Below the pieces are notes generated by a model that was given only the letters and a program-made list of their open reading frames with translations, did no database searches and was not told the DNA's origin. From IMG/VR virus record IMGVR_UViG_3300027278_000018, positions 1 to 51,034 of that record: 51,034 nt of DNA. The stretch is one strand, 5' to 3'. Within the stretch, counting starts at the first letter, position 1, and each line of letters starts with the position of its first letter. Positions 1 to 51,034 of this stretch are shown here, one piece after another. The DNA comes from a virus. Lineage: Duplodnaviria > Caudoviricetes. The position numbers and the translations under genes were made by a program.

Positions 1-14
1 TAATAATCCCTCAT

Positions 15-338
15 ATGAAAAAAAATGGTATTGGTGATATCATAGTAATTACATCTATCGCTGGCCTATACCCATATAAAGGAGGCGGGAACTATGTGGT
101 TGCAAAACGTGCTGAAGGAGCATTTGCAGAGACATTAAGAATGGAAGTATCGGGTCAAGGGATAAAGGTCACACAGATCATACCAGGAGCAATTGATACT
201 AAGCCAGAGTTTCCACAAGAAATAGCAACAAAGCCAGAAGATATAGGTGAAGCGGTAAGATGGATCATTTCATTGCCAAACCATGTCAATGTAGATCAGA
301 TGACAATAATGCATACAAAAAGTGAAAGATATCAATAG
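15..338 (+). CDS. Short-chain dehydrogenase/reductase, C-terminal part (probably truncated by the window edge)
   Basis: ITSIAG...YVVAK (YxxxK) and IIPGAIDT motifs; the N-terminal Rossmann motif is missing. Confidence 0.8.
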   Translation: MKKNGIGDIIVITSIAGLYPYKGGGNYVVAKRAEGAFAETLRMEVSGQGIKVTQIIPGAIDTKPEFPQEIATKPEDIGEAVRWIISLPNHVNVDQMTIMHTKSERYQ

Positions 339-346
339 GGGGAATA

Positions 347-757
347 ATGTACGAATATTATGTTAAAAAGGTAGAAAATGTAGTTGATGGTGACACTATA
401 GACGTACTAATTGATTTAGGATTTGATATCCTTTTTGCATCACGTGTCAGACTTGCTGGAATTGATACGCCAGAATCAAGAACAAAAGACCTAAAAGAAA
501 AAGCCCTAGGATTAGAAGCAAAAGATTACTTAAAGAAAAATATTAAAGATGCAAAGTCTGTAATTATTAAAACAGAAAAGATGGACTCTTCAGAAAAATA
601 TGGAAGAATACTTGGCTGGGTTTATGTGGATGGAAGCACAATTTCACTAAATGAAATGATGATAAATGACGGGTATGCATGGGGCTACCTAGGAGAAACA
701 AAAGTTAAAGATTTTAATGCACTAGCAAAAGCTAGAGAAAAAGCGGGTAAAAAATGA
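347..757 (+). CDS. Thermonuclease (SNase-like) family protein
   Basis: VVDGDTI, RVRLAGIDTPE and KYGRILG motifs. Confidence 0.9.
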   Translation: MYEYYVKKVENVVDGDTIDVLIDLGFDILFASRVRLAGIDTPESRTKDLKEKALGLEAKDYLKKNIKDAKSVIIKTEKMDSSEKYGRILGWVYVDGSTISLNEMMINDGYAWGYLGETKVKDFNALAKAREKAGKK

Positions 758-1563
758 TAAACCATGAAGAATTACATGATGGAGTTTACTATTATAAGAA
801 TGTCATTAAAGACCCTTATGCTTTAGTAGCAGCTATTGAGGACACAGAAAATGTAGATTCAATTAAAGATATTATAGATAACTGGATTGATTGGGGTGTC
901 GAAGCAGACAGAGGTACAGTTTATTGGTATGGAAGAAAAAAGCGAGTGCTTTTAAATAGCCTTGAGGACATAGATAAAAAAGACTTGTCCCCAGAAGATC
1001 TTGCCAGATGCAAGTATATATTTGATACAGTATTTAATGGTTTCAATGAGGTTGCAAAAGACTACAAGGAAAAAAGAAATGTAGAAGATGAAATTGTAAT
1101 CCTTAGTCAAATGAACGTTCATAAATACAAAGAGAATACATGGATGGGTACACACCACGACGCACAAGAAGGCGACACCAGACTTAAGTACTCTATGATT
1201 CTTTATGTAAATGATGATTATGAGGGTGGAGAAATTTCTTTTTGTATTCGTGATGGAGTACTTAGTAATCCCGATAAAGAATTCCCAGAGAACACATGGA
1301 ATCATATGGTAAAAGAATTTGAAAAACCAAATGAATTTGCAGCCCAAGGCGCACTAGATGATCCCATTAATGATGGAAAAATAACTTTTTCTTTAAAGCC
1401 AGAGGCTGGAAGTATTCTTATATTTCCATCACAAGAGCCATATAGCCACACAGCTCATATTGTTAAAAGCGGTTGGAAATATTTAATTCCAGGATTTTGG
1501 ATTGATCCAAATGGAATGGACGCAGCAGCTGCGCTTGCTATTGCAAAGGGATATAAAAAATAA
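754..1563 (+). CDS. 2OG-Fe(II) oxygenase, prolyl-4-hydroxylase-like
   Basis: HHD, LYVNDDYEGGEI, distal H in YSHTAH. Confidence 0.9.
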   Translation: MINHEELHDGVYYYKNVIKDPYALVAAIEDTENVDSIKDIIDNWIDWGVEADRGTVYWYGRKKRVLLNSLEDIDKKDLSPEDLARCKYIFDTVFNGFNEVAKDYKEKRNVEDEIVILSQMNVHKYKENTWMGTHHDAQEGDTRLKYSMILYVNDDYEGGEISFCIRDGVLSNPDKEFPENTWNHMVKEFEKPNEFAAQGALDDPINDGKITFSLKPEAGSILIFPSQEPYSHTAHIVKSGWKYLIPGFWIDPNGMDAAAALAIAKGYKK

Positions 1564-1643
1564 CTTGCAACTCTAGTTATACAAATGCTATAATGGATTA
1601 GTATCTGCCAAATTCTGGCTGCTTATTTAATGGAAAGATTCTC

Positions 1644-2399
1644 ATGATTATACAAGTAATTGGTTTGCCAGGTTCTGGAAAAACTACATTTGCAAAAGAG
1701 CTAGCGGATAGAATAAACGCCGTTCATTTAAATGCAGACGCAGTCAGAGCAGAGCTAAATAAAGACCTAGGGTTTAGCCCAGAAGATAGGTTAGAGCAGG
1801 CTCGCAGAATGGGAGCGTTATCAAGGCTACTTTCTGATCAAGGTTACCATGTTGTTGTAGATTTTGTTAACCCAACAGCAGAGACAAGAGCATCTTTTGG
1901 AAACCCAGATAAAGTTGTTTGGATGAACAGAAAACCAGTCAGAGATTTTCCAGATACAACCGCAATGTGGGAGACACCAGCGAATCCAGATTTAATGTTT
2001 GATGACATGACAGAATATGATGTTGCAGCTAGGGTTGCATGTGTTGATTTTCAATTGCACGATTGGAGACAACCAACAACATTAATGCTTGGTCGCTACC
2101 AGCCATGGCATGAAGGGCATCATGCTTTATATGATGAGGCGGGTAACAGAACGGCCCAGGTAATGCTAGGTGTTAGAAATACGTATAAGACTAGCGAAAA
2201 AGATCCGCTTGATTTTAATCAGGTTAAAAAGTATATTGCTAATGATTCAGTAATGGACAAAGCAATGGTTATCAAGATGCCTAACATTACCAACATTGTA
2301 TATGGTCGTGATGTGGGATATAAGATTGAACAAGTAGATTTGGGGGCAGCGATTCATGCTATTTCAGCAACTGAAAAACGTAGGGAAATGGGTCTTTAA
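1644..2399 (+). CDS. cysC: Adenylyl-sulfate kinase-like domain fused to an HxGH nucleotidyltransferase domain
   Basis: GLPGSGKT P-loop, LNADAVR...DLGFSPEDR (CysC-like); C-terminal GRYQPWHEGH. Confidence 0.75.
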   Translation: MIIQVIGLPGSGKTTFAKELADRINAVHLNADAVRAELNKDLGFSPEDRLEQARRMGALSRLLSDQGYHVVVDFVNPTAETRASFGNPDKVVWMNRKPVRDFPDTTAMWETPANPDLMFDDMTEYDVAARVACVDFQLHDWRQPTTLMLGRYQPWHEGHHALYDEAGNRTAQVMLGVRNTYKTSEKDPLDFNQVKKYIANDSVMDKAMVIKMPNITNIVYGRDVGYKIEQVDLGAAIHAISATEKRREMGL

Positions 2400-2464
2400 A
2401 CAATTAGAAAATGCTGGAAAGGCAATGAACGAAGCAGAAGAAAGACTTTTTTCTGAGGATAAAG

Positions 2465-2668
2465 ATGAACGTAAGTAAACAAAGATCAGCATTAAAAGCA
2501 ATTACTTGGCGTGTCATAGGAACAGCAGACACGTTTATCATATCGTGGGCTATAACCAAAGAGCCAGTTACAGCAGGAGCAATTGCAAGCTTTGAGGTAT
2601 TTACAAAAACTATTCTTTATTATTTCCATGAGCGTGGGTGGAATAAAGTTAAATGGGGTAGAAAGTAA
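2465..2668 (+). CDS. DUF2061 small membrane protein
   Basis: RSALKAITWR...LYYFHERGW pattern. Confidence 0.85.
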   Translation: MNVSKQRSALKAITWRVIGTADTFIISWAITKEPVTAGAIASFEVFTKTILYYFHERGWNKVKWGRK

Positions 2669-2856
2669 TGCCAGTATACGAATATAAATGCTCATATGAT
2701 GATGCACATGCCACGATGTCAATCCATAGATCAATTAAAGATGACGACCCAGGATATACATGCGTAGAGTGTGAATCAGAAATGATTAGATTCTTTACAC
2801 CATTTGGCATACAATTCAAGGGCAATGGCTTTTACAAAACAGATAATCCTAAATAA
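2668..2856 (+). CDS. FmdB-family zinc ribbon protein
   Basis: MPVYEYKC...CVEC...FKGNGFYKTD. Confidence 0.85.
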   Translation: MPVYEYKCSYDDAHATMSIHRSIKDDDPGYTCVECESEMIRFFTPFGIQFKGNGFYKTDNPK

Positions 2857-2908
2857 CTAAAGTGGTATAATTAACTAAGCAGACATCTTGTTTGCATAGG
2901 AGCTATAC

Positions 2909-5047
2909 TTGAAAAGGGAAAAGTTATTTAGAATAACAGCGTCCATAATGCTTGCATTTGGATGGCTTTTTATGTCCCCCGCCTACAGCGATGACCCTTT
3001 AACAGTAGCCGCAAAAAAAATTGAAAATTTAAATTCGGCAGTAGATAAGCTAGATTATAAAGATGGTCTAATAAATTTAATTGACATAGCAGAAAACAAG
3101 TTTATGTATGCTAAAAATCTGCGAGATGTTAGAGATGCTGCTTACGAAGACTATGATGATGCAGTAGAGGCAGAAGAATTAGCCTTAGAAGAAGTAGAAA
3201 TTGCTCAGTCAAATGTAGATGGGCAAACAGTCACAGTAGCAACTGCACTAACTAACAAGAACAATGCCTATGATGCTCTTGGTGTAGCAAATATTAATTT
3301 ATCAACTGCTCAGCAAGCATTAAATAATGCTGGTGGTGCTGGTTTATCATACAATGTTTATAGTTTAATCAGGGTTGATGGCCTTGCAGCCACAGATCAA
3401 TTCTTATGTAGTGGAATACTAAATGGAAACTACATGACTCGTCCAGTTTGTGGTAATAGATATGAAAACTTTATAGTTAAATTTACTGGAAAAATAACAG
3501 TACCGTCATGGTTTACATCAACAAAATTTGCAGGATATACAGATGATGGATTTAGAATGTATATTGATGGAGAGTTGGTTATTAATAACTGGATAGAGCA
3601 AGGAACAACTTGGAGCCCATACTCTCCAATATATGATGTAACAATAGACAAGGTTTTTGATGTAGAAATATGGTGGTACAACGGTGGTGGCCCAGGATCC
3701 TATCACCTTGGATGGGCTATACCTGGAGGATGGACTGGAGCAGGTTGTGACTATGCTGGAAATCCAAGAGTATGGGGACAAAACTTTAGTTGTAATTTAA
3801 ACACATTTTCTTCTGGATCTGGGGCAACTCAAGAACAGACCAACGACTACAACAATGCACTCGCTGCAAAGAACGCAGCCCAAGATGTATACAATGATAA
3901 ACTAAATATTTATAACCAAGCAGTTGCAACATTAAATTCACTAAATCAAACATTAACTAATAAAGAATCTGAGTATGACAATGCTGTTAACGATACAGCA
4001 GATGCTTTGTCTGAAAAGAATAATTCTATATCTAATTTTAATAACGCAATCCTTGATGTTAATAGTGCCATTGATGACGCATGGCGTTACTATGATGAGC
4101 AATCACAAAGAGAAATTCAAAGAGCAATTGCTCAAGCAGCAGCCAATGCTGCAGCAAATCAACCTACACCAGAGCCAAAGCCAACTGTTGAACCAGAAAA
4201 GCCAAAGCCTTCCCCACCACCAACAGAAAAGCCTGAGCCAAAACCAAGTGGCAATACCTCTACAGAAGAACCAGGACCAAAGCCTACACAGCCAGGACCA
4301 AAGCCTACAGAGCCTGGACCTAAACCAGAACCAACAGACAAGCCAAAGCCAGAGCCTACTGATAAGCCAAAACCAGAAGAGCCTAAGCCTACACCTGCCC
4401 CAAACCCTGAACCAAAGCCAGAGCCTACTCCAGAGCCTCCTGTTGAGCCTTCTCCAGAGCCTAAACCACTTCCAAGACCAGACTTCAAGCCAGCAGAAGA
4501 TATTGATCCAGTAATTAAGGATGCAGAATTGGCAGCACTTATCCCACAAAAGGGTACAGGAAATTCAGAAGATCTTTCTGGAGTTATAGCAAACCTTACA
4601 AGCAAGGATAATAAATTAGTTAAGCTTTCTGTTGAGCAAACAGCAGCAGTTAGCCAAACACTTAAGTCTTTAACACAAGAGGCAAAGGCTGAAGTTGCAG
4701 CAGACCTTGGTATTGCACCAGCAGAAGTTGCAAAGGTTGCAGAATCAATGAAATCTAACCCTGCAGTAGCAGCAGCATTTGTTGAGTTTGCAGAAAGAGC
4801 AGGGGATGCAGGAGATACCCCAATGCCATTTACATTAGCAGATGCAACAACAGAAGTACAAACAGAAGCATTTTTAGCAGACCCACTTGGAGCAGTGTTT
4901 GAAGTGGACCCAGTAGAACTACTATCTAATTTTTCTGAGTTAGGTATGGATATGACAGATGATCAGAGAGAAAAAGCGCAGGAAGTAATTGTCCCAGTGG
5001 TCATTGCATCACAAATTGCAGGGGCAATGATAAGGAGGAACAAATGA
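2909..5047 (+). CDS. Secreted or membrane-anchored protein with coiled coils, PA14-like domain and Pro/Glu/Lys-rich linker
   Basis: Signal peptide; FTGKITVP...TDDGFRMYIDG...WYNGGG (PA14); PEPKP repeats; hydrophobic C-terminus. Confidence 0.7.
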   Translation: MKREKLFRITASIMLAFGWLFMSPAYSDDPLTVAAKKIENLNSAVDKLDYKDGLINLIDIAENKFMYAKNLRDVRDAAYEDYDDAVEAEELALEEVEIAQSNVDGQTVTVATALTNKNNAYDALGVANINLSTAQQALNNAGGAGLSYNVYSLIRVDGLAATDQFLCSGILNGNYMTRPVCGNRYENFIVKFTGKITVPSWFTSTKFAGYTDDGFRMYIDGELVINNWIEQGTTWSPYSPIYDVTIDKVFDVEIWWYNGGGPGSYHLGWAIPGGWTGAGCDYAGNPRVWGQNFSCNLNTFSSGSGATQEQTNDYNNALAAKNAAQDVYNDKLNIYNQAVATLNSLNQTLTNKESEYDNAVNDTADALSEKNNSISNFNNAILDVNSAIDDAWRYYDEQSQREIQRAIAQAAANAAANQPTPEPKPTVEPEKPKPSPPPTEKPEPKPSGNTSTEEPGPKPTQPGPKPTEPGPKPEPTDKPKPEPTDKPKPEEPKPTPAPNPEPKPEPTPEPPVEPSPEPKPLPRPDFKPAEDIDPVIKDAELAALIPQKGTGNSEDLSGVIANLTSKDNKLVKLSVEQTAAVSQTLKSLTQEAKAEVAADLGIAPAEVAKVAESMKSNPAVAAAFVEFAERAGDAGDTPMPFTLADATTEVQTEAFLADPLGAVFEVDPVELLSNFSELGMDMTDDQREKAQEVIVPVVIASQIAGAMIRRNK
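4160..4490 (+). repeat. Coding low-complexity PEPKP/PTEPG repeats
   Basis: Imperfect ccagagccaaag/cctacagag repeats. Confidence 0.85.
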
Positions 5048-5274
5048 AAATAATCAATAAAGCCATCAATCTTGTAGGCAAAATGCTTAAAGGATTAATC
5101 AAATGGTTTAAAGATGCAGGAATGGAATTAATTGCACAGGCATTCACCCTCCTTGGCTTCTTTATTGCATGGCTAACTTTGACGGGATCAGCAAGAGACA
5201 TAGTTGGAATTGCAGTATTAGCAGTAACAGTAGTCTGGCTAATTACAATCCCGCTAAGAAAAGAGGATAAATAA
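5044..5274 (+). CDS. Small two-TM membrane protein
   Basis: Two hydrophobic segments; overlaps upstream stop. Confidence 0.7.
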   Translation: MKIINKAINLVGKMLKGLIKWFKDAGMELIAQAFTLLGFFIAWLTLTGSARDIVGIAVLAVTVVWLITIPLRKEDK

Positions 5275-5486
5275 TGAAAGATAAATTAATGTGGGTAATT
5301 ACACTTGGTATATTAGGCTTCATTGGTCTTGTAGTAATTGGAGAATATGCTTCAATGCTTCTCCAACAATCAACATCAGGTGAAAAATATGGAACAAACG
5401 AAGATGCAATCGCATTAGTGCAAAATGCATTAGTAGGACTAATAGGAATTATTGGTGGATATTTTGCAGGAAAAGGAGATAAATAA
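5274..5486 (+). CDS. Small two-TM membrane protein
   Basis: Two hydrophobic segments; TAATG coupling. Confidence 0.7.
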   Translation: MKDKLMWVITLGILGFIGLVVIGEYASMLLQQSTSGEKYGTNEDAIALVQNALVGLIGIIGGYFAGKGDK

Positions 5487-5776
5487 TGGCAAAAGCATAT
5501 ATAGAAAAACCAACCCATGTTGGAGGAGGAGCTATTGCAAGTATTAATAATATTGTTATGCGTATAATTGCAGTATTTGCTGCTTCAGGACTATCAGTAA
5601 TTGGAGCGGGAGCAGTAGTAGGAATCAGCACAGCTAAAGCAGTTATATTGGCTGGGACTCTTGGCGTTGCCACTGTAGTTGAAAGGCTTGCACGAGGATT
5701 CTTGGATGACGGAAAACTCACGGTAGCAGAAATTAATGCAGCATTCTTAGCCGTAGATAAAAAAGCTGCAAAATAA
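5486..5776 (+). CDS. Membrane protein, holin-like
   Basis: Two TM segments then DDGKLTVAEIN; GGAG RBS. Confidence 0.55.
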   Translation: MAKAYIEKPTHVGGGAIASINNIVMRIIAVFAASGLSVIGAGAVVGISTAKAVILAGTLGVATVVERLARGFLDDGKLTVAEINAAFLAVDKKAAK

Positions 5777-5791
5777 TGATATAATTGTACT

Positions 5792-5935
5792 ATGAATAAA
5801 TATCGCATTAAATTAGACGTAGAGGTTGAGGTAGAAGCCTTCAATGCAGAAGATGCAAGTGAATATATTCATGACATTTTTAATATAGACGATGAAATAA
5901 AAAAAGTTAATATAATTAAAATAACAAACAAATAG
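5792..5935 (+). CDS. 47-aa hypothetical protein (MNKYRIKLDVEVEVEA...), not in ORF track
   Basis: Open frame; TATAAT 6 nt before ATG (leaderless). Confidence 0.65.
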   Translation: MNKYRIKLDVEVEVEAFNAEDASEYIHDIFNIDDEIKKVNIIKITNK

Positions 5936-5938
5936 TCG

Positions 5939-5990
5939 TTGACAAAACCGCAGTTCACCCTGTATAATAATATATAGGAAACTGCGGTTT
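5939..5990 (+). promoter_or_regulatory. SigA-type promoter for tRNA-Asn, flanked by an 11-bp inverted repeat
   Basis: TTGACA(5939)-18-TATAAT(5963); aaaccgcagtt (5945-5955) / aactgcggttt (5980-5990). Confidence 0.7.
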
Positions 5991-5996
5991 CTGCTT

Positions 5997-6069
5997 TGGC
6001 CCATAGCTCAGCAGGCAGAGCGGGAAGCTGTTAACTTCTAGGTCCTAGGTTCGAATCCTAGTGGGCCAG
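5997..6069 (+). tRNA. tRNA-Asn(GTT)
   Basis: Acceptor TGGCCCA/TGGGCCA, anticodon arm ggaag-ctGTTaa-cttct, T loop TTCGAAT. Confidence 0.95.
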
Positions 6070-6104
6070 CAATACTAGGCGGACTTACATGACACGGAGA
6101 AAAA

Positions 6105-6338
6105 GTGCTTAACCTTACACTTGATGGTGTAGAACTGTTCATAAAAAGATCCCAAACTAAAAATCAAGAATCATTTTGGAAAAATTATGATTTGATTATA
6201 TGGAAAAAAGATAGCGGCGGCTATACTGACATAACTGGCATGTATAGGAAAGATACTTGGGGTAAGACAGAAAAAATTTCTGTCAACCATGAAGGAGTCT
6301 GGAAGTTGCCAAAAAAATATGTCAAATATTTTAAATGA
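6105..6338 (+). CDS. Hypothetical protein
   Basis: ORF with GGAG RBS and GTG start. Confidence 0.65.
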   Translation: MLNLTLDGVELFIKRSQTKNQESFWKNYDLIIWKKDSGGYTDITGMYRKDTWGKTEKISVNHEGVWKLPKKYVKYFK

Positions 6339-6615
6339 TCTAGGTATAGATGAATCAAATGTAAATTGGTTTGATCTAGCTCTGTGCCTTGGAATGGATA
6401 CAAATCTATTCTTTGACAAATATGAATCAGATATCTCTATTGCAAAAAATATAGATGAGGCATGCCTTAGCTGTCCAGTTAGAAAAATATGTTATGATAT
6501 CGGTGTTGAAAATAAAGATTATGGTGTATGGGGCGGAGTTTATTTAAGCTCTGGAGAAATAGATAAAGTAAGAAATGCTCACAAAACAAAAGAAATTTGG
6601 AAAAAGTTTAAATGA
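6319..6615 (+). CDS. whiB: WhiB-family (Wbl) Fe-S transcription regulator
   Basis: W...ALC...LFF...CLSCPVRKIC...YGVWGG; probable start at 6319. Confidence 0.92.
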   Translation: MSNILNDLGIDESNVNWFDLALCLGMDTNLFFDKYESDISIAKNIDEACLSCPVRKICYDIGVENKDYGVWGGVYLSSGEIDKVRNAHKTKEIWKKFK

Positions 6616-6929
6616 CTTTTATAGATAAAGATAAGGACCATTTTAAATATGGAATAAATCAATGGACGGGCGAACCAAACAAGCCAACATTTTACAATAA
6701 AGAAATGGCTTTAAAGATTAGAGAACTTAAGAAGCCCACCCCAGATTTAAAGATGGACATAGTCAAGTACCCAGACTTCCTAGCAATTAGACTTTATGAA
6801 GATAATTTTGGAAGATATGATGGATCATTAAAAATGAGAGTGATTGATTATGTAGAGATGGTAAAAAAAATATTAGAATCTTACGGAGTAAGAGTAGAGT
6901 TAGAAGGGAAACCTGGAAATGGAAAATAG
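6612..6929 (+). CDS. Hypothetical protein
   Basis: Coupled ORF. Confidence 0.65.
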   Translation: MTFIDKDKDHFKYGINQWTGEPNKPTFYNKEMALKIRELKKPTPDLKMDIVKYPDFLAIRLYEDNFGRYDGSLKMRVIDYVEMVKKILESYGVRVELEGKPGNGK

Positions 6930-7464
6930 TATGGATCAAATAATTCCTGCAAAAAAAGAAGGTGAAAGAACCCAAGATGAATATTTAGCTGAGCAAAAAG
7001 AACTTGCCCTAAAACAGCTAAAGCCAGAACACCAATTGATACTAGATCGCTTTATTAAAGAAAATGGAAGTATTAATGCAAACTGGATGCTAACTACCCA
7101 GCGTGACGGAGAGCCTATTCCAAGATCAATTTATAATTACAGAACGGTTTTTGATGCCATAGCAGGCTATGATCAGTATCAAGATTGGGGTTTTGCAAAA
7201 GACCACCTCACAATAAAATTGTGGGGGCCAGGAGGCTTGATTGCAGAAAAGACTCTAAAGAGACCACAAGGTGGTGACTGCACATTTGTTAGATCTGACT
7301 ACATAGAGGCAGAAAACATAATACTAAAAATAAAACAACATCTAGACGAAGAAACATACAAGTCCTTGGTAAAGGATTTTGCAGGACTATTTTCAAGAGA
7401 CAGCATCAGGTTTGATGTTAGTCGTTTTTTTAAACAAACTGAATGTGAAGAGGTTTTTGAATGA
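6919..7464 (+). CDS. Hypothetical protein
   Basis: Coupled ORF. Confidence 0.65.
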   Translation: MENSMDQIIPAKKEGERTQDEYLAEQKELALKQLKPEHQLILDRFIKENGSINANWMLTTQRDGEPIPRSIYNYRTVFDAIAGYDQYQDWGFAKDHLTIKLWGPGGLIAEKTLKRPQGGDCTFVRSDYIEAENIILKIKQHLDEETYKSLVKDFAGLFSRDSIRFDVSRFFKQTECEEVFE

Positions 7465-7700
7465 GTGAAAAGATATTGTGCTATTGCTGTAATAAAACAA
7501 AAAATAGCTTATCTGCTAAAAAATCTACACTATTGAATATAAACCTTTTATTGTGTGAGACATGCATTGATAGTAAATTAGAGCCAAGATGGGTAGTAAT
7601 TTTAGCTGGAAGACAGATTGGACATGAATTTGTTAAAGAGCATGTATCTAAAAAAAGATACCCTGGAGATGAAATTCTTGCATCTGAATTATTAATTTAA
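7461..7700 (+). CDS. Hypothetical Cys-motif protein
   Basis: CYCC...CETC. Confidence 0.65.
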   Translation: MSEKILCYCCNKTKNSLSAKKSTLLNINLLLCETCIDSKLEPRWVVILAGRQIGHEFVKEHVSKKRYPGDEILASELLI

Positions 7701-7730
7701 GATTGATTTTGCTGTATAATATAAGATATA

Positions 7731-8051
7731 ATGAATATTTCCTATGCCCAAATAATAATTACATTAGTTGCCTCACTTGTGAGTGGAATGGGCACTGGCT
7801 TAATTGCTGGCCGCAGGTCTAAAAAAGCTGAAAAAATAAGGGCGGAAGAAAAAGCAAAAGATGAGCTTAAGCTTGAATTAAAAGACCTTCAGATTAAATT
7901 ATATAAACTTGAGCGAGATCTAGATGAGTGGAAAGACAAATATTTTGAGGCATTACAAGAATTAATACAGGTAAAAGCCGAACTTGAGAATACACTAATG
8001 GCATTAAACCATATAGAAATACATAATTTAGAAAATAATGACGAGCACTAG
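7731..8051 (+). CDS. N-terminal TM plus coiled-coil protein
   Basis: Hydrophobic N-terminus then heptad pattern. Confidence 0.65.
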   Translation: MNISYAQIIITLVASLVSGMGTGLIAGRRSKKAEKIRAEEKAKDELKLELKDLQIKLYKLERDLDEWKDKYFEALQELIQVKAELENTLMALNHIEIHNLENNDEH

Positions 8052-8083
8052 CATTACAAATATATAAATAGTATACTGATAGT

Positions 8084-8641
8084 ATGACTTGTATTGTTGC
8101 TATAGCTCAAAATGGTGTTGTGTATATGGGATCTGACCATGCCGCCTCAGATGATAAAACGGGATGGATCCTGTCAAGAAAAGAACCTAAAGTTTTTAAA
8201 AATGGTCAATATGGAATTGCCTTTACAGATTCATTTCGCATGGGACAAATTTTGCAATACATGTGGACTCCTCCAAAATACACACCAACTAAAACTAACT
8301 CTGGGTTAGATAAATTTATGCGAACTAAATTTGTTGATTCTGTTAAGGCTGCATTTAAAGATCACGGTTACGGAAGTATTGGATCTTCATCAGAAGAAGA
8401 TACTGGTGGAATTTTTATAGTAGGAGTATGCGGTAGACTATTTACTATAGATGAAGACTTTCATGTTGGAGAAAATATAGTTAACTACATGGCAGAAGGA
8501 AGCGGCGGACAGATAGCTCTTGGAGCTCTCCACGCAACAAAAAAACAACAGAACCCTAAACTTAGATTAAAAGCAGCCTTAGAAGCAGCAACTGAGTTTA
8601 ACATGAGCGTGGCTGCCCCCTATACATATATCCAGGTTTAG
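8084..8641 (+). CDS. HslV/proteasome beta-like Ntn peptidase
   Basis: MTCIVAI N-terminal Thr, GSD, KVF, AEGSGGQIALGAL. Confidence 0.8.
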   Translation: MTCIVAIAQNGVVYMGSDHAASDDKTGWILSRKEPKVFKNGQYGIAFTDSFRMGQILQYMWTPPKYTPTKTNSGLDKFMRTKFVDSVKAAFKDHGYGSIGSSSEEDTGGIFIVGVCGRLFTIDEDFHVGENIVNYMAEGSGGQIALGALHATKKQQNPKLRLKAALEAATEFNMSVAAPYTYIQV

Positions 8642-8655
8642 TGTATAATTGATTT

Positions 8656-9036
8656 ATGTTGGTACTTGTTTTTATCCTGTCAATCGCCCTAACAGCGTTT
8701 TTGATTAAATACTCTAAATCAATGTTGAAAAAATATGATTTTGGATTTTACTACATAGATAAAGTACAAGAGCAGATTGAAGCTCAAAAAATGCAAGAGG
8801 CTATGGCACAAGATGGAGCCATAGATATCAACATGCTCAGACCAGAAGACTATAGTCACGCAATGGATTTAAGAGGTACACCAACTCATGTCTGTCCATG
8901 TGGATGCGATATATGGAATGTTAAAGTAATGTTTGAATCAAATGAAATCGCTACATATTTCTTAGATATGGAATGCGCTAATTGCGGAAGCGTTGCTACC
9001 GCTCCAACACCAGTAGATAAAGGGTTTATAAATTGA
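8656..9036 (+). CDS. Membrane-anchored Zn-finger hypothetical protein
   Basis: N-terminal TM; CPCGC...CANC. Confidence 0.6.
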   Translation: MLVLVFILSIALTAFLIKYSKSMLKKYDFGFYYIDKVQEQIEAQKMQEAMAQDGAIDINMLRPEDYSHAMDLRGTPTHVCPCGCDIWNVKVMFESNEIATYFLDMECANCGSVATAPTPVDKGFIN

Positions 9037-9233
9037 GAAAATCAGAAAGATTAAGAGAGCTTGAGTTCGCAGTAATTAGAATGGAAATGACTATTCAGTT
9101 GCTGGAAATGACATTAAATAATCTATTAGAGATGCAAGGAATGTCCAGTGCGCCTGAGTTAGACGGCGGAAAATGGTACAAAAACAAACCAGATAACTCT
9201 TGACATTCTGCTGTTATTTAGTAGAATATAGAT

Positions 9234-10346
9234 ATGAATAAAAAACTAATAGCATTAATCACACTAATCACACTAATTGCGCCTATCAAGGCGATTGCTG
9301 CAGAGCCAGCACCAACGATTGCAATTTTAGACACAGCAATTGACACGTCCTTGCCAGAGTTTAAGGATAAGATTGTTCAAGAAGTTTGTCTTATTGATTG
9401 GACAACTTGCCCAAATGGACTTTCATACATGGAGGGCCCAGGAGCAGCATCAATGCCAGCAGATCTAATCACAAAGAATGGCTTTGATCATGGAACACAA
9501 ATGGCATCAATTTTTCTTAAGAATAATCCTAATGCTAAAATTGTGTTTATTAAAATTATTGGTAACAACGCAAGTGGACAACGACAAGTAGCACTTGAGT
9601 CAACTGTGTTTAATGCTCTTAATTGGGTAAAGAAAAATGCATCTAAGTATAATATTAAGGCTGTAAGCATGTCTCAAGGACACCATAACCTTGGCGCAGC
9701 AGGAACAAGTTACTGCCCTAACACACCAATTACTAAGCAGTCGGTTATTGACCTGGCATCGATTGACGTCCCAGTTTTCTTTCCTTCAGGCAATGGACGT
9801 GACTATAATAGAATTGACTGGCCAGCATGTATTGACGAATCAGTTTCTGTTGGCTATGTAGATCAACAAGGAGAAATGTCTATCTCAAGCAATAACGATG
9901 CGTCTAAGCTTGACTTCTTTGATTATGGATTTTGGCAAGCAACTGCTCCTGGTGGAGTAGTAAAAAATGTTGCTGGATCATCTGCTGCGGTGGCTGTTTC
10001 AGCAGCAAAGTATATTAAGTTGCAGCAAGCAAAGCCAAATCTAAATATGAATCAGCTTATTGATGTACTAAAGCAAACTTCTGTAGACACAGTTGGACGA
10101 CAGGGAAAGTTTAAAAAGCTAATTAGCATTAATGATGCACTGGCTTACCAATATGTTGCAGTTCTAACACCTCAACAAATTGCCGATGCAAAAGCAAAAG
10201 CAGAGGCCGCAACAAAAGCAGCACTTCAATTAGAAATCAACAAACTAATTGCAGATGCAGAGCTTCAATATCAGTTAGAGATTAAAGCAGCAGCAGACAA
10301 GCTATCTGCATACAAAACAGCGCAGTTAGCAAGATTAAATGGATAA
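9234..10346 (+). CDS. Secreted subtilisin-like (S8) serine peptidase
   Basis: Signal peptide; ILDTAID, HGTQMA, SGN, GSSAA catalytic motifs. Confidence 0.88.
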   Translation: MNKKLIALITLITLIAPIKAIAAEPAPTIAILDTAIDTSLPEFKDKIVQEVCLIDWTTCPNGLSYMEGPGAASMPADLITKNGFDHGTQMASIFLKNNPNAKIVFIKIIGNNASGQRQVALESTVFNALNWVKKNASKYNIKAVSMSQGHHNLGAAGTSYCPNTPITKQSVIDLASIDVPVFFPSGNGRDYNRIDWPACIDESVSVGYVDQQGEMSISSNNDASKLDFFDYGFWQATAPGGVVKNVAGSSAAVAVSAAKYIKLQQAKPNLNMNQLIDVLKQTSVDTVGRQGKFKKLISINDALAYQYVAVLTPQQIADAKAKAEAATKAALQLEINKLIADAELQYQLEIKAAADKLSAYKTAQLARLNG

Positions 10347-10548
10347 TAAGTTAACTGTATTGGAAGAAATTATTAAAGAGATTGGCGAGGAGTTGTACCA
10401 GAAATGGTACAACGCCCTTGCTATTGAAGATAGAACGGAAGAGGCTTCAAAAGCCATGTCTTCTAATGCAGGAGAAACTGCAGTTTGGGTAATCCAAACA
10501 TTCATGAATAAGTTCAATGCAGCAGCGGATGAATTAAAGGGAGAGTAA
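10339..10548 (+). CDS. Hypothetical protein
   Basis: Coupled ORF. Confidence 0.6.
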   Translation: MDNKLTVLEEIIKEIGEELYQKWYNALAIEDRTEEASKAMSSNAGETAVWVIQTFMNKFNAAADELKGE

Positions 10549-10549
10549 G

Positions 10550-10852
10550 TTGATAGTTACAGATGAAAGTTTTGATAAGGTTCTAGATGCACACGATTTG
10601 GTCCTTATCGACTTTTGGGCCCCATGGTGTGGACCCTGCAAAAAAGTGTCTCCCATACTAGATGAGATATCAAATGAGCGTGGATTATGGGTTGGTAAGC
10701 TAAATGTTGATGAGAATCCAATTAAACCAGCAGAATACTCTGTAACATCTATACCTTATATGGTATTATTTAAGTCAGGGAAGCCAGTAAAAACTATTAC
10801 TGGGGCTAAGCCAAAGCATGTATTGCTTGATGAGCTTTCCAAATGGATCTAG
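10550..10852 (+). CDS. trxA: Thioredoxin
   Basis: DFWAPWCGPC, KLNVDEN. Confidence 0.95.
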   Translation: MIVTDESFDKVLDAHDLVLIDFWAPWCGPCKKVSPILDEISNERGLWVGKLNVDENPIKPAEYSVTSIPYMVLFKSGKPVKTITGAKPKHVLLDELSKWI

Positions 10853-11037
10853 AAGATATCGATGCAGACCACCTAGAGTTTGAAATATGGCTCAAGAATG
10901 GTTATGACAGAGGTTGGGTGTCAGATGTATTTTGTGACACACACGATGGTCCACCGTTAACAGATGAAGAAATGCAAGAATGGGAAGAAGGAGGAGATCC
11001 CTGCTCTTTCCATGTAAAAGTAAATGCACTACACTAA
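10843..11037 (+). CDS. Hypothetical acidic protein
   Basis: Coupled ORF. Confidence 0.6.
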   Translation: MDLEDIDADHLEFEIWLKNGYDRGWVSDVFCDTHDGPPLTDEEMQEWEEGGDPCSFHVKVNALH

Positions 11038-11084
11038 ATTTCTGTGATCATAAAGACGCAGAGGAAATAAGGAGAATAAATTAA

Positions 11085-12257
11085 ATGAACTCATTTAAGA
11101 AAATCGCACTAGCCATGGTTGCAGCCATGACTTTGGGCACAATCGTAGCAACACCTGCAAGTGCTGCTGTAATGACAGTTGCAGTATCACTAGATACTGT
11201 AGCAAACACTACGGCATCAGCAATTGCCACACCAGCTTCATTGCCAGTACCTGCAGATAACACAGTTGATGCAGCTGACGCACTAAAGTTTATTGCAACA
11301 GTTGATGTTGGAACAAGCGTAACAGTAGCAGCAACAAATGCAACAATTGTGTCTGCGCTACACACAACTGCTGCCCCAGTAGGAGCAACATCAGGATCAT
11401 CATCTTTGACAATTGCAACTGGTACAGGAACAACTGCAACATTCTGGGTATACACAAAGACCACAGCAATTGGTACAGTTGTAATCACAAATGGCGGAAC
11501 ACAACTTACATACTACGTACAGGGAACTGCTGGTAAGATTAATACCCTTACAGTATCTGCTCCTGCTACAGGTGCTGCTGGCACAAAGCAGGACATCTCT
11601 GTAACTGCCACAGACACATTTGGAAACAAGGTATCTGGTAAGTCAATTACTGCAACCGTATTTGCTTCAACAGCAGTTATGGATACAGCAACAGTAACAA
11701 CTGGTGCCACACTTTCAGATTTTGGAGTTGCAAAGTTTACTGCAACACTCCCAGCAACTGGAACACGATCACTAATCACATTCAGCCCAACAACTGCTGG
11801 AGATGCAACAACTGTTGATGTAGTTGGTCTACCTGCTCGTGCACTAGCACCATTTGCAGAGATTGCAGTTCGTGATCTAGTGTCAGAACTTGCTGCACAG
11901 ACTGCTGCTAAAGATGCAGCGCTTGCTGCCAAGGCAGTTTCAGATGCTGCAGTTGTAAAGGCCGCTTCAGATGCTGTTGCTGCCAAGACTGCTTCAGATG
12001 CTGCTCTTGCAGCAGAGAAGGCTGCTTCAGCCAAGGCTCTTGCAGATGCAAAGACTGCTTCAGATGCAGCACTAGCTAAGGCACTTGCAGATGCTAAGAC
12101 AGCTTCAGATGCAGTTGTCCTTGCTAAAGATGCAACTATTGCTAAGCTAACAGCAGATAATGCTGCAGCACTTGCTTCTTTAAAGAAGTCATTCAATGCA
12201 CTCGCTACAAAGTGGAATGCAAAGAACCCAAAGGCTAAGGTTACCTTAGTTAAGTAA
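11085..12257 (+). CDS. Secreted Ala/Thr-rich surface protein with Ig-like region and Ala-rich coiled-coil repeats
   Basis: Signal peptide ending ASA; KTASDAAL repeats; strong AAGGAG RBS. Confidence 0.7.
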   Translation: MNSFKKIALAMVAAMTLGTIVATPASAAVMTVAVSLDTVANTTASAIATPASLPVPADNTVDAADALKFIATVDVGTSVTVAATNATIVSALHTTAAPVGATSGSSSLTIATGTGTTATFWVYTKTTAIGTVVITNGGTQLTYYVQGTAGKINTLTVSAPATGAAGTKQDISVTATDTFGNKVSGKSITATVFASTAVMDTATVTTGATLSDFGVAKFTATLPATGTRSLITFSPTTAGDATTVDVVGLPARALAPFAEIAVRDLVSELAAQTAAKDAALAAKAVSDAAVVKAASDAVAAKTASDAALAAEKAASAKALADAKTASDAALAKALADAKTASDAVVLAKDATIAKLTADNAAALASLKKSFNALATKWNAKNPKAKVTLVK

Positions 12258-12267
12258 TTAATGTTTA

Positions 12268-12294
12268 TGGGGCGGTGAAATATCCGCCCCATTT
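12268..12294 (+). terminator. Intrinsic terminator
   Basis: atggggcgg...ccgccccat hairpin after the stop. Confidence 0.75.
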
Positions 12295-12326
12295 ACATTT
12301 TATTAAACGAAGAGTATAATAGAATT

Positions 12327-12545
12327 ATGGAATCAAATAAAAAAAGTTTATATAAATCAATTACTTGGCCAGCAGTTCATATTGGATTTGTTGGCACGAT
12401 GGTCTATTTATTTGAAAAGGCTATAACTGGCGAAGCCCACTGGGAATACGCTGGCACATTTGCAATCATATACACAGCATGTGAAATGGTTGGCTTTTTC
12501 TTACATGAAAGAGCTTGGTCTAAATTTGGCGGGAAAATAAAATAA
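12327..12545 (+). CDS. DUF2061-like membrane protein (second copy)
   Basis: KSLYKSITW...FFLHERAW. Confidence 0.7.
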   Translation: MESNKKSLYKSITWPAVHIGFVGTMVYLFEKAITGEAHWEYAGTFAIIYTACEMVGFFLHERAWSKFGGKIK

Positions 12546-12837
12546 TGGGAAAGCACCTAGATAAAATGCAAAGAGCTCTTGCTCAAAGACAGGCTGGCAC
12601 ATACACAAGTGGACAAAAAAAGCCTGGATCAATGAATATTAAAAAAACTGGCTATAGGGGACAGAAAGCAAAGGGCTCTAAGTAGTGTTTGAAGATACTT
12701 GTCAGTGGTCTAAAGAATGTAGTAATAAAGCAACAAGAATTGCATCAAGAAAAGAAGGACCAATTATAGATATTTGTGACAAATGCTGGCATAAAGAGTT
12801 TAAGTCCTAATAAAAATAATATCAAGATTGGATAAAA

Positions 12838-13629
12838 TTGAGATACAATTGGTTTGCAAGGCTAGACGATACAAGCATAGATGGAATGGTACTTTTGTCC
12901 GATGAAATTGATCAATACAACTATTACTCTTCATTATTTACATACCACGCACAAGACCCAGACCCATTTATAAAAGCAGCTCGTGTTCTTAATAAGAATC
13001 ATGTTTTTAAATATATGATTGCAATAAGACCTTATGCAGTGTCCCCAGAGTATTTAGCAATGATGATATCCTCATTTGAAGAGATACATAAAAACAGATT
13101 AATGATAAATATTGTTTGTGCACTTGGTCAAAATGAAGAAAATTCATTAGAAAACATGGTAACTCAAAAAGAAAAATTTGATAACCATATTTTTAGACAA
13201 GAATACACAAGGAACTATATGAAAAAAATAAGAGAAATTTTACCAAAAGATTCAACTGTAGAGTTTATTATAAGTGCTGCTCAAGACTATGACATAGAGA
13301 CATCCAATATGTATGCCCATGGCAATGTAATGTTTTACTATGACTTTCTTAAAAATCACCACAAGGTTAAAAATGAAATAAACATGGTTGCGATTATGGC
13401 AATTATAAGAGATACCCATGAAGAGGCTGAAGAGCAATACAACGCTATGATCAAAAAAGATCTACAAAAAGATACTATATATGGGACAGAAGATGAAATA
13501 GCTGATCAAATTAATGAATTGTCGAATCTTGGAGCCACAGACGTATTAATCAATGCCCATAGGATTCACCAATATAGCGACAAAGTAATGCCACTTATTA
13601 ATAAATTAGCTGGCAAAAGACAACCCTAG
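12838..13629 (+). CDS. Luciferase-like (LLM) flavin-dependent monooxygenase
   Basis: YMIAIRPYAVSP, RLMINIV, GTEDEIADQI...LGATD. Confidence 0.75.
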   Translation: MRYNWFARLDDTSIDGMVLLSDEIDQYNYYSSLFTYHAQDPDPFIKAARVLNKNHVFKYMIAIRPYAVSPEYLAMMISSFEEIHKNRLMINIVCALGQNEENSLENMVTQKEKFDNHIFRQEYTRNYMKKIREILPKDSTVEFIISAAQDYDIETSNMYAHGNVMFYYDFLKNHHKVKNEINMVAIMAIIRDTHEEAEEQYNAMIKKDLQKDTIYGTEDEIADQINELSNLGATDVLINAHRIHQYSDKVMPLINKLAGKRQP

Positions 13630-13726
13630 TTCCTCCACCCGACGCATTCTAATCAACCAGATGATATACTTATCTGGTAGGTGGAACTCTAGAACCATCT
13701 AAATAAATGACCTATAGGAGAATAAA

Positions 13727-14459
13727 ATGACAACAAATGGAATTAATGGCGGAGGCTTTGAAGCCGCTACACCAGCAGGAACAAATGATATCAACGCACA
13801 CTACTCAGACAACACAGGATCAGCATTTCCTGTAACTGACAAGTCAACACAAGATGGTGCTGGCGTAGGACAGAGTGGTAAGTAATATGGAAAACATTAA
13901 AGCAGAAACACCAGCAGCTCCAGTTGCACCAGCAGCTCCAGTTGCACCAAAATCAGCAGTACCAGCTCCAGGAACACCTGAATTTGCTGCATGGGCATGG
14001 GAAAATAGAAACGGCTAATGTGTTACGAATGTGGATGTGAAACCCTAGGAAGCACTATGGGTGGAACGCAGGCAAACATTGTTGATGTTTCAAGAGATGG
14101 AGACTCAGGTTTGACATTAAGCATGAGCTCAACTCCAGAGCAGACAAGACAATTTATAAATGAGTAATTTTAAAAAAGAAAATGGTACTGGCATGGAAGC
14201 ACCACCAACTGGCGGTGCACCTGCTGGCGCTGTTACTAGCAGAGAAGCAACAAAGAAGCAGCCAAGACAAGGCATGAGGGTGGATACAAATAAACATGGT
14301 ATTAGAAGAGAAACAAGCCTGATACCTAAGCCACCTAAGAAAACTGGTAGAAAGAAGATCTAGCCGATGTGCATCAAGTGCGGTAGCTGTTATAAAGAAC
14401 ATGAGCGCACAATAGATGACGCAGTAGATTTTATTGAAGACTTGGATTATAAAAATTAG
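13727..14459 (+). CDS. Operon of five micro-ORFs (13727-13885, 13887-14018, 14018-14167, 14160-14363, 14367-14459)
   Basis: AGGAG RBS before 13727; abutting or overlapping start/stop codons. Confidence 0.6.
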
Positions 14460-14750
14460 AAAATTGCTAAATGGATCAACCGTCTTTGAATTAGATGAGG
14501 CGGTTGATCTAATTATACACACTAAAGCCCCAGGTAAATATAAGGTTATAGACCTAGAAACGGGCGAAGAGTATGTAGGCTCAGAGATTAAAAATGAAAG
14601 CTTTGCCCCAGTCTTAATAGAAAAAGTTAACAGGGGGAAAATCGGTCAATGGATTAAAATAAAAGCAAAACAATCTATTGACCAGGTCGAATAACTATTG
14701 TATAATAGGTAGTATACACAATGTATGCTATAAACAAAAGAAAGAATATT

Positions 14751-15326
14751 ATGAAAACAATCGGAGATAAACTCAATCAATTTTCAGTTGTTGGTGTTAA
14801 GCCAGCAAGACTTGATTATGCAGAAGATGCATTTGAAACCTTAACAGAAAAATCATTTCCTGGAAAATGGAAAGTAATTGTTTTTTACCCTAAAGACTTT
14901 ACGTTTGTTTGCCCAACAGAAATTGTTGCATACGACAAGCTATCAAAAGACTTTCATGACAGGGATGCAGTTCTTATGACTGGGTCTACAGATAATGAAT
15001 TTTGCAAAATTGCTTGGAGAAATGCACATAAAGACCTAGCTAAGACTAATTCCTGGTCTTTTGCAGATCAAATACGTGGATGGCAATGGAATGATCAGAC
15101 AGAAGAATCAACTGCTGGCCTAGCAGAACAACTTGGTATTTTAACACCACAAGGAGTTGCACTACGTGCTACATTTATTGTAGATCCAGAAAACATCATC
15201 CAGCATGTAACTGTAAATAACCTTGACGTCGGCAGAAACCCAGAAGAAACATTACGTATTCTAGATGCACTTCAAACAGGAGAGCTATGTGCATGCAATA
15301 GAACAATTGGTGGAGAAACTCTATAA
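14751..15326 (+). CDS. ahpC: Peroxiredoxin AhpC
   Basis: FYPKDFTFVCPTE, RATFIVDP, GRN...LCAC (actinobacterial type). Confidence 0.95.
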   Translation: MKTIGDKLNQFSVVGVKPARLDYAEDAFETLTEKSFPGKWKVIVFYPKDFTFVCPTEIVAYDKLSKDFHDRDAVLMTGSTDNEFCKIAWRNAHKDLAKTNSWSFADQIRGWQWNDQTEESTAGLAEQLGILTPQGVALRATFIVDPENIIQHVTVNNLDVGRNPEETLRILDALQTGELCACNRTIGGETL

Positions 15327-15838
15327 TGACTTGGGTAGACCAGCTTAAGGATTCTCTTCCAGAATATGCTAAAGACATCAAGCTAAACCTTGATGCAGTA
15401 ATTAATAGATCAACTATTGATTCAGAGCATGCCATGTATCTTTCTATCGCTGCAGCATTTGCAACTGGTAACGGTAAGCTTCTCGCCTTCATTACAGCAA
15501 GCGCAACAGATGATGTTGAAAGAAATGCAGCCCTTACTGCTGGTGCAATTATGGCACAAAATAACGTATGGTATCCATATATTGAGATGGCAGATGATCA
15601 AAATTTATCTGGGCTACCAGCACAGCTTAGAATGAATTCTATCGCTTCCCATGGGGGCACTACAAAAGCAAAGTTTGAAGCATATAGCCTTGCATCTTCT
15701 ATTATTGGTAAATGTCATTTCTGTGTAAAAGCACATTATGAAACGTTAAAGCAAGAAGGATATTCAACCGAGCAGCTGCGTGACATTGGCAGAATCGCAG
15801 CAACAATTAACGCTTTGTCAAAAATACTATCCGCTTAA
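15326..15838 (+). CDS. ahpD: Alkylhydroperoxidase AhpD
   Basis: LPEYAKDIKLNL, MAQNNVWY, CHFCVKAH; coupled to ahpC. Confidence 0.95.
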   Translation: MTWVDQLKDSLPEYAKDIKLNLDAVINRSTIDSEHAMYLSIAAAFATGNGKLLAFITASATDDVERNAALTAGAIMAQNNVWYPYIEMADDQNLSGLPAQLRMNSIASHGGTTKAKFEAYSLASSIIGKCHFCVKAHYETLKQEGYSTEQLRDIGRIAATINALSKILSA

Positions 15839-15886
15839 CCAAGAAATGGTATAATTGGGTAAATACATATTGAAAAGGGAGACATC

Positions 15887-16777
15887 ATGTCAGAAACACA
15901 GGTAGTCAGTCAGCTCGGAGGAAAGCTTCTCGGAGGAGGAGGAACTGGCATTTGGCAGTACGATAACTTTATATCTAAAGAAGAGTGTGAAGAGCTAATT
16001 AAATTTTTCAATGCTAATTCTGAAGAGTGGAGATACATTTGTTTTTATGGATCTTATGGTATGCACGTAGTTTCTCCTTTTGATAAAGAGCATGGAACTA
16101 CAATAACAGAAGAATATATGGCAAACCTTCGTGCAAGAATGGTTCAATATGTTTCTGATGCCGCGGGGCGTCCGATGAAAATTAACAGCATGCATGCACA
16201 AAAATGGGAACTTGGAGCTTATGCAAATGACCATTCGGATAGCTCAGATCTAGATGGAAATGATATGGGCTGGAGTGACAACAAACAGTACGCTGGTATC
16301 TACCTTAATTCTCAACCAGATTACAGTGGCGGAGTTTTAAAGTTTAGAGATCATGGTTTAGATGTTATTCCTCCTGCTGGCTCATTTGTTTCATTCCCAG
16401 GCGGACCAGAAAACATCCATAGCGTTACAGAAATAACTGGCGGAACAAGATATACTATTGTTATTTTCTGGGACTATGCTGACGCATGGTATTCAGAAGC
16501 AGAGCTACAAGAAATGGAACGAATGATTCTTAAAGAAAGAATTCATCAGTACCAGCTTAAGAGACAATGGGCTCTAGGAGAAGCTCACCCATTGCTAGAA
16601 GATCCTTATGCAGGTCTAGATGATGATTCAAAGTTACCAGAAGGATTTAAAGAAAGCTTGACTATCGGAGACATGAAATCAAATGCCCGTAGAAATCAAG
16701 AGAACGCAGTAAAAGAAGGCCGCGTCCCAGAGGGAGTGGTAAATGACATGATAATATCACAGGAGGAAGAAGTATGA
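15887..16777 (+). CDS. 2OG-Fe(II) oxygenase
   Basis: HSD, YLN...YSGGVL, HSVTEITGGTRY. Confidence 0.9.
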   Translation: MSETQVVSQLGGKLLGGGGTGIWQYDNFISKEECEELIKFFNANSEEWRYICFYGSYGMHVVSPFDKEHGTTITEEYMANLRARMVQYVSDAAGRPMKINSMHAQKWELGAYANDHSDSSDLDGNDMGWSDNKQYAGIYLNSQPDYSGGVLKFRDHGLDVIPPAGSFVSFPGGPENIHSVTEITGGTRYTIVIFWDYADAWYSEAELQEMERMILKERIHQYQLKRQWALGEAHPLLEDPYAGLDDDSKLPEGFKESLTIGDMKSNARRNQENAVKEGRVPEGVVNDMIISQEEEV

Positions 16778-17028
16778 TTACAAAAGCAGGTTCATCAGGA
16801 ATTGACTCAGAAGGTGTAGCATATGATCACGCCTTTACAATAGAAATTGGAAGAGTTTCATATACATTATGCGGAGAAGATAAATATCAGGTTACGCTTA
16901 ATCTTAACTCGTCAGAGGGTCATGAAGAGATCGCACCAGAAATTCGCACAATGTCTTATGATGATTTGAATAATTGGTTCCTAAACCCAACACCAGAGTA
17001 CTACAATACAACTATAAAAAATAGCTAA
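16774..17028 (+). CDS. Hypothetical protein
   Basis: GGAGG RBS; coupled. Confidence 0.6.
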   Translation: MITKAGSSGIDSEGVAYDHAFTIEIGRVSYTLCGEDKYQVTLNLNSSEGHEEIAPEIRTMSYDDLNNWFLNPTPEYYNTTIKNS

Positions 17029-17038
17029 GGAGTAGTCC

Positions 17039-17851
17039 TTGAAACAGCTTTATTTTTTGCATATACCAAAAACTGCAGGAAAATTTGTAGGAAAATGTGT
17101 GCGTGATTCTTTATCTGAAACAGATTTAAGGATATATATAAGCACACACTATCCAAATGAATTTAATGTTTTTGATAAAGCTTATGTTTCTGGTCATTTT
17201 GGTACTTACCCTATTGAAAAAAATCCATCAATGGATGTAGCATGTCTGCTAAGAAATCCAATAGATGCAAGGGTTAGCTACTTTAATTTTATTTATAAAT
17301 ATCAAATGGTAGGCAGACCAGAATACGATGCCATTTATACTTATTTAGATAAACTTAAATATTATTTATTTAATGATCCCAATTATGCACTTCATAATAA
17401 CTATCAAGCAAGATTTATATGCAACCCTGCAGATGAAAAGTCTTTTAGCTTAAAAGGATTTTATGAAAATTATGGGGATGACTTAATGAAAGAGATTGGT
17501 TTTCATGAGGGTAAAGCATTTACTTGGTTTGTAGGGAATGATAAAACTTCTTTAGATTTAGCAATGAGTAATGTCAAATCATTTAATATTGTAAATACTG
17601 CTGAACGTTTGGACCTATTTATGGATAAAGTAAATAGATGGTTTATTGAGAATTATAATATAGAGATAGATTATAACCTATTAAATAAGGTAAATACCTC
17701 CTCAACAGAATACAAGGGAGTTGTATATACAACTAAAGATTTGATAGATATGCTCACAACAGATGAAAAAGAGTTGATTGTAAAGAATAATTATATTGAT
17801 TATGCAATATATTCTTATGTTAGTGGCAAAGAGTTGTTAGGGGATAACTGA
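17039..17851 (+). CDS. Sulfotransferase family protein
   Basis: FLHIPKTAG (5'-PSB) and LRNPIDARVSYF (3'-PB). Confidence 0.85.
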   Translation: MKQLYFLHIPKTAGKFVGKCVRDSLSETDLRIYISTHYPNEFNVFDKAYVSGHFGTYPIEKNPSMDVACLLRNPIDARVSYFNFIYKYQMVGRPEYDAIYTYLDKLKYYLFNDPNYALHNNYQARFICNPADEKSFSLKGFYENYGDDLMKEIGFHEGKAFTWFVGNDKTSLDLAMSNVKSFNIVNTAERLDLFMDKVNRWFIENYNIEIDYNLLNKVNTSSTEYKGVVYTTKDLIDMLTTDEKELIVKNNYIDYAIYSYVSGKELLGDN

Positions 17852-17854
17852 GCA

Positions 17855-19000
17855 ATGATAAATAAAGCAGATAAAAATTATAATTTTATATACTTTAAAG
17901 AGTTTAATATAGAATTAATAAAAGAAAAGTGTATCGCATTAAAAGAGGAGTGGCTACTAGACCAGTCGAGGCAAAATATGCAGTACCCAGAAAGAAGAAA
18001 TCCTCATCTTTATACAAATACATACATTGTTCAAGACCACCATTTATTTTGGCAAAATGGTGAAAAGTTTTTACCCACACTGAAAGATCCAGAAATATAT
18101 GAATTAGTAATGCCAATTATAAAAGAATTACAAGAAAGAATTTGTGGTAAAGCTGCTAGAGTACTGCTAATTAAACTTGAAGGTAATAAAAATGTAACAG
18201 AGCATACCGACTCAGGAGATTATCTTAATACAGTAAGAAGATTTCATATACCAATAATAACTAATGATAAGGTTTATTACACTGTAAATGGTGAAAAGAT
18301 TCACATGAAGGCTGGGGAGTGTTGGGAGATAAACAATAGAAAGCCACACTCGGTAGATAATGATAGCGATGAAGAAAGAATACATTTGCTTATAGACATA
18401 ATGCCAGAATCAGAATTTAGAACATACGACTCCTTGTTACCTGAATCTAAGATTAAAGTAATAGAAAACTTTATATCAGAAGAGGACGCACAATCATTCA
18501 TTGATTATATAAACAACAACTATTTAAATAATTATAAATTTACAATAGGTAAAAAGGCTTTAGCTGCAGGCAATCTCAGGTATCAATCCAATGTCCCAGA
18601 AGAGTTCGCTTTATCAGATCATGAAGAAATGAGTGATCTTATTAAAAAATATAGCGATAAATTTTTAAATGAATGCTATAATTTTTTTAAAGATGATTTT
18701 GAATTATACCTAACTGCGTTTTGGATGACAAGGTTTGAAAAAAATACAAAGCTGCCATTTCATAACGACAATCATGAGGGCGCTGAGCACCTTTTTAGAA
18801 GTGGTGTAATATACTTAAACGATGATTATGATGGCGGTTACCTAAAGTTTTTAGACCATAGCTTAACCTATAAGCCAAAAAGACTGAGCCTAGTTATATT
18901 TGATTCAGAGTATATGCATGAGATAACAAATATTGTATCTGGTGCTAGAATGGCACTACCTATATGGGCAACAAAGAATCCAAAAAAATGCATACTTTAA
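17855..19000 (+). CDS. Asp/Asn beta-hydroxylase-like domain fused to a P4H-like 2OG-Fe(II) domain
   Basis: HTD...RFHIPIITN...PHSVDN...RIHLLID; second domain HND...YLNDDYDGG...HEI...R. Confidence 0.85.
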   Translation: MINKADKNYNFIYFKEFNIELIKEKCIALKEEWLLDQSRQNMQYPERRNPHLYTNTYIVQDHHLFWQNGEKFLPTLKDPEIYELVMPIIKELQERICGKAARVLLIKLEGNKNVTEHTDSGDYLNTVRRFHIPIITNDKVYYTVNGEKIHMKAGECWEINNRKPHSVDNDSDEERIHLLIDIMPESEFRTYDSLLPESKIKVIENFISEEDAQSFIDYINNNYLNNYKFTIGKKALAAGNLRYQSNVPEEFALSDHEEMSDLIKKYSDKFLNECYNFFKDDFELYLTAFWMTRFEKNTKLPFHNDNHEGAEHLFRSGVIYLNDDYDGGYLKFLDHSLTYKPKRLSLVIFDSEYMHEITNIVSGARMALPIWATKNPKKCIL

Positions 19001-19665
19001 TGCCATCCCTAAAGCTATTTAATAATTTTATAGAAAAACAAGACATTGATTTTCTAATCAAGTGGATAGACAATAATTGTCATGATCAAAAAAAATTTAG
19101 ACATAGGGTTGGCATTGCTTTCGACAAGGGTCTAGCGGTTAGAGCGATATTCCCAGACGAAAAGCCTCCATCTATGTTTAAAGATTTAGAAGATATAATT
19201 ACTAGATGCTCAAATAAGTTTATGGAAATTCAAAAAGAACATATGGATGACGGGAAAGACCACTATTTCTACGGAGTTTCAATAACCAAACTATCTAAAG
19301 ACATCCAGCTAAGGATTCACCAGGATGTACATAATGATTTCTCTACCCTATCTTACAGTGCAGTTTTATATTTAAATGATAACTATGTTGGTGGAGAAGC
19401 TTCTTTTTTAAAAGACTTCGTGCCGTTTTCTGATTTTCCTTTATACGATGATAGCATGGGCGGAATAACATTCAAACCGTCAGCAGGAGATCTTTCTATA
19501 TTCCCATCAGACTTATGGCATGGAGGAAAAAAAGTTATTGATGGAGATAGATATGCAATAATATTTTGGTCTACTACTGAAAAAGAATATGAGTTTGCTG
19601 GATTTGATTCAGATAAAGTTTTAGCAAAAATTAATACAAAGGCAGCAGAGCTTGGGTATAACTAA
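18988..19665 (+). CDS. 2OG-Fe(II) oxygenase
   Basis: HQD, LYLNDNYVGGE, WHGGKKVIDGDRY; start uncertain (18964-19000). Confidence 0.88.
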   Translation: MHTLMPSLKLFNNFIEKQDIDFLIKWIDNNCHDQKKFRHRVGIAFDKGLAVRAIFPDEKPPSMFKDLEDIITRCSNKFMEIQKEHMDDGKDHYFYGVSITKLSKDIQLRIHQDVHNDFSTLSYSAVLYLNDNYVGGEASFLKDFVPFSDFPLYDDSMGGITFKPSAGDLSIFPSDLWHGGKKVIDGDRYAIIFWSTTEKEYEFAGFDSDKVLAKINTKAAELGYN

Positions 19666-19675
19666 TGGGGGAAAG

Positions 19676-19795
19676 ATGATAAAGTCAATAAGGTGTAAGT
19701 TGTTTGGACATAAGATAATAACTGCTGGTTCATGCCCATTTACTGGTAAATCATATAATGCATGTAAAGTTTGTGACAGATTGTTTGAGCAATAA
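19676..19795 (+). CDS. 39-aa Cys/His protein (RCKLFGHK...C...CKVC), not in ORF track
   Basis: GGGGAAAG RBS; motif typical of small phage Zn proteins. Confidence 0.6.
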   Translation: MIKSIRCKLFGHKIITAGSCPFTGKSYNACKVCDRLFEQ

Positions 19796-19796
19796 G

Positions 19797-20336
19797 ATGA
19801 AAGAGTATCTTGATGAAAATGTTTATGTTGTTAGAAATTTTTTATCTTATGAAGAACTTTCAATACTATTAGAAGAATCGCATGAGCCCTCTGGTTGGGA
19901 GATAAGGGGCGGAGATAAAAACCCAATGCAGAATGTATGGAATAAGTTTATAGAAGGAACTAATAAAATTATTTTCTATAAAGATGGTGGAATATTTAAT
20001 AAGATAGAGTCTCTAATGAATACAGATATGATTAAATATAAGAAAGCATATGTTTTACAAAAAATGACAGAAATGCCAGTTGAAGAAAAAACAGCTTTAT
20101 TTTGGCACTATGAAAATAAAAACAATCATCTTGTCGCTGGAAGCTTTGTGCTTTATTTGAATGACGATTTTGAAGGAGGAGAGCTTGTCTTTAAAAACAA
20201 TGATATTCTTGTAAAGCCAGAGGCAAACATGTTCGTGTTTATTCCCGCAGGCGAGGATTACACACACTCAGTTAATAGTCATCAAGGTAATGATAGATTA
20301 ACCTATTACGGGGTGTCCTTTTATGAACAAAATTAA
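19797..20336 (+). CDS. 2OG-Fe(II) oxygenase (HxE variant)
   Basis: HYE, LYLNDDFEGGEL, HSV...DR. Confidence 0.88.
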   Translation: MKEYLDENVYVVRNFLSYEELSILLEESHEPSGWEIRGGDKNPMQNVWNKFIEGTNKIIFYKDGGIFNKIESLMNTDMIKYKKAYVLQKMTEMPVEEKTALFWHYENKNNHLVAGSFVLYLNDDFEGGELVFKNNDILVKPEANMFVFIPAGEDYTHSVNSHQGNDRLTYYGVSFYEQN

Positions 20337-20351
20337 TGGTACAATTGTAAT

Positions 20352-21023
20352 ATGAAATTAGAAAAGACTATTGTTGACGGAGATCTGTGGTACATAGACA
20401 ACTTCCTGACAGAAGAAGAGATTAATCTTTTTAAGCCATACATGTATGATAAAAACGAATGGTACGTTACCATGAGGTCCCCATATAAAAATGTTTTAAA
20501 TAAATTTATTGGCGCCGAAGTAATGCTTGATGATGAAAAAAATGTAACAACCATACCAGGGCCACAAGACAAAATACCTGAATGGTTCTATCCAATATTT
20601 GATAGAATAAGAGAGGTTTTGCCATTTGGTCATTACCCACAGGCTGCAACGCTACAAACATTCAAGGGAATGACACAGCAGCAAGCAAAATCATTATTGA
20701 TTCCAAAGTATCAAGAAAAATATATTGATAAAGAAATTGACTTTGCTTTTGACTGGCATTATGAAAGAGTTCCAGACTACAATGACAATATAGCAAGATC
20801 ATTTAGTGTTTATTTAAATGATGACTTTAAGGGCGGGGAACTAGAATTTAGACATAAAAGCTATAAGATAAACCCAAAGCCAGGAAGATTTGTTTCCATA
20901 CCAGTTGCACCTGAATTCGAACATAAAGTTGCTTTTGTAGATGGTAATGATAGACATACCTGGTATGGTGCAATTTTTGATACAGAAGATTTAGCAATGT
21001 ATAGTGAGCCAGGAAACTGTTAA
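20352..21023 (+). CDS. 2OG-Fe(II) oxygenase (HxE variant)
   Basis: HYE, YLNDDFKGGEL, HKV...DR. Confidence 0.88.
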   Translation: MKLEKTIVDGDLWYIDNFLTEEEINLFKPYMYDKNEWYVTMRSPYKNVLNKFIGAEVMLDDEKNVTTIPGPQDKIPEWFYPIFDRIREVLPFGHYPQAATLQTFKGMTQQQAKSLLIPKYQEKYIDKEIDFAFDWHYERVPDYNDNIARSFSVYLNDDFKGGELEFRHKSYKINPKPGRFVSIPVAPEFEHKVAFVDGNDRHTWYGAIFDTEDLAMYSEPGNC

Positions 21024-21544
21024 TTAACATTAATACATTTATTTAAGGCTATGCCATAAATTTTATTTTGCTCAGTTAGATCAAATTGTGTCATATCAAT
21101 ATTTCCATAGGTATCAGATGTTTTGCTGGATACAAGATATTTACTTCCTTCATAATCTTTAAGATTTGTTTTATAAAGTAATCCGTTGTCTATAAGATTA
21201 AAGTAATTAAATAGATATTTAATTAAACTGTCAGTATTATTGATTAAATCATTGTAGTCTATCAACATATATGAGTCATTAATTAAATTTTCATAAAATA
21301 TTTTGTAAGCTTCTGGGTAATCATTGAAAACTTTACCTGGTTCGTAGTGTTTTTGCATTGCATATTTTGATCTTAAAGTATCATTAGGATTTCTTACTAT
21401 AGAAATAATGTATTTATTAAAAACTTTTTCTTTATCATGAGTAGACTTTAAAATAAAACCAGTTTTTTGATTAATCAGCTCTTTTAAGTACTTAGAGCCA
21501 GATCTAGGATAAGTTAATAGCATACGATTATTAATATCTCTCAT
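21020..21544 (-). CDS. Sulfotransferase-domain protein
   Basis: TYPRSGS, IVRNPNDTLRS, IDYNDL. Confidence 0.75.
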   Translation of the reverse strand: MRDINNRMLLTYPRSGSKYLKELINQKTGFILKSTHDKEKVFNKYIISIVRNPNDTLRSKYAMQKHYEPGKVFNDYPEAYKIFYENLINDSYMLIDYNDLINNTDSLIKYLFNYFNLIDNGLLYKTNLKDYEGSKYLVSSKTSDTYGNIDMTQFDLTEQNKIYGIALNKCINVN

Positions 21545-21841
21545 ATATAATTATACCACTTGCACCATTGACTATTCAGGATATATTTAGTATACTTAAA
21601 ATATGAAAGAGCCTAAAATTATGAAAATGGACTGGCGCTCACTCGGTTACTGGCCAGTATATAAAGATGGTAAACTTACATGGGAAAAGGATCCAGATGT
21701 CCAAGATGAATGATGGTTTAGATAGGTCTATGCGTCTTAAACTGGTCATAGAGGATATGTTAAAAGATATTGACATGAGCGGGGAAGAATGGAATGACCG
21801 TGATAAAGACGGAGTTGCGTATTGGGAGAAATGGAATAAGA

Positions 21842-22123
21842 ATGATTGATTGGTTAGTTCATAAATTATTTTGGTGGGCACCACTTCGCAAAGCTATCTT
21901 TGAAGAAGTACATATGTATGACCATTTGTCTGATGTATTTACTGGTTCAGACTTAACAGATATAGCTTCATGCAGCTGGATGGAAGGCGATATGTGGTAT
22001 GGTTGGACATATGATAGTAACGCCAAGCGTTATTACTTTGATGATATTGGCAATAAATCTCTCATTGGATTATGGGAAGATCAATGGTTAAAAGAGGCCG
22101 AACAAGATGTCAAAATGGATTAA
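21842..22123 (+). CDS. Hypothetical Trp-rich protein
   Basis: ORF coupled to neighbours; probable start MIDWLV. Confidence 0.55.
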   Translation: MIDWLVHKLFWWAPLRKAIFEEVHMYDHLSDVFTGSDLTDIASCSWMEGDMWYGWTYDSNAKRYYFDDIGNKSLIGLWEDQWLKEAEQDVKMD

Positions 22124-22285
22124 AATAGTTGGTGAAGCAGCACACAAGTGTGACCTGCCATGGGCCATAAACGCTCATACAATGTCTGGAACACACCTTC
22201 AAAAAAGGCATTCAGGATCAATTTGGGAATGTGATTGTGGGGAAAGATATGAATGGGACGGAAAAGATTTTAGCGGACCCATGTA

Positions 22286-22516
22286 ATGAAAATAGAGTTA
22301 AGTGCCTTTTGTGTTCATTGTAATGAAAGCGTAAAAGGAAGGTTAACCGAGATGGTTGTCTTAGATTCAGGTAATTGGTTACACATAGGAGAGTGCCCAG
22401 TTTGCTATCTTGAAATTAAGCGAATTGTCCCCAAGGACAGTTCAGGTTCCTATAATGGTCGTAGAGCAGTTTCCGAAACTGATAATGAAGGTCCGATTCC
22501 TTCACCTGAAGCTTGA
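22286..22516 (+). CDS. Small Zn-ribbon protein
   Basis: FCVHC...GECPVC. Confidence 0.6.
   Translation: MKIELSAFCVHCNESVKGRLTEMVVLDSGNWLHIGECPVCYLEIKRIVPKDSSGSYNGRRAVSETDNEGPIPSPEA
22441..22511 (+). tRNA. Atypical tRNA-Arg(CCG)
   Basis: Acceptor TTCAGGT/ACCTGAA, anticodon arm cagt-ttCCGaa-actg, T stem gaagg/ccttc with non-canonical loop TCCGATT. Confidence 0.65.
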
Positions 22517-22527
22517 TAGGAGAATAA

Positions 22528-23109
22528 ATGGATATAGTTTATGATAAGATAGCTTTTTTTAGAAATGCTTTGCCTAATCCTAAAGAATGGTTAGATAAAG
22601 TAGAATTAATAGAAGACGATTTAATTAGTGCATGGATCCCATGGCAGTCTAACCCTGATGATGGAACTACTCCCTATGTTTATGGAGATAGGAAACATTT
22701 GCTATTAAAAGACTCTGAAAGCAATAAAGAGTCTGCGGCCTTAGTTAAGCAAGTAATAGATGCAATGGTAAACTGTGCAGAACAATATGCTAAAGAATAT
22801 AATATAAATATACCAATTGATTTAGGTTCAGCCTGTGTGCTAAATAAATATAAAGAAAATGAAGTTATGGGACAACATGCTGACTGGAATGAGCATCAAG
22901 ATATGCTTGAATATTCATTTGTTGTTTATATCAACGAAGACTATGAGGGTGGCGAGTTATATTTTAAGGACTTAGATGTGACAATAACTCCAGAAGCAGG
23001 AAGCATAGCTTTGTTCCCAGCTAAACTTCCATATTCTCATGGATCTAACCAGCTAATAAGCGGCAGAAAGGTATTTATACCTCATTTCTGGAGAAATGTA
23101 AAGTCATAA
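22528..23109 (+). CDS. 2OG-Fe(II) oxygenase
   Basis: HAD, YINEDYEGGEL, YSHG...GRK. Confidence 0.9.
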   Translation: MDIVYDKIAFFRNALPNPKEWLDKVELIEDDLISAWIPWQSNPDDGTTPYVYGDRKHLLLKDSESNKESAALVKQVIDAMVNCAEQYAKEYNINIPIDLGSACVLNKYKENEVMGQHADWNEHQDMLEYSFVVYINEDYEGGELYFKDLDVTITPEAGSIALFPAKLPYSHGSNQLISGRKVFIPHFWRNVKS

Positions 23110-23333
23110 TGAGTTGGCACGATAGCCCTTTGGCTAAACATTGGCAATCAATGACATATCAGTATGGTTGGAAGTGTAAGTGTGGTGAAGAAATTCATGT
23201 AACGACCCTAAATCTTAAAACTATGCCCGAGTGCCTAATGTGCGATAGCCATATGTACATGACATACTCAATCAATCCAGCTGGGGAAATATGGATGAAC
23301 GCAGCATTGCTTCTAGAAGAGGACTACGAATAG
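23109..23333 (+). CDS. Hypothetical Cys-motif protein
   Basis: CKC...CLMC. Confidence 0.55.
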   Translation: MSWHDSPLAKHWQSMTYQYGWKCKCGEEIHVTTLNLKTMPECLMCDSHMYMTYSINPAGEIWMNAALLLEEDYE

Positions 23334-23540
23334 GTGGGTAAACATTGGGAAGATAAATCTCAGTGGATAACACATTGCCCAATATGTTTTTGTGCAACCA
23401 CACATAATCTACTAGACTTTCATTTACAATATCATGAAATTCAGACCCCAATTAGTGAAATCGGCGACGGTAGAGGGATCCCAGTCAACTACGTTGACAC
23501 ATTTAATGATATAATAGATATCTAACGATAAGGATATAAT

Positions 23541-23771
23541 ATGTGGTGGTCATGGATACTAGCCATAATCGGCGTAGCAGGTATATACTTTGTAGGCAGA
23601 AAAGATAAATGGGGATGGTTTGTACTTTTATTTAACGAATGTCTATGGATAACATATGCAGTAATAACAAGCCAATACGGATTCATATTTTCAGCTATAG
23701 CGTATGCAGCAGTATATATTAAATCATACATTCATTGGTCTAAAGAGCCTGTAAACAAAATACATCTATAA
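23541..23771 (+). CDS. PnuC-like small membrane protein
   Basis: Three TM segments; WGW...LWITYA...YGF. Confidence 0.55.
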   Translation: MWWSWILAIIGVAGIYFVGRKDKWGWFVLLFNECLWITYAVITSQYGFIFSAIAYAAVYIKSYIHWSKEPVNKIHL

Positions 23772-23882
23772 GGAGGATATAATGTCAAAAAAGAAGATAA
23801 AGCTTCCACTTAGATTTTGGAAGAACCCAATTAGATACGTAAAGTTTCATAAAGCACTAAATAAAGTTAAGAAGTCAATGTA

Positions 23883-24167
23883 ATGGCCTACTCAAGATTC
23901 TTTGATAGCGACATATATATCTATCCACATGTTGGTGGCTGGATTGAATGTCAGGCTTGCTACCTTAATGAGCCCACAGATCAATACTCATTGTTCTCTA
24001 TGTCTGAAGAAATACATGATGATGGTCATTTAATATCTCATGTTAGGGAACATATCAATGCTGGTCATGATGTGCCAGAAGGACTGCTAGAGCAAATTCT
24101 AGATGATCCAGATAGATACGGTGTGAGTGCTGCCCCTGATGGTTATGAATTGGGCGGGGAAGCTTAA
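23883..24167 (+). CDS. Hypothetical protein
   Basis: MAYSRFFDSDIYIY...CQAC. Confidence 0.6.
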   Translation: MAYSRFFDSDIYIYPHVGGWIECQACYLNEPTDQYSLFSMSEEIHDDGHLISHVREHINAGHDVPEGLLEQILDDPDRYGVSAAPDGYELGGEA

Positions 24168-24184
24168 GTGGTATAATTTACTTA

Positions 24185-24414
24185 TGGAAAACAACGACAA
24201 CATTGAATTAACAGATGAAGAGATCTCAAAGGGATATGAATCAGATAACCCAGATGAAGATAAATGGGACAACTTAGAAAAGGCTTGCTGGAGCGGATAT
24301 AAGCAGGTTGGTATGAAAGATAAGGGCGGAAAGAAAGTCCCTAACTGCGTACCAGTAAAGAAGTCTATGTTCGGCACAGAAGGACCTCAGACACTCATTC
24401 CAAGGAATAAATAA
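24185..24414 (+). CDS. Hypothetical protein with CWSGYKQVGMK...VPNCVP motif
   Basis: Probable leaderless start MENND shortly after TATAAT. Confidence 0.55.
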
Positions 24415-24676
24415 CATGGGTATCTTAGATAACCTTGAAGCCTATCTAGAGGCGGAAGAGACAGAGAAGTGCCATTACTGTCAAGCTGTAGCTACATATA
24501 ATGATTTAGCCGAAGTAGACAGAAACTATCAAGTAGTAGGCGTGTGTGCGTGTCATTCATATCAAGGTTTAGTATCTTAATATAGTATATATACTATATA
24601 GGTCCCAATTAGTGAAAAAGTTCGGCGGTAGAGACCCTATTGTCACTACGTGACTTAAATGCTACAATGAATATAT

Positions 24677-24958
24677 ATGTTAAAGCAAAGACTAGATAAG
24701 CTATTTAAGCCTTACAAAGCTCAATTTGATAGATGCCCAATCCGTATTAAGATCATAGCCATATTGTGCGTTATGTACCTATCTGTACCAATTGACCCAT
24801 TTGATATACTATTTCCCTGGATGGCATTGGCAGATGATCTATTTATAGCGGGCATCCTATTAAAGATTCTGCACAAATACGGCGGGCTGGAAGAAGAAGT
24901 CCTAACCTCACCAATAGAACTATTAAGAGATGTATTTAATAGAACCAAGAAGAAATGA
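24677..24958 (+). CDS. YkvA/DUF1232-like membrane protein
   Basis: YLSVPIDPFDILFPWMALADD. Confidence 0.75.
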   Translation: MLKQRLDKLFKPYKAQFDRCPIRIKIIAILCVMYLSVPIDPFDILFPWMALADDLFIAGILLKILHKYGGLEEEVLTSPIELLRDVFNRTKKK

Positions 24959-24970
24959 TATAATAGAACA

Positions 24971-25171
24971 ATGATAACTATAATACTAATAGCACTTACA
25001 TGGTACCTAACTAAGGTATATTATACTAAGACTCTAAAAGTCTCAATCTATGATTTAGAGCAGCATAACCTAATGCAGGCTACCTGTAGCAAATGTGCTC
25101 AAACTCTTGTGATCCATATGGATGATATGCGTAACCCATTTTATTGCCTAGGCTGTAAAACACTGAGATAA
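24971..25171 (+). CDS. TM plus Zn-finger hypothetical protein
   Basis: CSKC...CLGC; leaderless. Confidence 0.55.
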   Translation: MITIILIALTWYLTKVYYTKTLKVSIYDLEQHNLMQATCSKCAQTLVIHMDDMRNPFYCLGCKTLR

Positions 25172-25725
25172 GCTATGGATAAATTCGAATCATCATATAA
25201 TAAGTTTGCTAAAACTGAGCCATATAAGGTAGCATGTAGCAAATGTCTGATCCTATTTTATAAGGCTAATGATGACCCATTTGTGTGTCTGGAATGCTCA
25301 GTAAGATAGAGCATAACCTAGTTGACTAGGATACTATAAATATAGTATAATATATTATATGGCTGAAGCAAAAATACCAGGATATAAACAAAATCCACCA
25401 GACTGGTGCGATGATTGTAAATCTGCTGGAGGCGAAGAGTGTCCAGATTGTGGATGCACTCATAATTGTTGAAAGGCGGGAACAGCAAGTAATGGCAAAA
25501 AAACGGAAGTTCAATTGGGATCAACAGCTTCAATATGCCCAAGAAGCATTAGATAAGAATAAAGCCCTAATAGAGTCTACATCTAGAGGAACTAATGCAA
25601 ATAAGGCTTCATCTTGGTCTAGAAGACCATCTAAGAATAAGAGCCCATTGCAATAAATTAGCTCCTAACTCCTATATCCCCCTCCCTTTTATCTCCTTTC
25701 TATCAGCCTCCTAGAGGCTTATTTA

Positions 25726-25751
25726 GTGGAGTAAAGTGGAGCATAGTGGAG
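25726..25751 (+). promoter_or_regulatory. Three GTGGAG direct repeats at 10-bp period (MraZ-box-like)
   Basis: gtggag-taaa-gtggag-cata-gtggag. Confidence 0.55.
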
Positions 25752-26205
25752 AATTTATACTATAAACAACATATCATATACTATAGTTATATCTATATAA
25801 ACATACATATGTAATTGAGCATAACATACAGATGGGCGTAATGTCAATAGGACAATTTGGACATATATAGCAGCATATTGATCCATATTTGTCAATAGAA
25901 TTCATGAGGAATTTTGATCTATTTTGCCATATTCTCTACACATTTGTCGACATTCTATATGTATCTTAAATCATTTAGACATATTGTGTAGCAAATTTCA
26001 GGGATTTTGTCAAGGCCTTCGTAAATAGAAAATTTTTCCCTCAGCTATAAATTTCAGGGATTTTGATCATGTGGTCGTAAACGAAAAAATTTGCCCTCAT
26101 GCCCACACATGCAAAAAATCCACAGGATGTGGATAATCCTGTGGATAATTTGGGCTAGATATGTTTATCTATCTAACCAGGCATGCTCATATTCATTGTA
26201 TATGC

Positions 26206-26589
26206 CTAATTGATTAAATTAACTTCATCGAATTCCTTCTCCTCATACTCTCTTTGTATCCTATAGGACTGAGGTATTGATTTGAATAGTTCCGCCTTTG
26301 TTTTAGGAAGTTTAAGAAACTCAAACTCCTTGTATTCTTGTATTTGCTTGATTGCTTCGTTTAGTTCATTGGCTAGATAGGTTCCTTCTGATTCCACCCC
26401 GTCATAATCGTTGTTCCCGTGACGAAGCGATACCTCCTTGATGACCTGACTTACCAGTTCCATTAATCTATCTAATGTGTAGTACGGTTGATTAGCCATG
26501 TATCGAGCCATGATTGCTGGATTGAACCAATGGTCTTCTGTTAGATTAATCAGTTGTTCTGCTAACTTGATTTCGTTTGACTTACTCAT
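26206..26589 (-). CDS. Hypothetical protein
   Basis: AACGAAAGG RBS; TATAAT upstream. Confidence 0.7.
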   Translation of the reverse strand: MSKSNEIKLAEQLINLTEDHWFNPAIMARYMANQPYYTLDRLMELVSQVIKEVSLRHGNNDYDGVESEGTYLANELNEAIKQIQEYKEFEFLKLPKTKAELFKSIPQSYRIQREYEEKEFDEVNLIN

Positions 26590-26685
26590 TTTCCGCCTTT
26601 CGTTAACTGTCTATTATACCAAAATGAAGCAGGGCTGGCAATGCCCACGGATCCCACCGCTATCGCCAGCCCCACACTTGGGTCC

Positions 26686-26832
26686 TTACTTAGCCTTGTT
26701 AACTGGCTCTGCTGTAAAGACAATTCCTTTGGTTGCTGCCTCTTGGAGGGCGACCTTTGCTGCACCTGAGAAACGTCCACGAACGCCTACTGTAATGCCC
26801 TGAGCTTTTAGATATTCACGCTTTGTTGTCAT
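26686..26832 (-). CDS. 48-aa Lsr2 DNA-binding-domain-like protein (MTTKREYLKAQGITVGVRGRFS...), not in ORF track
   Basis: RE.L...G..V..RGR pattern resembles the Lsr2 C-terminal domain; GAAAGG RBS; own promoter near 26869. Confidence 0.65.
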   Translation of the reverse strand: MTTKREYLKAQGITVGVRGRFSGAAKVALQEAATKGIVFTAEPVNKAK

Positions 26833-27058
26833 TTGTTTTTATCCTTTCAAGATAATTGGTTTGATTTAATTATAGCAACTTTTCACGGATTTGTAAATAG
26901 TTACCGTAAGCAACTTTTTCTGCCCTTATGTTAAATTAGTTTGTTCAATACGATCTTTAATTAATTTAGCAATGATGTTATGGGCCTCAATGTTTTCGGT
27001 TTCGCTGCCACCCCACAGGAGCTTTTGGGCTTTATCTAATTGATCGTTCACGTACCTG

Positions 27059-27367
27059 TCACTCATCTTCATCTTCGTCCTCTTCCTCTTCTGGATCCAC
27101 AAGGTACCCACGGTTTAACATCCAATCATGTACATCTTCGTTGTGTTGTTCTGCACCGTACTCTAGAGAGAAGCCTTGCCCAGCCTCTACAGCCTCACAC
27201 AGGTGGTCCCACATCTGTTCTTCTGTTACTGTACAGGTGTAGTCCCCGTCTTCCATTTTGTACTTGATGACGTCCCATGTCCATAGCCAAACCAAGGAGA
27301 GACCTAGGTCGGTGGTGCTTAGGATGTCAATACATTCGTTTAGTTTATCTTTATCTTCAGGTTTCAT
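27059..27367 (-). CDS. Hypothetical acidic protein
   Basis: Coupled ORF. Confidence 0.65.
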   Translation of the reverse strand: MKPEDKDKLNECIDILSTTDLGLSLVWLWTWDVIKYKMEDGDYTCTVTEEQMWDHLCEAVEAGQGFSLEYGAEQHNEDVHDWMLNRGYLVDPEEEEDEDEDE

Positions 27368-27657
27368 TTCATTCCCGCTTTCAGTTCTCGGTCATATGCT
27401 TCACCAATAGCAAATGACAATTGATAAGTTAGTTGATATAGTTCAACCAAGGCGTCTAGTCGTCCCGTTGCCTCAGTACGTGCCATGGAATCCATTGCCT
27501 CTTCTGATTCATCTTCAATTGCTTGTGCGTCTGAAAGTTCTTGCTCAGCAATGAACATTAGATTCTTTAGTTCCCCGTGCATGATGTCAAGGCCTGATAC
27601 TCCAGCATTGACCATGCGTTGCAAATGGGGCGGGAGCCCAATATCTTCTGCATTCAT
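27364..27657 (-). CDS. Hypothetical protein
   Basis: GCGAAAGG RBS. Confidence 0.65.
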   Translation of the reverse strand: MNAEDIGLPPHLQRMVNAGVSGLDIMHGELKNLMFIAEQELSDAQAIEDESEEAMDSMARTEATGRLDALVELYQLTYQLSFAIGEAYDRELKAGMK

Positions 27658-27866
27658 TATTCATACCTTTCGCTAGTAGAGTTCATTATATCAGTTGCCA
27701 CTGACAATAAATGTTCGGTTGCATCAATTGCTCCCATATAGAATGAATCTGATTCCCAGTATTCATCCTCATTTAAAGGTTCATTGTTTCTTGCATCCTC
27801 TAAGTCCTGGTTAAGACTAATTAAATGAATCTTCATATATTCCAGGAATTGAGATGACTTAGTCAA
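27657..27866 (-). CDS. Hypothetical protein (contains an internal TGTCAG-N10-TATAAT promoter)
   Basis: GGAGG RBS; TTG start. Confidence 0.6.
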   Translation of the reverse strand: MTKSSQFLEYMKIHLISLNQDLEDARNNEPLNEDEYWESDSFYMGAIDATEHLLSVATDIMNSTSERYE

Positions 27867-28144
27867 AATAGCCCTCCGCCCATAATCCTTCTAAGAAACT
27901 AGATACTTCTTCTAATCCCTTGGAAATGCCTGAATTGCCTAATTGTTTACAAGCAATATTAATAGTGGCAAGCATCATATTTATATCAGATATTTCGTAA
28001 CCTAACATTCTATTGCCTCCATATATTTAACCATAGTGTTTAATGTTATATGAATGTGACAATCACAATCATCAGATGTGTCTCTGTCATCAAAATGAAT
28101 TAAGTTGTCATCATAGATATAATTAATTAGTTCCTGTGTAGTAA

Positions 28145-28357
28145 TCATAAGCAGTATTCGTCTCCCTCAATATAGCCATAATATTCATTGTATGATTGTT
28201 TTAAGTTATCAGGAGCAAATGACATGAATTGCCATTCCGCATAATCGCTACCCTCATCTAAATTTTTACTGTTCCATTGTTCAAATAGGTGTTGCTCAAT
28301 ATCTACTTGAATTGCTCCAAGGATATGTTCTCCTACTGTATCTGTAAATGCTTCCAT
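28145..28357 (-). CDS. Hypothetical protein
   Basis: Coupled ORF. Confidence 0.6.
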   Translation of the reverse strand: MEAFTDTVGEHILGAIQVDIEQHLFEQWNSKNLDEGSDYAEWQFMSFAPDNLKQSYNEYYGYIEGDEYCL

Positions 28358-29094
28358 TATGCTTCCGCCTTTCTATATTCGGGTACTTTAGTGTCTAAGT
28401 ATATCTTATGGGTCTGACAAATTGCTACAGCCTCTAGGTCTGCCTCGCCAAGCCAGTGGCAATTGCCACAGATTTCGCCACAGTCATTTTCTTCACAGTA
28501 TTCCATTTGGTTAATGGCATCACAATCACGACATTGGTTGTCGTATTCTGATTCTGAGATAATTTCTCCACGAAGCATCTCTAACTCCCCACCCCAACCT
28601 GTTTCTTCTTCATAAGATAAAGTCATAAGTAAATTAGGGTATTGTGCAGATAGTTTAAGCAAAGCATTTATTGGACGAGACCAAGCAGTATTAAAGTTAT
28701 AATGGACTACATAGTTCTCGCCATTTTCTGCTTCCTCGATAGTTGTATCAGGATAAAGATTATCTTCTGATACGGCTACATCCCATTTAGTGCTCCACTC
28801 ACGGACATTAAAGTTATACCAGTCATTGGTCTCAAACTTCATTGCCTCAGAAAAATCGGTGGAACGAGGAGGTTGTCCATGATATACCTCATCAGTAATA
28901 CCAGCATCTCTATAGTTATAGATATTATGAAAAGCAAAGATAGGATTAACATACTTAGTCTGCTTAACATCATATGATAAATCACCTACTGCAGTAATAG
29001 AATAAACGAATGGCTTATTCATCTGCTTGATTAAAGATTTTACTTGCTCAGGATTACCTTCTATAGTTAATCCATTAAATACCCAATTTGGCAT
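28357..29094 (-). CDS. DUF1281/Api92-like (YubB ferredoxin-like) protein
   Basis: MPNWVFNGLTIEG, WYNFNVREWSTKWD, FNTAWSRP, LSYEEE. Confidence 0.8.
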   Translation of the reverse strand: MPNWVFNGLTIEGNPEQVKSLIKQMNKPFVYSITAVGDLSYDVKQTKYVNPIFAFHNIYNYRDAGITDEVYHGQPPRSTDFSEAMKFETNDWYNFNVREWSTKWDVAVSEDNLYPDTTIEEAENGENYVVHYNFNTAWSRPINALLKLSAQYPNLLMTLSYEEETGWGGELEMLRGEIISESEYDNQCRDCDAINQMEYCEENDCGEICGNCHWLGEADLEAVAICQTHKIYLDTKVPEYRKAEA

Positions 29095-29269
29095 TTTATA
29101 TCCTTTCGTTGATATGTTCTAATTATAGACTAGACCACTGACAAATGGAATAGATTTGCCATGTGATACATGCCACATGATTCAGCTTTGTGGTCAAGAT
29201 CACAGAAATTCAGGCGATTTTATATTGACGTCGTAAACAAATTATAATACCCTCAGCCTTTGTGGGCAA

Positions 29270-29416
29270 ATAGAAACCCCCAGCTAAAAGCTGGGGGGTA
29301 TGAATATGGCTGCTGATTTCCAACGAAAGAAATAAACCGCTTTACTTAGCGCCTGGCCCGCAGACTAGTTAGACGCACCATTTCATTTCTATATTAAAAC
29401 CAGGACCAAGGTCCTA
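29270..29416 (-). ncRNA. Candidate ~145-nt sRNA with its own -10 and intrinsic terminator
   Basis: TATAAT at 29423-29428, 5' hairpin AGGACC/GGTCCT, no credible ORF, terminator CCCCCAGCT-TTT-AGCTGGGGG-TTTCT. Confidence 0.55.
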
Positions 29417-29423
29417 GGTCCAA

Positions 29424-29789
29424 TTATACCATAACTAGTCGACTGTATTTATCTACGAATTTATCAATTGGCAGCGAGAAGACTACCTGAGATAGGTCCT
29501 CTTCATACAGTGTAAATGTTTTCTTAGACCAATCAATCACAGGCACCTTGTGCTCGTTGTCCCCAATATGATTAATATAAAGACCCCAGCCTGTTTCTGA
29601 TTCCCATTCCTGTGCAACCAATTGAGATATGCATATACGTGTAGCATATGCCTCATCCGTCCACCGTGGTTCTGCTTTTGCTACTGCAGTGGCCAAGTGG
29701 TGCAGCATCTCTGAGCCCGCCCAATGTCCATATAGATATAATGTTTCGCCCTTAGAATCTCTGAATCCAAAGTTTGCTCTATTTCCCAT
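29424..29789 (-). CDS. Hypothetical phage protein
   Basis: MGNRANFGF...LYLYGHWAG. Confidence 0.7.
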   Translation of the reverse strand: MGNRANFGFRDSKGETLYLYGHWAGSEMLHHLATAVAKAEPRWTDEAYATRICISQLVAQEWESETGWGLYINHIGDNEHKVPVIDWSKKTFTLYEEDLSQVVFSLPIDKFVDKYSRLVMV

Positions 29790-29790
29790 T

Positions 29791-29979
29791 TTATTCCGCC
29801 GTTTCTAATTGTTGTTCTTTTTCGTAGTTGAGTAATTGTACCATTTCATGGGCCCAGTCCACAAGAGACTCGCCCTGTTTGTTTTTATGATGTCCGCAAA
29901 AATAAAGGGACATTGCATCTTTCTTTGCTTCCCACATAGCTTGCGCTGCACATTGATCACACTTAAGCCATTCAGCCAT
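29791..29979 (-). CDS. Small Zn-finger protein
   Basis: CDQC...LYFCGHH. Confidence 0.7.
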   Translation of the reverse strand: MAEWLKCDQCAAQAMWEAKKDAMSLYFCGHHKNKQGESLVDWAHEMVQLLNYEKEQQLETAE

Positions 29980-30124
29980 CATAGGTTTCCACCTTCAATC
30001 ATTTCTGAAAGACGGTCAAGGATCCAAGAATCGATGTCGGCGATATCAATCTCTGATAATTTCTCCATCAGTTCTTCACGAGCAAACTTATACCCGTCTT
30101 GAAAACCATCTTTATAATCTGACA

Positions 30125-30337
30125 TTACTTCTCCTTATATCCTGTCGCTTCTCTGTCTGACCAGTAACTTTCAGTTAAGTTATACTTGTCACGAATGCGA
30201 CTTACCTTCTCAATACTACCAGTTCCGATGTTGAAAGTCAACGGTCCACATTGTTCAGGGTCTAATCCAAGCAACTCTGCTTCCCAAGTAGCCCTCGCAA
30301 AGGCTACTTGAGTAGGAGCGGTAAGTTCAAAGTACAT
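30125..30337 (-). CDS. Hypothetical protein
   Basis: Coupled start at 30337. Confidence 0.6.
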   Translation of the reverse strand: MYFELTAPTQVAFARATWEAELLGLDPEQCGPLTFNIGTGSIEKVSRIRDKYNLTESYWSDREATGYKEK

Positions 30338-30999
30338 TAGCACTCACGCACATTACATACTTCGGTGTCATCAATTGTGATGTTACCGTTATTTGAATCA
30401 GCATAAAGAGCATCTGTAACTTCTGACTCAAGGTCCATATCATAGTCATTTTCAAGAATATTGAATGAATATGTTCCGCTAACTTCAACAGATGCAGTAA
30501 ACTGAACTTCTTTGATTAGTTCAATTGAAAGCGCTTCAGCAATTTCACGAAGTGTATCTTGGTCACCTGAATCAGCATATGCCTCGCAGATAATTTCTTT
30601 GACTGCATCAATCTGAGATAGCAGAGTAGTTACACGCTTCTGTGATTGACGTCCATTATGTAAATCCCACTCGATAGATGCAACCTTATCAGTTGCATAT
30701 TCTGCATCTGAATAACCACGGATTACTTTGTAGGTAACCAATAGGTTGGAGTTATATGTATCGGGAACTGTTACTGCAGGTGTTGTTGTATCTTCCATTT
30801 TTTCCTCTTTCGTTGTTGTTGGTGCAATTGTAGCATGCTCCACTGACAATAAGGTTGTCTTACGGCCACATGGACATGTGAGTTCTGTCACACCTGATGG
30901 GAATCCAAATCCATCTGATGATGTTAATTCAATTAGACAATCACATTCATCTGGGTCACAGACAAATGTATATTTACTTGATACTAGTTCGTTGGTCAT
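30337..30999 (-). CDS. Hypothetical protein with N-terminal Cys domain and a second in-frame start at 30798
   Basis: Leaderless ATG at 30999; internal promoter and AACGAAAGAGG RBS before 30798. Confidence 0.65.
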   Translation of the reverse strand: MTNELVSSKYTFVCDPDECDCLIELTSSDGFGFPSGVTELTCPCGRKTTLLSVEHATIAPTTTKEEKMEDTTTPAVTVPDTYNSNLLVTYKVIRGYSDAEYATDKVASIEWDLHNGRQSQKRVTTLLSQIDAVKEIICEAYADSGDQDTLREIAEALSIELIKEVQFTASVEVSGTYSFNILENDYDMDLESEVTDALYADSNNGNITIDDTEVCNVREC

Positions 31000-31101
31000 G
31001 AAGAGAATTATACACGAGGCCACTGACATTTACAAGGGATTCCAGGAAAATTTTTTGTGACTCGTAACACATTTTTAACCCCCTTACCTTTGAGGGCGGT
31101 G

Positions 31102-31175
31102 CGATCTGTAACGGACTTGAACCGTCGACCTCTACCGTGACAGGGTAGCGCTCTAACCAACTGAGCTAACAGACC
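31102..31175 (-). tRNA. tRNA-Asp(GTC)
   Basis: GGTCTGT/ACAGATC acceptor, ctacc-ctGTCac-ggtag, TTCAAGT T loop. Confidence 0.95.
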
Positions 31176-31185
31176 AATAAAAAAT

Positions 31186-31210
31186 GTGAGCAGTTTTAAA
31201 TCTTGCTCAG
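31186..31210 (-). terminator. Hairpin terminator after the DUF932 gene; related copy at 32714-32737
   Basis: CTGAGCAAG...CTGCTCA followed by T run on - strand. Confidence 0.6.
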
Positions 31211-31222
31211 GATTTTATTTAT

Positions 31223-32227
31223 TTAGAAAGCAGAAACCAATTTCTTGATTTTGTTTTTCTCAGCGGTAAGAACTGGGTCAAACCCTGATGCACCTGCCAT
31301 AAGAGTTTCACCATTTCCACGTCCTGAACGATAATAATCTAAACGCTCAGTAAGTGCATTAAACGCACCCCACTTTGTGCCTTTGATATTGGCATTGGTT
31401 GGTGAGTTGTGATACAAATCATCAAGCAGGACAACTTTGTTTTCCCACTTCTTAATTGCACCCTTAGCATCTTTTTCAGGCTTTGGATAAATTGACTGAA
31501 TCAACTTTGAGAATTCAGCATCAGTAATAGATTGCTCGAACATTGCTTTTGCTTCGATTTCAAATTCATCAAAGTAACCAAGAGCAAGCCCAAGAGTTTC
31601 ACGAGCAACTTGAATGCGACCTTCAACAGATTGCGTGTGGCGAATCTTGAAAGATTGCTTTGCATTACGCATTGCAAGATTCAAAGTGTTTTGGCATACA
31701 ACACGAACAGGAGTAACCGCTGCTTGAACAGCAACAGACCCGTCATGAGATGTCCATACGATTAGATACAACTTTGTTGCATCATTAGCACCTTGTGGGT
31801 CAAGCACCATTGTGCGAGGAATATCAACTGTACCGAATACAACTTTGCCCTGCTTAAGAGAGCCAGCAGATTCCCAACGACAATCAGCATTAGCATCATG
31901 AATAGCATCAGCGAATGCAAATAATTCTTCATTCTGCACTGGCTTGTAACGCTTTCCAACTGTTGCAAGAACATCTGTTCCCTTGTTGAATGGGTTGTCA
32001 CGAATTACAAGAGATGCGGTAGATACATCATTCCAAGATTCTGGAATATGCTCAGTGATTGGAGATAGACGAACATTCCAATTAGCCAACTTTGCTTCTT
32101 CAAGCATTGTCTGTGTAGTTACTTCCTCATCTTGTGTAAAGATTCGGTTAGCAAGATTGTGCCATGCAGGTGCACCACGAAGAGCAAAAGCAACTTCGCC
32201 GTTTTCCATTTCTAGATTATGAGCCAT
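31223..32227 (-). CDS. DUF932 family phage/plasmid protein
   Basis: AWHNLA, YKPVQNEELF, ESAGSL, SHDGS, PVRVVCQNTL, IRHT, GTKWGAFNA; start MAHNLE with GAAAGG RBS. Confidence 0.9.
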   Translation of the reverse strand: MAHNLEMENGEVAFALRGAPAWHNLANRIFTQDEEVTTQTMLEEAKLANWNVRLSPITEHIPESWNDVSTASLVIRDNPFNKGTDVLATVGKRYKPVQNEELFAFADAIHDANADCRWESAGSLKQGKVVFGTVDIPRTMVLDPQGANDATKLYLIVWTSHDGSVAVQAAVTPVRVVCQNTLNLAMRNAKQSFKIRHTQSVEGRIQVARETLGLALGYFDEFEIEAKAMFEQSITDAEFSKLIQSIYPKPEKDAKGAIKKWENKVVLLDDLYHNSPTNANIKGTKWGAFNALTERLDYYRSGRGNGETLMAGASGFDPVLTAEKNKIKKLVSAF

Positions 32228-32417
32228 GAATTTATTTCCTTTCGATTGGTTATTGTTGTAAGTATAACAGGTGCCACTGACATTGTCTAGATTAAACACT
32301 CATTTGTCCAAATTGTGACATGTGATCATTCTCACAAAATTCCAGGGTTATCCACAAGTACTCGTAAGCCTGTGGATAACCCCTCACCTTTGGGGGCAGA
32401 ACTGGGAGATCCCAGCT

Positions 32418-32681
32418 CTACTCTAGTTTAAAGCTTATACGTGCAGCGCTTTGAATTTTGCTTTTTAGTTTGTGCACAGTGTCTTCATCAAAAAACATTG
32501 CTGTTATCTTTTTCTTTTTCTGTGCGTCATAAGCATAAGCATTAACACGTCCGCTGAATTGTTTGATGTTACTAATTACTAATTCAGTTAAATATTCTTT
32601 ATCGACTCCGCTATCTGAATAGATAGTTAAATCATTTAACTTGTTTGCGTCATAAATTTCTACACGAAAACGATTTTTCAT
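32418..32681 (-). CDS. Hypothetical protein
   Basis: AAAGG RBS. Confidence 0.6.
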   Translation of the reverse strand: MKNRFRVEIYDANKLNDLTIYSDSGVDKEYLTELVISNIKQFSGRVNAYAYDAQKKKKITAMFFDEDTVHKLKSKIQSAARISFKLE

Positions 32682-32751
32682 TTTATTGCCTTTGTTAGTA
32701 GTTACACCGAAGTGTGAGCAGTTTGGCGACTTACTCAGGTCGTTGGTTTAT

Positions 32752-33174
32752 TTAGAGATAACGAGCAACCGCTTGATAAGTTGATGTGGAAACTGTTTCC
32801 TCATCTGTCATCTGCAAGATACGGATTGCGTTAGAGATTTCCTCTTTCTGCTCACGATAGTTGTAGATAGAGATTTGCTCAAAATCCTTGATAGGCTCTT
32901 TAGGCAAGTCCTTCTCTGATACTGTGAGGTCGAAGTCAATGTTTAACTGATTATTCCAAGAACGGAAGTTAGTGCGGAAGTTTTCTGCCTTCTTGATGTT
33001 TGCTACTGCATAATCAACAAGTTCCTTCTGCCAAGCCTTACGAGCCTTTTCATACTTTGCTTCGTTGGCTTCTTGTGATGTGTAGTCAAGTTCTAGTTTT
33101 GCTAGTGCGCCTTCTAGTGCCTTGATTACCTTTGGTGTTGCAATTTTAACTGAGATTGCTTTGCTTCTAGCCAT
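32752..33174 (-). CDS. Hypothetical protein
   Basis: AACGAAAGAGG RBS, own promoter and terminator. Confidence 0.75.
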   Translation of the reverse strand: MARSKAISVKIATPKVIKALEGALAKLELDYTSQEANEAKYEKARKAWQKELVDYAVANIKKAENFRTNFRSWNNQLNIDFDLTVSEKDLPKEPIKDFEQISIYNYREQKEEISNAIRILQMTDEETVSTSTYQAVARYL

Positions 33175-33266
33175 GTGTTTCCTCTTTCGTTAGGTGGGTT
33201 AGTGGTTTATTAAGTTGTAAGTATAGCAGAGGGGTCTGACATTTCTGCGACCCCCCTGCTTTTAGG

Positions 33267-33449
33267 CTATGCGCCTAATAGTGCCTTAGCAGATACCGAA
33301 GTCCAACGAGTTTCCTTTGTTGGCATTTCTAGTAGCACACGCACCGAGCCAGATGCCTGTGGGTGGATTTCTTTAATCACACCTGTTTTCTTTGACTTTA
33401 GTGTGGTGAATAAATCGCCCACCTGATAGAGATGATTATCTATTGTCAT
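33267..33449 (-). CDS. Small SH3/KOW-like beta protein
   Basis: YQVGDLF...GVIKEI...VRVLL. Confidence 0.6.
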   Translation of the reverse strand: MTIDNHLYQVGDLFTTLKSKKTGVIKEIHPQASGSVRVLLEMPTKETRWTSVSAKALLGA

Positions 33450-33545
33450 TTATTGCCTCTTTTCTTTGTTAGGTTAGTAGTATAGCATTGGGGTCTGACA
33501 TTAGTCTAGCCCTATCTCATTATTTGAGAATGTTATTATGTGACC

Positions 33546-33812
33546 TTAGTCACTTTCAGGTAGCCAAGCGTGGAGATGGTGCTGGTCTATAATTGCGTGA
33601 GCGGGTGCGTGGGTGCTTCCTCGATACGATACGCCTTCGGGCATTTCGATCAATTTATCATAGTCCTCGTCATAGTATGCGTCAATAGCCTCGATACATG
33701 GTTCGACCATAGATAATGGAACGGGCGGGTAATGATTACTCTGTAGATGAATAGAAATAGCCATTTCTAAATCTAACTCAGTAGATAAATCTAGTGCTGT
33801 ATTGTATCCCAT
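33546..33812 (-). CDS. Hypothetical protein
   Basis: HLQSNHYPPVP; coupled. Confidence 0.7.
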   Translation of the reverse strand: MGYNTALDLSTELDLEMAISIHLQSNHYPPVPLSMVEPCIEAIDAYYDEDYDKLIEMPEGVSYRGSTHAPAHAIIDQHHLHAWLPESD

Positions 33813-34015
33813 TAGTTAGCCACCTTTAGAATTGCATAAGTACCATTTTTATTTATTTCATCAAGGATAGGACCTAAGCGAGAGCCTACCAATTCTTTTA
33901 GCATTCCTTCAAGCATTTGCACACGCATTGACTCGTCAAGCATTTGCATTTGGTGAGTAACTGGATGGCCTTCTGCAAACTCAGTTATGAACTTTAGACT
34001 ATGTTCTACTATCAT
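33812..34015 (-). CDS. Hypothetical protein
   Basis: AACGAAAGG RBS. Confidence 0.65.
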   Translation of the reverse strand: MIVEHSLKFITEFAEGHPVTHQMQMLDESMRVQMLEGMLKELVGSRLGPILDEINKNGTYAILKVAN

Positions 34016-34082
34016 TTTTTGCCTTTCGTTGTTGGTATAAGAGTATTATAGCGTATAGCACTGACATTACCTAATCCATTCT

Positions 34083-37000
34083 CGGCGTGTCGCAGCTTTT
34101 GTGATAATACTCACATTTCCAGGGGTTGTGGATAACTTACTTAAAGCTGTGGATAACCCCTCTCTTTTGGGGGCGGAGCCCTAAAAGGATTTTAGGACTG
34201 CCCATATTGCTATAGGTATTGGTAATACAAGTACACTGCATAGTATAAATCCAATCACGGTACCAATTAATTCTGCCATTATTTTTTACTCGCAGAAAAT
34301 CTAATGTCGGCTTTTCCGTAAACGCAGAGACCGCAAGAAACGCATGCGGATCCATTACTAGAGATAAGTGGAATACTTTTCATATTCTCAGGGCATTTAG
34401 CGCCAGGCTTGCCAGTCAATTCTTTCATTGTGTCTTCAGTTGCAGCGAATGTCTTTCCCAAATAGGCCAGGCGGACCTTGGAATTAGTTTTCAAATCGAA
34501 TGCTATTTCTTTATTTTCATCATCCGTGGAATAGTACAGTGAAAGATTAGTAACATCTTTTAGAATAAGCGCTGCAGACTTTACTCGTGTATAAACCCAA
34601 AATTGAACATCAGGATGATTAGAAATAATTACTTTCCATGCGTATGTATAAATATCATTAAAGAAATCTCCGTCCCAGTGTATACGGAATAATTTAGGGG
34701 CGCCTTTCTTTTCACAATCAGCAATAAATTCAACAATCATCTCATCTAATAGAATAAGCATTGTATCCATATCGGCATTGCGTAGCAATTCCCAATTGTG
34801 TAGCAGATTAGTTTTTACTCCAGGGAATAACTTTTCGAGTTTTCCTGCGTAGCAAACGCTTTCACAAATACTAGTGGCACCAGGGCACGAGTAAGCCTTT
34901 CCAGCAGGTAATCCGAAAGTGTTAGCAATTGCGGCTTGCTTTCCATTTTTTGTGACAAGGTTAGCCACCTTTCTATCGTTAGAGCGTTTCAATTTCATAG
35001 GGGTAATTATAGCGGTTAGGTCTGACATATTAGTAATCCTCATCCATACCGTGGCCAGCGGAAGCAAGGGCGTCGGAGTCGGCCCAGCCAGTTAGTTCAT
35101 AGAATTCCATTTCCTCAGACGCATAGCATTCAGCGCAGGTATAGTCATCACCATAGACTTCATAATCTTCATCAGAATAGAAAATTTCTTGAGCCCCGCA
35201 AATTTCATAGTTAAGACAAGCAACAGTAAATTGTTCCATTAGTAGCACTCTCCACATACTGGGTAATAGTATTCCCCGTCGTCGGTTACAAATTGGGTAG
35301 TTTCTTGGTCGCATGCGATACAGTTGTTCATAATTGAACCTTTCGTTGGTTGAATGGCAAGTATAGCAGAATATACTGACAAAAACTAATCGACACGCCG
35401 CATTTTCAGGAGCTTTTTAAAATGTGTCGTAATTCACATTTGGACCCCTCTCCTTTAGGGGCCGCCCTTACATTATTCTAGATCAATTTTCTTTTTGTGT
35501 TTTATTTTTCTAAAATACTTTTTTTTATTGCGTACAGGTTGCGCCGCATTACTGCGACGCAATTCCTGAATACGCTTTACTTTATCTCGAAGTGAATTTT
35601 GGGACATGATACCCACTCGCTTCATGAAATCTGCTTACATCAAATCGCTCATTATCTTTCGCAAACATCTCTGCGAAATCATTTACAATTTTAGAAAATA
35701 AGGCAGGGTGAGTTTTATCGCTGGCATACTTTAAGATTTCAGCGGTTGCCACATAGTCTTTGCGAGTCATCATTTTGTTACGACCTTTCGACCTTCACGA
35801 TAAAAAGTTTTTGTATACATTTTGCCAGTTGGCATTTGTAAATTTACAGTTGAGTATTCATTAGCAAATCCCCAATCGGTGAACGCTAAAAAATCGGTGA
35901 ACGCTTCTAAAGCGTCTACATAGTTTTTATTCCAGTGGATAGGCTGGCTATCATAGGCTAAAGTAATCTGGTACATAGTTTCCCTTTCGTTAGTTAAAAA
36001 ATAAATCTTGTTCTTTGCCGAAATCGCAATCGCAAGTTTCGACATCGAAATCATTTTCGTTTCCGAAAAAAATTAAACCTGTTGAGTTACACTCTGAGCA
36101 ATCTATTCGCATTACTGAGTTAATCACGCTTCACACTCACATTCTTTTGAGTAATCAAATTCGCAGAAATAGCAACCCATTTGTTCGCCGTGTGCTTTAC
36201 ACACATAAATAAATTGGCTTTCATCACAATGAAATTTCATTTCATCTTTAATAAAATAAAACTCGTTTTCATCTAAATAATTTTTAATCATTTAGTCACC
36301 TACCTTTACGGCAACGGCTCGGTAAGTAGTATTTCCAAACCATTTTGATTTTCCGCTAGTTGTAGAATAAACAGGGCGTACCTCTACACGATACGCTTCC
36401 GCGCCGTCATAGTGTAGGCAGGCTGGGTGTTTTTCTGCTGAGATAATCTCTCCCTCTACTGAGCGAGAGCGGTACATTTTGCCGATAAGTAAATCTTCGA
36501 CAGTATAGACATTTGCTGACATTAGTTGTCACCTTTCGTTTGTTGATAGTAGCAATTATAGCCTATGGGTCTGACATTTTCACATTACTAGCCAGTAATT
36601 CCACATAATAAGACGCTCAAGTCGTGTGATAAAGGTCACATAAAAATGTCCGTTTTGTCTGTCAAATCGACACGCCGTAAAATTCCAGGGTTTTTATAAC
36701 TCTTTCATAACGACACGCCCGACCCCGTGCCTTTGCGGGCGGATCAACTTTGTCAAGTCGACACGCCGCTAGTTATTGAAAATCTTTTAGAATTTCATCT
36801 AGCTGATTTATTTGCTCATCGTTAAGATGATCTAATTGAATTGTTTTTTCAAATCCAAATAAGTCGCTCATTCATTTTCCATTTCTGCTAGATAATCCTC
36901 GTGTTCAATAAGCCCAATTGAAAATGCGATAGGGTCGCAACATTCCAAAATCTCGGCGGGAGTAAAAGTTGAATAACCAATTTTTACAGTTGGATAAACA

Positions 37001-38313
37001 TCATTTAGTAAATCAATAAAACTTTCTTTGATTTCTAAATCAATTTCAAATTGCGATTTCATCTGCAACCTCTTTCCATTCAAAACAATAAGAATCTGAA
37101 ACAAAAGTATTTTTCACAACGCTATCAAATAAAGATAACGCTTGATTTTCGTCCTCTGCGTCTATGTCTAACCAAACGCCGAATGTGTATTTTTTCATTT
37201 ATTTATTCTCGCAATTCTCGTGTCGTGTTTTTGGCGCAAGGACTACTTGCCCGCATACGCATTCATTCATTAGCCCGCTAGGGTAATCTCTTACAGTTGC
37301 GAATGTTGTCCAATTACTAGCCATTATTCAAACGCCCCTTCATTTAGTAATCCTAATTCAATGTTGAATAATTCATCGGGTGTTGCCTCGGATAAATCTA
37401 CCCAGCCAGCACCCTCATCATCTATGCGAAAGATTTCTACATAACCCATTTATTCTGCCTCCTTAGTATTGAATAGAGAGGACATCTTATCATTAGCCTC
37501 TGACATTGTTGCGATAGCCTTTAATAGGCTAGCCTTGCGTTGCGCCTCAACGTGCGCCTTGTATTCTTCAAGTGTCATTTTAACGACCTTTCGTTGTTGT
37601 TATAGTAGGAATTATAGCAGAGGGGACTGACATTTACCACACGACACGCCGTATTTTGATAAATCTTTTTTTGTGATAAACATCACAAAATTCAAGGGTT
37701 TTCCACAGACATACGTAAGTTATCCACAGCCCCCACACTTCGTAGGGGCAGCTATCGCCCATGTCAAGGCGACACGCCGTTAGCCTAGTGTGAGTTATCC
37801 CACTCTCTAAAATCGGCTACGATCTCACGCCACATCATGCGCCCCATGTATAGGGCGGGTACTAGAAGGGCTATCTGTACTAGTGTAGTTATTAGTCTAT
37901 TCATTAGTTATCCCAACTTAGTGCGAATACTTTTGCTAGTTCTTCATCATCTACATCATCAAAGTCATCTAGTGGAGGTTGTTCTTCATCTACCTCATCT
38001 AGGTATGCGTATGCGTCTGATACAGACGATTGGATAGACTCGTATTTGTCTATGCTATTTGTAGCGTATGAGTATGCGTATGACATTAGTTCTGTTCTAC
38101 CTTTCGCATGTGTGCTACAACATTTTTAGAAACCTTTTGCAGGTCTGCTACGACCTTATTCATTTCGTCTGCGCTCTTAGCGGTGAACCCTGCGCCTAGT
38201 AGTTGAGCGCCGTCCCATAGTGAGTATGTGATAGTCATTATCTGTTATTCTTTCGTTAGTAGTTATAGTGGAATTGTAGCGTATAGGGCTGACATTATCA
38301 AGCCGACACGCCG
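34083..38313. promoter_or_regulatory. CGACACGCCG motif (WhiA-type GACAC core), 8 copies
   Basis: 35391, 36668, 36711, 36759, 37642, 37770, 38304; inverted copy at 34083. Confidence 0.75.
34279..34998 (-). CDS. GP88-family (mycobacteriophage gene 88-like, Fe-S/radical-SAM-like) protein
   Basis: FGLPAG...SCPGATSICESVCYA, FRIHWDGDF, FWVYTR, CVSCGLC; leaderless start at 34998. Confidence 0.8.
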   Translation of the reverse strand: MKLKRSNDRKVANLVTKNGKQAAIANTFGLPAGKAYSCPGATSICESVCYAGKLEKLFPGVKTNLLHNWELLRNADMDTMLILLDEMIVEFIADCEKKGAPKLFRIHWDGDFFNDIYTYAWKVIISNHPDVQFWVYTRVKSAALILKDVTNLSLYYSTDDENKEIAFDLKTNSKVRLAYLGKTFAATEDTMKELTGKPGAKCPENMKSIPLISSNGSACVSCGLCVYGKADIRFSASKK

Positions 38314-38536
38314 TATAGCGAGAGGGTTAGGGTGTGAGTTACCTCACACGCCATTCTGTCCACATAGGCAGACGCTCAGGGTCAGTATCATCATACCAAC
38401 GCTCTATGTTCTGCTCGCAATCTTGGCAGAAAGTGTATTGAGTATCCAACACCTCTGAGATAGCAGACTTCATAGGGTTGTGCTCTCGGCACATTGTGTT
38501 TAGTGTAATCATTTGACTACCTTTCTTGTTAATCAC
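35030..38536 (-). CDS. Run of small (30-80 aa) hypothetical early genes, e.g. 35030-35239, 35239-35331, 35582-35773, 35770-35976, 36292-36522, 37904-38086, 38339-38512
   Basis: AACGAAAGG-type RBS or start/stop coupling; units begin at TGTCAG-N10-TANNNT promoters. Confidence 0.6.
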
Positions 38537-38942
38537 CTTGATTAACTCTTATGTCTTAAGACTATCATGGGGGTCTGACAAATTTCAACTCGCAAAACGG
38601 ACATTAGGGACAAATTAAAAAAATAGTTAGTGAGATAGGTCACATTTAGGCATGTATGTGCGGTCTATCTAGACAAAACGGACATTAAAATAGTGTGTAT
38701 CGTACAAGATAAAAATATATTAACATTTTCTGAAATCTGAAAAAGCTTGACATCGAAAATATAAATAGTATAATTTTTCTAGGGGGGTCGGGGGGTCAGT
38801 AAATCAATAAATAATAAATATTAAATATATAGTAAGACCTAAGACCTAAGATCAAGTGATACAACCAAAAAAAATATTTTATTAACATTTTACTATATTC
38901 AAAATAATAGTCAACTAGAATAATACTGATATAATTAATCAT

Positions 38943-39626
38943 ATGGTTGAAAAAATAATATGGCAGACACATAAGTTTAAATATGAAGACCTGCCAGAGA
39001 TATATCTAAAAAACTCTAAAACCTGGATAGAAGGTTTGCCAGGTTGGGAGTACAGATACTTTTCAGACATAGATGTAGAAAATTTTATAAAAGAATTCTA
39101 TCCTCAATACCTAACTATATATAATTCAATAAAGCCAGGGATGTACAGGGCAGATATTTGGAGATACCTAGTTGTATATAAATATGGCGGTATATATGCA
39201 GACATGGATAGCATCTACTCAGAAGATGGCATGCACGGAGAAGAGTGTTTCCCATGCAAAATGTTTTTAAAGTCTTATCCTATAGAATTTAGCGGGAAAC
39301 TCAATGTTTGCGTAGAGCATGAAACAAACGGTGCAATAAGAGATGTCTTTACACAGGCAGTATTTATGGCGGGAGCAGGGGATCCAGTACTAGGACAAAT
39401 TATTGAAGAGATGTTTAGAAAACTAAAAGAGATATCAAATAGCATATACGAAAATACTCCAGACTTTGTATGGATATTAGCTACAGGACCAGAAATGTAT
39501 ACAAATGTTGTAAATAAAAATTTAGACAAAGTAAACCTTGCATGTTTTCCAGCAGAGCATGGAGAATTTCATAAAGATGAAGTAGATATAGATATTCATC
39601 TAACTTGGAATATTGCAGTCGACTAG
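38943..39626 (+). CDS. GT32-like (Gly_transf_sug, DxD) glycosyltransferase
   Basis: KIIWQTH, RADIWRYLVVYKYGGIYADMD, TGP. Confidence 0.9.
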   Translation: MVEKIIWQTHKFKYEDLPEIYLKNSKTWIEGLPGWEYRYFSDIDVENFIKEFYPQYLTIYNSIKPGMYRADIWRYLVVYKYGGIYADMDSIYSEDGMHGEECFPCKMFLKSYPIEFSGKLNVCVEHETNGAIRDVFTQAVFMAGAGDPVLGQIIEEMFRKLKEISNSIYENTPDFVWILATGPEMYTNVVNKNLDKVNLACFPAEHGEFHKDEVDIDIHLTWNIAVD

Positions 39627-39731
39627 AATATAGAGTACAATAGATACATGAATACGATATTTGCAATAGCCGTAGTAGCAGTAATAGTTTTTATCCTAGG
39701 TACTGTTTCATACATAATACGCTAGTCCCTA

Positions 39732-39806
39732 GGGGATATAGCTTAATTTGGTTAAAGCACTTGTCTTATATACAATAGATTCTGGGTTCAAATCCCAGTA
39801 TCCCTA
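39732..39806 (+). tRNA. tRNA-Ile(TAT)
   Basis: GGGGATA/TATCCCT acceptor, ttgt-ctTATat-acaa, ctggg-TTCAAAT-cccag. Confidence 0.85.
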
Positions 39807-39924
39807 CTTGGAGGAAATATGAATGAAGTAAGAGTGCCAGATGAATGGCCAAGACATAAGAAGATCAAGTTTCTTATTGTCACTATTATTATAGTAGCTT
39901 TGTTTGTTTTGTTAAGTATATAAA

Positions 39925-40605
39925 ATGGAAATGTTTAATTACGATTTAATCAAACTTCATCCTAATTTTACACAGATTGAAGAAAACGTCTGGGTAATTA
40001 AAAACTTTATCTCAGATGAAATTTGCGACTCACTTGTTGAGTATGCTGAATCTCAGCCAGAAGAAAAATGGTGGGAAAGAAATAAAAGAGAATGGTGGCA
40101 TGGCAAATTTTTGTTTGCTGCTGAAAACGACAGAATAATTAAAACCTTTATTGATATTAAAGAAGAAATAGCAAAGTTATTTACAGAAGACTGGTTTCTC
40201 AGCGATATGGCCTCTATCCATAGAATGCAAAAAGGAGAAGGCATGTTTGAGCATTCAGATAATCCAACAGAAAGTATGGGCAGAAACAATTTTGTAGAAC
40301 TATCGTTTGTTCTCTATATAAGTGATTTTGAGGGCGGAGAGATATACTATCCAAAAATCCCAATGGAATATAAGTCGGAAAAAGGAGATCTTCTTATACA
40401 TCCAGGAGTTGGAAGATACTTCCATGGGGTACATCCAGTAACTAGTGATGCAGTCCGATATGTAACAACAGCTTTTGCATACGATAGAAGAGTTAAAGAG
40501 CTTAGGGATAAAGGTCTAGTATATGAGGATGTTAATTCTGGTCAACCAATAAATGAAATTACTGAAGCTCAAGCAACTGGAGAGAATGGACCATTAAATG
40601 AATAA
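39925..40605 (+). CDS. 2OG-Fe(II) oxygenase
   Basis: HSD, FEGGEIYY, HGV...RY. Confidence 0.9.
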   Translation: MEMFNYDLIKLHPNFTQIEENVWVIKNFISDEICDSLVEYAESQPEEKWWERNKREWWHGKFLFAAENDRIIKTFIDIKEEIAKLFTEDWFLSDMASIHRMQKGEGMFEHSDNPTESMGRNNFVELSFVLYISDFEGGEIYYPKIPMEYKSEKGDLLIHPGVGRYFHGVHPVTSDAVRYVTTAFAYDRRVKELRDKGLVYEDVNSGQPINEITEAQATGENGPLNE

Positions 40606-40740
40606 AATGTGGAAAATGTTAGGACTGCTTGCAACTCTTGTACTTTCAGGTGCTTTGCTAAATCAAATTTTAAATTTGGCGGGGGATTTAGAAATCTTTG
40701 ATTTTGATCTAAATGAAGACATTGATAAGGATATATCCTA

Positions 40741-41376
40741 ATGTCAAAGATCTATATGTTTGGAAACTCCCATGTATCTAACTATGCAGCATCTCTTGAA
40801 TACTATGGTAATCCGTATACCTTAAAGTGGAGATCTTTTAATTCCGCCAGTCCTGAGCCATTTTATGGAAATATTAAGTTAAAGGAAATTACATTCTCTT
40901 GGCTCATACCTTCGGCTGCATGGACAACTGTAGAAGATCCAAGTATTTTAGAAAAGATGTCAGAAGGCTTTGACATACAAGAAGACGACATTGTAATTGT
41001 ACATTGGGGAGATCAAGATATATTAAGACATCTACCAGGACATAAAAATGAGATGTACTTGGTACAAGCATATATAAACCGTATAAAGGATCACTTTAAG
41101 TGTAGGGTCATTTTTCTTGAGCCCGTCCCAATTCCTGAAGAAAGCTTTGTATGTCCAATAGAAGACTATAAGTTTGTTTATTCAAGGGAAGATATTATTG
41201 AAGCTTATGATAACTTTGTTAAAATTTTGCGTGAAGGTGCAGAAACAATATCTATACAAAATAACATCATATCTTCATTTAATCTAACAGAAAACGAAAC
41301 AGATGATGGAGCTCATTTAAACCAAGAATATTCTAGAAGCCTTATAGCCCACATAAGAGGCGTTCTTGATGTCTGA
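40741..41376 (+). CDS. SGNH/GDSL hydrolase-like protein
   Basis: FGNSH block I and DGAHLN block V. Confidence 0.65.
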   Translation: MSKIYMFGNSHVSNYAASLEYYGNPYTLKWRSFNSASPEPFYGNIKLKEITFSWLIPSAAWTTVEDPSILEKMSEGFDIQEDDIVIVHWGDQDILRHLPGHKNEMYLVQAYINRIKDHFKCRVIFLEPVPIPEESFVCPIEDYKFVYSREDIIEAYDNFVKILREGAETISIQNNIISSFNLTENETDDGAHLNQEYSRSLIAHIRGVLDV

Positions 41377-41504
41377 GTATGGGTCGCATCCTCAAAATGG
41401 CTTAAATCGGCTACAGAAGACTTATGAGATATATGAGGTTCTTCTTCCGCGCCGCACTTTTCGCACTTTCACTATATCAACACCAATTGGGATAGAGTAA
41501 TCAT

Positions 41505-42071
41505 ATGGAACTAAATAAAGAATACATATCTGGTGATATATGGAAGATAGAAGACTTCATAACCGAAGAAGAGTGTTCAATAATAATGAATGACTGTATA
41601 AACGAAGACTGCTGGTTTGGAGACCCAGGAGCTTTTGAAAATGGCAACAAATCAGAGTTAACAGAAAGCGCAAAAGAAACTTTATCTAAAATAAATTTAA
41701 GAATTATAGCAACTATGAATAACGATAACGAAATGGCCAATGCGGTAGACATGATTCAAAGAATGACTATTAATAGCGGACCAAATGAAAAATGGGCTCT
41801 ACCTCCCCATACAGACACTCATGATGGAGGAGATAGTCTTCATGTAACTAGGGGTTATGTACTGTATTATAATGATAATTTTGAAGGTGGAGAGATTATG
41901 TATCCAAATCAAGGAATAACTTTAAAGCCAAAAGCAAGAATGCTCATATCTCATCCAGGAGGAGAAGAGTATTTACACGGAATTAAAAAAGTAACTAATG
42001 GTGTTAGATATATGACAACTGGCTTTGTATTTGATAAAGAATATTGGTTTAAAAGAACTTTAGGAAAGTAA
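41505..42071 (+). CDS. 2OG-Fe(II) oxygenase
   Basis: HTD, YYNDNFEGGEI, HGIKKVTNGVRY. Confidence 0.9.
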   Translation: MELNKEYISGDIWKIEDFITEEECSIIMNDCINEDCWFGDPGAFENGNKSELTESAKETLSKINLRIIATMNNDNEMANAVDMIQRMTINSGPNEKWALPPHTDTHDGGDSLHVTRGYVLYYNDNFEGGEIMYPNQGITLKPKARMLISHPGGEEYLHGIKKVTNGVRYMTTGFVFDKEYWFKRTLGK

Positions 42072-42308
42072 GAAACCCACTCAGAGGCGGATCCGAATGG
42101 GTTTAGCACTTACGTGCATACGTAAGGAGTTTTATCTCAACTTACGTAATACTATTTAGTTCTCTTTCTATTAAAAAATTTAATAAAAAGGTTTTCTATT
42201 CTACACTCAAGACACTTACAATTTGACAGAACTTGCTGATCCATTCTAAAGTATGGAGTTTGCATTACTTTACCAAAATGTTTAGGTGTCATACATCAAT
42301 TATATCAC

Positions 42309-42506
42309 TTATTCTTCAACTAATATATTGTTTTCGTCTAGCTTGTCAAAAATTGCGCTCATTAAATATTGAACTGCTGGTCTACTTTGAGTAACCTTTT
42401 CTGTTGTGTCTTCTGCTGACATTCCAGCTTGCAAACACATCATTGTATTACCATTTTGATAAACATTGGTCATTAATTCAATTACTGAATCTCTGTCTTT
42501 ATTCAT
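42309..42506 (-). CDS. Hypothetical protein
   Basis: GGAG RBS; coupled. Confidence 0.6.
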   Translation of the reverse strand: MNKDRDSVIELMTNVYQNGNTMMCLQAGMSAEDTTEKVTQSRPAVQYLMSAIFDKLDENNILVEE

Positions 42507-42699
42507 TTTCTTCTCCTGGAGTGTATGAAGGGTCTGGTCCTAATAGATAGCCCTGTTTATGATATTCTACCATTTTTTCTGTACTTTCACTACCCGCCAA
42601 GTTATTTGCAATTAACGTAAGCACATCATATATTCGGTGTAACATAATATAATTAACCATGGGTAGGTTATCTTCTAAATTTACTTGCTCGTCACTCAT
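42499..42699 (-). CDS. Hypothetical protein
   Basis: GAAGG RBS. Confidence 0.6.
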   Translation of the reverse strand: MSDEQVNLEDNLPMVNYIMLHRIYDVLTLIANNLAGSESTEKMVEYHKQGYLLGPDPSYTPGEENE

Positions 42700-42794
42700 T
42701 TGGCCTTCCCAAATCTTCCCAAAAAATTTCTCTCCCCATACTGTCTGTTATCTGCATAGGCTTTGATTCTGTACCACATGTACAGGAAACTGAA

Positions 42795-43010
42795 TCACAT
42801 TTTTGCATTTCTTTTAACCGCCTTAACTATTTCTTCATATGTAGAAATTCCTATATTTTTAGTGTAATCACATTCTAAGCAATATAAGTATATCTCGTCT
42901 GAAAGGTTTTGGTTTGAAAAAAGAATGGATTGGTCTACTGGGCATAAAAACTTTTCAACCAACCCTTCTTCTGACATGGAGATGTAGGCTGATACATACT
43001 GTACCTTCAT
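42795..43010 (-). CDS. Hypothetical Zn-ribbon protein
   Basis: CPVD...CLEC; AGGAG RBS. Confidence 0.65.
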   Translation of the reverse strand: MKVQYVSAYISMSEEGLVEKFLCPVDQSILFSNQNLSDEIYLYCLECDYTKNIGISTYEEIVKAVKRNAKM

Positions 43011-43020
43011 CCCATCTCCT

Positions 43021-43569
43021 TTACTTTGTCGGAAATTTTAAATAAAATTCCTTAGCTCTTGGGGTTAAACCCTTCCAAGCTGACCAATCACTGCCGCCAT
43101 TAGTCATGTAGTACGTTATCTCTGCGTTTGTTACTGGGTCGAATAACTCCTTGTTACTCTTTAGGTCAAATTTCTCAAGTCTCGCAGGACCAAGATTTCC
43201 GATCATGTTTATTTGAAATAGTCCATAAGAACTATCTCCTGTATTCCTATTCCCGTTATATGCAAGCGGTCTTCCATTAGATTCACGCTTTGCTATGGAC
43301 CAAGCTTTTTTAAGGCCTACCCCTTCGAATCCTACAGTCGTAAGTAATTTTACCAACTCTTGATCTGTAAGCATTTCAGATGGCTTGTAAACTTGTTTAC
43401 TAAAACTATCTAAAACTTCTTGCTTTAATTGGGCTTCAGTTTTCACTAAAGGTTCTACAGTAAGTGCATTAGCTGGGCTTCCAGAAAATAAAAATAGTGT
43501 TGTCACTATAATTACTGTCCAGTCACGAACTAAATCGCTAAACTGCTGTTTTATATTCTCCATTGGCAT
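43021..43569 (-). CDS. Lysozyme-like/SLT lytic transglycosylase with N-terminal TM or signal
   Basis: IAKRESNG (catalytic Glu), YGLFQIN, DPVTNA, WSAW; GAGGAGG RBS before 43569. Confidence 0.85.
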   Translation of the reverse strand: MPMENIKQQFSDLVRDWTVIIVTTLFLFSGSPANALTVEPLVKTEAQLKQEVLDSFSKQVYKPSEMLTDQELVKLLTTVGFEGVGLKKAWSIAKRESNGRPLAYNGNRNTGDSSYGLFQINMIGNLGPARLEKFDLKSNKELFDPVTNAEITYYMTNGGSDWSAWKGLTPRAKEFYLKFPTK

Positions 43570-43761
43570 TTCCTCCTCTAGAGATAACGAACTATAATCA
43601 TAACATTGATTTATAGACATTGTCAAGCTAGTTGACTATAATTAAATATCATAATGTGAGATTTACAAAAATATTTTTAACCTCTAGACCACTAAATAAA
43701 AGTTTGATACACTAGGACTTCATCTAAAAATTAAAACCGCAAGGCGGAGAAAAGGTCGTAT

Positions 43762-45813
43762 ATGTCTTATTTTACTGAAAAACCACTACAACTTATAGAT
43801 ACAAGCGTATCTGCAAATACAATTGAAAACCCATATGAAAACTTTATTGCTTTATCAAGATATGCAAGATGGGTAGAAGAAGACAATAGGCGAGAAACAT
43901 GGAAAGAAACTGTAGATAGATATTTTAATTTTATGTTAAATAATTTAAATAAAAACTTTAACTATGTTCCAGATGAAATACTTGTATCTAATCTAAAGGA
44001 TGCTGTATATAATAGAAACGTTATGCCGTCTATGAGAGCTTTAATGACATCTGGATCAGCGTTAGAACGAGATAATGTTGCAGGGTATAACTGTGCTTTC
44101 TTACCAGTTGATTCTCCCCGCTCATTTGATGAAACGATGTATGTTCTTATGTGTGGAACAGGTGTAGGATTTTCAGTTGAATATAAGTACATTAACCAAT
44201 TGCCACCAGTCCCACTAGAATTTGAAAAAACTAACGATGTAATAATTGTTGAAGACTCAAAGCAAGGATGGGCAACTGCTTATAGAACATTGCTAGAAAA
44301 TCTTTGGGACGGAAAGATTCCATCCATAGATGTTACTAATGTAAGACCAGCTGGTGCTCGTTTAAAAACAATGGGCGGCAGATCTTCAGGCCCACAACCA
44401 TTAGTCAATCTTTTTGATTTTACAATTTCAAAATTTAAAAGCGCAGCGGGCAGAGCCCTTAAGCCAATTGAAGCTCATGACATAATGTGTAAAATTGGAG
44501 AAGTTGTTGTTGTTGGAGGAGTTCGCAGGTCAGCCATGATTTCTCTTTCAAACATTAATGATATTGAAATGGCACACGCAAAAGCTGGAAATTGGTGGGA
44601 ATCTAATACTCAAAGAGCATTGTCAAATAACTCTGTTGCATACTCACGTAAACCAGATATGGAGCAATTTATTGCAGAATGGAAATCTTTATATGATTCA
44701 AAATCTGGAGAACGAGGCATATACAATGTTGCAGCAGCACAAGCTCAAGCGGCTAAATATGGCAGAGACCCAAATATTCACTATGGAACAAATCCTTGTT
44801 CTGAAATTATTTTAAGACCGTATCAGTTTTGCAATCTATCTGAGGTTGTTATACGTGAGAATGATGATGAAGAGTCAGTAACTCACAAAGTTAAGTTAGC
44901 CACAATTCTTGGAACATGGCAATCTACTTTAACAAACTTTGATTATATTCGTGATATCTGGAGAGAAAATACTGAAGAAGAAAGACTTCTTGGAGTTTCT
45001 TTAACTGGTCAGTTTGGCAACAAGCTATTTGCTGGCAAAGCTAGATCTGCTGGTTCTTTTGAATTAACAGAAGGCGGAGGATTAGTATATGATGAAGACA
45101 TTATTAATAAAGACAACATGCTTAGACTAGAGCACATACTTCAAAGAATGAGGACAAAGGCAAGGGAGACAAATGCAATTGAAGCAAAAAATATTGGAAT
45201 TACTCCATCTGCATCAATTACATGTGTTAAGCCCTCTGGAACAGTCTCACAGCTCGTAGGAGTATCTTCAGGAATGCACCCTTGGCATTCACCATACTAT
45301 ATTCGCACAGTTAGAGGATCAAAAGGAGATCCAATTTCTGTATTTCTAAAAGAGGTTGGTATTCCAGTAGAAGATGATGTCATGAAGCCAAATGACACAT
45401 ACGTTTTTTCATTTCCAGTAAAAGCACCAGAAGGTGCAATTATTAGAAATGATTTAACAGCCATAGATCATCTAAATACTTGGTTAGTTTATCAACGTGC
45501 ATGGTGTGAACATAAGCCATCAATTACAGTTTCAGTAAAAGAAGAAGAGTGGATGGAAGTTGGCGCATGGGTATATAAGCACTTTGATGAAGTGTCTGGA
45601 ATTTCTTTCCTCCCCCATTCAGACCATTCTTACAAGCAAGCACCCTACCAAGAGGTAACTAAAGGAGATTACGAAGAGCTTCTTGCCAAGATGCCAAAAA
45701 ATATACGATGGGAAGATCTTTCTTTCTATGAAACAGAAGACGGCACATCTACAAATGCTACGCTTGCGTGTAGCTCTGATGGAAACTGCGAACTTGTGGA
45801 TATCTCAGCATAG
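43762..45813 (+). CDS. nrdJ: Class II (AdoCbl) ribonucleotide reductase
   Basis: PSMR, NCAF, GTGVGF, VRRSA, TNPCSEI, TCVKPSGT, C-terminal CSSDGNC. Confidence 0.92.
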   Translation: MSYFTEKPLQLIDTSVSANTIENPYENFIALSRYARWVEEDNRRETWKETVDRYFNFMLNNLNKNFNYVPDEILVSNLKDAVYNRNVMPSMRALMTSGSALERDNVAGYNCAFLPVDSPRSFDETMYVLMCGTGVGFSVEYKYINQLPPVPLEFEKTNDVIIVEDSKQGWATAYRTLLENLWDGKIPSIDVTNVRPAGARLKTMGGRSSGPQPLVNLFDFTISKFKSAAGRALKPIEAHDIMCKIGEVVVVGGVRRSAMISLSNINDIEMAHAKAGNWWESNTQRALSNNSVAYSRKPDMEQFIAEWKSLYDSKSGERGIYNVAAAQAQAAKYGRDPNIHYGTNPCSEIILRPYQFCNLSEVVIRENDDEESVTHKVKLATILGTWQSTLTNFDYIRDIWRENTEEERLLGVSLTGQFGNKLFAGKARSAGSFELTEGGGLVYDEDIINKDNMLRLEHILQRMRTKARETNAIEAKNIGITPSASITCVKPSGTVSQLVGVSSGMHPWHSPYYIRTVRGSKGDPISVFLKEVGIPVEDDVMKPNDTYVFSFPVKAPEGAIIRNDLTAIDHLNTWLVYQRAWCEHKPSITVSVKEEEWMEVGAWVYKHFDEVSGISFLPHSDHSYKQAPYQEVTKGDYEELLAKMPKNIRWEDLSFYETEDGTSTNATLACSSDGNCELVDISA

Positions 45814-45880
45814 TGGTAAAATTATAGTATTCGGGTAAACCGAAAATTCCTGGGCAACCCGCCCACGAGGAGATGACAAT

Positions 45881-46120
45881 ATGGCTAAATTTGCAAAAGC
45901 AGATTTAAACAAAGATGGAAAGGTAACAATGCAGGAACAAATCCTATCAGCACTATCAAGCTACGGAAGAGCATTCCTATCAGCAGCACTTGCTCTTTAC
46001 ATGACTGGAAATACAAATCCTAAAGACCTTTTGCTTGGCGGAGTAGCAGCAGTTGCACCCGTTATCCTAAAAGCGTTAAACCCTAACGATAAGAGTTTTG
46101 GGTTCACAAACAAGGCTTAA
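45881..46120 (+). CDS. Holin-like membrane protein
   Basis: SYGRAFL...two TMs...ALNPNDKSFG. Confidence 0.6.
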   Translation: MAKFAKADLNKDGKVTMQEQILSALSSYGRAFLSAALALYMTGNTNPKDLLLGGVAAVAPVILKALNPNDKSFGFTNKA

Positions 46121-46192
46121 TAAGTAGTCAATTAGAAATACTCCTGTGCTAAAATTAGTACAGGAGTATTCCTATTTAGGAGACTATGGCAA

Positions 46193-46540
46193 ATGGCAGG
46201 ACAAAAGAACTTTGAAGTAGATCAAAACGCAACTTTTACCTTTATTACAGAATATAAAGATTCAAGTAACAATGCAATTGATCTTACTGGCGCATCTGCA
46301 AAAATGCAGATACGTGATACAAAAGGTGGAGCTAAGTTAGCAGTAACTTTAACTTCTCCATCTGGTGGAATTGTAATTGATGGACCAAATGGTAAATTAA
46401 CTATTAAATTAACACCAACTCAAACAAACAAACTCTTTTATCCAAAATCGTCATATGACATTATGGTTGTCGATTCTAACGGGAACAAAATAAAACTCCT
46501 AGAGGGTTTTATGACTCTCAATAGATCGGTGACTATATAA
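46193..46540 (+). CDS. Virion structural protein, Ig-like
   Basis: IDLTGASAKMQIR...YDI...LLEG. Confidence 0.7.
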   Translation: MAGQKNFEVDQNATFTFITEYKDSSNNAIDLTGASAKMQIRDTKGGAKLAVTLTSPSGGIVIDGPNGKLTIKLTPTQTNKLFYPKSSYDIMVVDSNGNKIKLLEGFMTLNRSVTI

Positions 46541-46992
46541 TGGCTGAATCCGTAGTAGTTAAAGAAACATTAAATAAAGTAACAATATCAACTCCTGGCC
46601 CACAAGGTCCAAGAGGACGAACTATTTTAAATGGTTCTGGATCACCTTCCAATAACCTTGGACTAACTGGTGATTTTTTTTATGATGTTGTTACAACAAG
46701 ATTTTATGGACCAAAACCAAGTGATGAGACTTGGGTAGGTGCACAAAACTATATTTTAAATAACCCACCTACGGACTATTCATTTAGATATTCATGGGAA
46801 CTTTCACAAGTTACTGGACCTATTGCAAATACATATAGCGTTATAATATTGCACAATTTGGGTTTTTATCCCAACGTAACAGTAAAAACAAGCGCAGGAG
46901 ATATACTAGAAACTGGTATAGATTACAACAATATAAATCAAATTACACTGACAATGGCTCAACCATTTTCAGGGACAGCACATCTGTCTTAA
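46540..46992 (+). CDS. Tail-fibre-associated protein
   Basis: GPQGPRG, HNLGFYPNV...FSGTAHL. Confidence 0.7.
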   Translation: MAESVVVKETLNKVTISTPGPQGPRGRTILNGSGSPSNNLGLTGDFFYDVVTTRFYGPKPSDETWVGAQNYILNNPPTDYSFRYSWELSQVTGPIANTYSVIILHNLGFYPNVTVKTSAGDILETGIDYNNINQITLTMAQPFSGTAHLS

Positions 46993-47007
46993 AAGGGAGA
47001 AGAAGAA

Positions 47008-48291
47008 ATGGCAAGAAAATATGCGGTCAGCTTAGACCTTAATAAGAATGAGCTGTTAAATGCAAGAATTCAAAACCTGGGATCAGCACCATCAAATCCA
47101 GTCTCAGGTCAAATTTACTACAACAACGTTTCAAACGTTCTATTTTTCTATAATGGAACAGAGTGGACACCAGCTTCTGGTTCTACTGAAGTAATTCAAG
47201 ATGTCATTGGTTCGTCCGTACTAGCAGGCACAGCACTTACTGCAACTTACAACGACCCAGCAGGAACAACAACACTAAAATTAAATGACACAGCAGTAAC
47301 AGCTGGTTCATATGGGTCAACAACAAAGATTCCATCGTTTACAGTTGATGCACAGGGTAGACTAACTGCTGCAAGCGAGTCAGATGTAGCCACAAACCTT
47401 TCAATTGCTGGAGATACTGGAACAGATACAGTAAATCTACTTTCAGATACATTAACTGTATCTGGCGGAGAAGGAATTGATGTAGCAGTAACAAATAATA
47501 CAATTACAGTATCTGCAGAAGATGCAACCTATACAAATAAAGGTGTTGCTTCATTTAGCTCCACAGATTTTACAGTTACAGCAGGAGCTGTATCTCTTAA
47601 CAAAGACCCAGTAATTACTCTTTCAGGAGATGTAACTGGTTCTGCAACAATGACAAATCTTGGTGACGTAACAATCACAACAACAGTTCAGCCGAATTCA
47701 GTAGCACTTGGAACTGATACAACTGGAGACTATGTAGCAACAATTGTTGGAACAGCTAATGAAATTACTGTTTCTCCAAATAGTGGAGAGTCGGCAGCAG
47801 TAACAATTGGTTTGCCAGACAATGTTGAAATTACTGGAAACTTACAAGTAGGTGGAAACCTTAATGTAATAGGAACAGTTAACTCTGTAAATACCACACA
47901 GATTAACATTGAAGATAATAAGGTAAAGCTTAACAGCAATGCAACAGGAACTCCTGTAGCAGATGCTGGACTTCTTGTAGAGCGTGGAAATGAAGCAGAT
48001 GCTGAAATTCTTTGGAACGAGACATCTGATGTTTGGCAAATTGGTCAAGTTGGCGGAAACTACCACAATATTGCAAGAAAGTATGCAACAACAATTGGCG
48101 ATGGTGCAGCAACATCATATACAGTAACACATAACCTAGGAACAAAAGATCTTACAGTACAGATATTTGAAACTACTGCAGACTATAATCAAATAGAGGC
48201 TGACGTACAACATACATCAGATTCAGTAGTTACTGTAAAATTTGCATCGGCCCCAACAGCTGGTGAATACAGAGTTGTTATCGTAGGATAA
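47008..48291 (+). CDS. Tail fibre-like virion protein
   Basis: GQIYYN, VTAGSYG...TVDAQGR, VERG, THNLGT. Confidence 0.75.
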   Translation: MARKYAVSLDLNKNELLNARIQNLGSAPSNPVSGQIYYNNVSNVLFFYNGTEWTPASGSTEVIQDVIGSSVLAGTALTATYNDPAGTTTLKLNDTAVTAGSYGSTTKIPSFTVDAQGRLTAASESDVATNLSIAGDTGTDTVNLLSDTLTVSGGEGIDVAVTNNTITVSAEDATYTNKGVASFSSTDFTVTAGAVSLNKDPVITLSGDVTGSATMTNLGDVTITTTVQPNSVALGTDTTGDYVATIVGTANEITVSPNSGESAAVTIGLPDNVEITGNLQVGGNLNVIGTVNSVNTTQINIEDNKVKLNSNATGTPVADAGLLVERGNEADAEILWNETSDVWQIGQVGGNYHNIARKYATTIGDGAATSYTVTHNLGTKDLTVQIFETTADYNQIEADVQHTSDSVVTVKFASAPTAGEYRVVIVG

Positions 48292-48292
48292 A

Positions 48293-48745
48293 ATGTCAAG
48301 AAAATTTAAGTCTTTACTTAATTTAACTACACTCACCGCCGACCCATTAGGGTCGGCTGGTGATGTGTTTTTTAATACAACTGAGAAAGCCTTAAAAATT
48401 CATAATGGCATCACATGGGTTAACATTGCTAAAAGCGACGACCCAACTCCTTTCTATTTGCACACGCACACATATGACGGAGATGTACACACTATTGATA
48501 TTAATGACCCAATAACATTTAAAGATTTTTCTGGAAATGGAGTTCAATTGACACTTCCAATAATTGATGCAGTTTTTGGCGGAGCCCCAGCAGATAATGT
48601 TTCTCTCCCATCAGCACAGCAGTTAACTTTGTTTGATGGCGGAGATCCATCTGGAAATACAATTTATTCTTCAGATATATCATGGGATGGCGGAAGCTCT
48701 GGAGATACTGGAAATGATACTCCAATAGATGGCGGAGGAGCATAA
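48293..48745 (+). CDS. Virion protein with DGG motifs
   Basis: GDVFFNTT...; several DGG motifs. Confidence 0.6.
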   Translation: MSRKFKSLLNLTTLTADPLGSAGDVFFNTTEKALKIHNGITWVNIAKSDDPTPFYLHTHTYDGDVHTIDINDPITFKDFSGNGVQLTLPIIDAVFGGAPADNVSLPSAQQLTLFDGGDPSGNTIYSSDISWDGGSSGDTGNDTPIDGGGA

Positions 48746-50571
48746 TGGCAATCAGAATTCAGCTGAGAAGAGATACAACAGCAAACTGGACAACAAATAA
48801 CCCAATTCTTTTACCAGGAGAAATTGGAGTAGAGACAGACACACTAAAGTTTAAAATTGGTAATGGATCAAGATGGAATGCAACTACATCATATGCATTT
48901 AAAGCAGGAGAAGCAAACGGACTAGCTACACTAGGTCCTACAGGGAAAATTCCTACATCTCAATTGCCAGATTCTATATCAATGGATGCAGAGCTATCTG
49001 CAGCATTAGCAGCATTAACTACATCTTCTATAACAGAAGGATCAAATAAATATTTTACAAACCAAAGAGCAATAGATGCAGTATCTTCATTAATATCATC
49101 TTCAATTTTGTCTGAAACTACAAATAGAAATACTGCAATAGCAACTGCAAAATCAGAAGCCATTGCTTCCGCAGCAACAGATGCAACAGGAAAAGCCGAT
49201 ATAGCAAAATCAGAATCTATAGCAGCATCCTCAGCATCAATCTCTGCTGCATCCTTAGCTGCTAATGCATATACAGATAATAAAGTTTCTACAGAAGCAT
49301 CAACCAGATCAACTGCTATAAATACAGCAATATCATCAGAAATAATAAATAGGAATATTGCAATACAATCTTCTTTATCTGGACTAACAACTTCAACAGT
49401 AACAGAGGGAACTAATAAATATTTTACTGATTCCCGTGCACTTTTAGCAACTGCATCTGCTTATGAATCTTTGGGTTCTTCCGCCTCAGCCATCACAGCT
49501 GCAGCCACAGATGCAACAACCAAAGCCAACGCAGCCATTGCTACAGCAGCCACAGATGCAACAACCAAAGCCAACGCAGCCATTGCTACAGCAGCCACAG
49601 ATGCAACAACCAAAGCCAACGCAGCCATTGCTACAGCAGCCACAGATGCAACAACCAAAGCCAACGCAGCTTTAGTGTCTGCTAATGCTTACACAGACTC
49701 ATTGTCGACATCTTTAAATAATACTTTAGGCGATTATGTTTTAGAAAATGATAGAAATCAAGCCAGCGGATTTGCTGGCTTGAATTCTTCTGGGAAATTA
49801 CTAGATTCAGTTATACCAGCTTCAGTAAATGCTTATGCCGATGCAAAAGTTGCAGCAATTGTAAATTCAGCACCAGCAACTTTAGATACTTTAGGAGAGC
49901 TAGCTGCAGCGTTACAGGCAGATGAAGCTGCATCTACAACACTTACAACTTTAGTTGGAACAAAGGCTCCAATTGATTCACCAACATTTACAGGCACAGT
50001 TTCAGGAATTACAAAATCTATGGTTGGCCTCGCATCAGTTGACAACACAGCAGATTCAGCAAAGCCAATATCAACTGCTACTCAAACTGCACTTGATGCT
50101 AAGTTATCATCTGCTACAGCAGCAACAACATATGCTTCAATTGCCTCACCAACATTTACTGGTACAGTTGGCGGTATTACAAAATCTATGGTTGGCCTTG
50201 GTAATGTTGACAACACATCAGATACAGCAAAGCCAATTTCAACAGCAACGCAAACAGCATTAGATTCTAAATTAAATCGGACAGTTTTAACAAACCCTCA
50301 ATCTGGATCTTATCAAATTGTAGTTGGAGATGCATTTAAATTAATTGAAATGAGCGGTGGTGGAACTTTAACAATACTAGATAGCGCAAGTTTTCCAACT
50401 GGAACAACAATAGACGTTTTACAAACATCGGATAGTCAAGTTTTAATCGCTGGCAGCGGATTTACCCCAGATTCTACCCCTGGATTAAAATTAAGAGCTA
50501 AATGGTCTTCGGCGACACTTTTAAAACGAGGAACTAACTCTTGGGTTGTAATGGGCGATTTGAGCGCCTAA
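48745..50571 (+). CDS. Tail fibre protein with Mtd/hyaluronidase-type N-terminal domain
   Basis: IQLRRDT...GEIGVETDT..FKIGNG; APATLDTLGEL; VGLGNVDNT; WVVMGDL. Confidence 0.85.
   Translation: MAIRIQLRRDTTANWTTNNPILLPGEIGVETDTLKFKIGNGSRWNATTSYAFKAGEANGLATLGPTGKIPTSQLPDSISMDAELSAALAALTTSSITEGSNKYFTNQRAIDAVSSLISSSILSETTNRNTAIATAKSEAIASAATDATGKADIAKSESIAASSASISAASLAANAYTDNKVSTEASTRSTAINTAISSEIINRNIAIQSSLSGLTTSTVTEGTNKYFTDSRALLATASAYESLGSSASAITAAATDATTKANAAIATAATDATTKANAAIATAATDATTKANAAIATAATDATTKANAALVSANAYTDSLSTSLNNTLGDYVLENDRNQASGFAGLNSSGKLLDSVIPASVNAYADAKVAAIVNSAPATLDTLGELAAALQADEAASTTLTTLVGTKAPIDSPTFTGTVSGITKSMVGLASVDNTADSAKPISTATQTALDAKLSSATAATTYASIASPTFTGTVGGITKSMVGLGNVDNTSDTAKPISTATQTALDSKLNRTVLTNPQSGSYQIVVGDAFKLIEMSGGGTLTILDSASFPTGTTIDVLQTSDSQVLIAGSGFTPDSTPGLKLRAKWSSATLLKRGTNSWVVMGDLSA
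49501..49670 (+). repeat. 45-bp tandem repeat (AATDATTKANAAIAT), about 3.7 copies
   Basis: Identical gcagccacagatgcaacaaccaaagccaacgcagccattgctaca units. Confidence 0.95.
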
Positions 50572-50572
50572 A

Positions 50573-51034
50573 ATGGTAACTAGATTTTATGGAATTAAGA
50601 CTGGTGTAAGAAAAGTATCAGTACCTAATATTATAGGTATTAATAAAACTCAAGCACGAATAAATTTAAGTAATATAAGTTTAACTTATTTAGAGCAGAC
50701 TACACCAGGAACAGTTCTTTCTGATAATGATATTGTATCTGCACAAGGCACAGCTTCTGGTTCAGTTATTCCAAGAGGATCTGTTGTTCAGTATACCTAT
50801 AAAGTATTTACCTTTACCCCACCATACTTCCCTCCGTTCTTCCCGCCGTTCTTCCCACCACACTTCCCACCGTTCTTCCCACCGTTCTTCCCACCACACT
50901 TCCCGCCGTTCTTCCCACCGTTCTTCCCACCACACTTCCCGCCATTCTTCCCACCGTTCTTCCCACCACACTTCCCACCGTTCTTCCCACCATATTTCCC
51001 ACCAGCAGGATGCAACCCCCCAGTAGGATCTGAT
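50573..51034 (+). CDS. PASTA-like domain plus Pro/Phe repeat protein, open at the window end (not in ORF track)
   Basis: VSVPNIIG...A...L...IVSAQ...G..IPRGSVV, then [12 protein letters not shown] repeats. Confidence 0.8.
50818..51003 (+). repeat. 12-bp/36-bp coding tandem repeat ([12 protein letters not shown])
   Basis: ccaccgttcttc and ccaccacacttc units. Confidence 0.95.

Follow-up and report, generated by a model that had tools for sequence, protein, structure and literature searches.

The question that this locus raises is which factor reads the word TGTCAG, which recurs at a fixed distance from a −10 element ahead of genes on the minus strand. When the window, i.e., the whole stretch of 51,034 nt that was analysed, was scanned for TGTCAG-N10-TAnnnT, 17 matches were found, all on the minus strand and between 27685 and 38580, against a chance level of 0.59 on average and 4 at most in 100 shuffles. 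The spacing was specific: N10 gave the 17 matches, and each other spacing from 5 to 19 nt gave at most 5. The −10 word was TATAAT, TATACT or TACAAT in 14/17 matches and the weak TAGTCT in the match at 38559–38580, while two further matches, at 36500–36521 and 37484–37505, lie inside coding sequence and look like chance codon words rather than promoters; thus, 15 likely promoters remain. The first-pass annotation, which had described this geometry at the head of most minus strand units, was right on the pattern and exact in its example at 29144–29122, and its count of 13 clean copies and a weaker one is to be revised to 14, one weak and two chance-like coding words.

From right to left, the 15 promoters, assigned by motif and spacing, lie on the minus strand at 38559–38580, 38273–38294, 37611–37632, 36555–36576, 35360–35381, 35006–35027, 34045–34066, 33479–33500, 33220–33241, 32261–32282, 31007–31028, 30827–30848, 29122–29143, 28398–28419 and 27685–27706. 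A gene start follows each box at 7–45 nt, and either a ribosome-binding-like word precedes it or its ATG is of the leaderless kind, so the boxes appear to be built as promoters. In two cases, namely the sixth (ahead of the gp88 frame) and the eleventh, the ATG lies 7 nt past the −10 and the transcript is likely leaderless; a start site 6–7 nt past the −10, which would put the box at −28 to −23, is predicted. The twelfth would be an internal start, inside the frame at 30337–31029. On the plus strand, as had been claimed, the geometry is absent: none of the 8 TGTCAG copies of the window has it, and ordinary promoters of the TTGAC-N16/18-TATAAT type were found at 5939, 14678, 21568, 25322 and 38747. 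Also the missing −35 was borne out, TTGACA being absent at 16–18 nt from the −10 in 17/17 matches; the nearest words, TTGAAA and TTGATA, occur at the two most upstream boxes. The −10 is near consensus in most promoters and is extended (TGn, with TG at −15/−14) in 8/15. The SOS box CGAAC-N4-GTTCG, which would mark promoters controlled by LexA, gave 0 matches in the window with up to one mismatch.

This layout is that of the promoters activated by PafBC. Their geometry is tGTCgg(N10)tA(N3)T with the element at −23 to −28 (PMC8635444), and TGTCAG stands among the listed box variants (PMC8151990). In mycobacteria, PafBC bound to ssDNA slots between SigA domain 4 and the DNA, reading the GTC at −28 to −23. 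The window promoters share the tGTC(r)G element with invariant GTC, exactly 10 nt to TAnnnT, and no −35 consensus.

The promoters lie in a block of small minus strand genes (25725–38800), which is likely a direct terminal repeat of ~13 kb collapsed in the assembly. The contig depth doubles at ~25725–25754 in 4/4 DNA runs and drops again near 38.4–38.9 kb in 2/2, where the right edge is uncertain, and the cultured phages of cluster BE carry two copies of the DUF932 gene. The proposal that these are early genes is therefore supported indirectly, by the doubled depth of the repeat. The DUF932/TIGR03299 protein (31223–32227, minus strand) is 50–52% identical to products of terminal repeat genes of Streptomyces BE phages, and the block also holds a GP88-family protein (PF17338; 34279–34998, minus) and a tRNA-Asp(gtc) (31101–31175, minus); most of its genes have no assigned function and they are not repair genes, which counts against control by PafBC. 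A phage WhiB-like protein (6289–6615, plus strand) is a marker of an actinobacterial host and a possible partner of host WhiA. The window belongs to an uncultured aquatic phage, most likely of actinobacteria, likely of ~115 kb and related to Streptomyces cluster BE.

Close DUF932 relatives are encoded by 329 viral loci, and the array was present in 80/80 related loci, as was the promoter ahead of the DUF932 gene (32261–32282). In these relatives 1077 boxes are co-oriented and 2 opposite, and the 1077 at N10 compare with at most 103 at any other spacing. The hexamer is TGTCAG in 95% of the phage boxes; for one orthologous promoter, with 58 distinct sequences, it is 100% invariant and the mid-spacer positions are conserved at 52–76%. 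In 2 complete relatives, the gene for SSB is also preceded by a box. The relatives are close to each other (91–100% protein identity), and this, together with the two chance codon words, is what could be said for boxes that are duplicated remnants or a functionless chance word; however, spacers and flanks differ between the copies while hexamer and spacing do not, and the number expected by chance is far below that found, so we give this explanation almost no weight. The RNA runs X19 and X20 contained only contigs of relatives, mostly at 90–95% identity, gave no start sites and were not taken as evidence of expression.

Is PafBC available in the host? A small-genome actinobacterial order was studied as a plausible host order; it was reached via one Actinomycetota genome from an AhpC search, which is a matter of convenience and not proof. 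A PafB homologue was found in 61/61 genomes of this order, both GTC-reading arginines in 12/12 loci read, and the GTCnG-N10-TAnnnT box at 30/30 recA loci, in 17 of which the box is TGTCAG and lies directly beside the SOS box; its spacer can equal a phage spacer. PafB and PafC with the DNA-reading arginines are present in this candidate order. A matrix built from the phage sites only was scored on 1310 upstream regions of one genome of the order (G021, 1.38 Mb), and the top 14 included the yneA-like gene, rmuC, recA, the adnA-like gene, the dnaE2 operon, ssb and the radA-like gene; controls with shifted spacing still gave 2–4 genes of repair or replication in each top 20, some of them at the same sites. 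The window is too distant from G021 for a direct comparison to point to the host, giving only tRNA matches at 73–84% and proteins at 30–52%. Two other candidate markers were discarded: a 390-aa surface-like protein, which matched strongly in 1/61 genomes, on a short contig, and marginally in another, and AhpC, for which 60/61 loci on genome contigs were not actinobacterial. In a phylum-wide recA sample, from which 9/30 loci that could not be oriented were dropped, the box was present in 14/21 actinobacterial loci scored and TGTCAG in 4/21, and the host can therefore not be told from this word. We infer a small-genome aquatic actinobacterium with PafBC. Overall, the interpretation in the first-pass annotation is supported in part: the match of the array to PafBC/RecA-NDp promoters is supported by its sequence and geometry, by its conservation and by the promoters found in this group.

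The first-pass annotation had overlooked that the boxes are parts of composite cassettes. Twelve palindromes of the CRP-type consensus TGTGA-N6-TCACA lie between 29162 and 38644, six with one mismatch and six perfect (0.03 expected), the latter starting on the minus strand at 38348, 37687, 36640, 34115, 32336 and 30892. They stand 34–64 nt upstream of 11/15 boxes, and their offsets show a weak phasing of ~10 bp (p about 0.02). Seven perfect boxes of the DnaA type, TTATCCACA, start at 26128, 26140, 32348, 32371, 34127, 34148 and 37720 (range 26128–37728). Eight WhiA-type boxes GACACGCC (motif from PMC13473873) occur within 34083–38312, some of them preceding a PafBC-type box by 18–26 nt. That WhiA reads the −26 word is ruled out by position, as it binds upstream of the −35 (PMC10243135); nor do the promoters have the GACAC(GCC) box above a −35 of WhiA/WhiB-activated promoters, the −26 word not being GACAC and the −35 being absent. 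With these sites, and the extended −10 elements, PafBC may be one of several inputs.

Early genes normally need immediate expression, and the array could then fire constitutively, with the SigA holoenzyme (RbpA/CarD) using strong, often extended −10 elements, TGTCAG read by the holoenzyme or by some other factor of the host independently of any ssDNA signal, and CRP and WhiA as activators. The TG of 8/15 promoters suits this, an extended −10 raising activity in M. tuberculosis (PMC3898074), as do the phased CRP-type sites. It leaves unexplained, however, why TGTCAG is invariant at exactly N10 and why the same word stands at the recA, adnA-like, ssb and radA-like genes of the candidate host, and WhiA, with separate boxes here, binds in the wrong place; we therefore consider constitutive firing unlikely.

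Further evidence came from other phages. The box was found in the cultured phages Marvin, Appa, Tyrumbra and IPhane7, and 4/4 further Microbacterium phages match with a relaxed GTC core, only 2/4 with the strict pattern. In Mycobacterium phage Marvin, six Microbacterium phages and other viral contigs it stands ahead of exonuclease, annealing or SSB genes. A viral census gave ~200 matches, against 29 at spacing +1; a real frame opens 6 nt after the −10 in 115/125 matches, and 22 boxes precede YqaJ-like exonucleases. Close loci for the Marvin, the Tyrumbra and one YqaJ exonuclease numbered only 1, 3 and 4, respectively. No array was present in 22 cultured phage records sampled, and some of their single matches were genic or before genes without assignment: that of PatrickStar is antisense within a tail gene and a second one of Marvin lies inside gp53, both being discarded, IPhane7 also has a second match, that of Oaker precedes a gene without known function, and that of Bumble is in an unannotated region.

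A box common to unrelated phages points to a shared host factor, and this speaks against an activator that is encoded by the phage or delivered with the virion, not WYL-related, and reads the box instead of PafBC, much as MotA/AsiA act in T4. Such an activator would agree with the WhiB-like SigA-binding protein, with the many uncharacterised small proteins and with phage boxes more uniform than those of the host. Nevertheless, WYL and sigma-70 region 2 domains were found in 0/4 complete relatives, CRP-HTH and WhiA-HTH were not found in 3–4 of them, and no HTH family was detected in 117 frames of the complete relative G002 (the shorter frames, outside the early block) or in 101 frames of the window. 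This weakens the phage-encoded mimic put forward in the first-pass annotation, and we regard an activator of phage origin as quite improbable.

A sponge was also considered, in which the two repeat copies, multiplied by replication, would titrate PafBC-RNAP, CRP, WhiA and DnaA; the response to damage or to phage would be weakened, and the host would stop replicating and dividing. The site counts are suggestive, the 13-kb block having 6 perfect CRP-type, 8 WhiA-type and 7 DnaA-type sites and the 1.38-Mb genome G021 0, 11 and 10, and PafBC has been linked to phage resistance in work cited in PMC12848934. However, all 15 boxes aim at gene starts, and PafBC without RNAP does not bind its motif (PMC11804915); that the array is mainly a sponge is very improbable, although sponge and switch are compatible with each other.

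We thus favour, with a probability of roughly 70%, that the 15 boxes head genes of the likely terminal repeat as hybrid promoters, in which the −26 TGTCAG stands 10 nt ahead of a −10 of the SigA type, and that host PafBC reads the box and turns the genes on, or up, upon ssDNA. The entering linear phage ends would be resected by AdnAB-type enzymes, or damage would already be present, and the resulting ssDNA would make PafBC active. The upstream CRP-, WhiA- and DnaA-type sites and the extended −10 elements would tune each unit, and a certain basal activity is thus to be expected even in the absence of PafBC. In the phage's family and in unrelated phages, the box before SSB, exonuclease and annealing genes would supply recombination proteins when DNA ends are chewed. 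More tentatively, and with a likelihood somewhat below even, many actinophages would hijack the ssDNA alarm in this way, from resected incoming ends to PafBC to phage promoters, for a few recombination genes in soil phages and for a whole early module in the aquatic family, where the CRP, WhiA and DnaA sites would report energy, division and replication, with commitment only in a suitable cell.

If this is true, a host stress activator linked to phage resistance becomes the starter of phage transcription, as a positive-control counterpart to the phage use of LexA, in an abundant family (the 329 loci above) probably preying on dominant aquatic actinobacteria; UV or other DNA stress is then predicted to change the outcome of infection, and damage-inducible phage promoters could serve as tools. 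The cultured examples make the PafBC question testable in M. smegmatis and Microbacterium. No published account of PafBC-type phage promoters was found in our literature search; a 2025 paper in ACS Infect Dis on pafBC and mycobacteriophage resistance may bear on novelty.

Among known systems, the Streptomyces cluster BE phages (Stanwilliamsviridae; Jay2Jay, Karimac) have a like repeat of ~12–13 kb with small minus strand genes in short units, and the long repeat with DUF932 shows here indirectly, as a ~two-fold contig depth from ~25.75 kb to ~38.4–38.9 kb. Their promoters, by contrast, are ordinary ones, TTG-N17/18-TAGACT, a −35/−10 type not found at the likely early genes of the window; the first 16 kb of these phages contain 0 TGTCRG-N10 boxes, and they have no cluster of CRP sites; PafBC control is therefore not needed for such a lifestyle. 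The terminal-repeat takeover modules of T5 and SPO1 likewise pack small takeover genes and promoters into a repeat, and their early promoters are ordinary strong −35/−10 ones. In the T4 middle promoters, as described in PMC8635444, a MotA box with AsiA replaces the −35 above a normal −10 in the same way, but T4 supplies its own activator and none was found here. The actinobacterial PafBC (RecA-NDp, recA P1-type) promoters, which work by sigma adaptation (PMC8635444, PMC11804915, PMC8151990), have the same TGTC(A/G)G at −28 to −23 with invariant GTC, 10 nt, TAnnnT and no −35, and the phage spacer is close to that at the recA boxes of the candidate order. The phage differs in having 15 copies in 11 kb, mostly before genes without known function, and, compared to the host recA promoter, a stronger −10, no adjoining SOS box and joined CRP-type sites. 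Finally, phages with sites for LexA (GIL01, coliphage 186), Spo0A (phi29) or CtrA (phiCbK-like; PMC9437464) read the state of the host as proposed here; unlike in these, no sign of a repressor was seen in the frames scanned, the whole early module is covered, and an ssDNA-sensing activator would replace −35 recognition, the promoter itself being built for it.

A pattern scan of the 51-kb window returned 17 matches to TGTCAG-N10-TAnnnT against 0.59 expected, all on the minus strand and within 27685-38580, confirming the geometry claimed by the first-pass annotation, which had not noticed it on the plus strand. The array is real and, when spacings between TGTCAG and the -10 were compared across the window, enrichment was limited to 10 nt. 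The -10 is TATAAT, TATACT or TACAAT in 14 copies, and weak in the box at 38559-38580 (minus strand). Two of the 17 matches fall inside coding sequence and look like chance; downstream of each of the other 15 a gene starts within 7-45 nt, in two cases with the ATG at 7 nt, in the style of leaderless genes. The claimed lack of a -35 also held, TTGACA being absent from that position in all 15 promoters, and ordinary -35/-10 promoters are present in the plus-strand regions. The block ends with a gene (26206-26589) served by an ordinary TTGCCA-N17-TATAAT promoter at 26613-26641, not by a -26 box. Eight of the 15 promoters have an extended -10, which increases activity in M. tuberculosis (PMC3898074); that such strong extended -10 elements drive the promoters independently of PafBC, beyond some basal firing, is rather unlikely beside a TGTCAG kept at one spacing.

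The window belongs to a tailed phage and encodes a WhiB-like protein, tail fibres, four tRNAs, a ribonucleotide reductase and numerous 2OG-Fe(II) oxygenases. The DUF932 protein shares 50-52% identity with proteins encoded in the terminal repeats of Streptomyces cluster BE phages, and close relatives of this protein are encoded at 329 viral loci, some on contigs of 110-120 kb. In near-identical contigs the depth is about 2x from 25725-25754, where contigs break (4/4 DNA runs), and falls again near 38.4-38.9 kb (2/2 runs), although contig depth is not copy number and co-occurring strains could contribute. As the step is abrupt and common to the runs, and given how BE phages are laid out, the block is likely a collapsed terminal repeat of about 13 kb; its genes would reach the cell first whichever end leads, and for this reason we call them early. 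At 26128-26148, some 400 nt in from what is likely the left end of the genome, two perfect DnaA-type boxes stand in tandem; they could act in replication or in titration. The sequencing runs in which the window phage is best represented are labelled marine metagenome, others freshwater. The window also encodes at least nine 2OG-Fe(II) oxygenases with AhpC/AhpD, thioredoxin and a luciferase-like monooxygenase (754-1563, 15887-21023, 22528-23109, 39925-42071), the nearest proteins to AhpC being proteobacterial; a 390-aa alanine-rich protein with a signal peptide (11085-12257), which matches one protein of the candidate host order at 42% and may be a surface protein; and, at 50573-51034, a frame truncated by the end of the window, which begins PASTA-like and continues with numerous PPFFPP(H/Y)F repeats in tandem.

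Each of 80 related loci contained 7-18 boxes, and TGTCAG-N10 was co-oriented with the genes in 1077 cases and opposite in 2, counts that are not independent because the relatives are close kin. Five near-complete relatives gathered 14-17 boxes in one block with few elsewhere; two of the five also have a box apart from the block, upstream of the SSB gene. The DUF932 promoter had a box in 80/80 loci; among its 58 distinct sequences TGTCAG was invariant while mid-spacer positions were 52-76% conserved, and boxes without function are very improbable in this light. Some 27 nt upstream of the DUF932 box there is another conserved word, CGGACA(A/T)AT (32300-32310; GGACA 98-100% in the 58 sequences), which recurs in type at 36655-36680 and 38640-38690, and has similar words in BE phage repeats. 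The cultured BE phages Jay2Jay and Karimac run the corresponding module from TTG-N17/18-TAGACT promoters, and the first 16 kb of their genomes contain no box.

In the PafBC consensus, tGTCgg(N10)tA(N3)T, the 5' part lies at -23 to -28, and two arginines of PafB read its GTC (PMC8635444); TGTCAG is among the listed variants (PMC8151990). Actinobacterial genomes mostly of 1.2-1.5 Mb, found via one Actinomycetota record, form the candidate host group; their size, 43-53% GC and rhodopsin suggest Nanopelagicales. The first-pass annotation had proposed checking the predicted host for pafBC: in this putative host group PafB was present in 61/61 genomes, both GTC-reading arginines were retained in 12/12 loci, and pafC followed pafB in the one locus read. 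Among the best 30 of 61 recA loci, all had a GTCnG-N10-TAnnnT box, and in 17 a TGTCAG box directly adjoined the SOS box, with spacers resembling phage spacers and some one base off a phage copy. In many of these genomes (L146-L175) a second box, CGTCRG-N10-TACCTT, lies downstream, behind the SOS-controlled promoter and 115-170 nt upstream of recA; it is the sole good recA box in 13 of these best 30.

With a matrix built from 307 phage sites only, we scored 1310 upstream regions in G021, a 1.38-Mb genome of this group. The top 14 included a yneA-like LysM gene, rmuC, recA, an adnA-like helicase, a dnaE2-like polymerase operon whose box adjoins an SOS box, ssb and a radA-like gene (P = 4e-8 to 3e-5 for damage genes, with an assumed class of 40-100 and a post hoc cut-off); adnA is known to depend on PafBC (PMC8682763). 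At the true spacing 10 sites scored above 11, versus 1, 1, 4 and 3 at shifted spacings, whose top-20 lists still contained 2-4 repair or replication genes, partly at identical sites.

The first-pass annotation had also allowed for a phage-encoded WYL mimic, which found no support: neither WYL nor sigma-70 region 2 was matched in four complete relatives, nor a CRP or WhiA HTH in three. By Pfam there was no HTH regulator other than WhiB among 101 window frames, and none among 117 frames of the relative G002, all of at most 420 aa, outside its early block and not covered by the window scan. An activator of unrecognised type, encoded by the phage and reading the box, is possible but improbable.

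Beyond the first-pass account, the block carries sites for other regulators. Six perfect TGTGA-N6-TCACA palindromes (0.03 expected), which we take to be the CRP consensus, occur with six one-mismatch copies; such palindromes lie 34-64 nt upstream of 11/15 boxes, with weak 10-bp phasing, and cluster in three relatives but not in two BE phages. CRP with the usual recognition helix is present in candidate hosts. The WhiA motif (PMC13473873) is matched by eight GACACGCC words; WhiA was rejected as reader of the -26 word because it binds upstream of the -35 (PMC10243135). Seven perfect DnaA-type boxes also occur, and the whole G021 genome has 0 perfect CRP-type, 11 WhiA-type and 10 DnaA-type sites. 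Such an accumulation could make the array a sponge for host regulators, a reading we consider quite improbable with a gene start behind each box.

None of 22 cultured phage genomes had a box array; their rare matches were frequently upstream of recombination genes. In Mycobacterium phage Marvin, a box at 36843-36864 (L322:6344-6365) ends 6 nt upstream of exonuclease gp62, followed by annealing protein gp63, in a stretch shared at >99% by 19 records. Microbacterium phage Appa has matches upstream of recE and ssb, Tyrumbra upstream of an exonuclease, an ERF gene and a gene of no assigned function, and IPhane7 upstream of a resolvase. Other matches run counter to this, lying in a tail gene, in Marvin gp53 and before an unassigned gene. 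In a forward test the strict pattern matched two of four further Microbacterium phages, which are mutually related; after relaxation to the invariant GTC core, chosen once this result was known, there were 6 sites at N10 versus 1, 0, 0 and 0 at other spacings, all immediately upstream of exonuclease or ERF genes or their operon. GTC-core N10 boxes precede RecE-like exonuclease, ERF or SSB genes in Appa, Tyrumbra, Cinna, Megan, Kozie and KaiHaiDragon. In IMG/VR, box, -10 and an ATG at 6 nt occurred in about 200 stretches versus 29 at spacing +1. Among the 125 matches listed, 115 opened a frame of at least 45 aa, 65 resembled the window phage family and 22 were YqaJ-like exonuclease starts of other, uncultured phages (Pfam-confirmed in 10/10 representatives); these genes would begin leaderless, straight from PafBC-type promoters, as would one pyrimidine-dimer glycosylase (L438).

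PafBC is activated by ssDNA and needs RNAP to bind DNA (PMC11804915). Most likely, with a probability of roughly 70%, the host PafBC-SigA-RNAP would read the phage promoters when ssDNA is present, coming from the phage's own linear ends or from existing damage, with CRP, WhiA and DnaA as further inputs. In the open literature, mostly titles and abstract openings, we found no phage described as carrying PafBC or RecA-NDp promoters. Available text of PMC12143481 and PMC8223512 gives no host link for the window phage, and the two cultured Nanopelagicales phages, of 39 kb, are of another type (PMC10202952). According to PMC12848934, work of 2025 links pafBC to mycobacteriophage resistance. The Marvin gp62 box could readily serve as a test case in M. 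smegmatis. Phages are known to exploit sites of the host regulators LexA, Spo0A and CtrA (PMC9437464); the array, as predicted from its sequence, would be a co-option of another host regulator, now testable in laboratory strains.

Follow-up and report, generated by a model that had tools for sequence, protein, structure and literature searches.

A conserved, uncatalogued RNA fold in uncultured freshwater phages carries a loop complementary to the predicted leaders of a small-gene block

The DNA considered here (the window) is the whole of the IMG/VR record IMGVR_UViG_3300027278_000018, which is 51,034 nt long and 44% complete. A compact element is present in it as one copy. Read on the minus strand, it has an extended -10 promoter, TG-G-TATAAT (29431-29423), then a hairpin and a folded core, and behind these a terminator-like hairpin (29297-29277). 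A sequence-only reading of this DNA had earlier proposed a small RNA here, with its own TATAAT, a 5' hairpin, internal stems, a strong terminator and no credible ORF. Most of these parts are indeed present. The TATAAT lies at 29428-29423 with a TG extension, the 5' hairpin at 29417-29400, and the terminator-like hairpin is followed by a U tract; no ORF of at least 40 aa is contained in the element, and only frames of 5-11 codons were seen by eye. The proposed pairing stretch UUUAUUUCUUUCGUUGG was also located at 29336-29320. Out of the two internal stems, GCGUCU/AGGCGC was recovered. The other, AGAAAUGAA/UUUAUUUCU, is not in the minimum free energy fold, and at least eight of its nine pairs are possible in only 3 of 38 representative homologues. 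It was rejected; the conserved outer stem is instead AUGAAAUGGU paired with GCCAUAUUCAU. The parts of the element and its surroundings are as follows.

29439-29444, minus strand: AGTCGA, a GTC-triplet element that keeps the PafBC-type -26 register, with 10 nt between it and the -10 hexamer; within the last codons of the upstream ORF
29423-29431, minus strand: extended -10, TG-G-TATAAT, overlapping the stop codon of the ORF at 29424-29789; predicted start near 29416
29400-29417, minus strand: 5' hairpin P1, variable; some homologues are without it
29377-29386, minus strand: 5' strand of P2, with an invariant GGU at its end
29349-29376, minus strand: P3 arm, with GCGUCU/AGGCGC, an asymmetric internal loop and a GUC-tetraloop-GGC tip; the portion common with Streptomyces BE phages
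29341-29348, minus strand: junction linker J3/4, UAAGUAAA, conserved; also able to pair with the U-rich part of the P4 loop, on its 5' side
29312-29340, minus strand: P4 hairpin with covarying pairs, bearing the seed loop
29322-29329, minus strand: seed CUUUCGUU, perfectly complementary to the leader tag AACGAAAG and invariant in the alignment; UUCGUU is the apical hexaloop
29300-29311, minus strand: J4/2 adenine and 3' strand of P2, with an invariant GCC
29270-29297, minus strand: intrinsic-terminator-like hairpin and U tract, also the end of an operon starting at 30848
29424-29789, minus strand: 121-aa ORF of unassigned function, no Pfam match; always directly upstream of the RNA across the freshwater family

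Homologues were collected from IMG/VR by pattern and protein-anchored scans, which gave 87 distinct cores, each just 3' of a homologue of the 121-aa ORF. For the fold, 38 representatives less than 93% alike were aligned after the removal of one chance match. Their consensus is a three-way junction, in which P2 (with the GGU end and the GCC start), P3, an eight-base linker and P4 follow one another. In this alignment, 93.7% of the cells at the consensus pairs are paired, as against 79.0% after shuffling, and the covariation is 0.399 against 0.134. Related sequences can beat a shuffle, and the weight therefore rests on the slid-alignment controls, where covariation reached 0.112 at most, and on the pair types. 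Changes on both sides are seen at 9 of 18 pairs. In P2, 4 of 7 pairs have changed on both sides (87% of cells paired), and in P4, 3 of 5 (95.7% paired), while P3 is paired in 99.6% of cells and has two pairs with 4-5 pair types. Thus, the stems covary in relatives, with compensatory changes in three helices. P1 reaches -3 kcal/mol or lower in 65 of the 76 homologues having a -10. The window sequence taken alone gives a folding z-score of -3.2 for the whole element and -0.64 for the core.

The strand of the RNA can be told from the pair types. Read on the minus strand, the paired positions hold 58 G-U against 7 A-C combinations, and this excess points to the minus strand as the RNA strand. A plus-strand RNA offering the tag as a decoy was ruled out by the same bias together with the orientation of promoter and terminator. 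Many bases of the junction are unpaired and yet invariant. A possible partner for the linker UAAGUAAA is the U-rich stretch on the 5' side of the seed loop (29336-29330), with at least 6 of 7 pairs in 35 of 38 representatives (shuffled mean 15.8, maximum 25). This pairing is a perfect 8 of 8 in one clade, and one clear compensatory case was seen, with little compensatory change overall; it is possibly a pseudoknot or a switch.

A resemblance to SRP-like or riboswitch-like RNAs was noted by eye, with no match in Rfam. The element matches none of the Rfam 15 models, including those for SRP, riboswitches, ribozymes, tRNA-like RNAs and Ms1, and the window element has no direct blastn match among 50,697 phage records. 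Cellular homologues were likewise discarded, as the seven matches of a genome scan comprised three on 3-kb phage-like contigs in unrelated bins and four due to chance. Comparative sequence evidence thus identifies the element as a real, conserved RNA fold absent from Rfam.

The tip of P3 is variable or deleted among homologues, and the loop of P4 is the sole conserved loop. It holds the seed CUUUCGUU, which is present in 135 of 135 homologues among 138 protein-anchored loci, whose neighbour proteins are 46-100% identical. The seed was not used to find these loci, which are redundant and hold 50 distinct cores; 133 of the homologues passed a filter and two (L517 and L556) were recognised by inspection. 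Among the remaining three loci, L012 and L553 are without the RNA and one is cut. A seed-free scan of 120 loci similarly found the seed in 98 of 99 structure-passing matches, the other 21 loci having failed the structure filter (four of those are seeded homologues). The sole variant seed differs by a single base and comes from a short locus without leaders (L304/L503). The seed is invariant while the P4 stem and the flanks of the loop vary. It is also predicted to be mostly exposed, with a mean unpaired probability of 0.64-0.88 for six of its eight bases; the first two are mostly paired. The seed is therefore neither unconserved nor, by prediction, fully buried. UUCG in the seed loop fits the YUNR pattern of antisense recognition loops.

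The complement of the seed, AACGAAAG, occurs 11 times in the window, as against 1.27 expected and a maximum of 4 in 100 shuffles. Ten copies are on the minus strand at 26.6-38.3 kb, each 7-11 nt before an ATG, which bears out the earlier statement that the complement precedes at least ten genes. The sole plus-strand copy is the element itself, so that a minus-strand RNA bears the complement CUUUCGUU at 29329-29322. The predicted target leaders, including two near-matches, are these.

26597-26604, minus strand: predicted tag AACGAAAG, behind a sigma-A-type promoter, not TGTCAG
27667-27674, minus strand: near-match tag AGCGAAAG, pairing through G-U; second-best predicted binder
29103-29110, minus strand: predicted tag AACGAAAG, exact copy
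30807-30814, minus strand: predicted tag AACGAAAG, heading the operon with the RNA in its 3' end
32231-32249, minus strand: DUF932 leader with near-match tag AUCGAAAG; 17-nt pairing with two bulges
33184-33191, minus strand: predicted tag AACGAAAG, exact copy
34023-34030, minus strand: predicted tag AACGAAAG, exact copy
35340-35347, minus strand: predicted tag AACGAAAG, in a 10-nt match CCAACGAAAG
35984-35991, minus strand: predicted tag AACGAAAG, before an internal cistron with no adjacent TGTCAG promoter
36533-36540, minus strand: predicted tag AACGAAAG, weakest predicted binding (-1.8 kcal/mol)
37588-37595, minus strand: predicted tag AACGAAAG, exact copy
38250-38257, minus strand: predicted tag AACGAAAG, exact copy

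The tag is thus found before 10 (12 with the two near-matches) of at least 32 minus-strand ORFs in the small-gene block, or about one third. When the P4 hairpin was co-folded with 52 start regions, the eight best predicted binders were all in the block. The mean predicted binding is -8.7 kcal/mol for the exact-tag leaders and -3.7 kcal/mol for 30 plus-strand genes, a comparison that is partly circular. The bulged pairing with the DUF932 leader, which had been proposed from the sequence alone, is predicted at -13.5 kcal/mol.

Similarly, the arrangement is repeated in relatives. In 70 non-redundant loci (17 of the 87 cores were dropped for a length below 9 kb, fewer than 4 tags, or redundancy), 682 of 695 same-strand tags have an ATG or GTG 3-14 nt downstream, and 70 of the 74 opposite-strand copies are the RNA. 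Five of the records are 97-100% complete; of their 55 early-strand tags, 53 fall within a single block of 7-12 kb per record, and each block has one inverted copy. The block is probably expressed early. The term ‘early’ is used because the best cultured matches of the DUF932 gene are gene 2-5 of Streptomyces BE phages, inside terminal repeats, which are about 11 kb long according to PMC5764925. The host would be actinobacterial, as judged partly from the same matches.

The base next to the seed was also compared with the base next to the tag. Where C adjoins the seed, G adjoins the tag in 92% of leaders, and where U or A adjoins it, in 69-70%. On a tree of four concatenated proteins, in which all loci of the count were kept, the values are 183/193 for a basal C-type group, 33/42 for five C-type phages nested among the A/U types, and 310/447 for the A/U types. 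This co-variation is essentially one clade contrast; it agrees with pairing and is suggestive, not phylogenetically independent. The searches turned up no lineage in which seed and tag had changed together; CUUUC(A/C/G)AU seeds were scanned for in metagenomes, with 3 matches, all due to chance. The two distant relatives in which the homologue of the 121-aa gene is not followed by the RNA, L553 (with AUCGAAAG leaders) and L012, gave no match in a model search either; it is a weak blank, as the same search missed the homologue of phage EGole described below. As a separate observation, the leaders in these two read ATCGAAAGG and, with GGCAGGTTTGTC promoters, GAAAGGGG.

It could be asked whether the inverted tag is just left over from a former ribosome site, or is a site for a protein on the DNA, with no function as RNA. 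The unremarkable folding of the window core alone is in line with this, as are the metatranscriptome contigs, which also cover the presumably silent stretch beside the element. Nevertheless, compensatory changes in three helices and the G-U bias on one strand speak for an RNA, the seed is fixed in a loop across phages whose neighbour protein is down to 46% identical, and no start codon lies 3' of the inverted copy. A relic, which the sequence-only reading had itself named as a way to fail, is already largely refuted by these features and is hardly credible.

The signals for expression are conserved to different degrees. TAYAAT precedes 76 of the 87 unique cores, with the TG extension in 65, and the -10 is retained where the upstream ORF ends elsewhere (for example, in L049 and L053). 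A terminator was called in 68 of the 87 and is absent in much of one clade. Thus, a -10 is missing in 11 cores and a terminator in up to 19, about three of which are miscalls. In the clade where promoter and terminator are largely missing, the 3' end of an operon would include the RNA or release it by cleavage. In the window, the operon that begins with the tagged 30798 leader also has the RNA at its end. Contigs from eight metatranscriptome runs, which carry no information on ends or strand, cover the element in at least five, and in several studies; the presumably silent stretch 29110-29270 is also covered in two of the runs, X5 and X6.

The promoter of the element had been described as not of the TGTCAG class. 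This stands insofar as none of the 76 homologue promoters has TGTCRG; however, AGTCGA-N10-TATAAT in the window keeps a GTC triplet in the register of the early promoters. A GTC in the PafBC register is seen in 33 of 76 homologues and at none of 11 plus-strand TGnTAYAAT sites in the window. The triplet is within coding sequence, and the register match is therefore suggestive only. Among the early promoters, TGTCR-N10-TANNNT precedes 626 of 682 tagged leaders, with a spacer of 10 in 619 of the 626 promoters of the relatives, and GTC is at the same offset in 624 of 627. They match, in sequence and spacing, the PafBC (RecA-NDp) motif tGTCgg(N10)tA(N3)T with its conserved GTC triplet (PMC8635444). 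In the window, 17 promoters of the form TGTCAG-N10-TANNNT are on the minus strand at 27685-38580 (18 matches in the window, 0.87 expected); 8 of the 17 lead to an exact tag and two to near-matches. The tag is about 10-30 nt from the predicted transcription start.

Related junctions were found beyond the freshwater family. Starting from the model's best match in EGole, a weak one, an element without annotation was recognised in the terminal repeats of the cluster BE phages of Streptomyces, in 83 records. It lies on the minus strand at about 740-850 (744-842 in EGole, L574, with equivalents in L576-L584 and L593), in both terminal repeats, in EGole, Jay2Jay, LukeCage, Karimac and others. With the RNA of the L557 type, blastn matched the BE element at 90% over 40 nt (E 2e-4), and 30 of 32 matched records were Streptomyces phages. 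Ten BE copies have the P2-P3-linker-P4 junction of the freshwater RNA, with 8 of 23 pairs compensatory. The promoter is of sigma-A type, TTGACA-17-TANNNT. The element is annotated as nothing, or is overlapped by doubtful ORFs, and in the literature searched it was not found described as an RNA.

The P4 of the BE element is short, with the loop A(A/U)GGUCGG, in which GGUCGG is invariant, and it has no freshwater seed. Instead, an invariant unpaired CCUUUCAAU with the CUUUC motif lies in the tail, 3' of P2, and, with one mismatch, would complement the AUCGAAAGG stretch with which 1-4 early leaders in each repeat begin. In the BE early blocks, the perfect complement of the tail (ATTGAAAG) shows no enrichment. 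It was also observed that BE early transcripts starting with AUCGAAAGGG (L574-L584, 2.9-8.0 kb) have a GC-rich hairpin between the tag and a second ribosome site. Two large actinophage-like contigs have the junction core with an unrelated P4 loop and no seed, and AACGAAAGG leaders are present in the first of them.

L649, 9985-10065, plus strand: junction core, unrelated P4 loop, no seed
L595, 9955-10045, minus strand: junction core, unrelated P4 loop, no seed

In phage DSL-LC01, 34 forward ACGAAAG sites were counted with no match to the RNA model (in the same search that missed EGole), and a tag without a detected RNA means that the tag does not need the RNA. About 20 small genes of this phage (L575, OQ999401.1, 24-43 kb; also L687:229) have ACGAAAGGAC leaders and a CTAAAG-N5-TATAAT promoter class. 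It has one same-strand CTTTCGTTG, intergenic at 4279, with no obvious junction. Taken together, the patterns in the BE phages, L595, L649 and DSL-LC01 suggest that the tag is a general strong actinophage leader, that the junction is older than the seed, and that the freshwater family fixed the loop against its own tag.

The conservation of the core from freshwater to Streptomyces BE phages, and in L595 and L649 with unrelated P4 loops, raises the question of whether the junction has a job of its own. It might bind a phage or host protein, block a 5' exonuclease, or act at the adjacent conserved DNA, the seed being a later and modest addition. The many invariant unpaired junction bases would fit such a role, and so would a similar block of DNA downstream, 3' of the RNA, in both the freshwater and BE groups. 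On the other hand, the freshwater seed is as invariant as the junction even though the stems and flanks of its loop vary freely, and the BE phages retain an invariant unpaired CCUUUCAAU, one mismatch away from complementing their AUCGAAAGG leaders. This explanation is thus fairly unlikely. In the window, the conserved DNA past the terminator (29150-29270) comprises a GCCCRCA...TGAGGGTA inverted repeat, TTTACGA, CCCTGAAATT and a TGTGG...ATCACA palindrome; TTTACGA and AATTTCCC motifs are also present 3' of the RNA at the ends of BE phages.

The reading that we favour, with a confidence a shade above even, is that a trans-acting RNA covers the Shine-Dalgarno sequence of about ten tagged mRNAs and damps the first, probably early, wave of expression. 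The RNA would be transcribed from its own extended -10 promoter and also as the 3' end of the 30848 operon. It would thus build up while its targets are made, as a delayed negative loop. Pairing would begin at the UUCGUU hexaloop; once the weak upper part of P4 had opened, the duplex would grow through the U-rich 5' side across the A-rich spacer in the direction of the AUG and reach 8-17 bp. The 16S rRNA tail would presumably form about 6 bp with a tagged leader. The duplex would block ribosome loading and so end the pulse of first-wave proteins. The junction may serve as a scaffold, older than the seed, for stability or protein binding. If a related phage superinfects, its copies of these genes would be silenced by the same pairing. 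It had been claimed that a single RNA shuts off the early regulon. A trans-acting RNA is in keeping with the covarying minus-strand fold, the invariant, mostly unpaired seed, the one inverted tag copy per phage and the position of the tag 5-12 nt ahead of start codons; ‘shut off’, however, is overstated, since the tag is on only about a third of the ORFs of the block and the same core without the loop is present in other actinophages.

The pairing could also raise output rather than lower it, if the RNA shields the nearby 5' end from degradation or delivers the leader to a helper protein or the ribosome. The closeness of the tag to the predicted transcription start and the likely co-expression of the RNA with its targets would suit such an effect, and phage sRNAs are able to promote phage development by way of targets in the host (PMC12197685). 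Activation is, however, very unlikely. The duplex covers the GAAAG Shine-Dalgarno core and the spacer, the leaders are unstructured and so offer no inhibitory hairpin to open, and in DSL-LC01 and L649, which use the tag, the seeded RNA was not found.

A further suggestion is that the RNA is mainly directed at mRNAs of the host, or at related phages entering the cell, with a GAAAGG-type ribosome site, and that self-complementarity follows from the copying of a strong host leader. ACGAAAGG leaders are also found in an actinophage with unrelated promoters, which suggests a general strong actinobacterial leader, and the c4 RNA is known to give immunity against superinfection (PMC5320573). Nevertheless, the tag is confined to the phage's own block, the RNA is inside that block in all members of the family, and an RNA against the strongest leaders of the phage would affect them regardless of any other target. 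Foreign transcripts as the main targets are, therefore, distinctly unlikely.

The damping of the phage's own tagged leaders can be compared with known systems, as far as the cited sources describe them. In the c4 RNA of phages P1 and P7 (Rfam RF01695), loops occlude ribosome-binding sites (PMC5320573, PMC2864571). The element resembles it as a phage-encoded RNA of three helices, one loop of which would pair in trans with ribosome-binding regions in phage mRNAs, and possibly in its origin from a longer transcript. Unlike c4, which has two targeting loops (a' and b'), acts on one immunity operon and controls lysogeny, it has one seed loop, about ten scattered targets with one tag, and an apparently lytic actinophage as its setting. 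The Rfam C4 model did not match the element at the gathering score, nor among five matches up to E 10. The GGW 5' end, a feature of c4 processing by RNase P, has a counterpart in the invariant GGU, but the pairing of P2 runs four covarying pairs outside it.

In Staphylococcus aureus, the UCCC motif of RsaE blocks initiation (PMC2790875). The likeness here is that one conserved motif, left unpaired, complements the ribosome sites of many mRNAs, in an Hfq-independent Gram-positive setting. In contrast to RsaE, the element is viral, its seed reaches beyond the Shine-Dalgarno sequence into the phage tag (AAC), and the genes it would target belong to the phage itself; neither sequence nor Rfam similarity was seen between the two. 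The T4 protein RegB inactivates early mRNAs through a shared Shine-Dalgarno motif and also acts on its own transcript (PMC3014915). A post-transcriptional shut-down of many early mRNAs through a motif common to their translation-initiation regions, as proposed here, would be like the action of RegB and RegA. These are proteins, whereas recognition here would be by RNA base pairing with no nuclease identified. Also related is the BE element, with its P2-P3-linker-P4 junction, a P3 and linker 90% identical to the L557 type, and a place in the early terminal-repeat block; it differs from the freshwater RNA in having the CUUUC motif in the 3' tail and not in the P4 loop, and few near-complementary leaders (1-4 per repeat).

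No description of this RNA was found in the literature searched. The searchable supplements of PMC10690425 are without its motifs, though the RNA may be among the candidates in the alignment archives of that study, and a 2025 review of phage sRNAs (PMC12197685) names none like it in the parts available. Judged by its fold and predicted pairing, it is an uncatalogued RNA, probably of the anti-Shine-Dalgarno type, outside C4 and every Rfam family.

A bolder proposal is that the junction is a retargetable guide scaffold across large actinophages. The fixed core would recruit a protein (a nuclease or a ribosome-associated factor). A single-stranded seed, which can be exchanged and is placed in the freshwater phages in the P4 loop and in the BE phages in the 3' tail, would address a barcode common to the leaders of a whole gene class, making the scaffold an RNA-guided counterpart of RegB that times the early-to-middle switch. 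We regard this as unlikely. To our knowledge, the turn-off of the first genes of lytic phages is understood for few models, and there it is by proteins (T4 RegB and RegA). If the damping of the tagged leaders is true, a single RNA of the phage, acting on the tag that about ten of the phage's leaders share, would be an RNA solution to early-gene turn-off. The setting is an abundant family of uncultured freshwater phages that is otherwise metagenome-only, and the BE homologue, in more than 80 cultured Streptomyces phage records, makes the fold testable at the bench.

Apart from the element, four tRNA genes are present in the window (5997-6069, 22441-22511, 31102-31175 and 39732-39806), out of which the one at 31102-31175 is inside the small-gene block and on its strand. 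A gene cluster at 754-19000 encodes a 2OG-Fe(II) oxygenase, an Asp/Asn hydroxylase, a luciferase-like monooxygenase, an APS-kinase-like protein and a subtilase.
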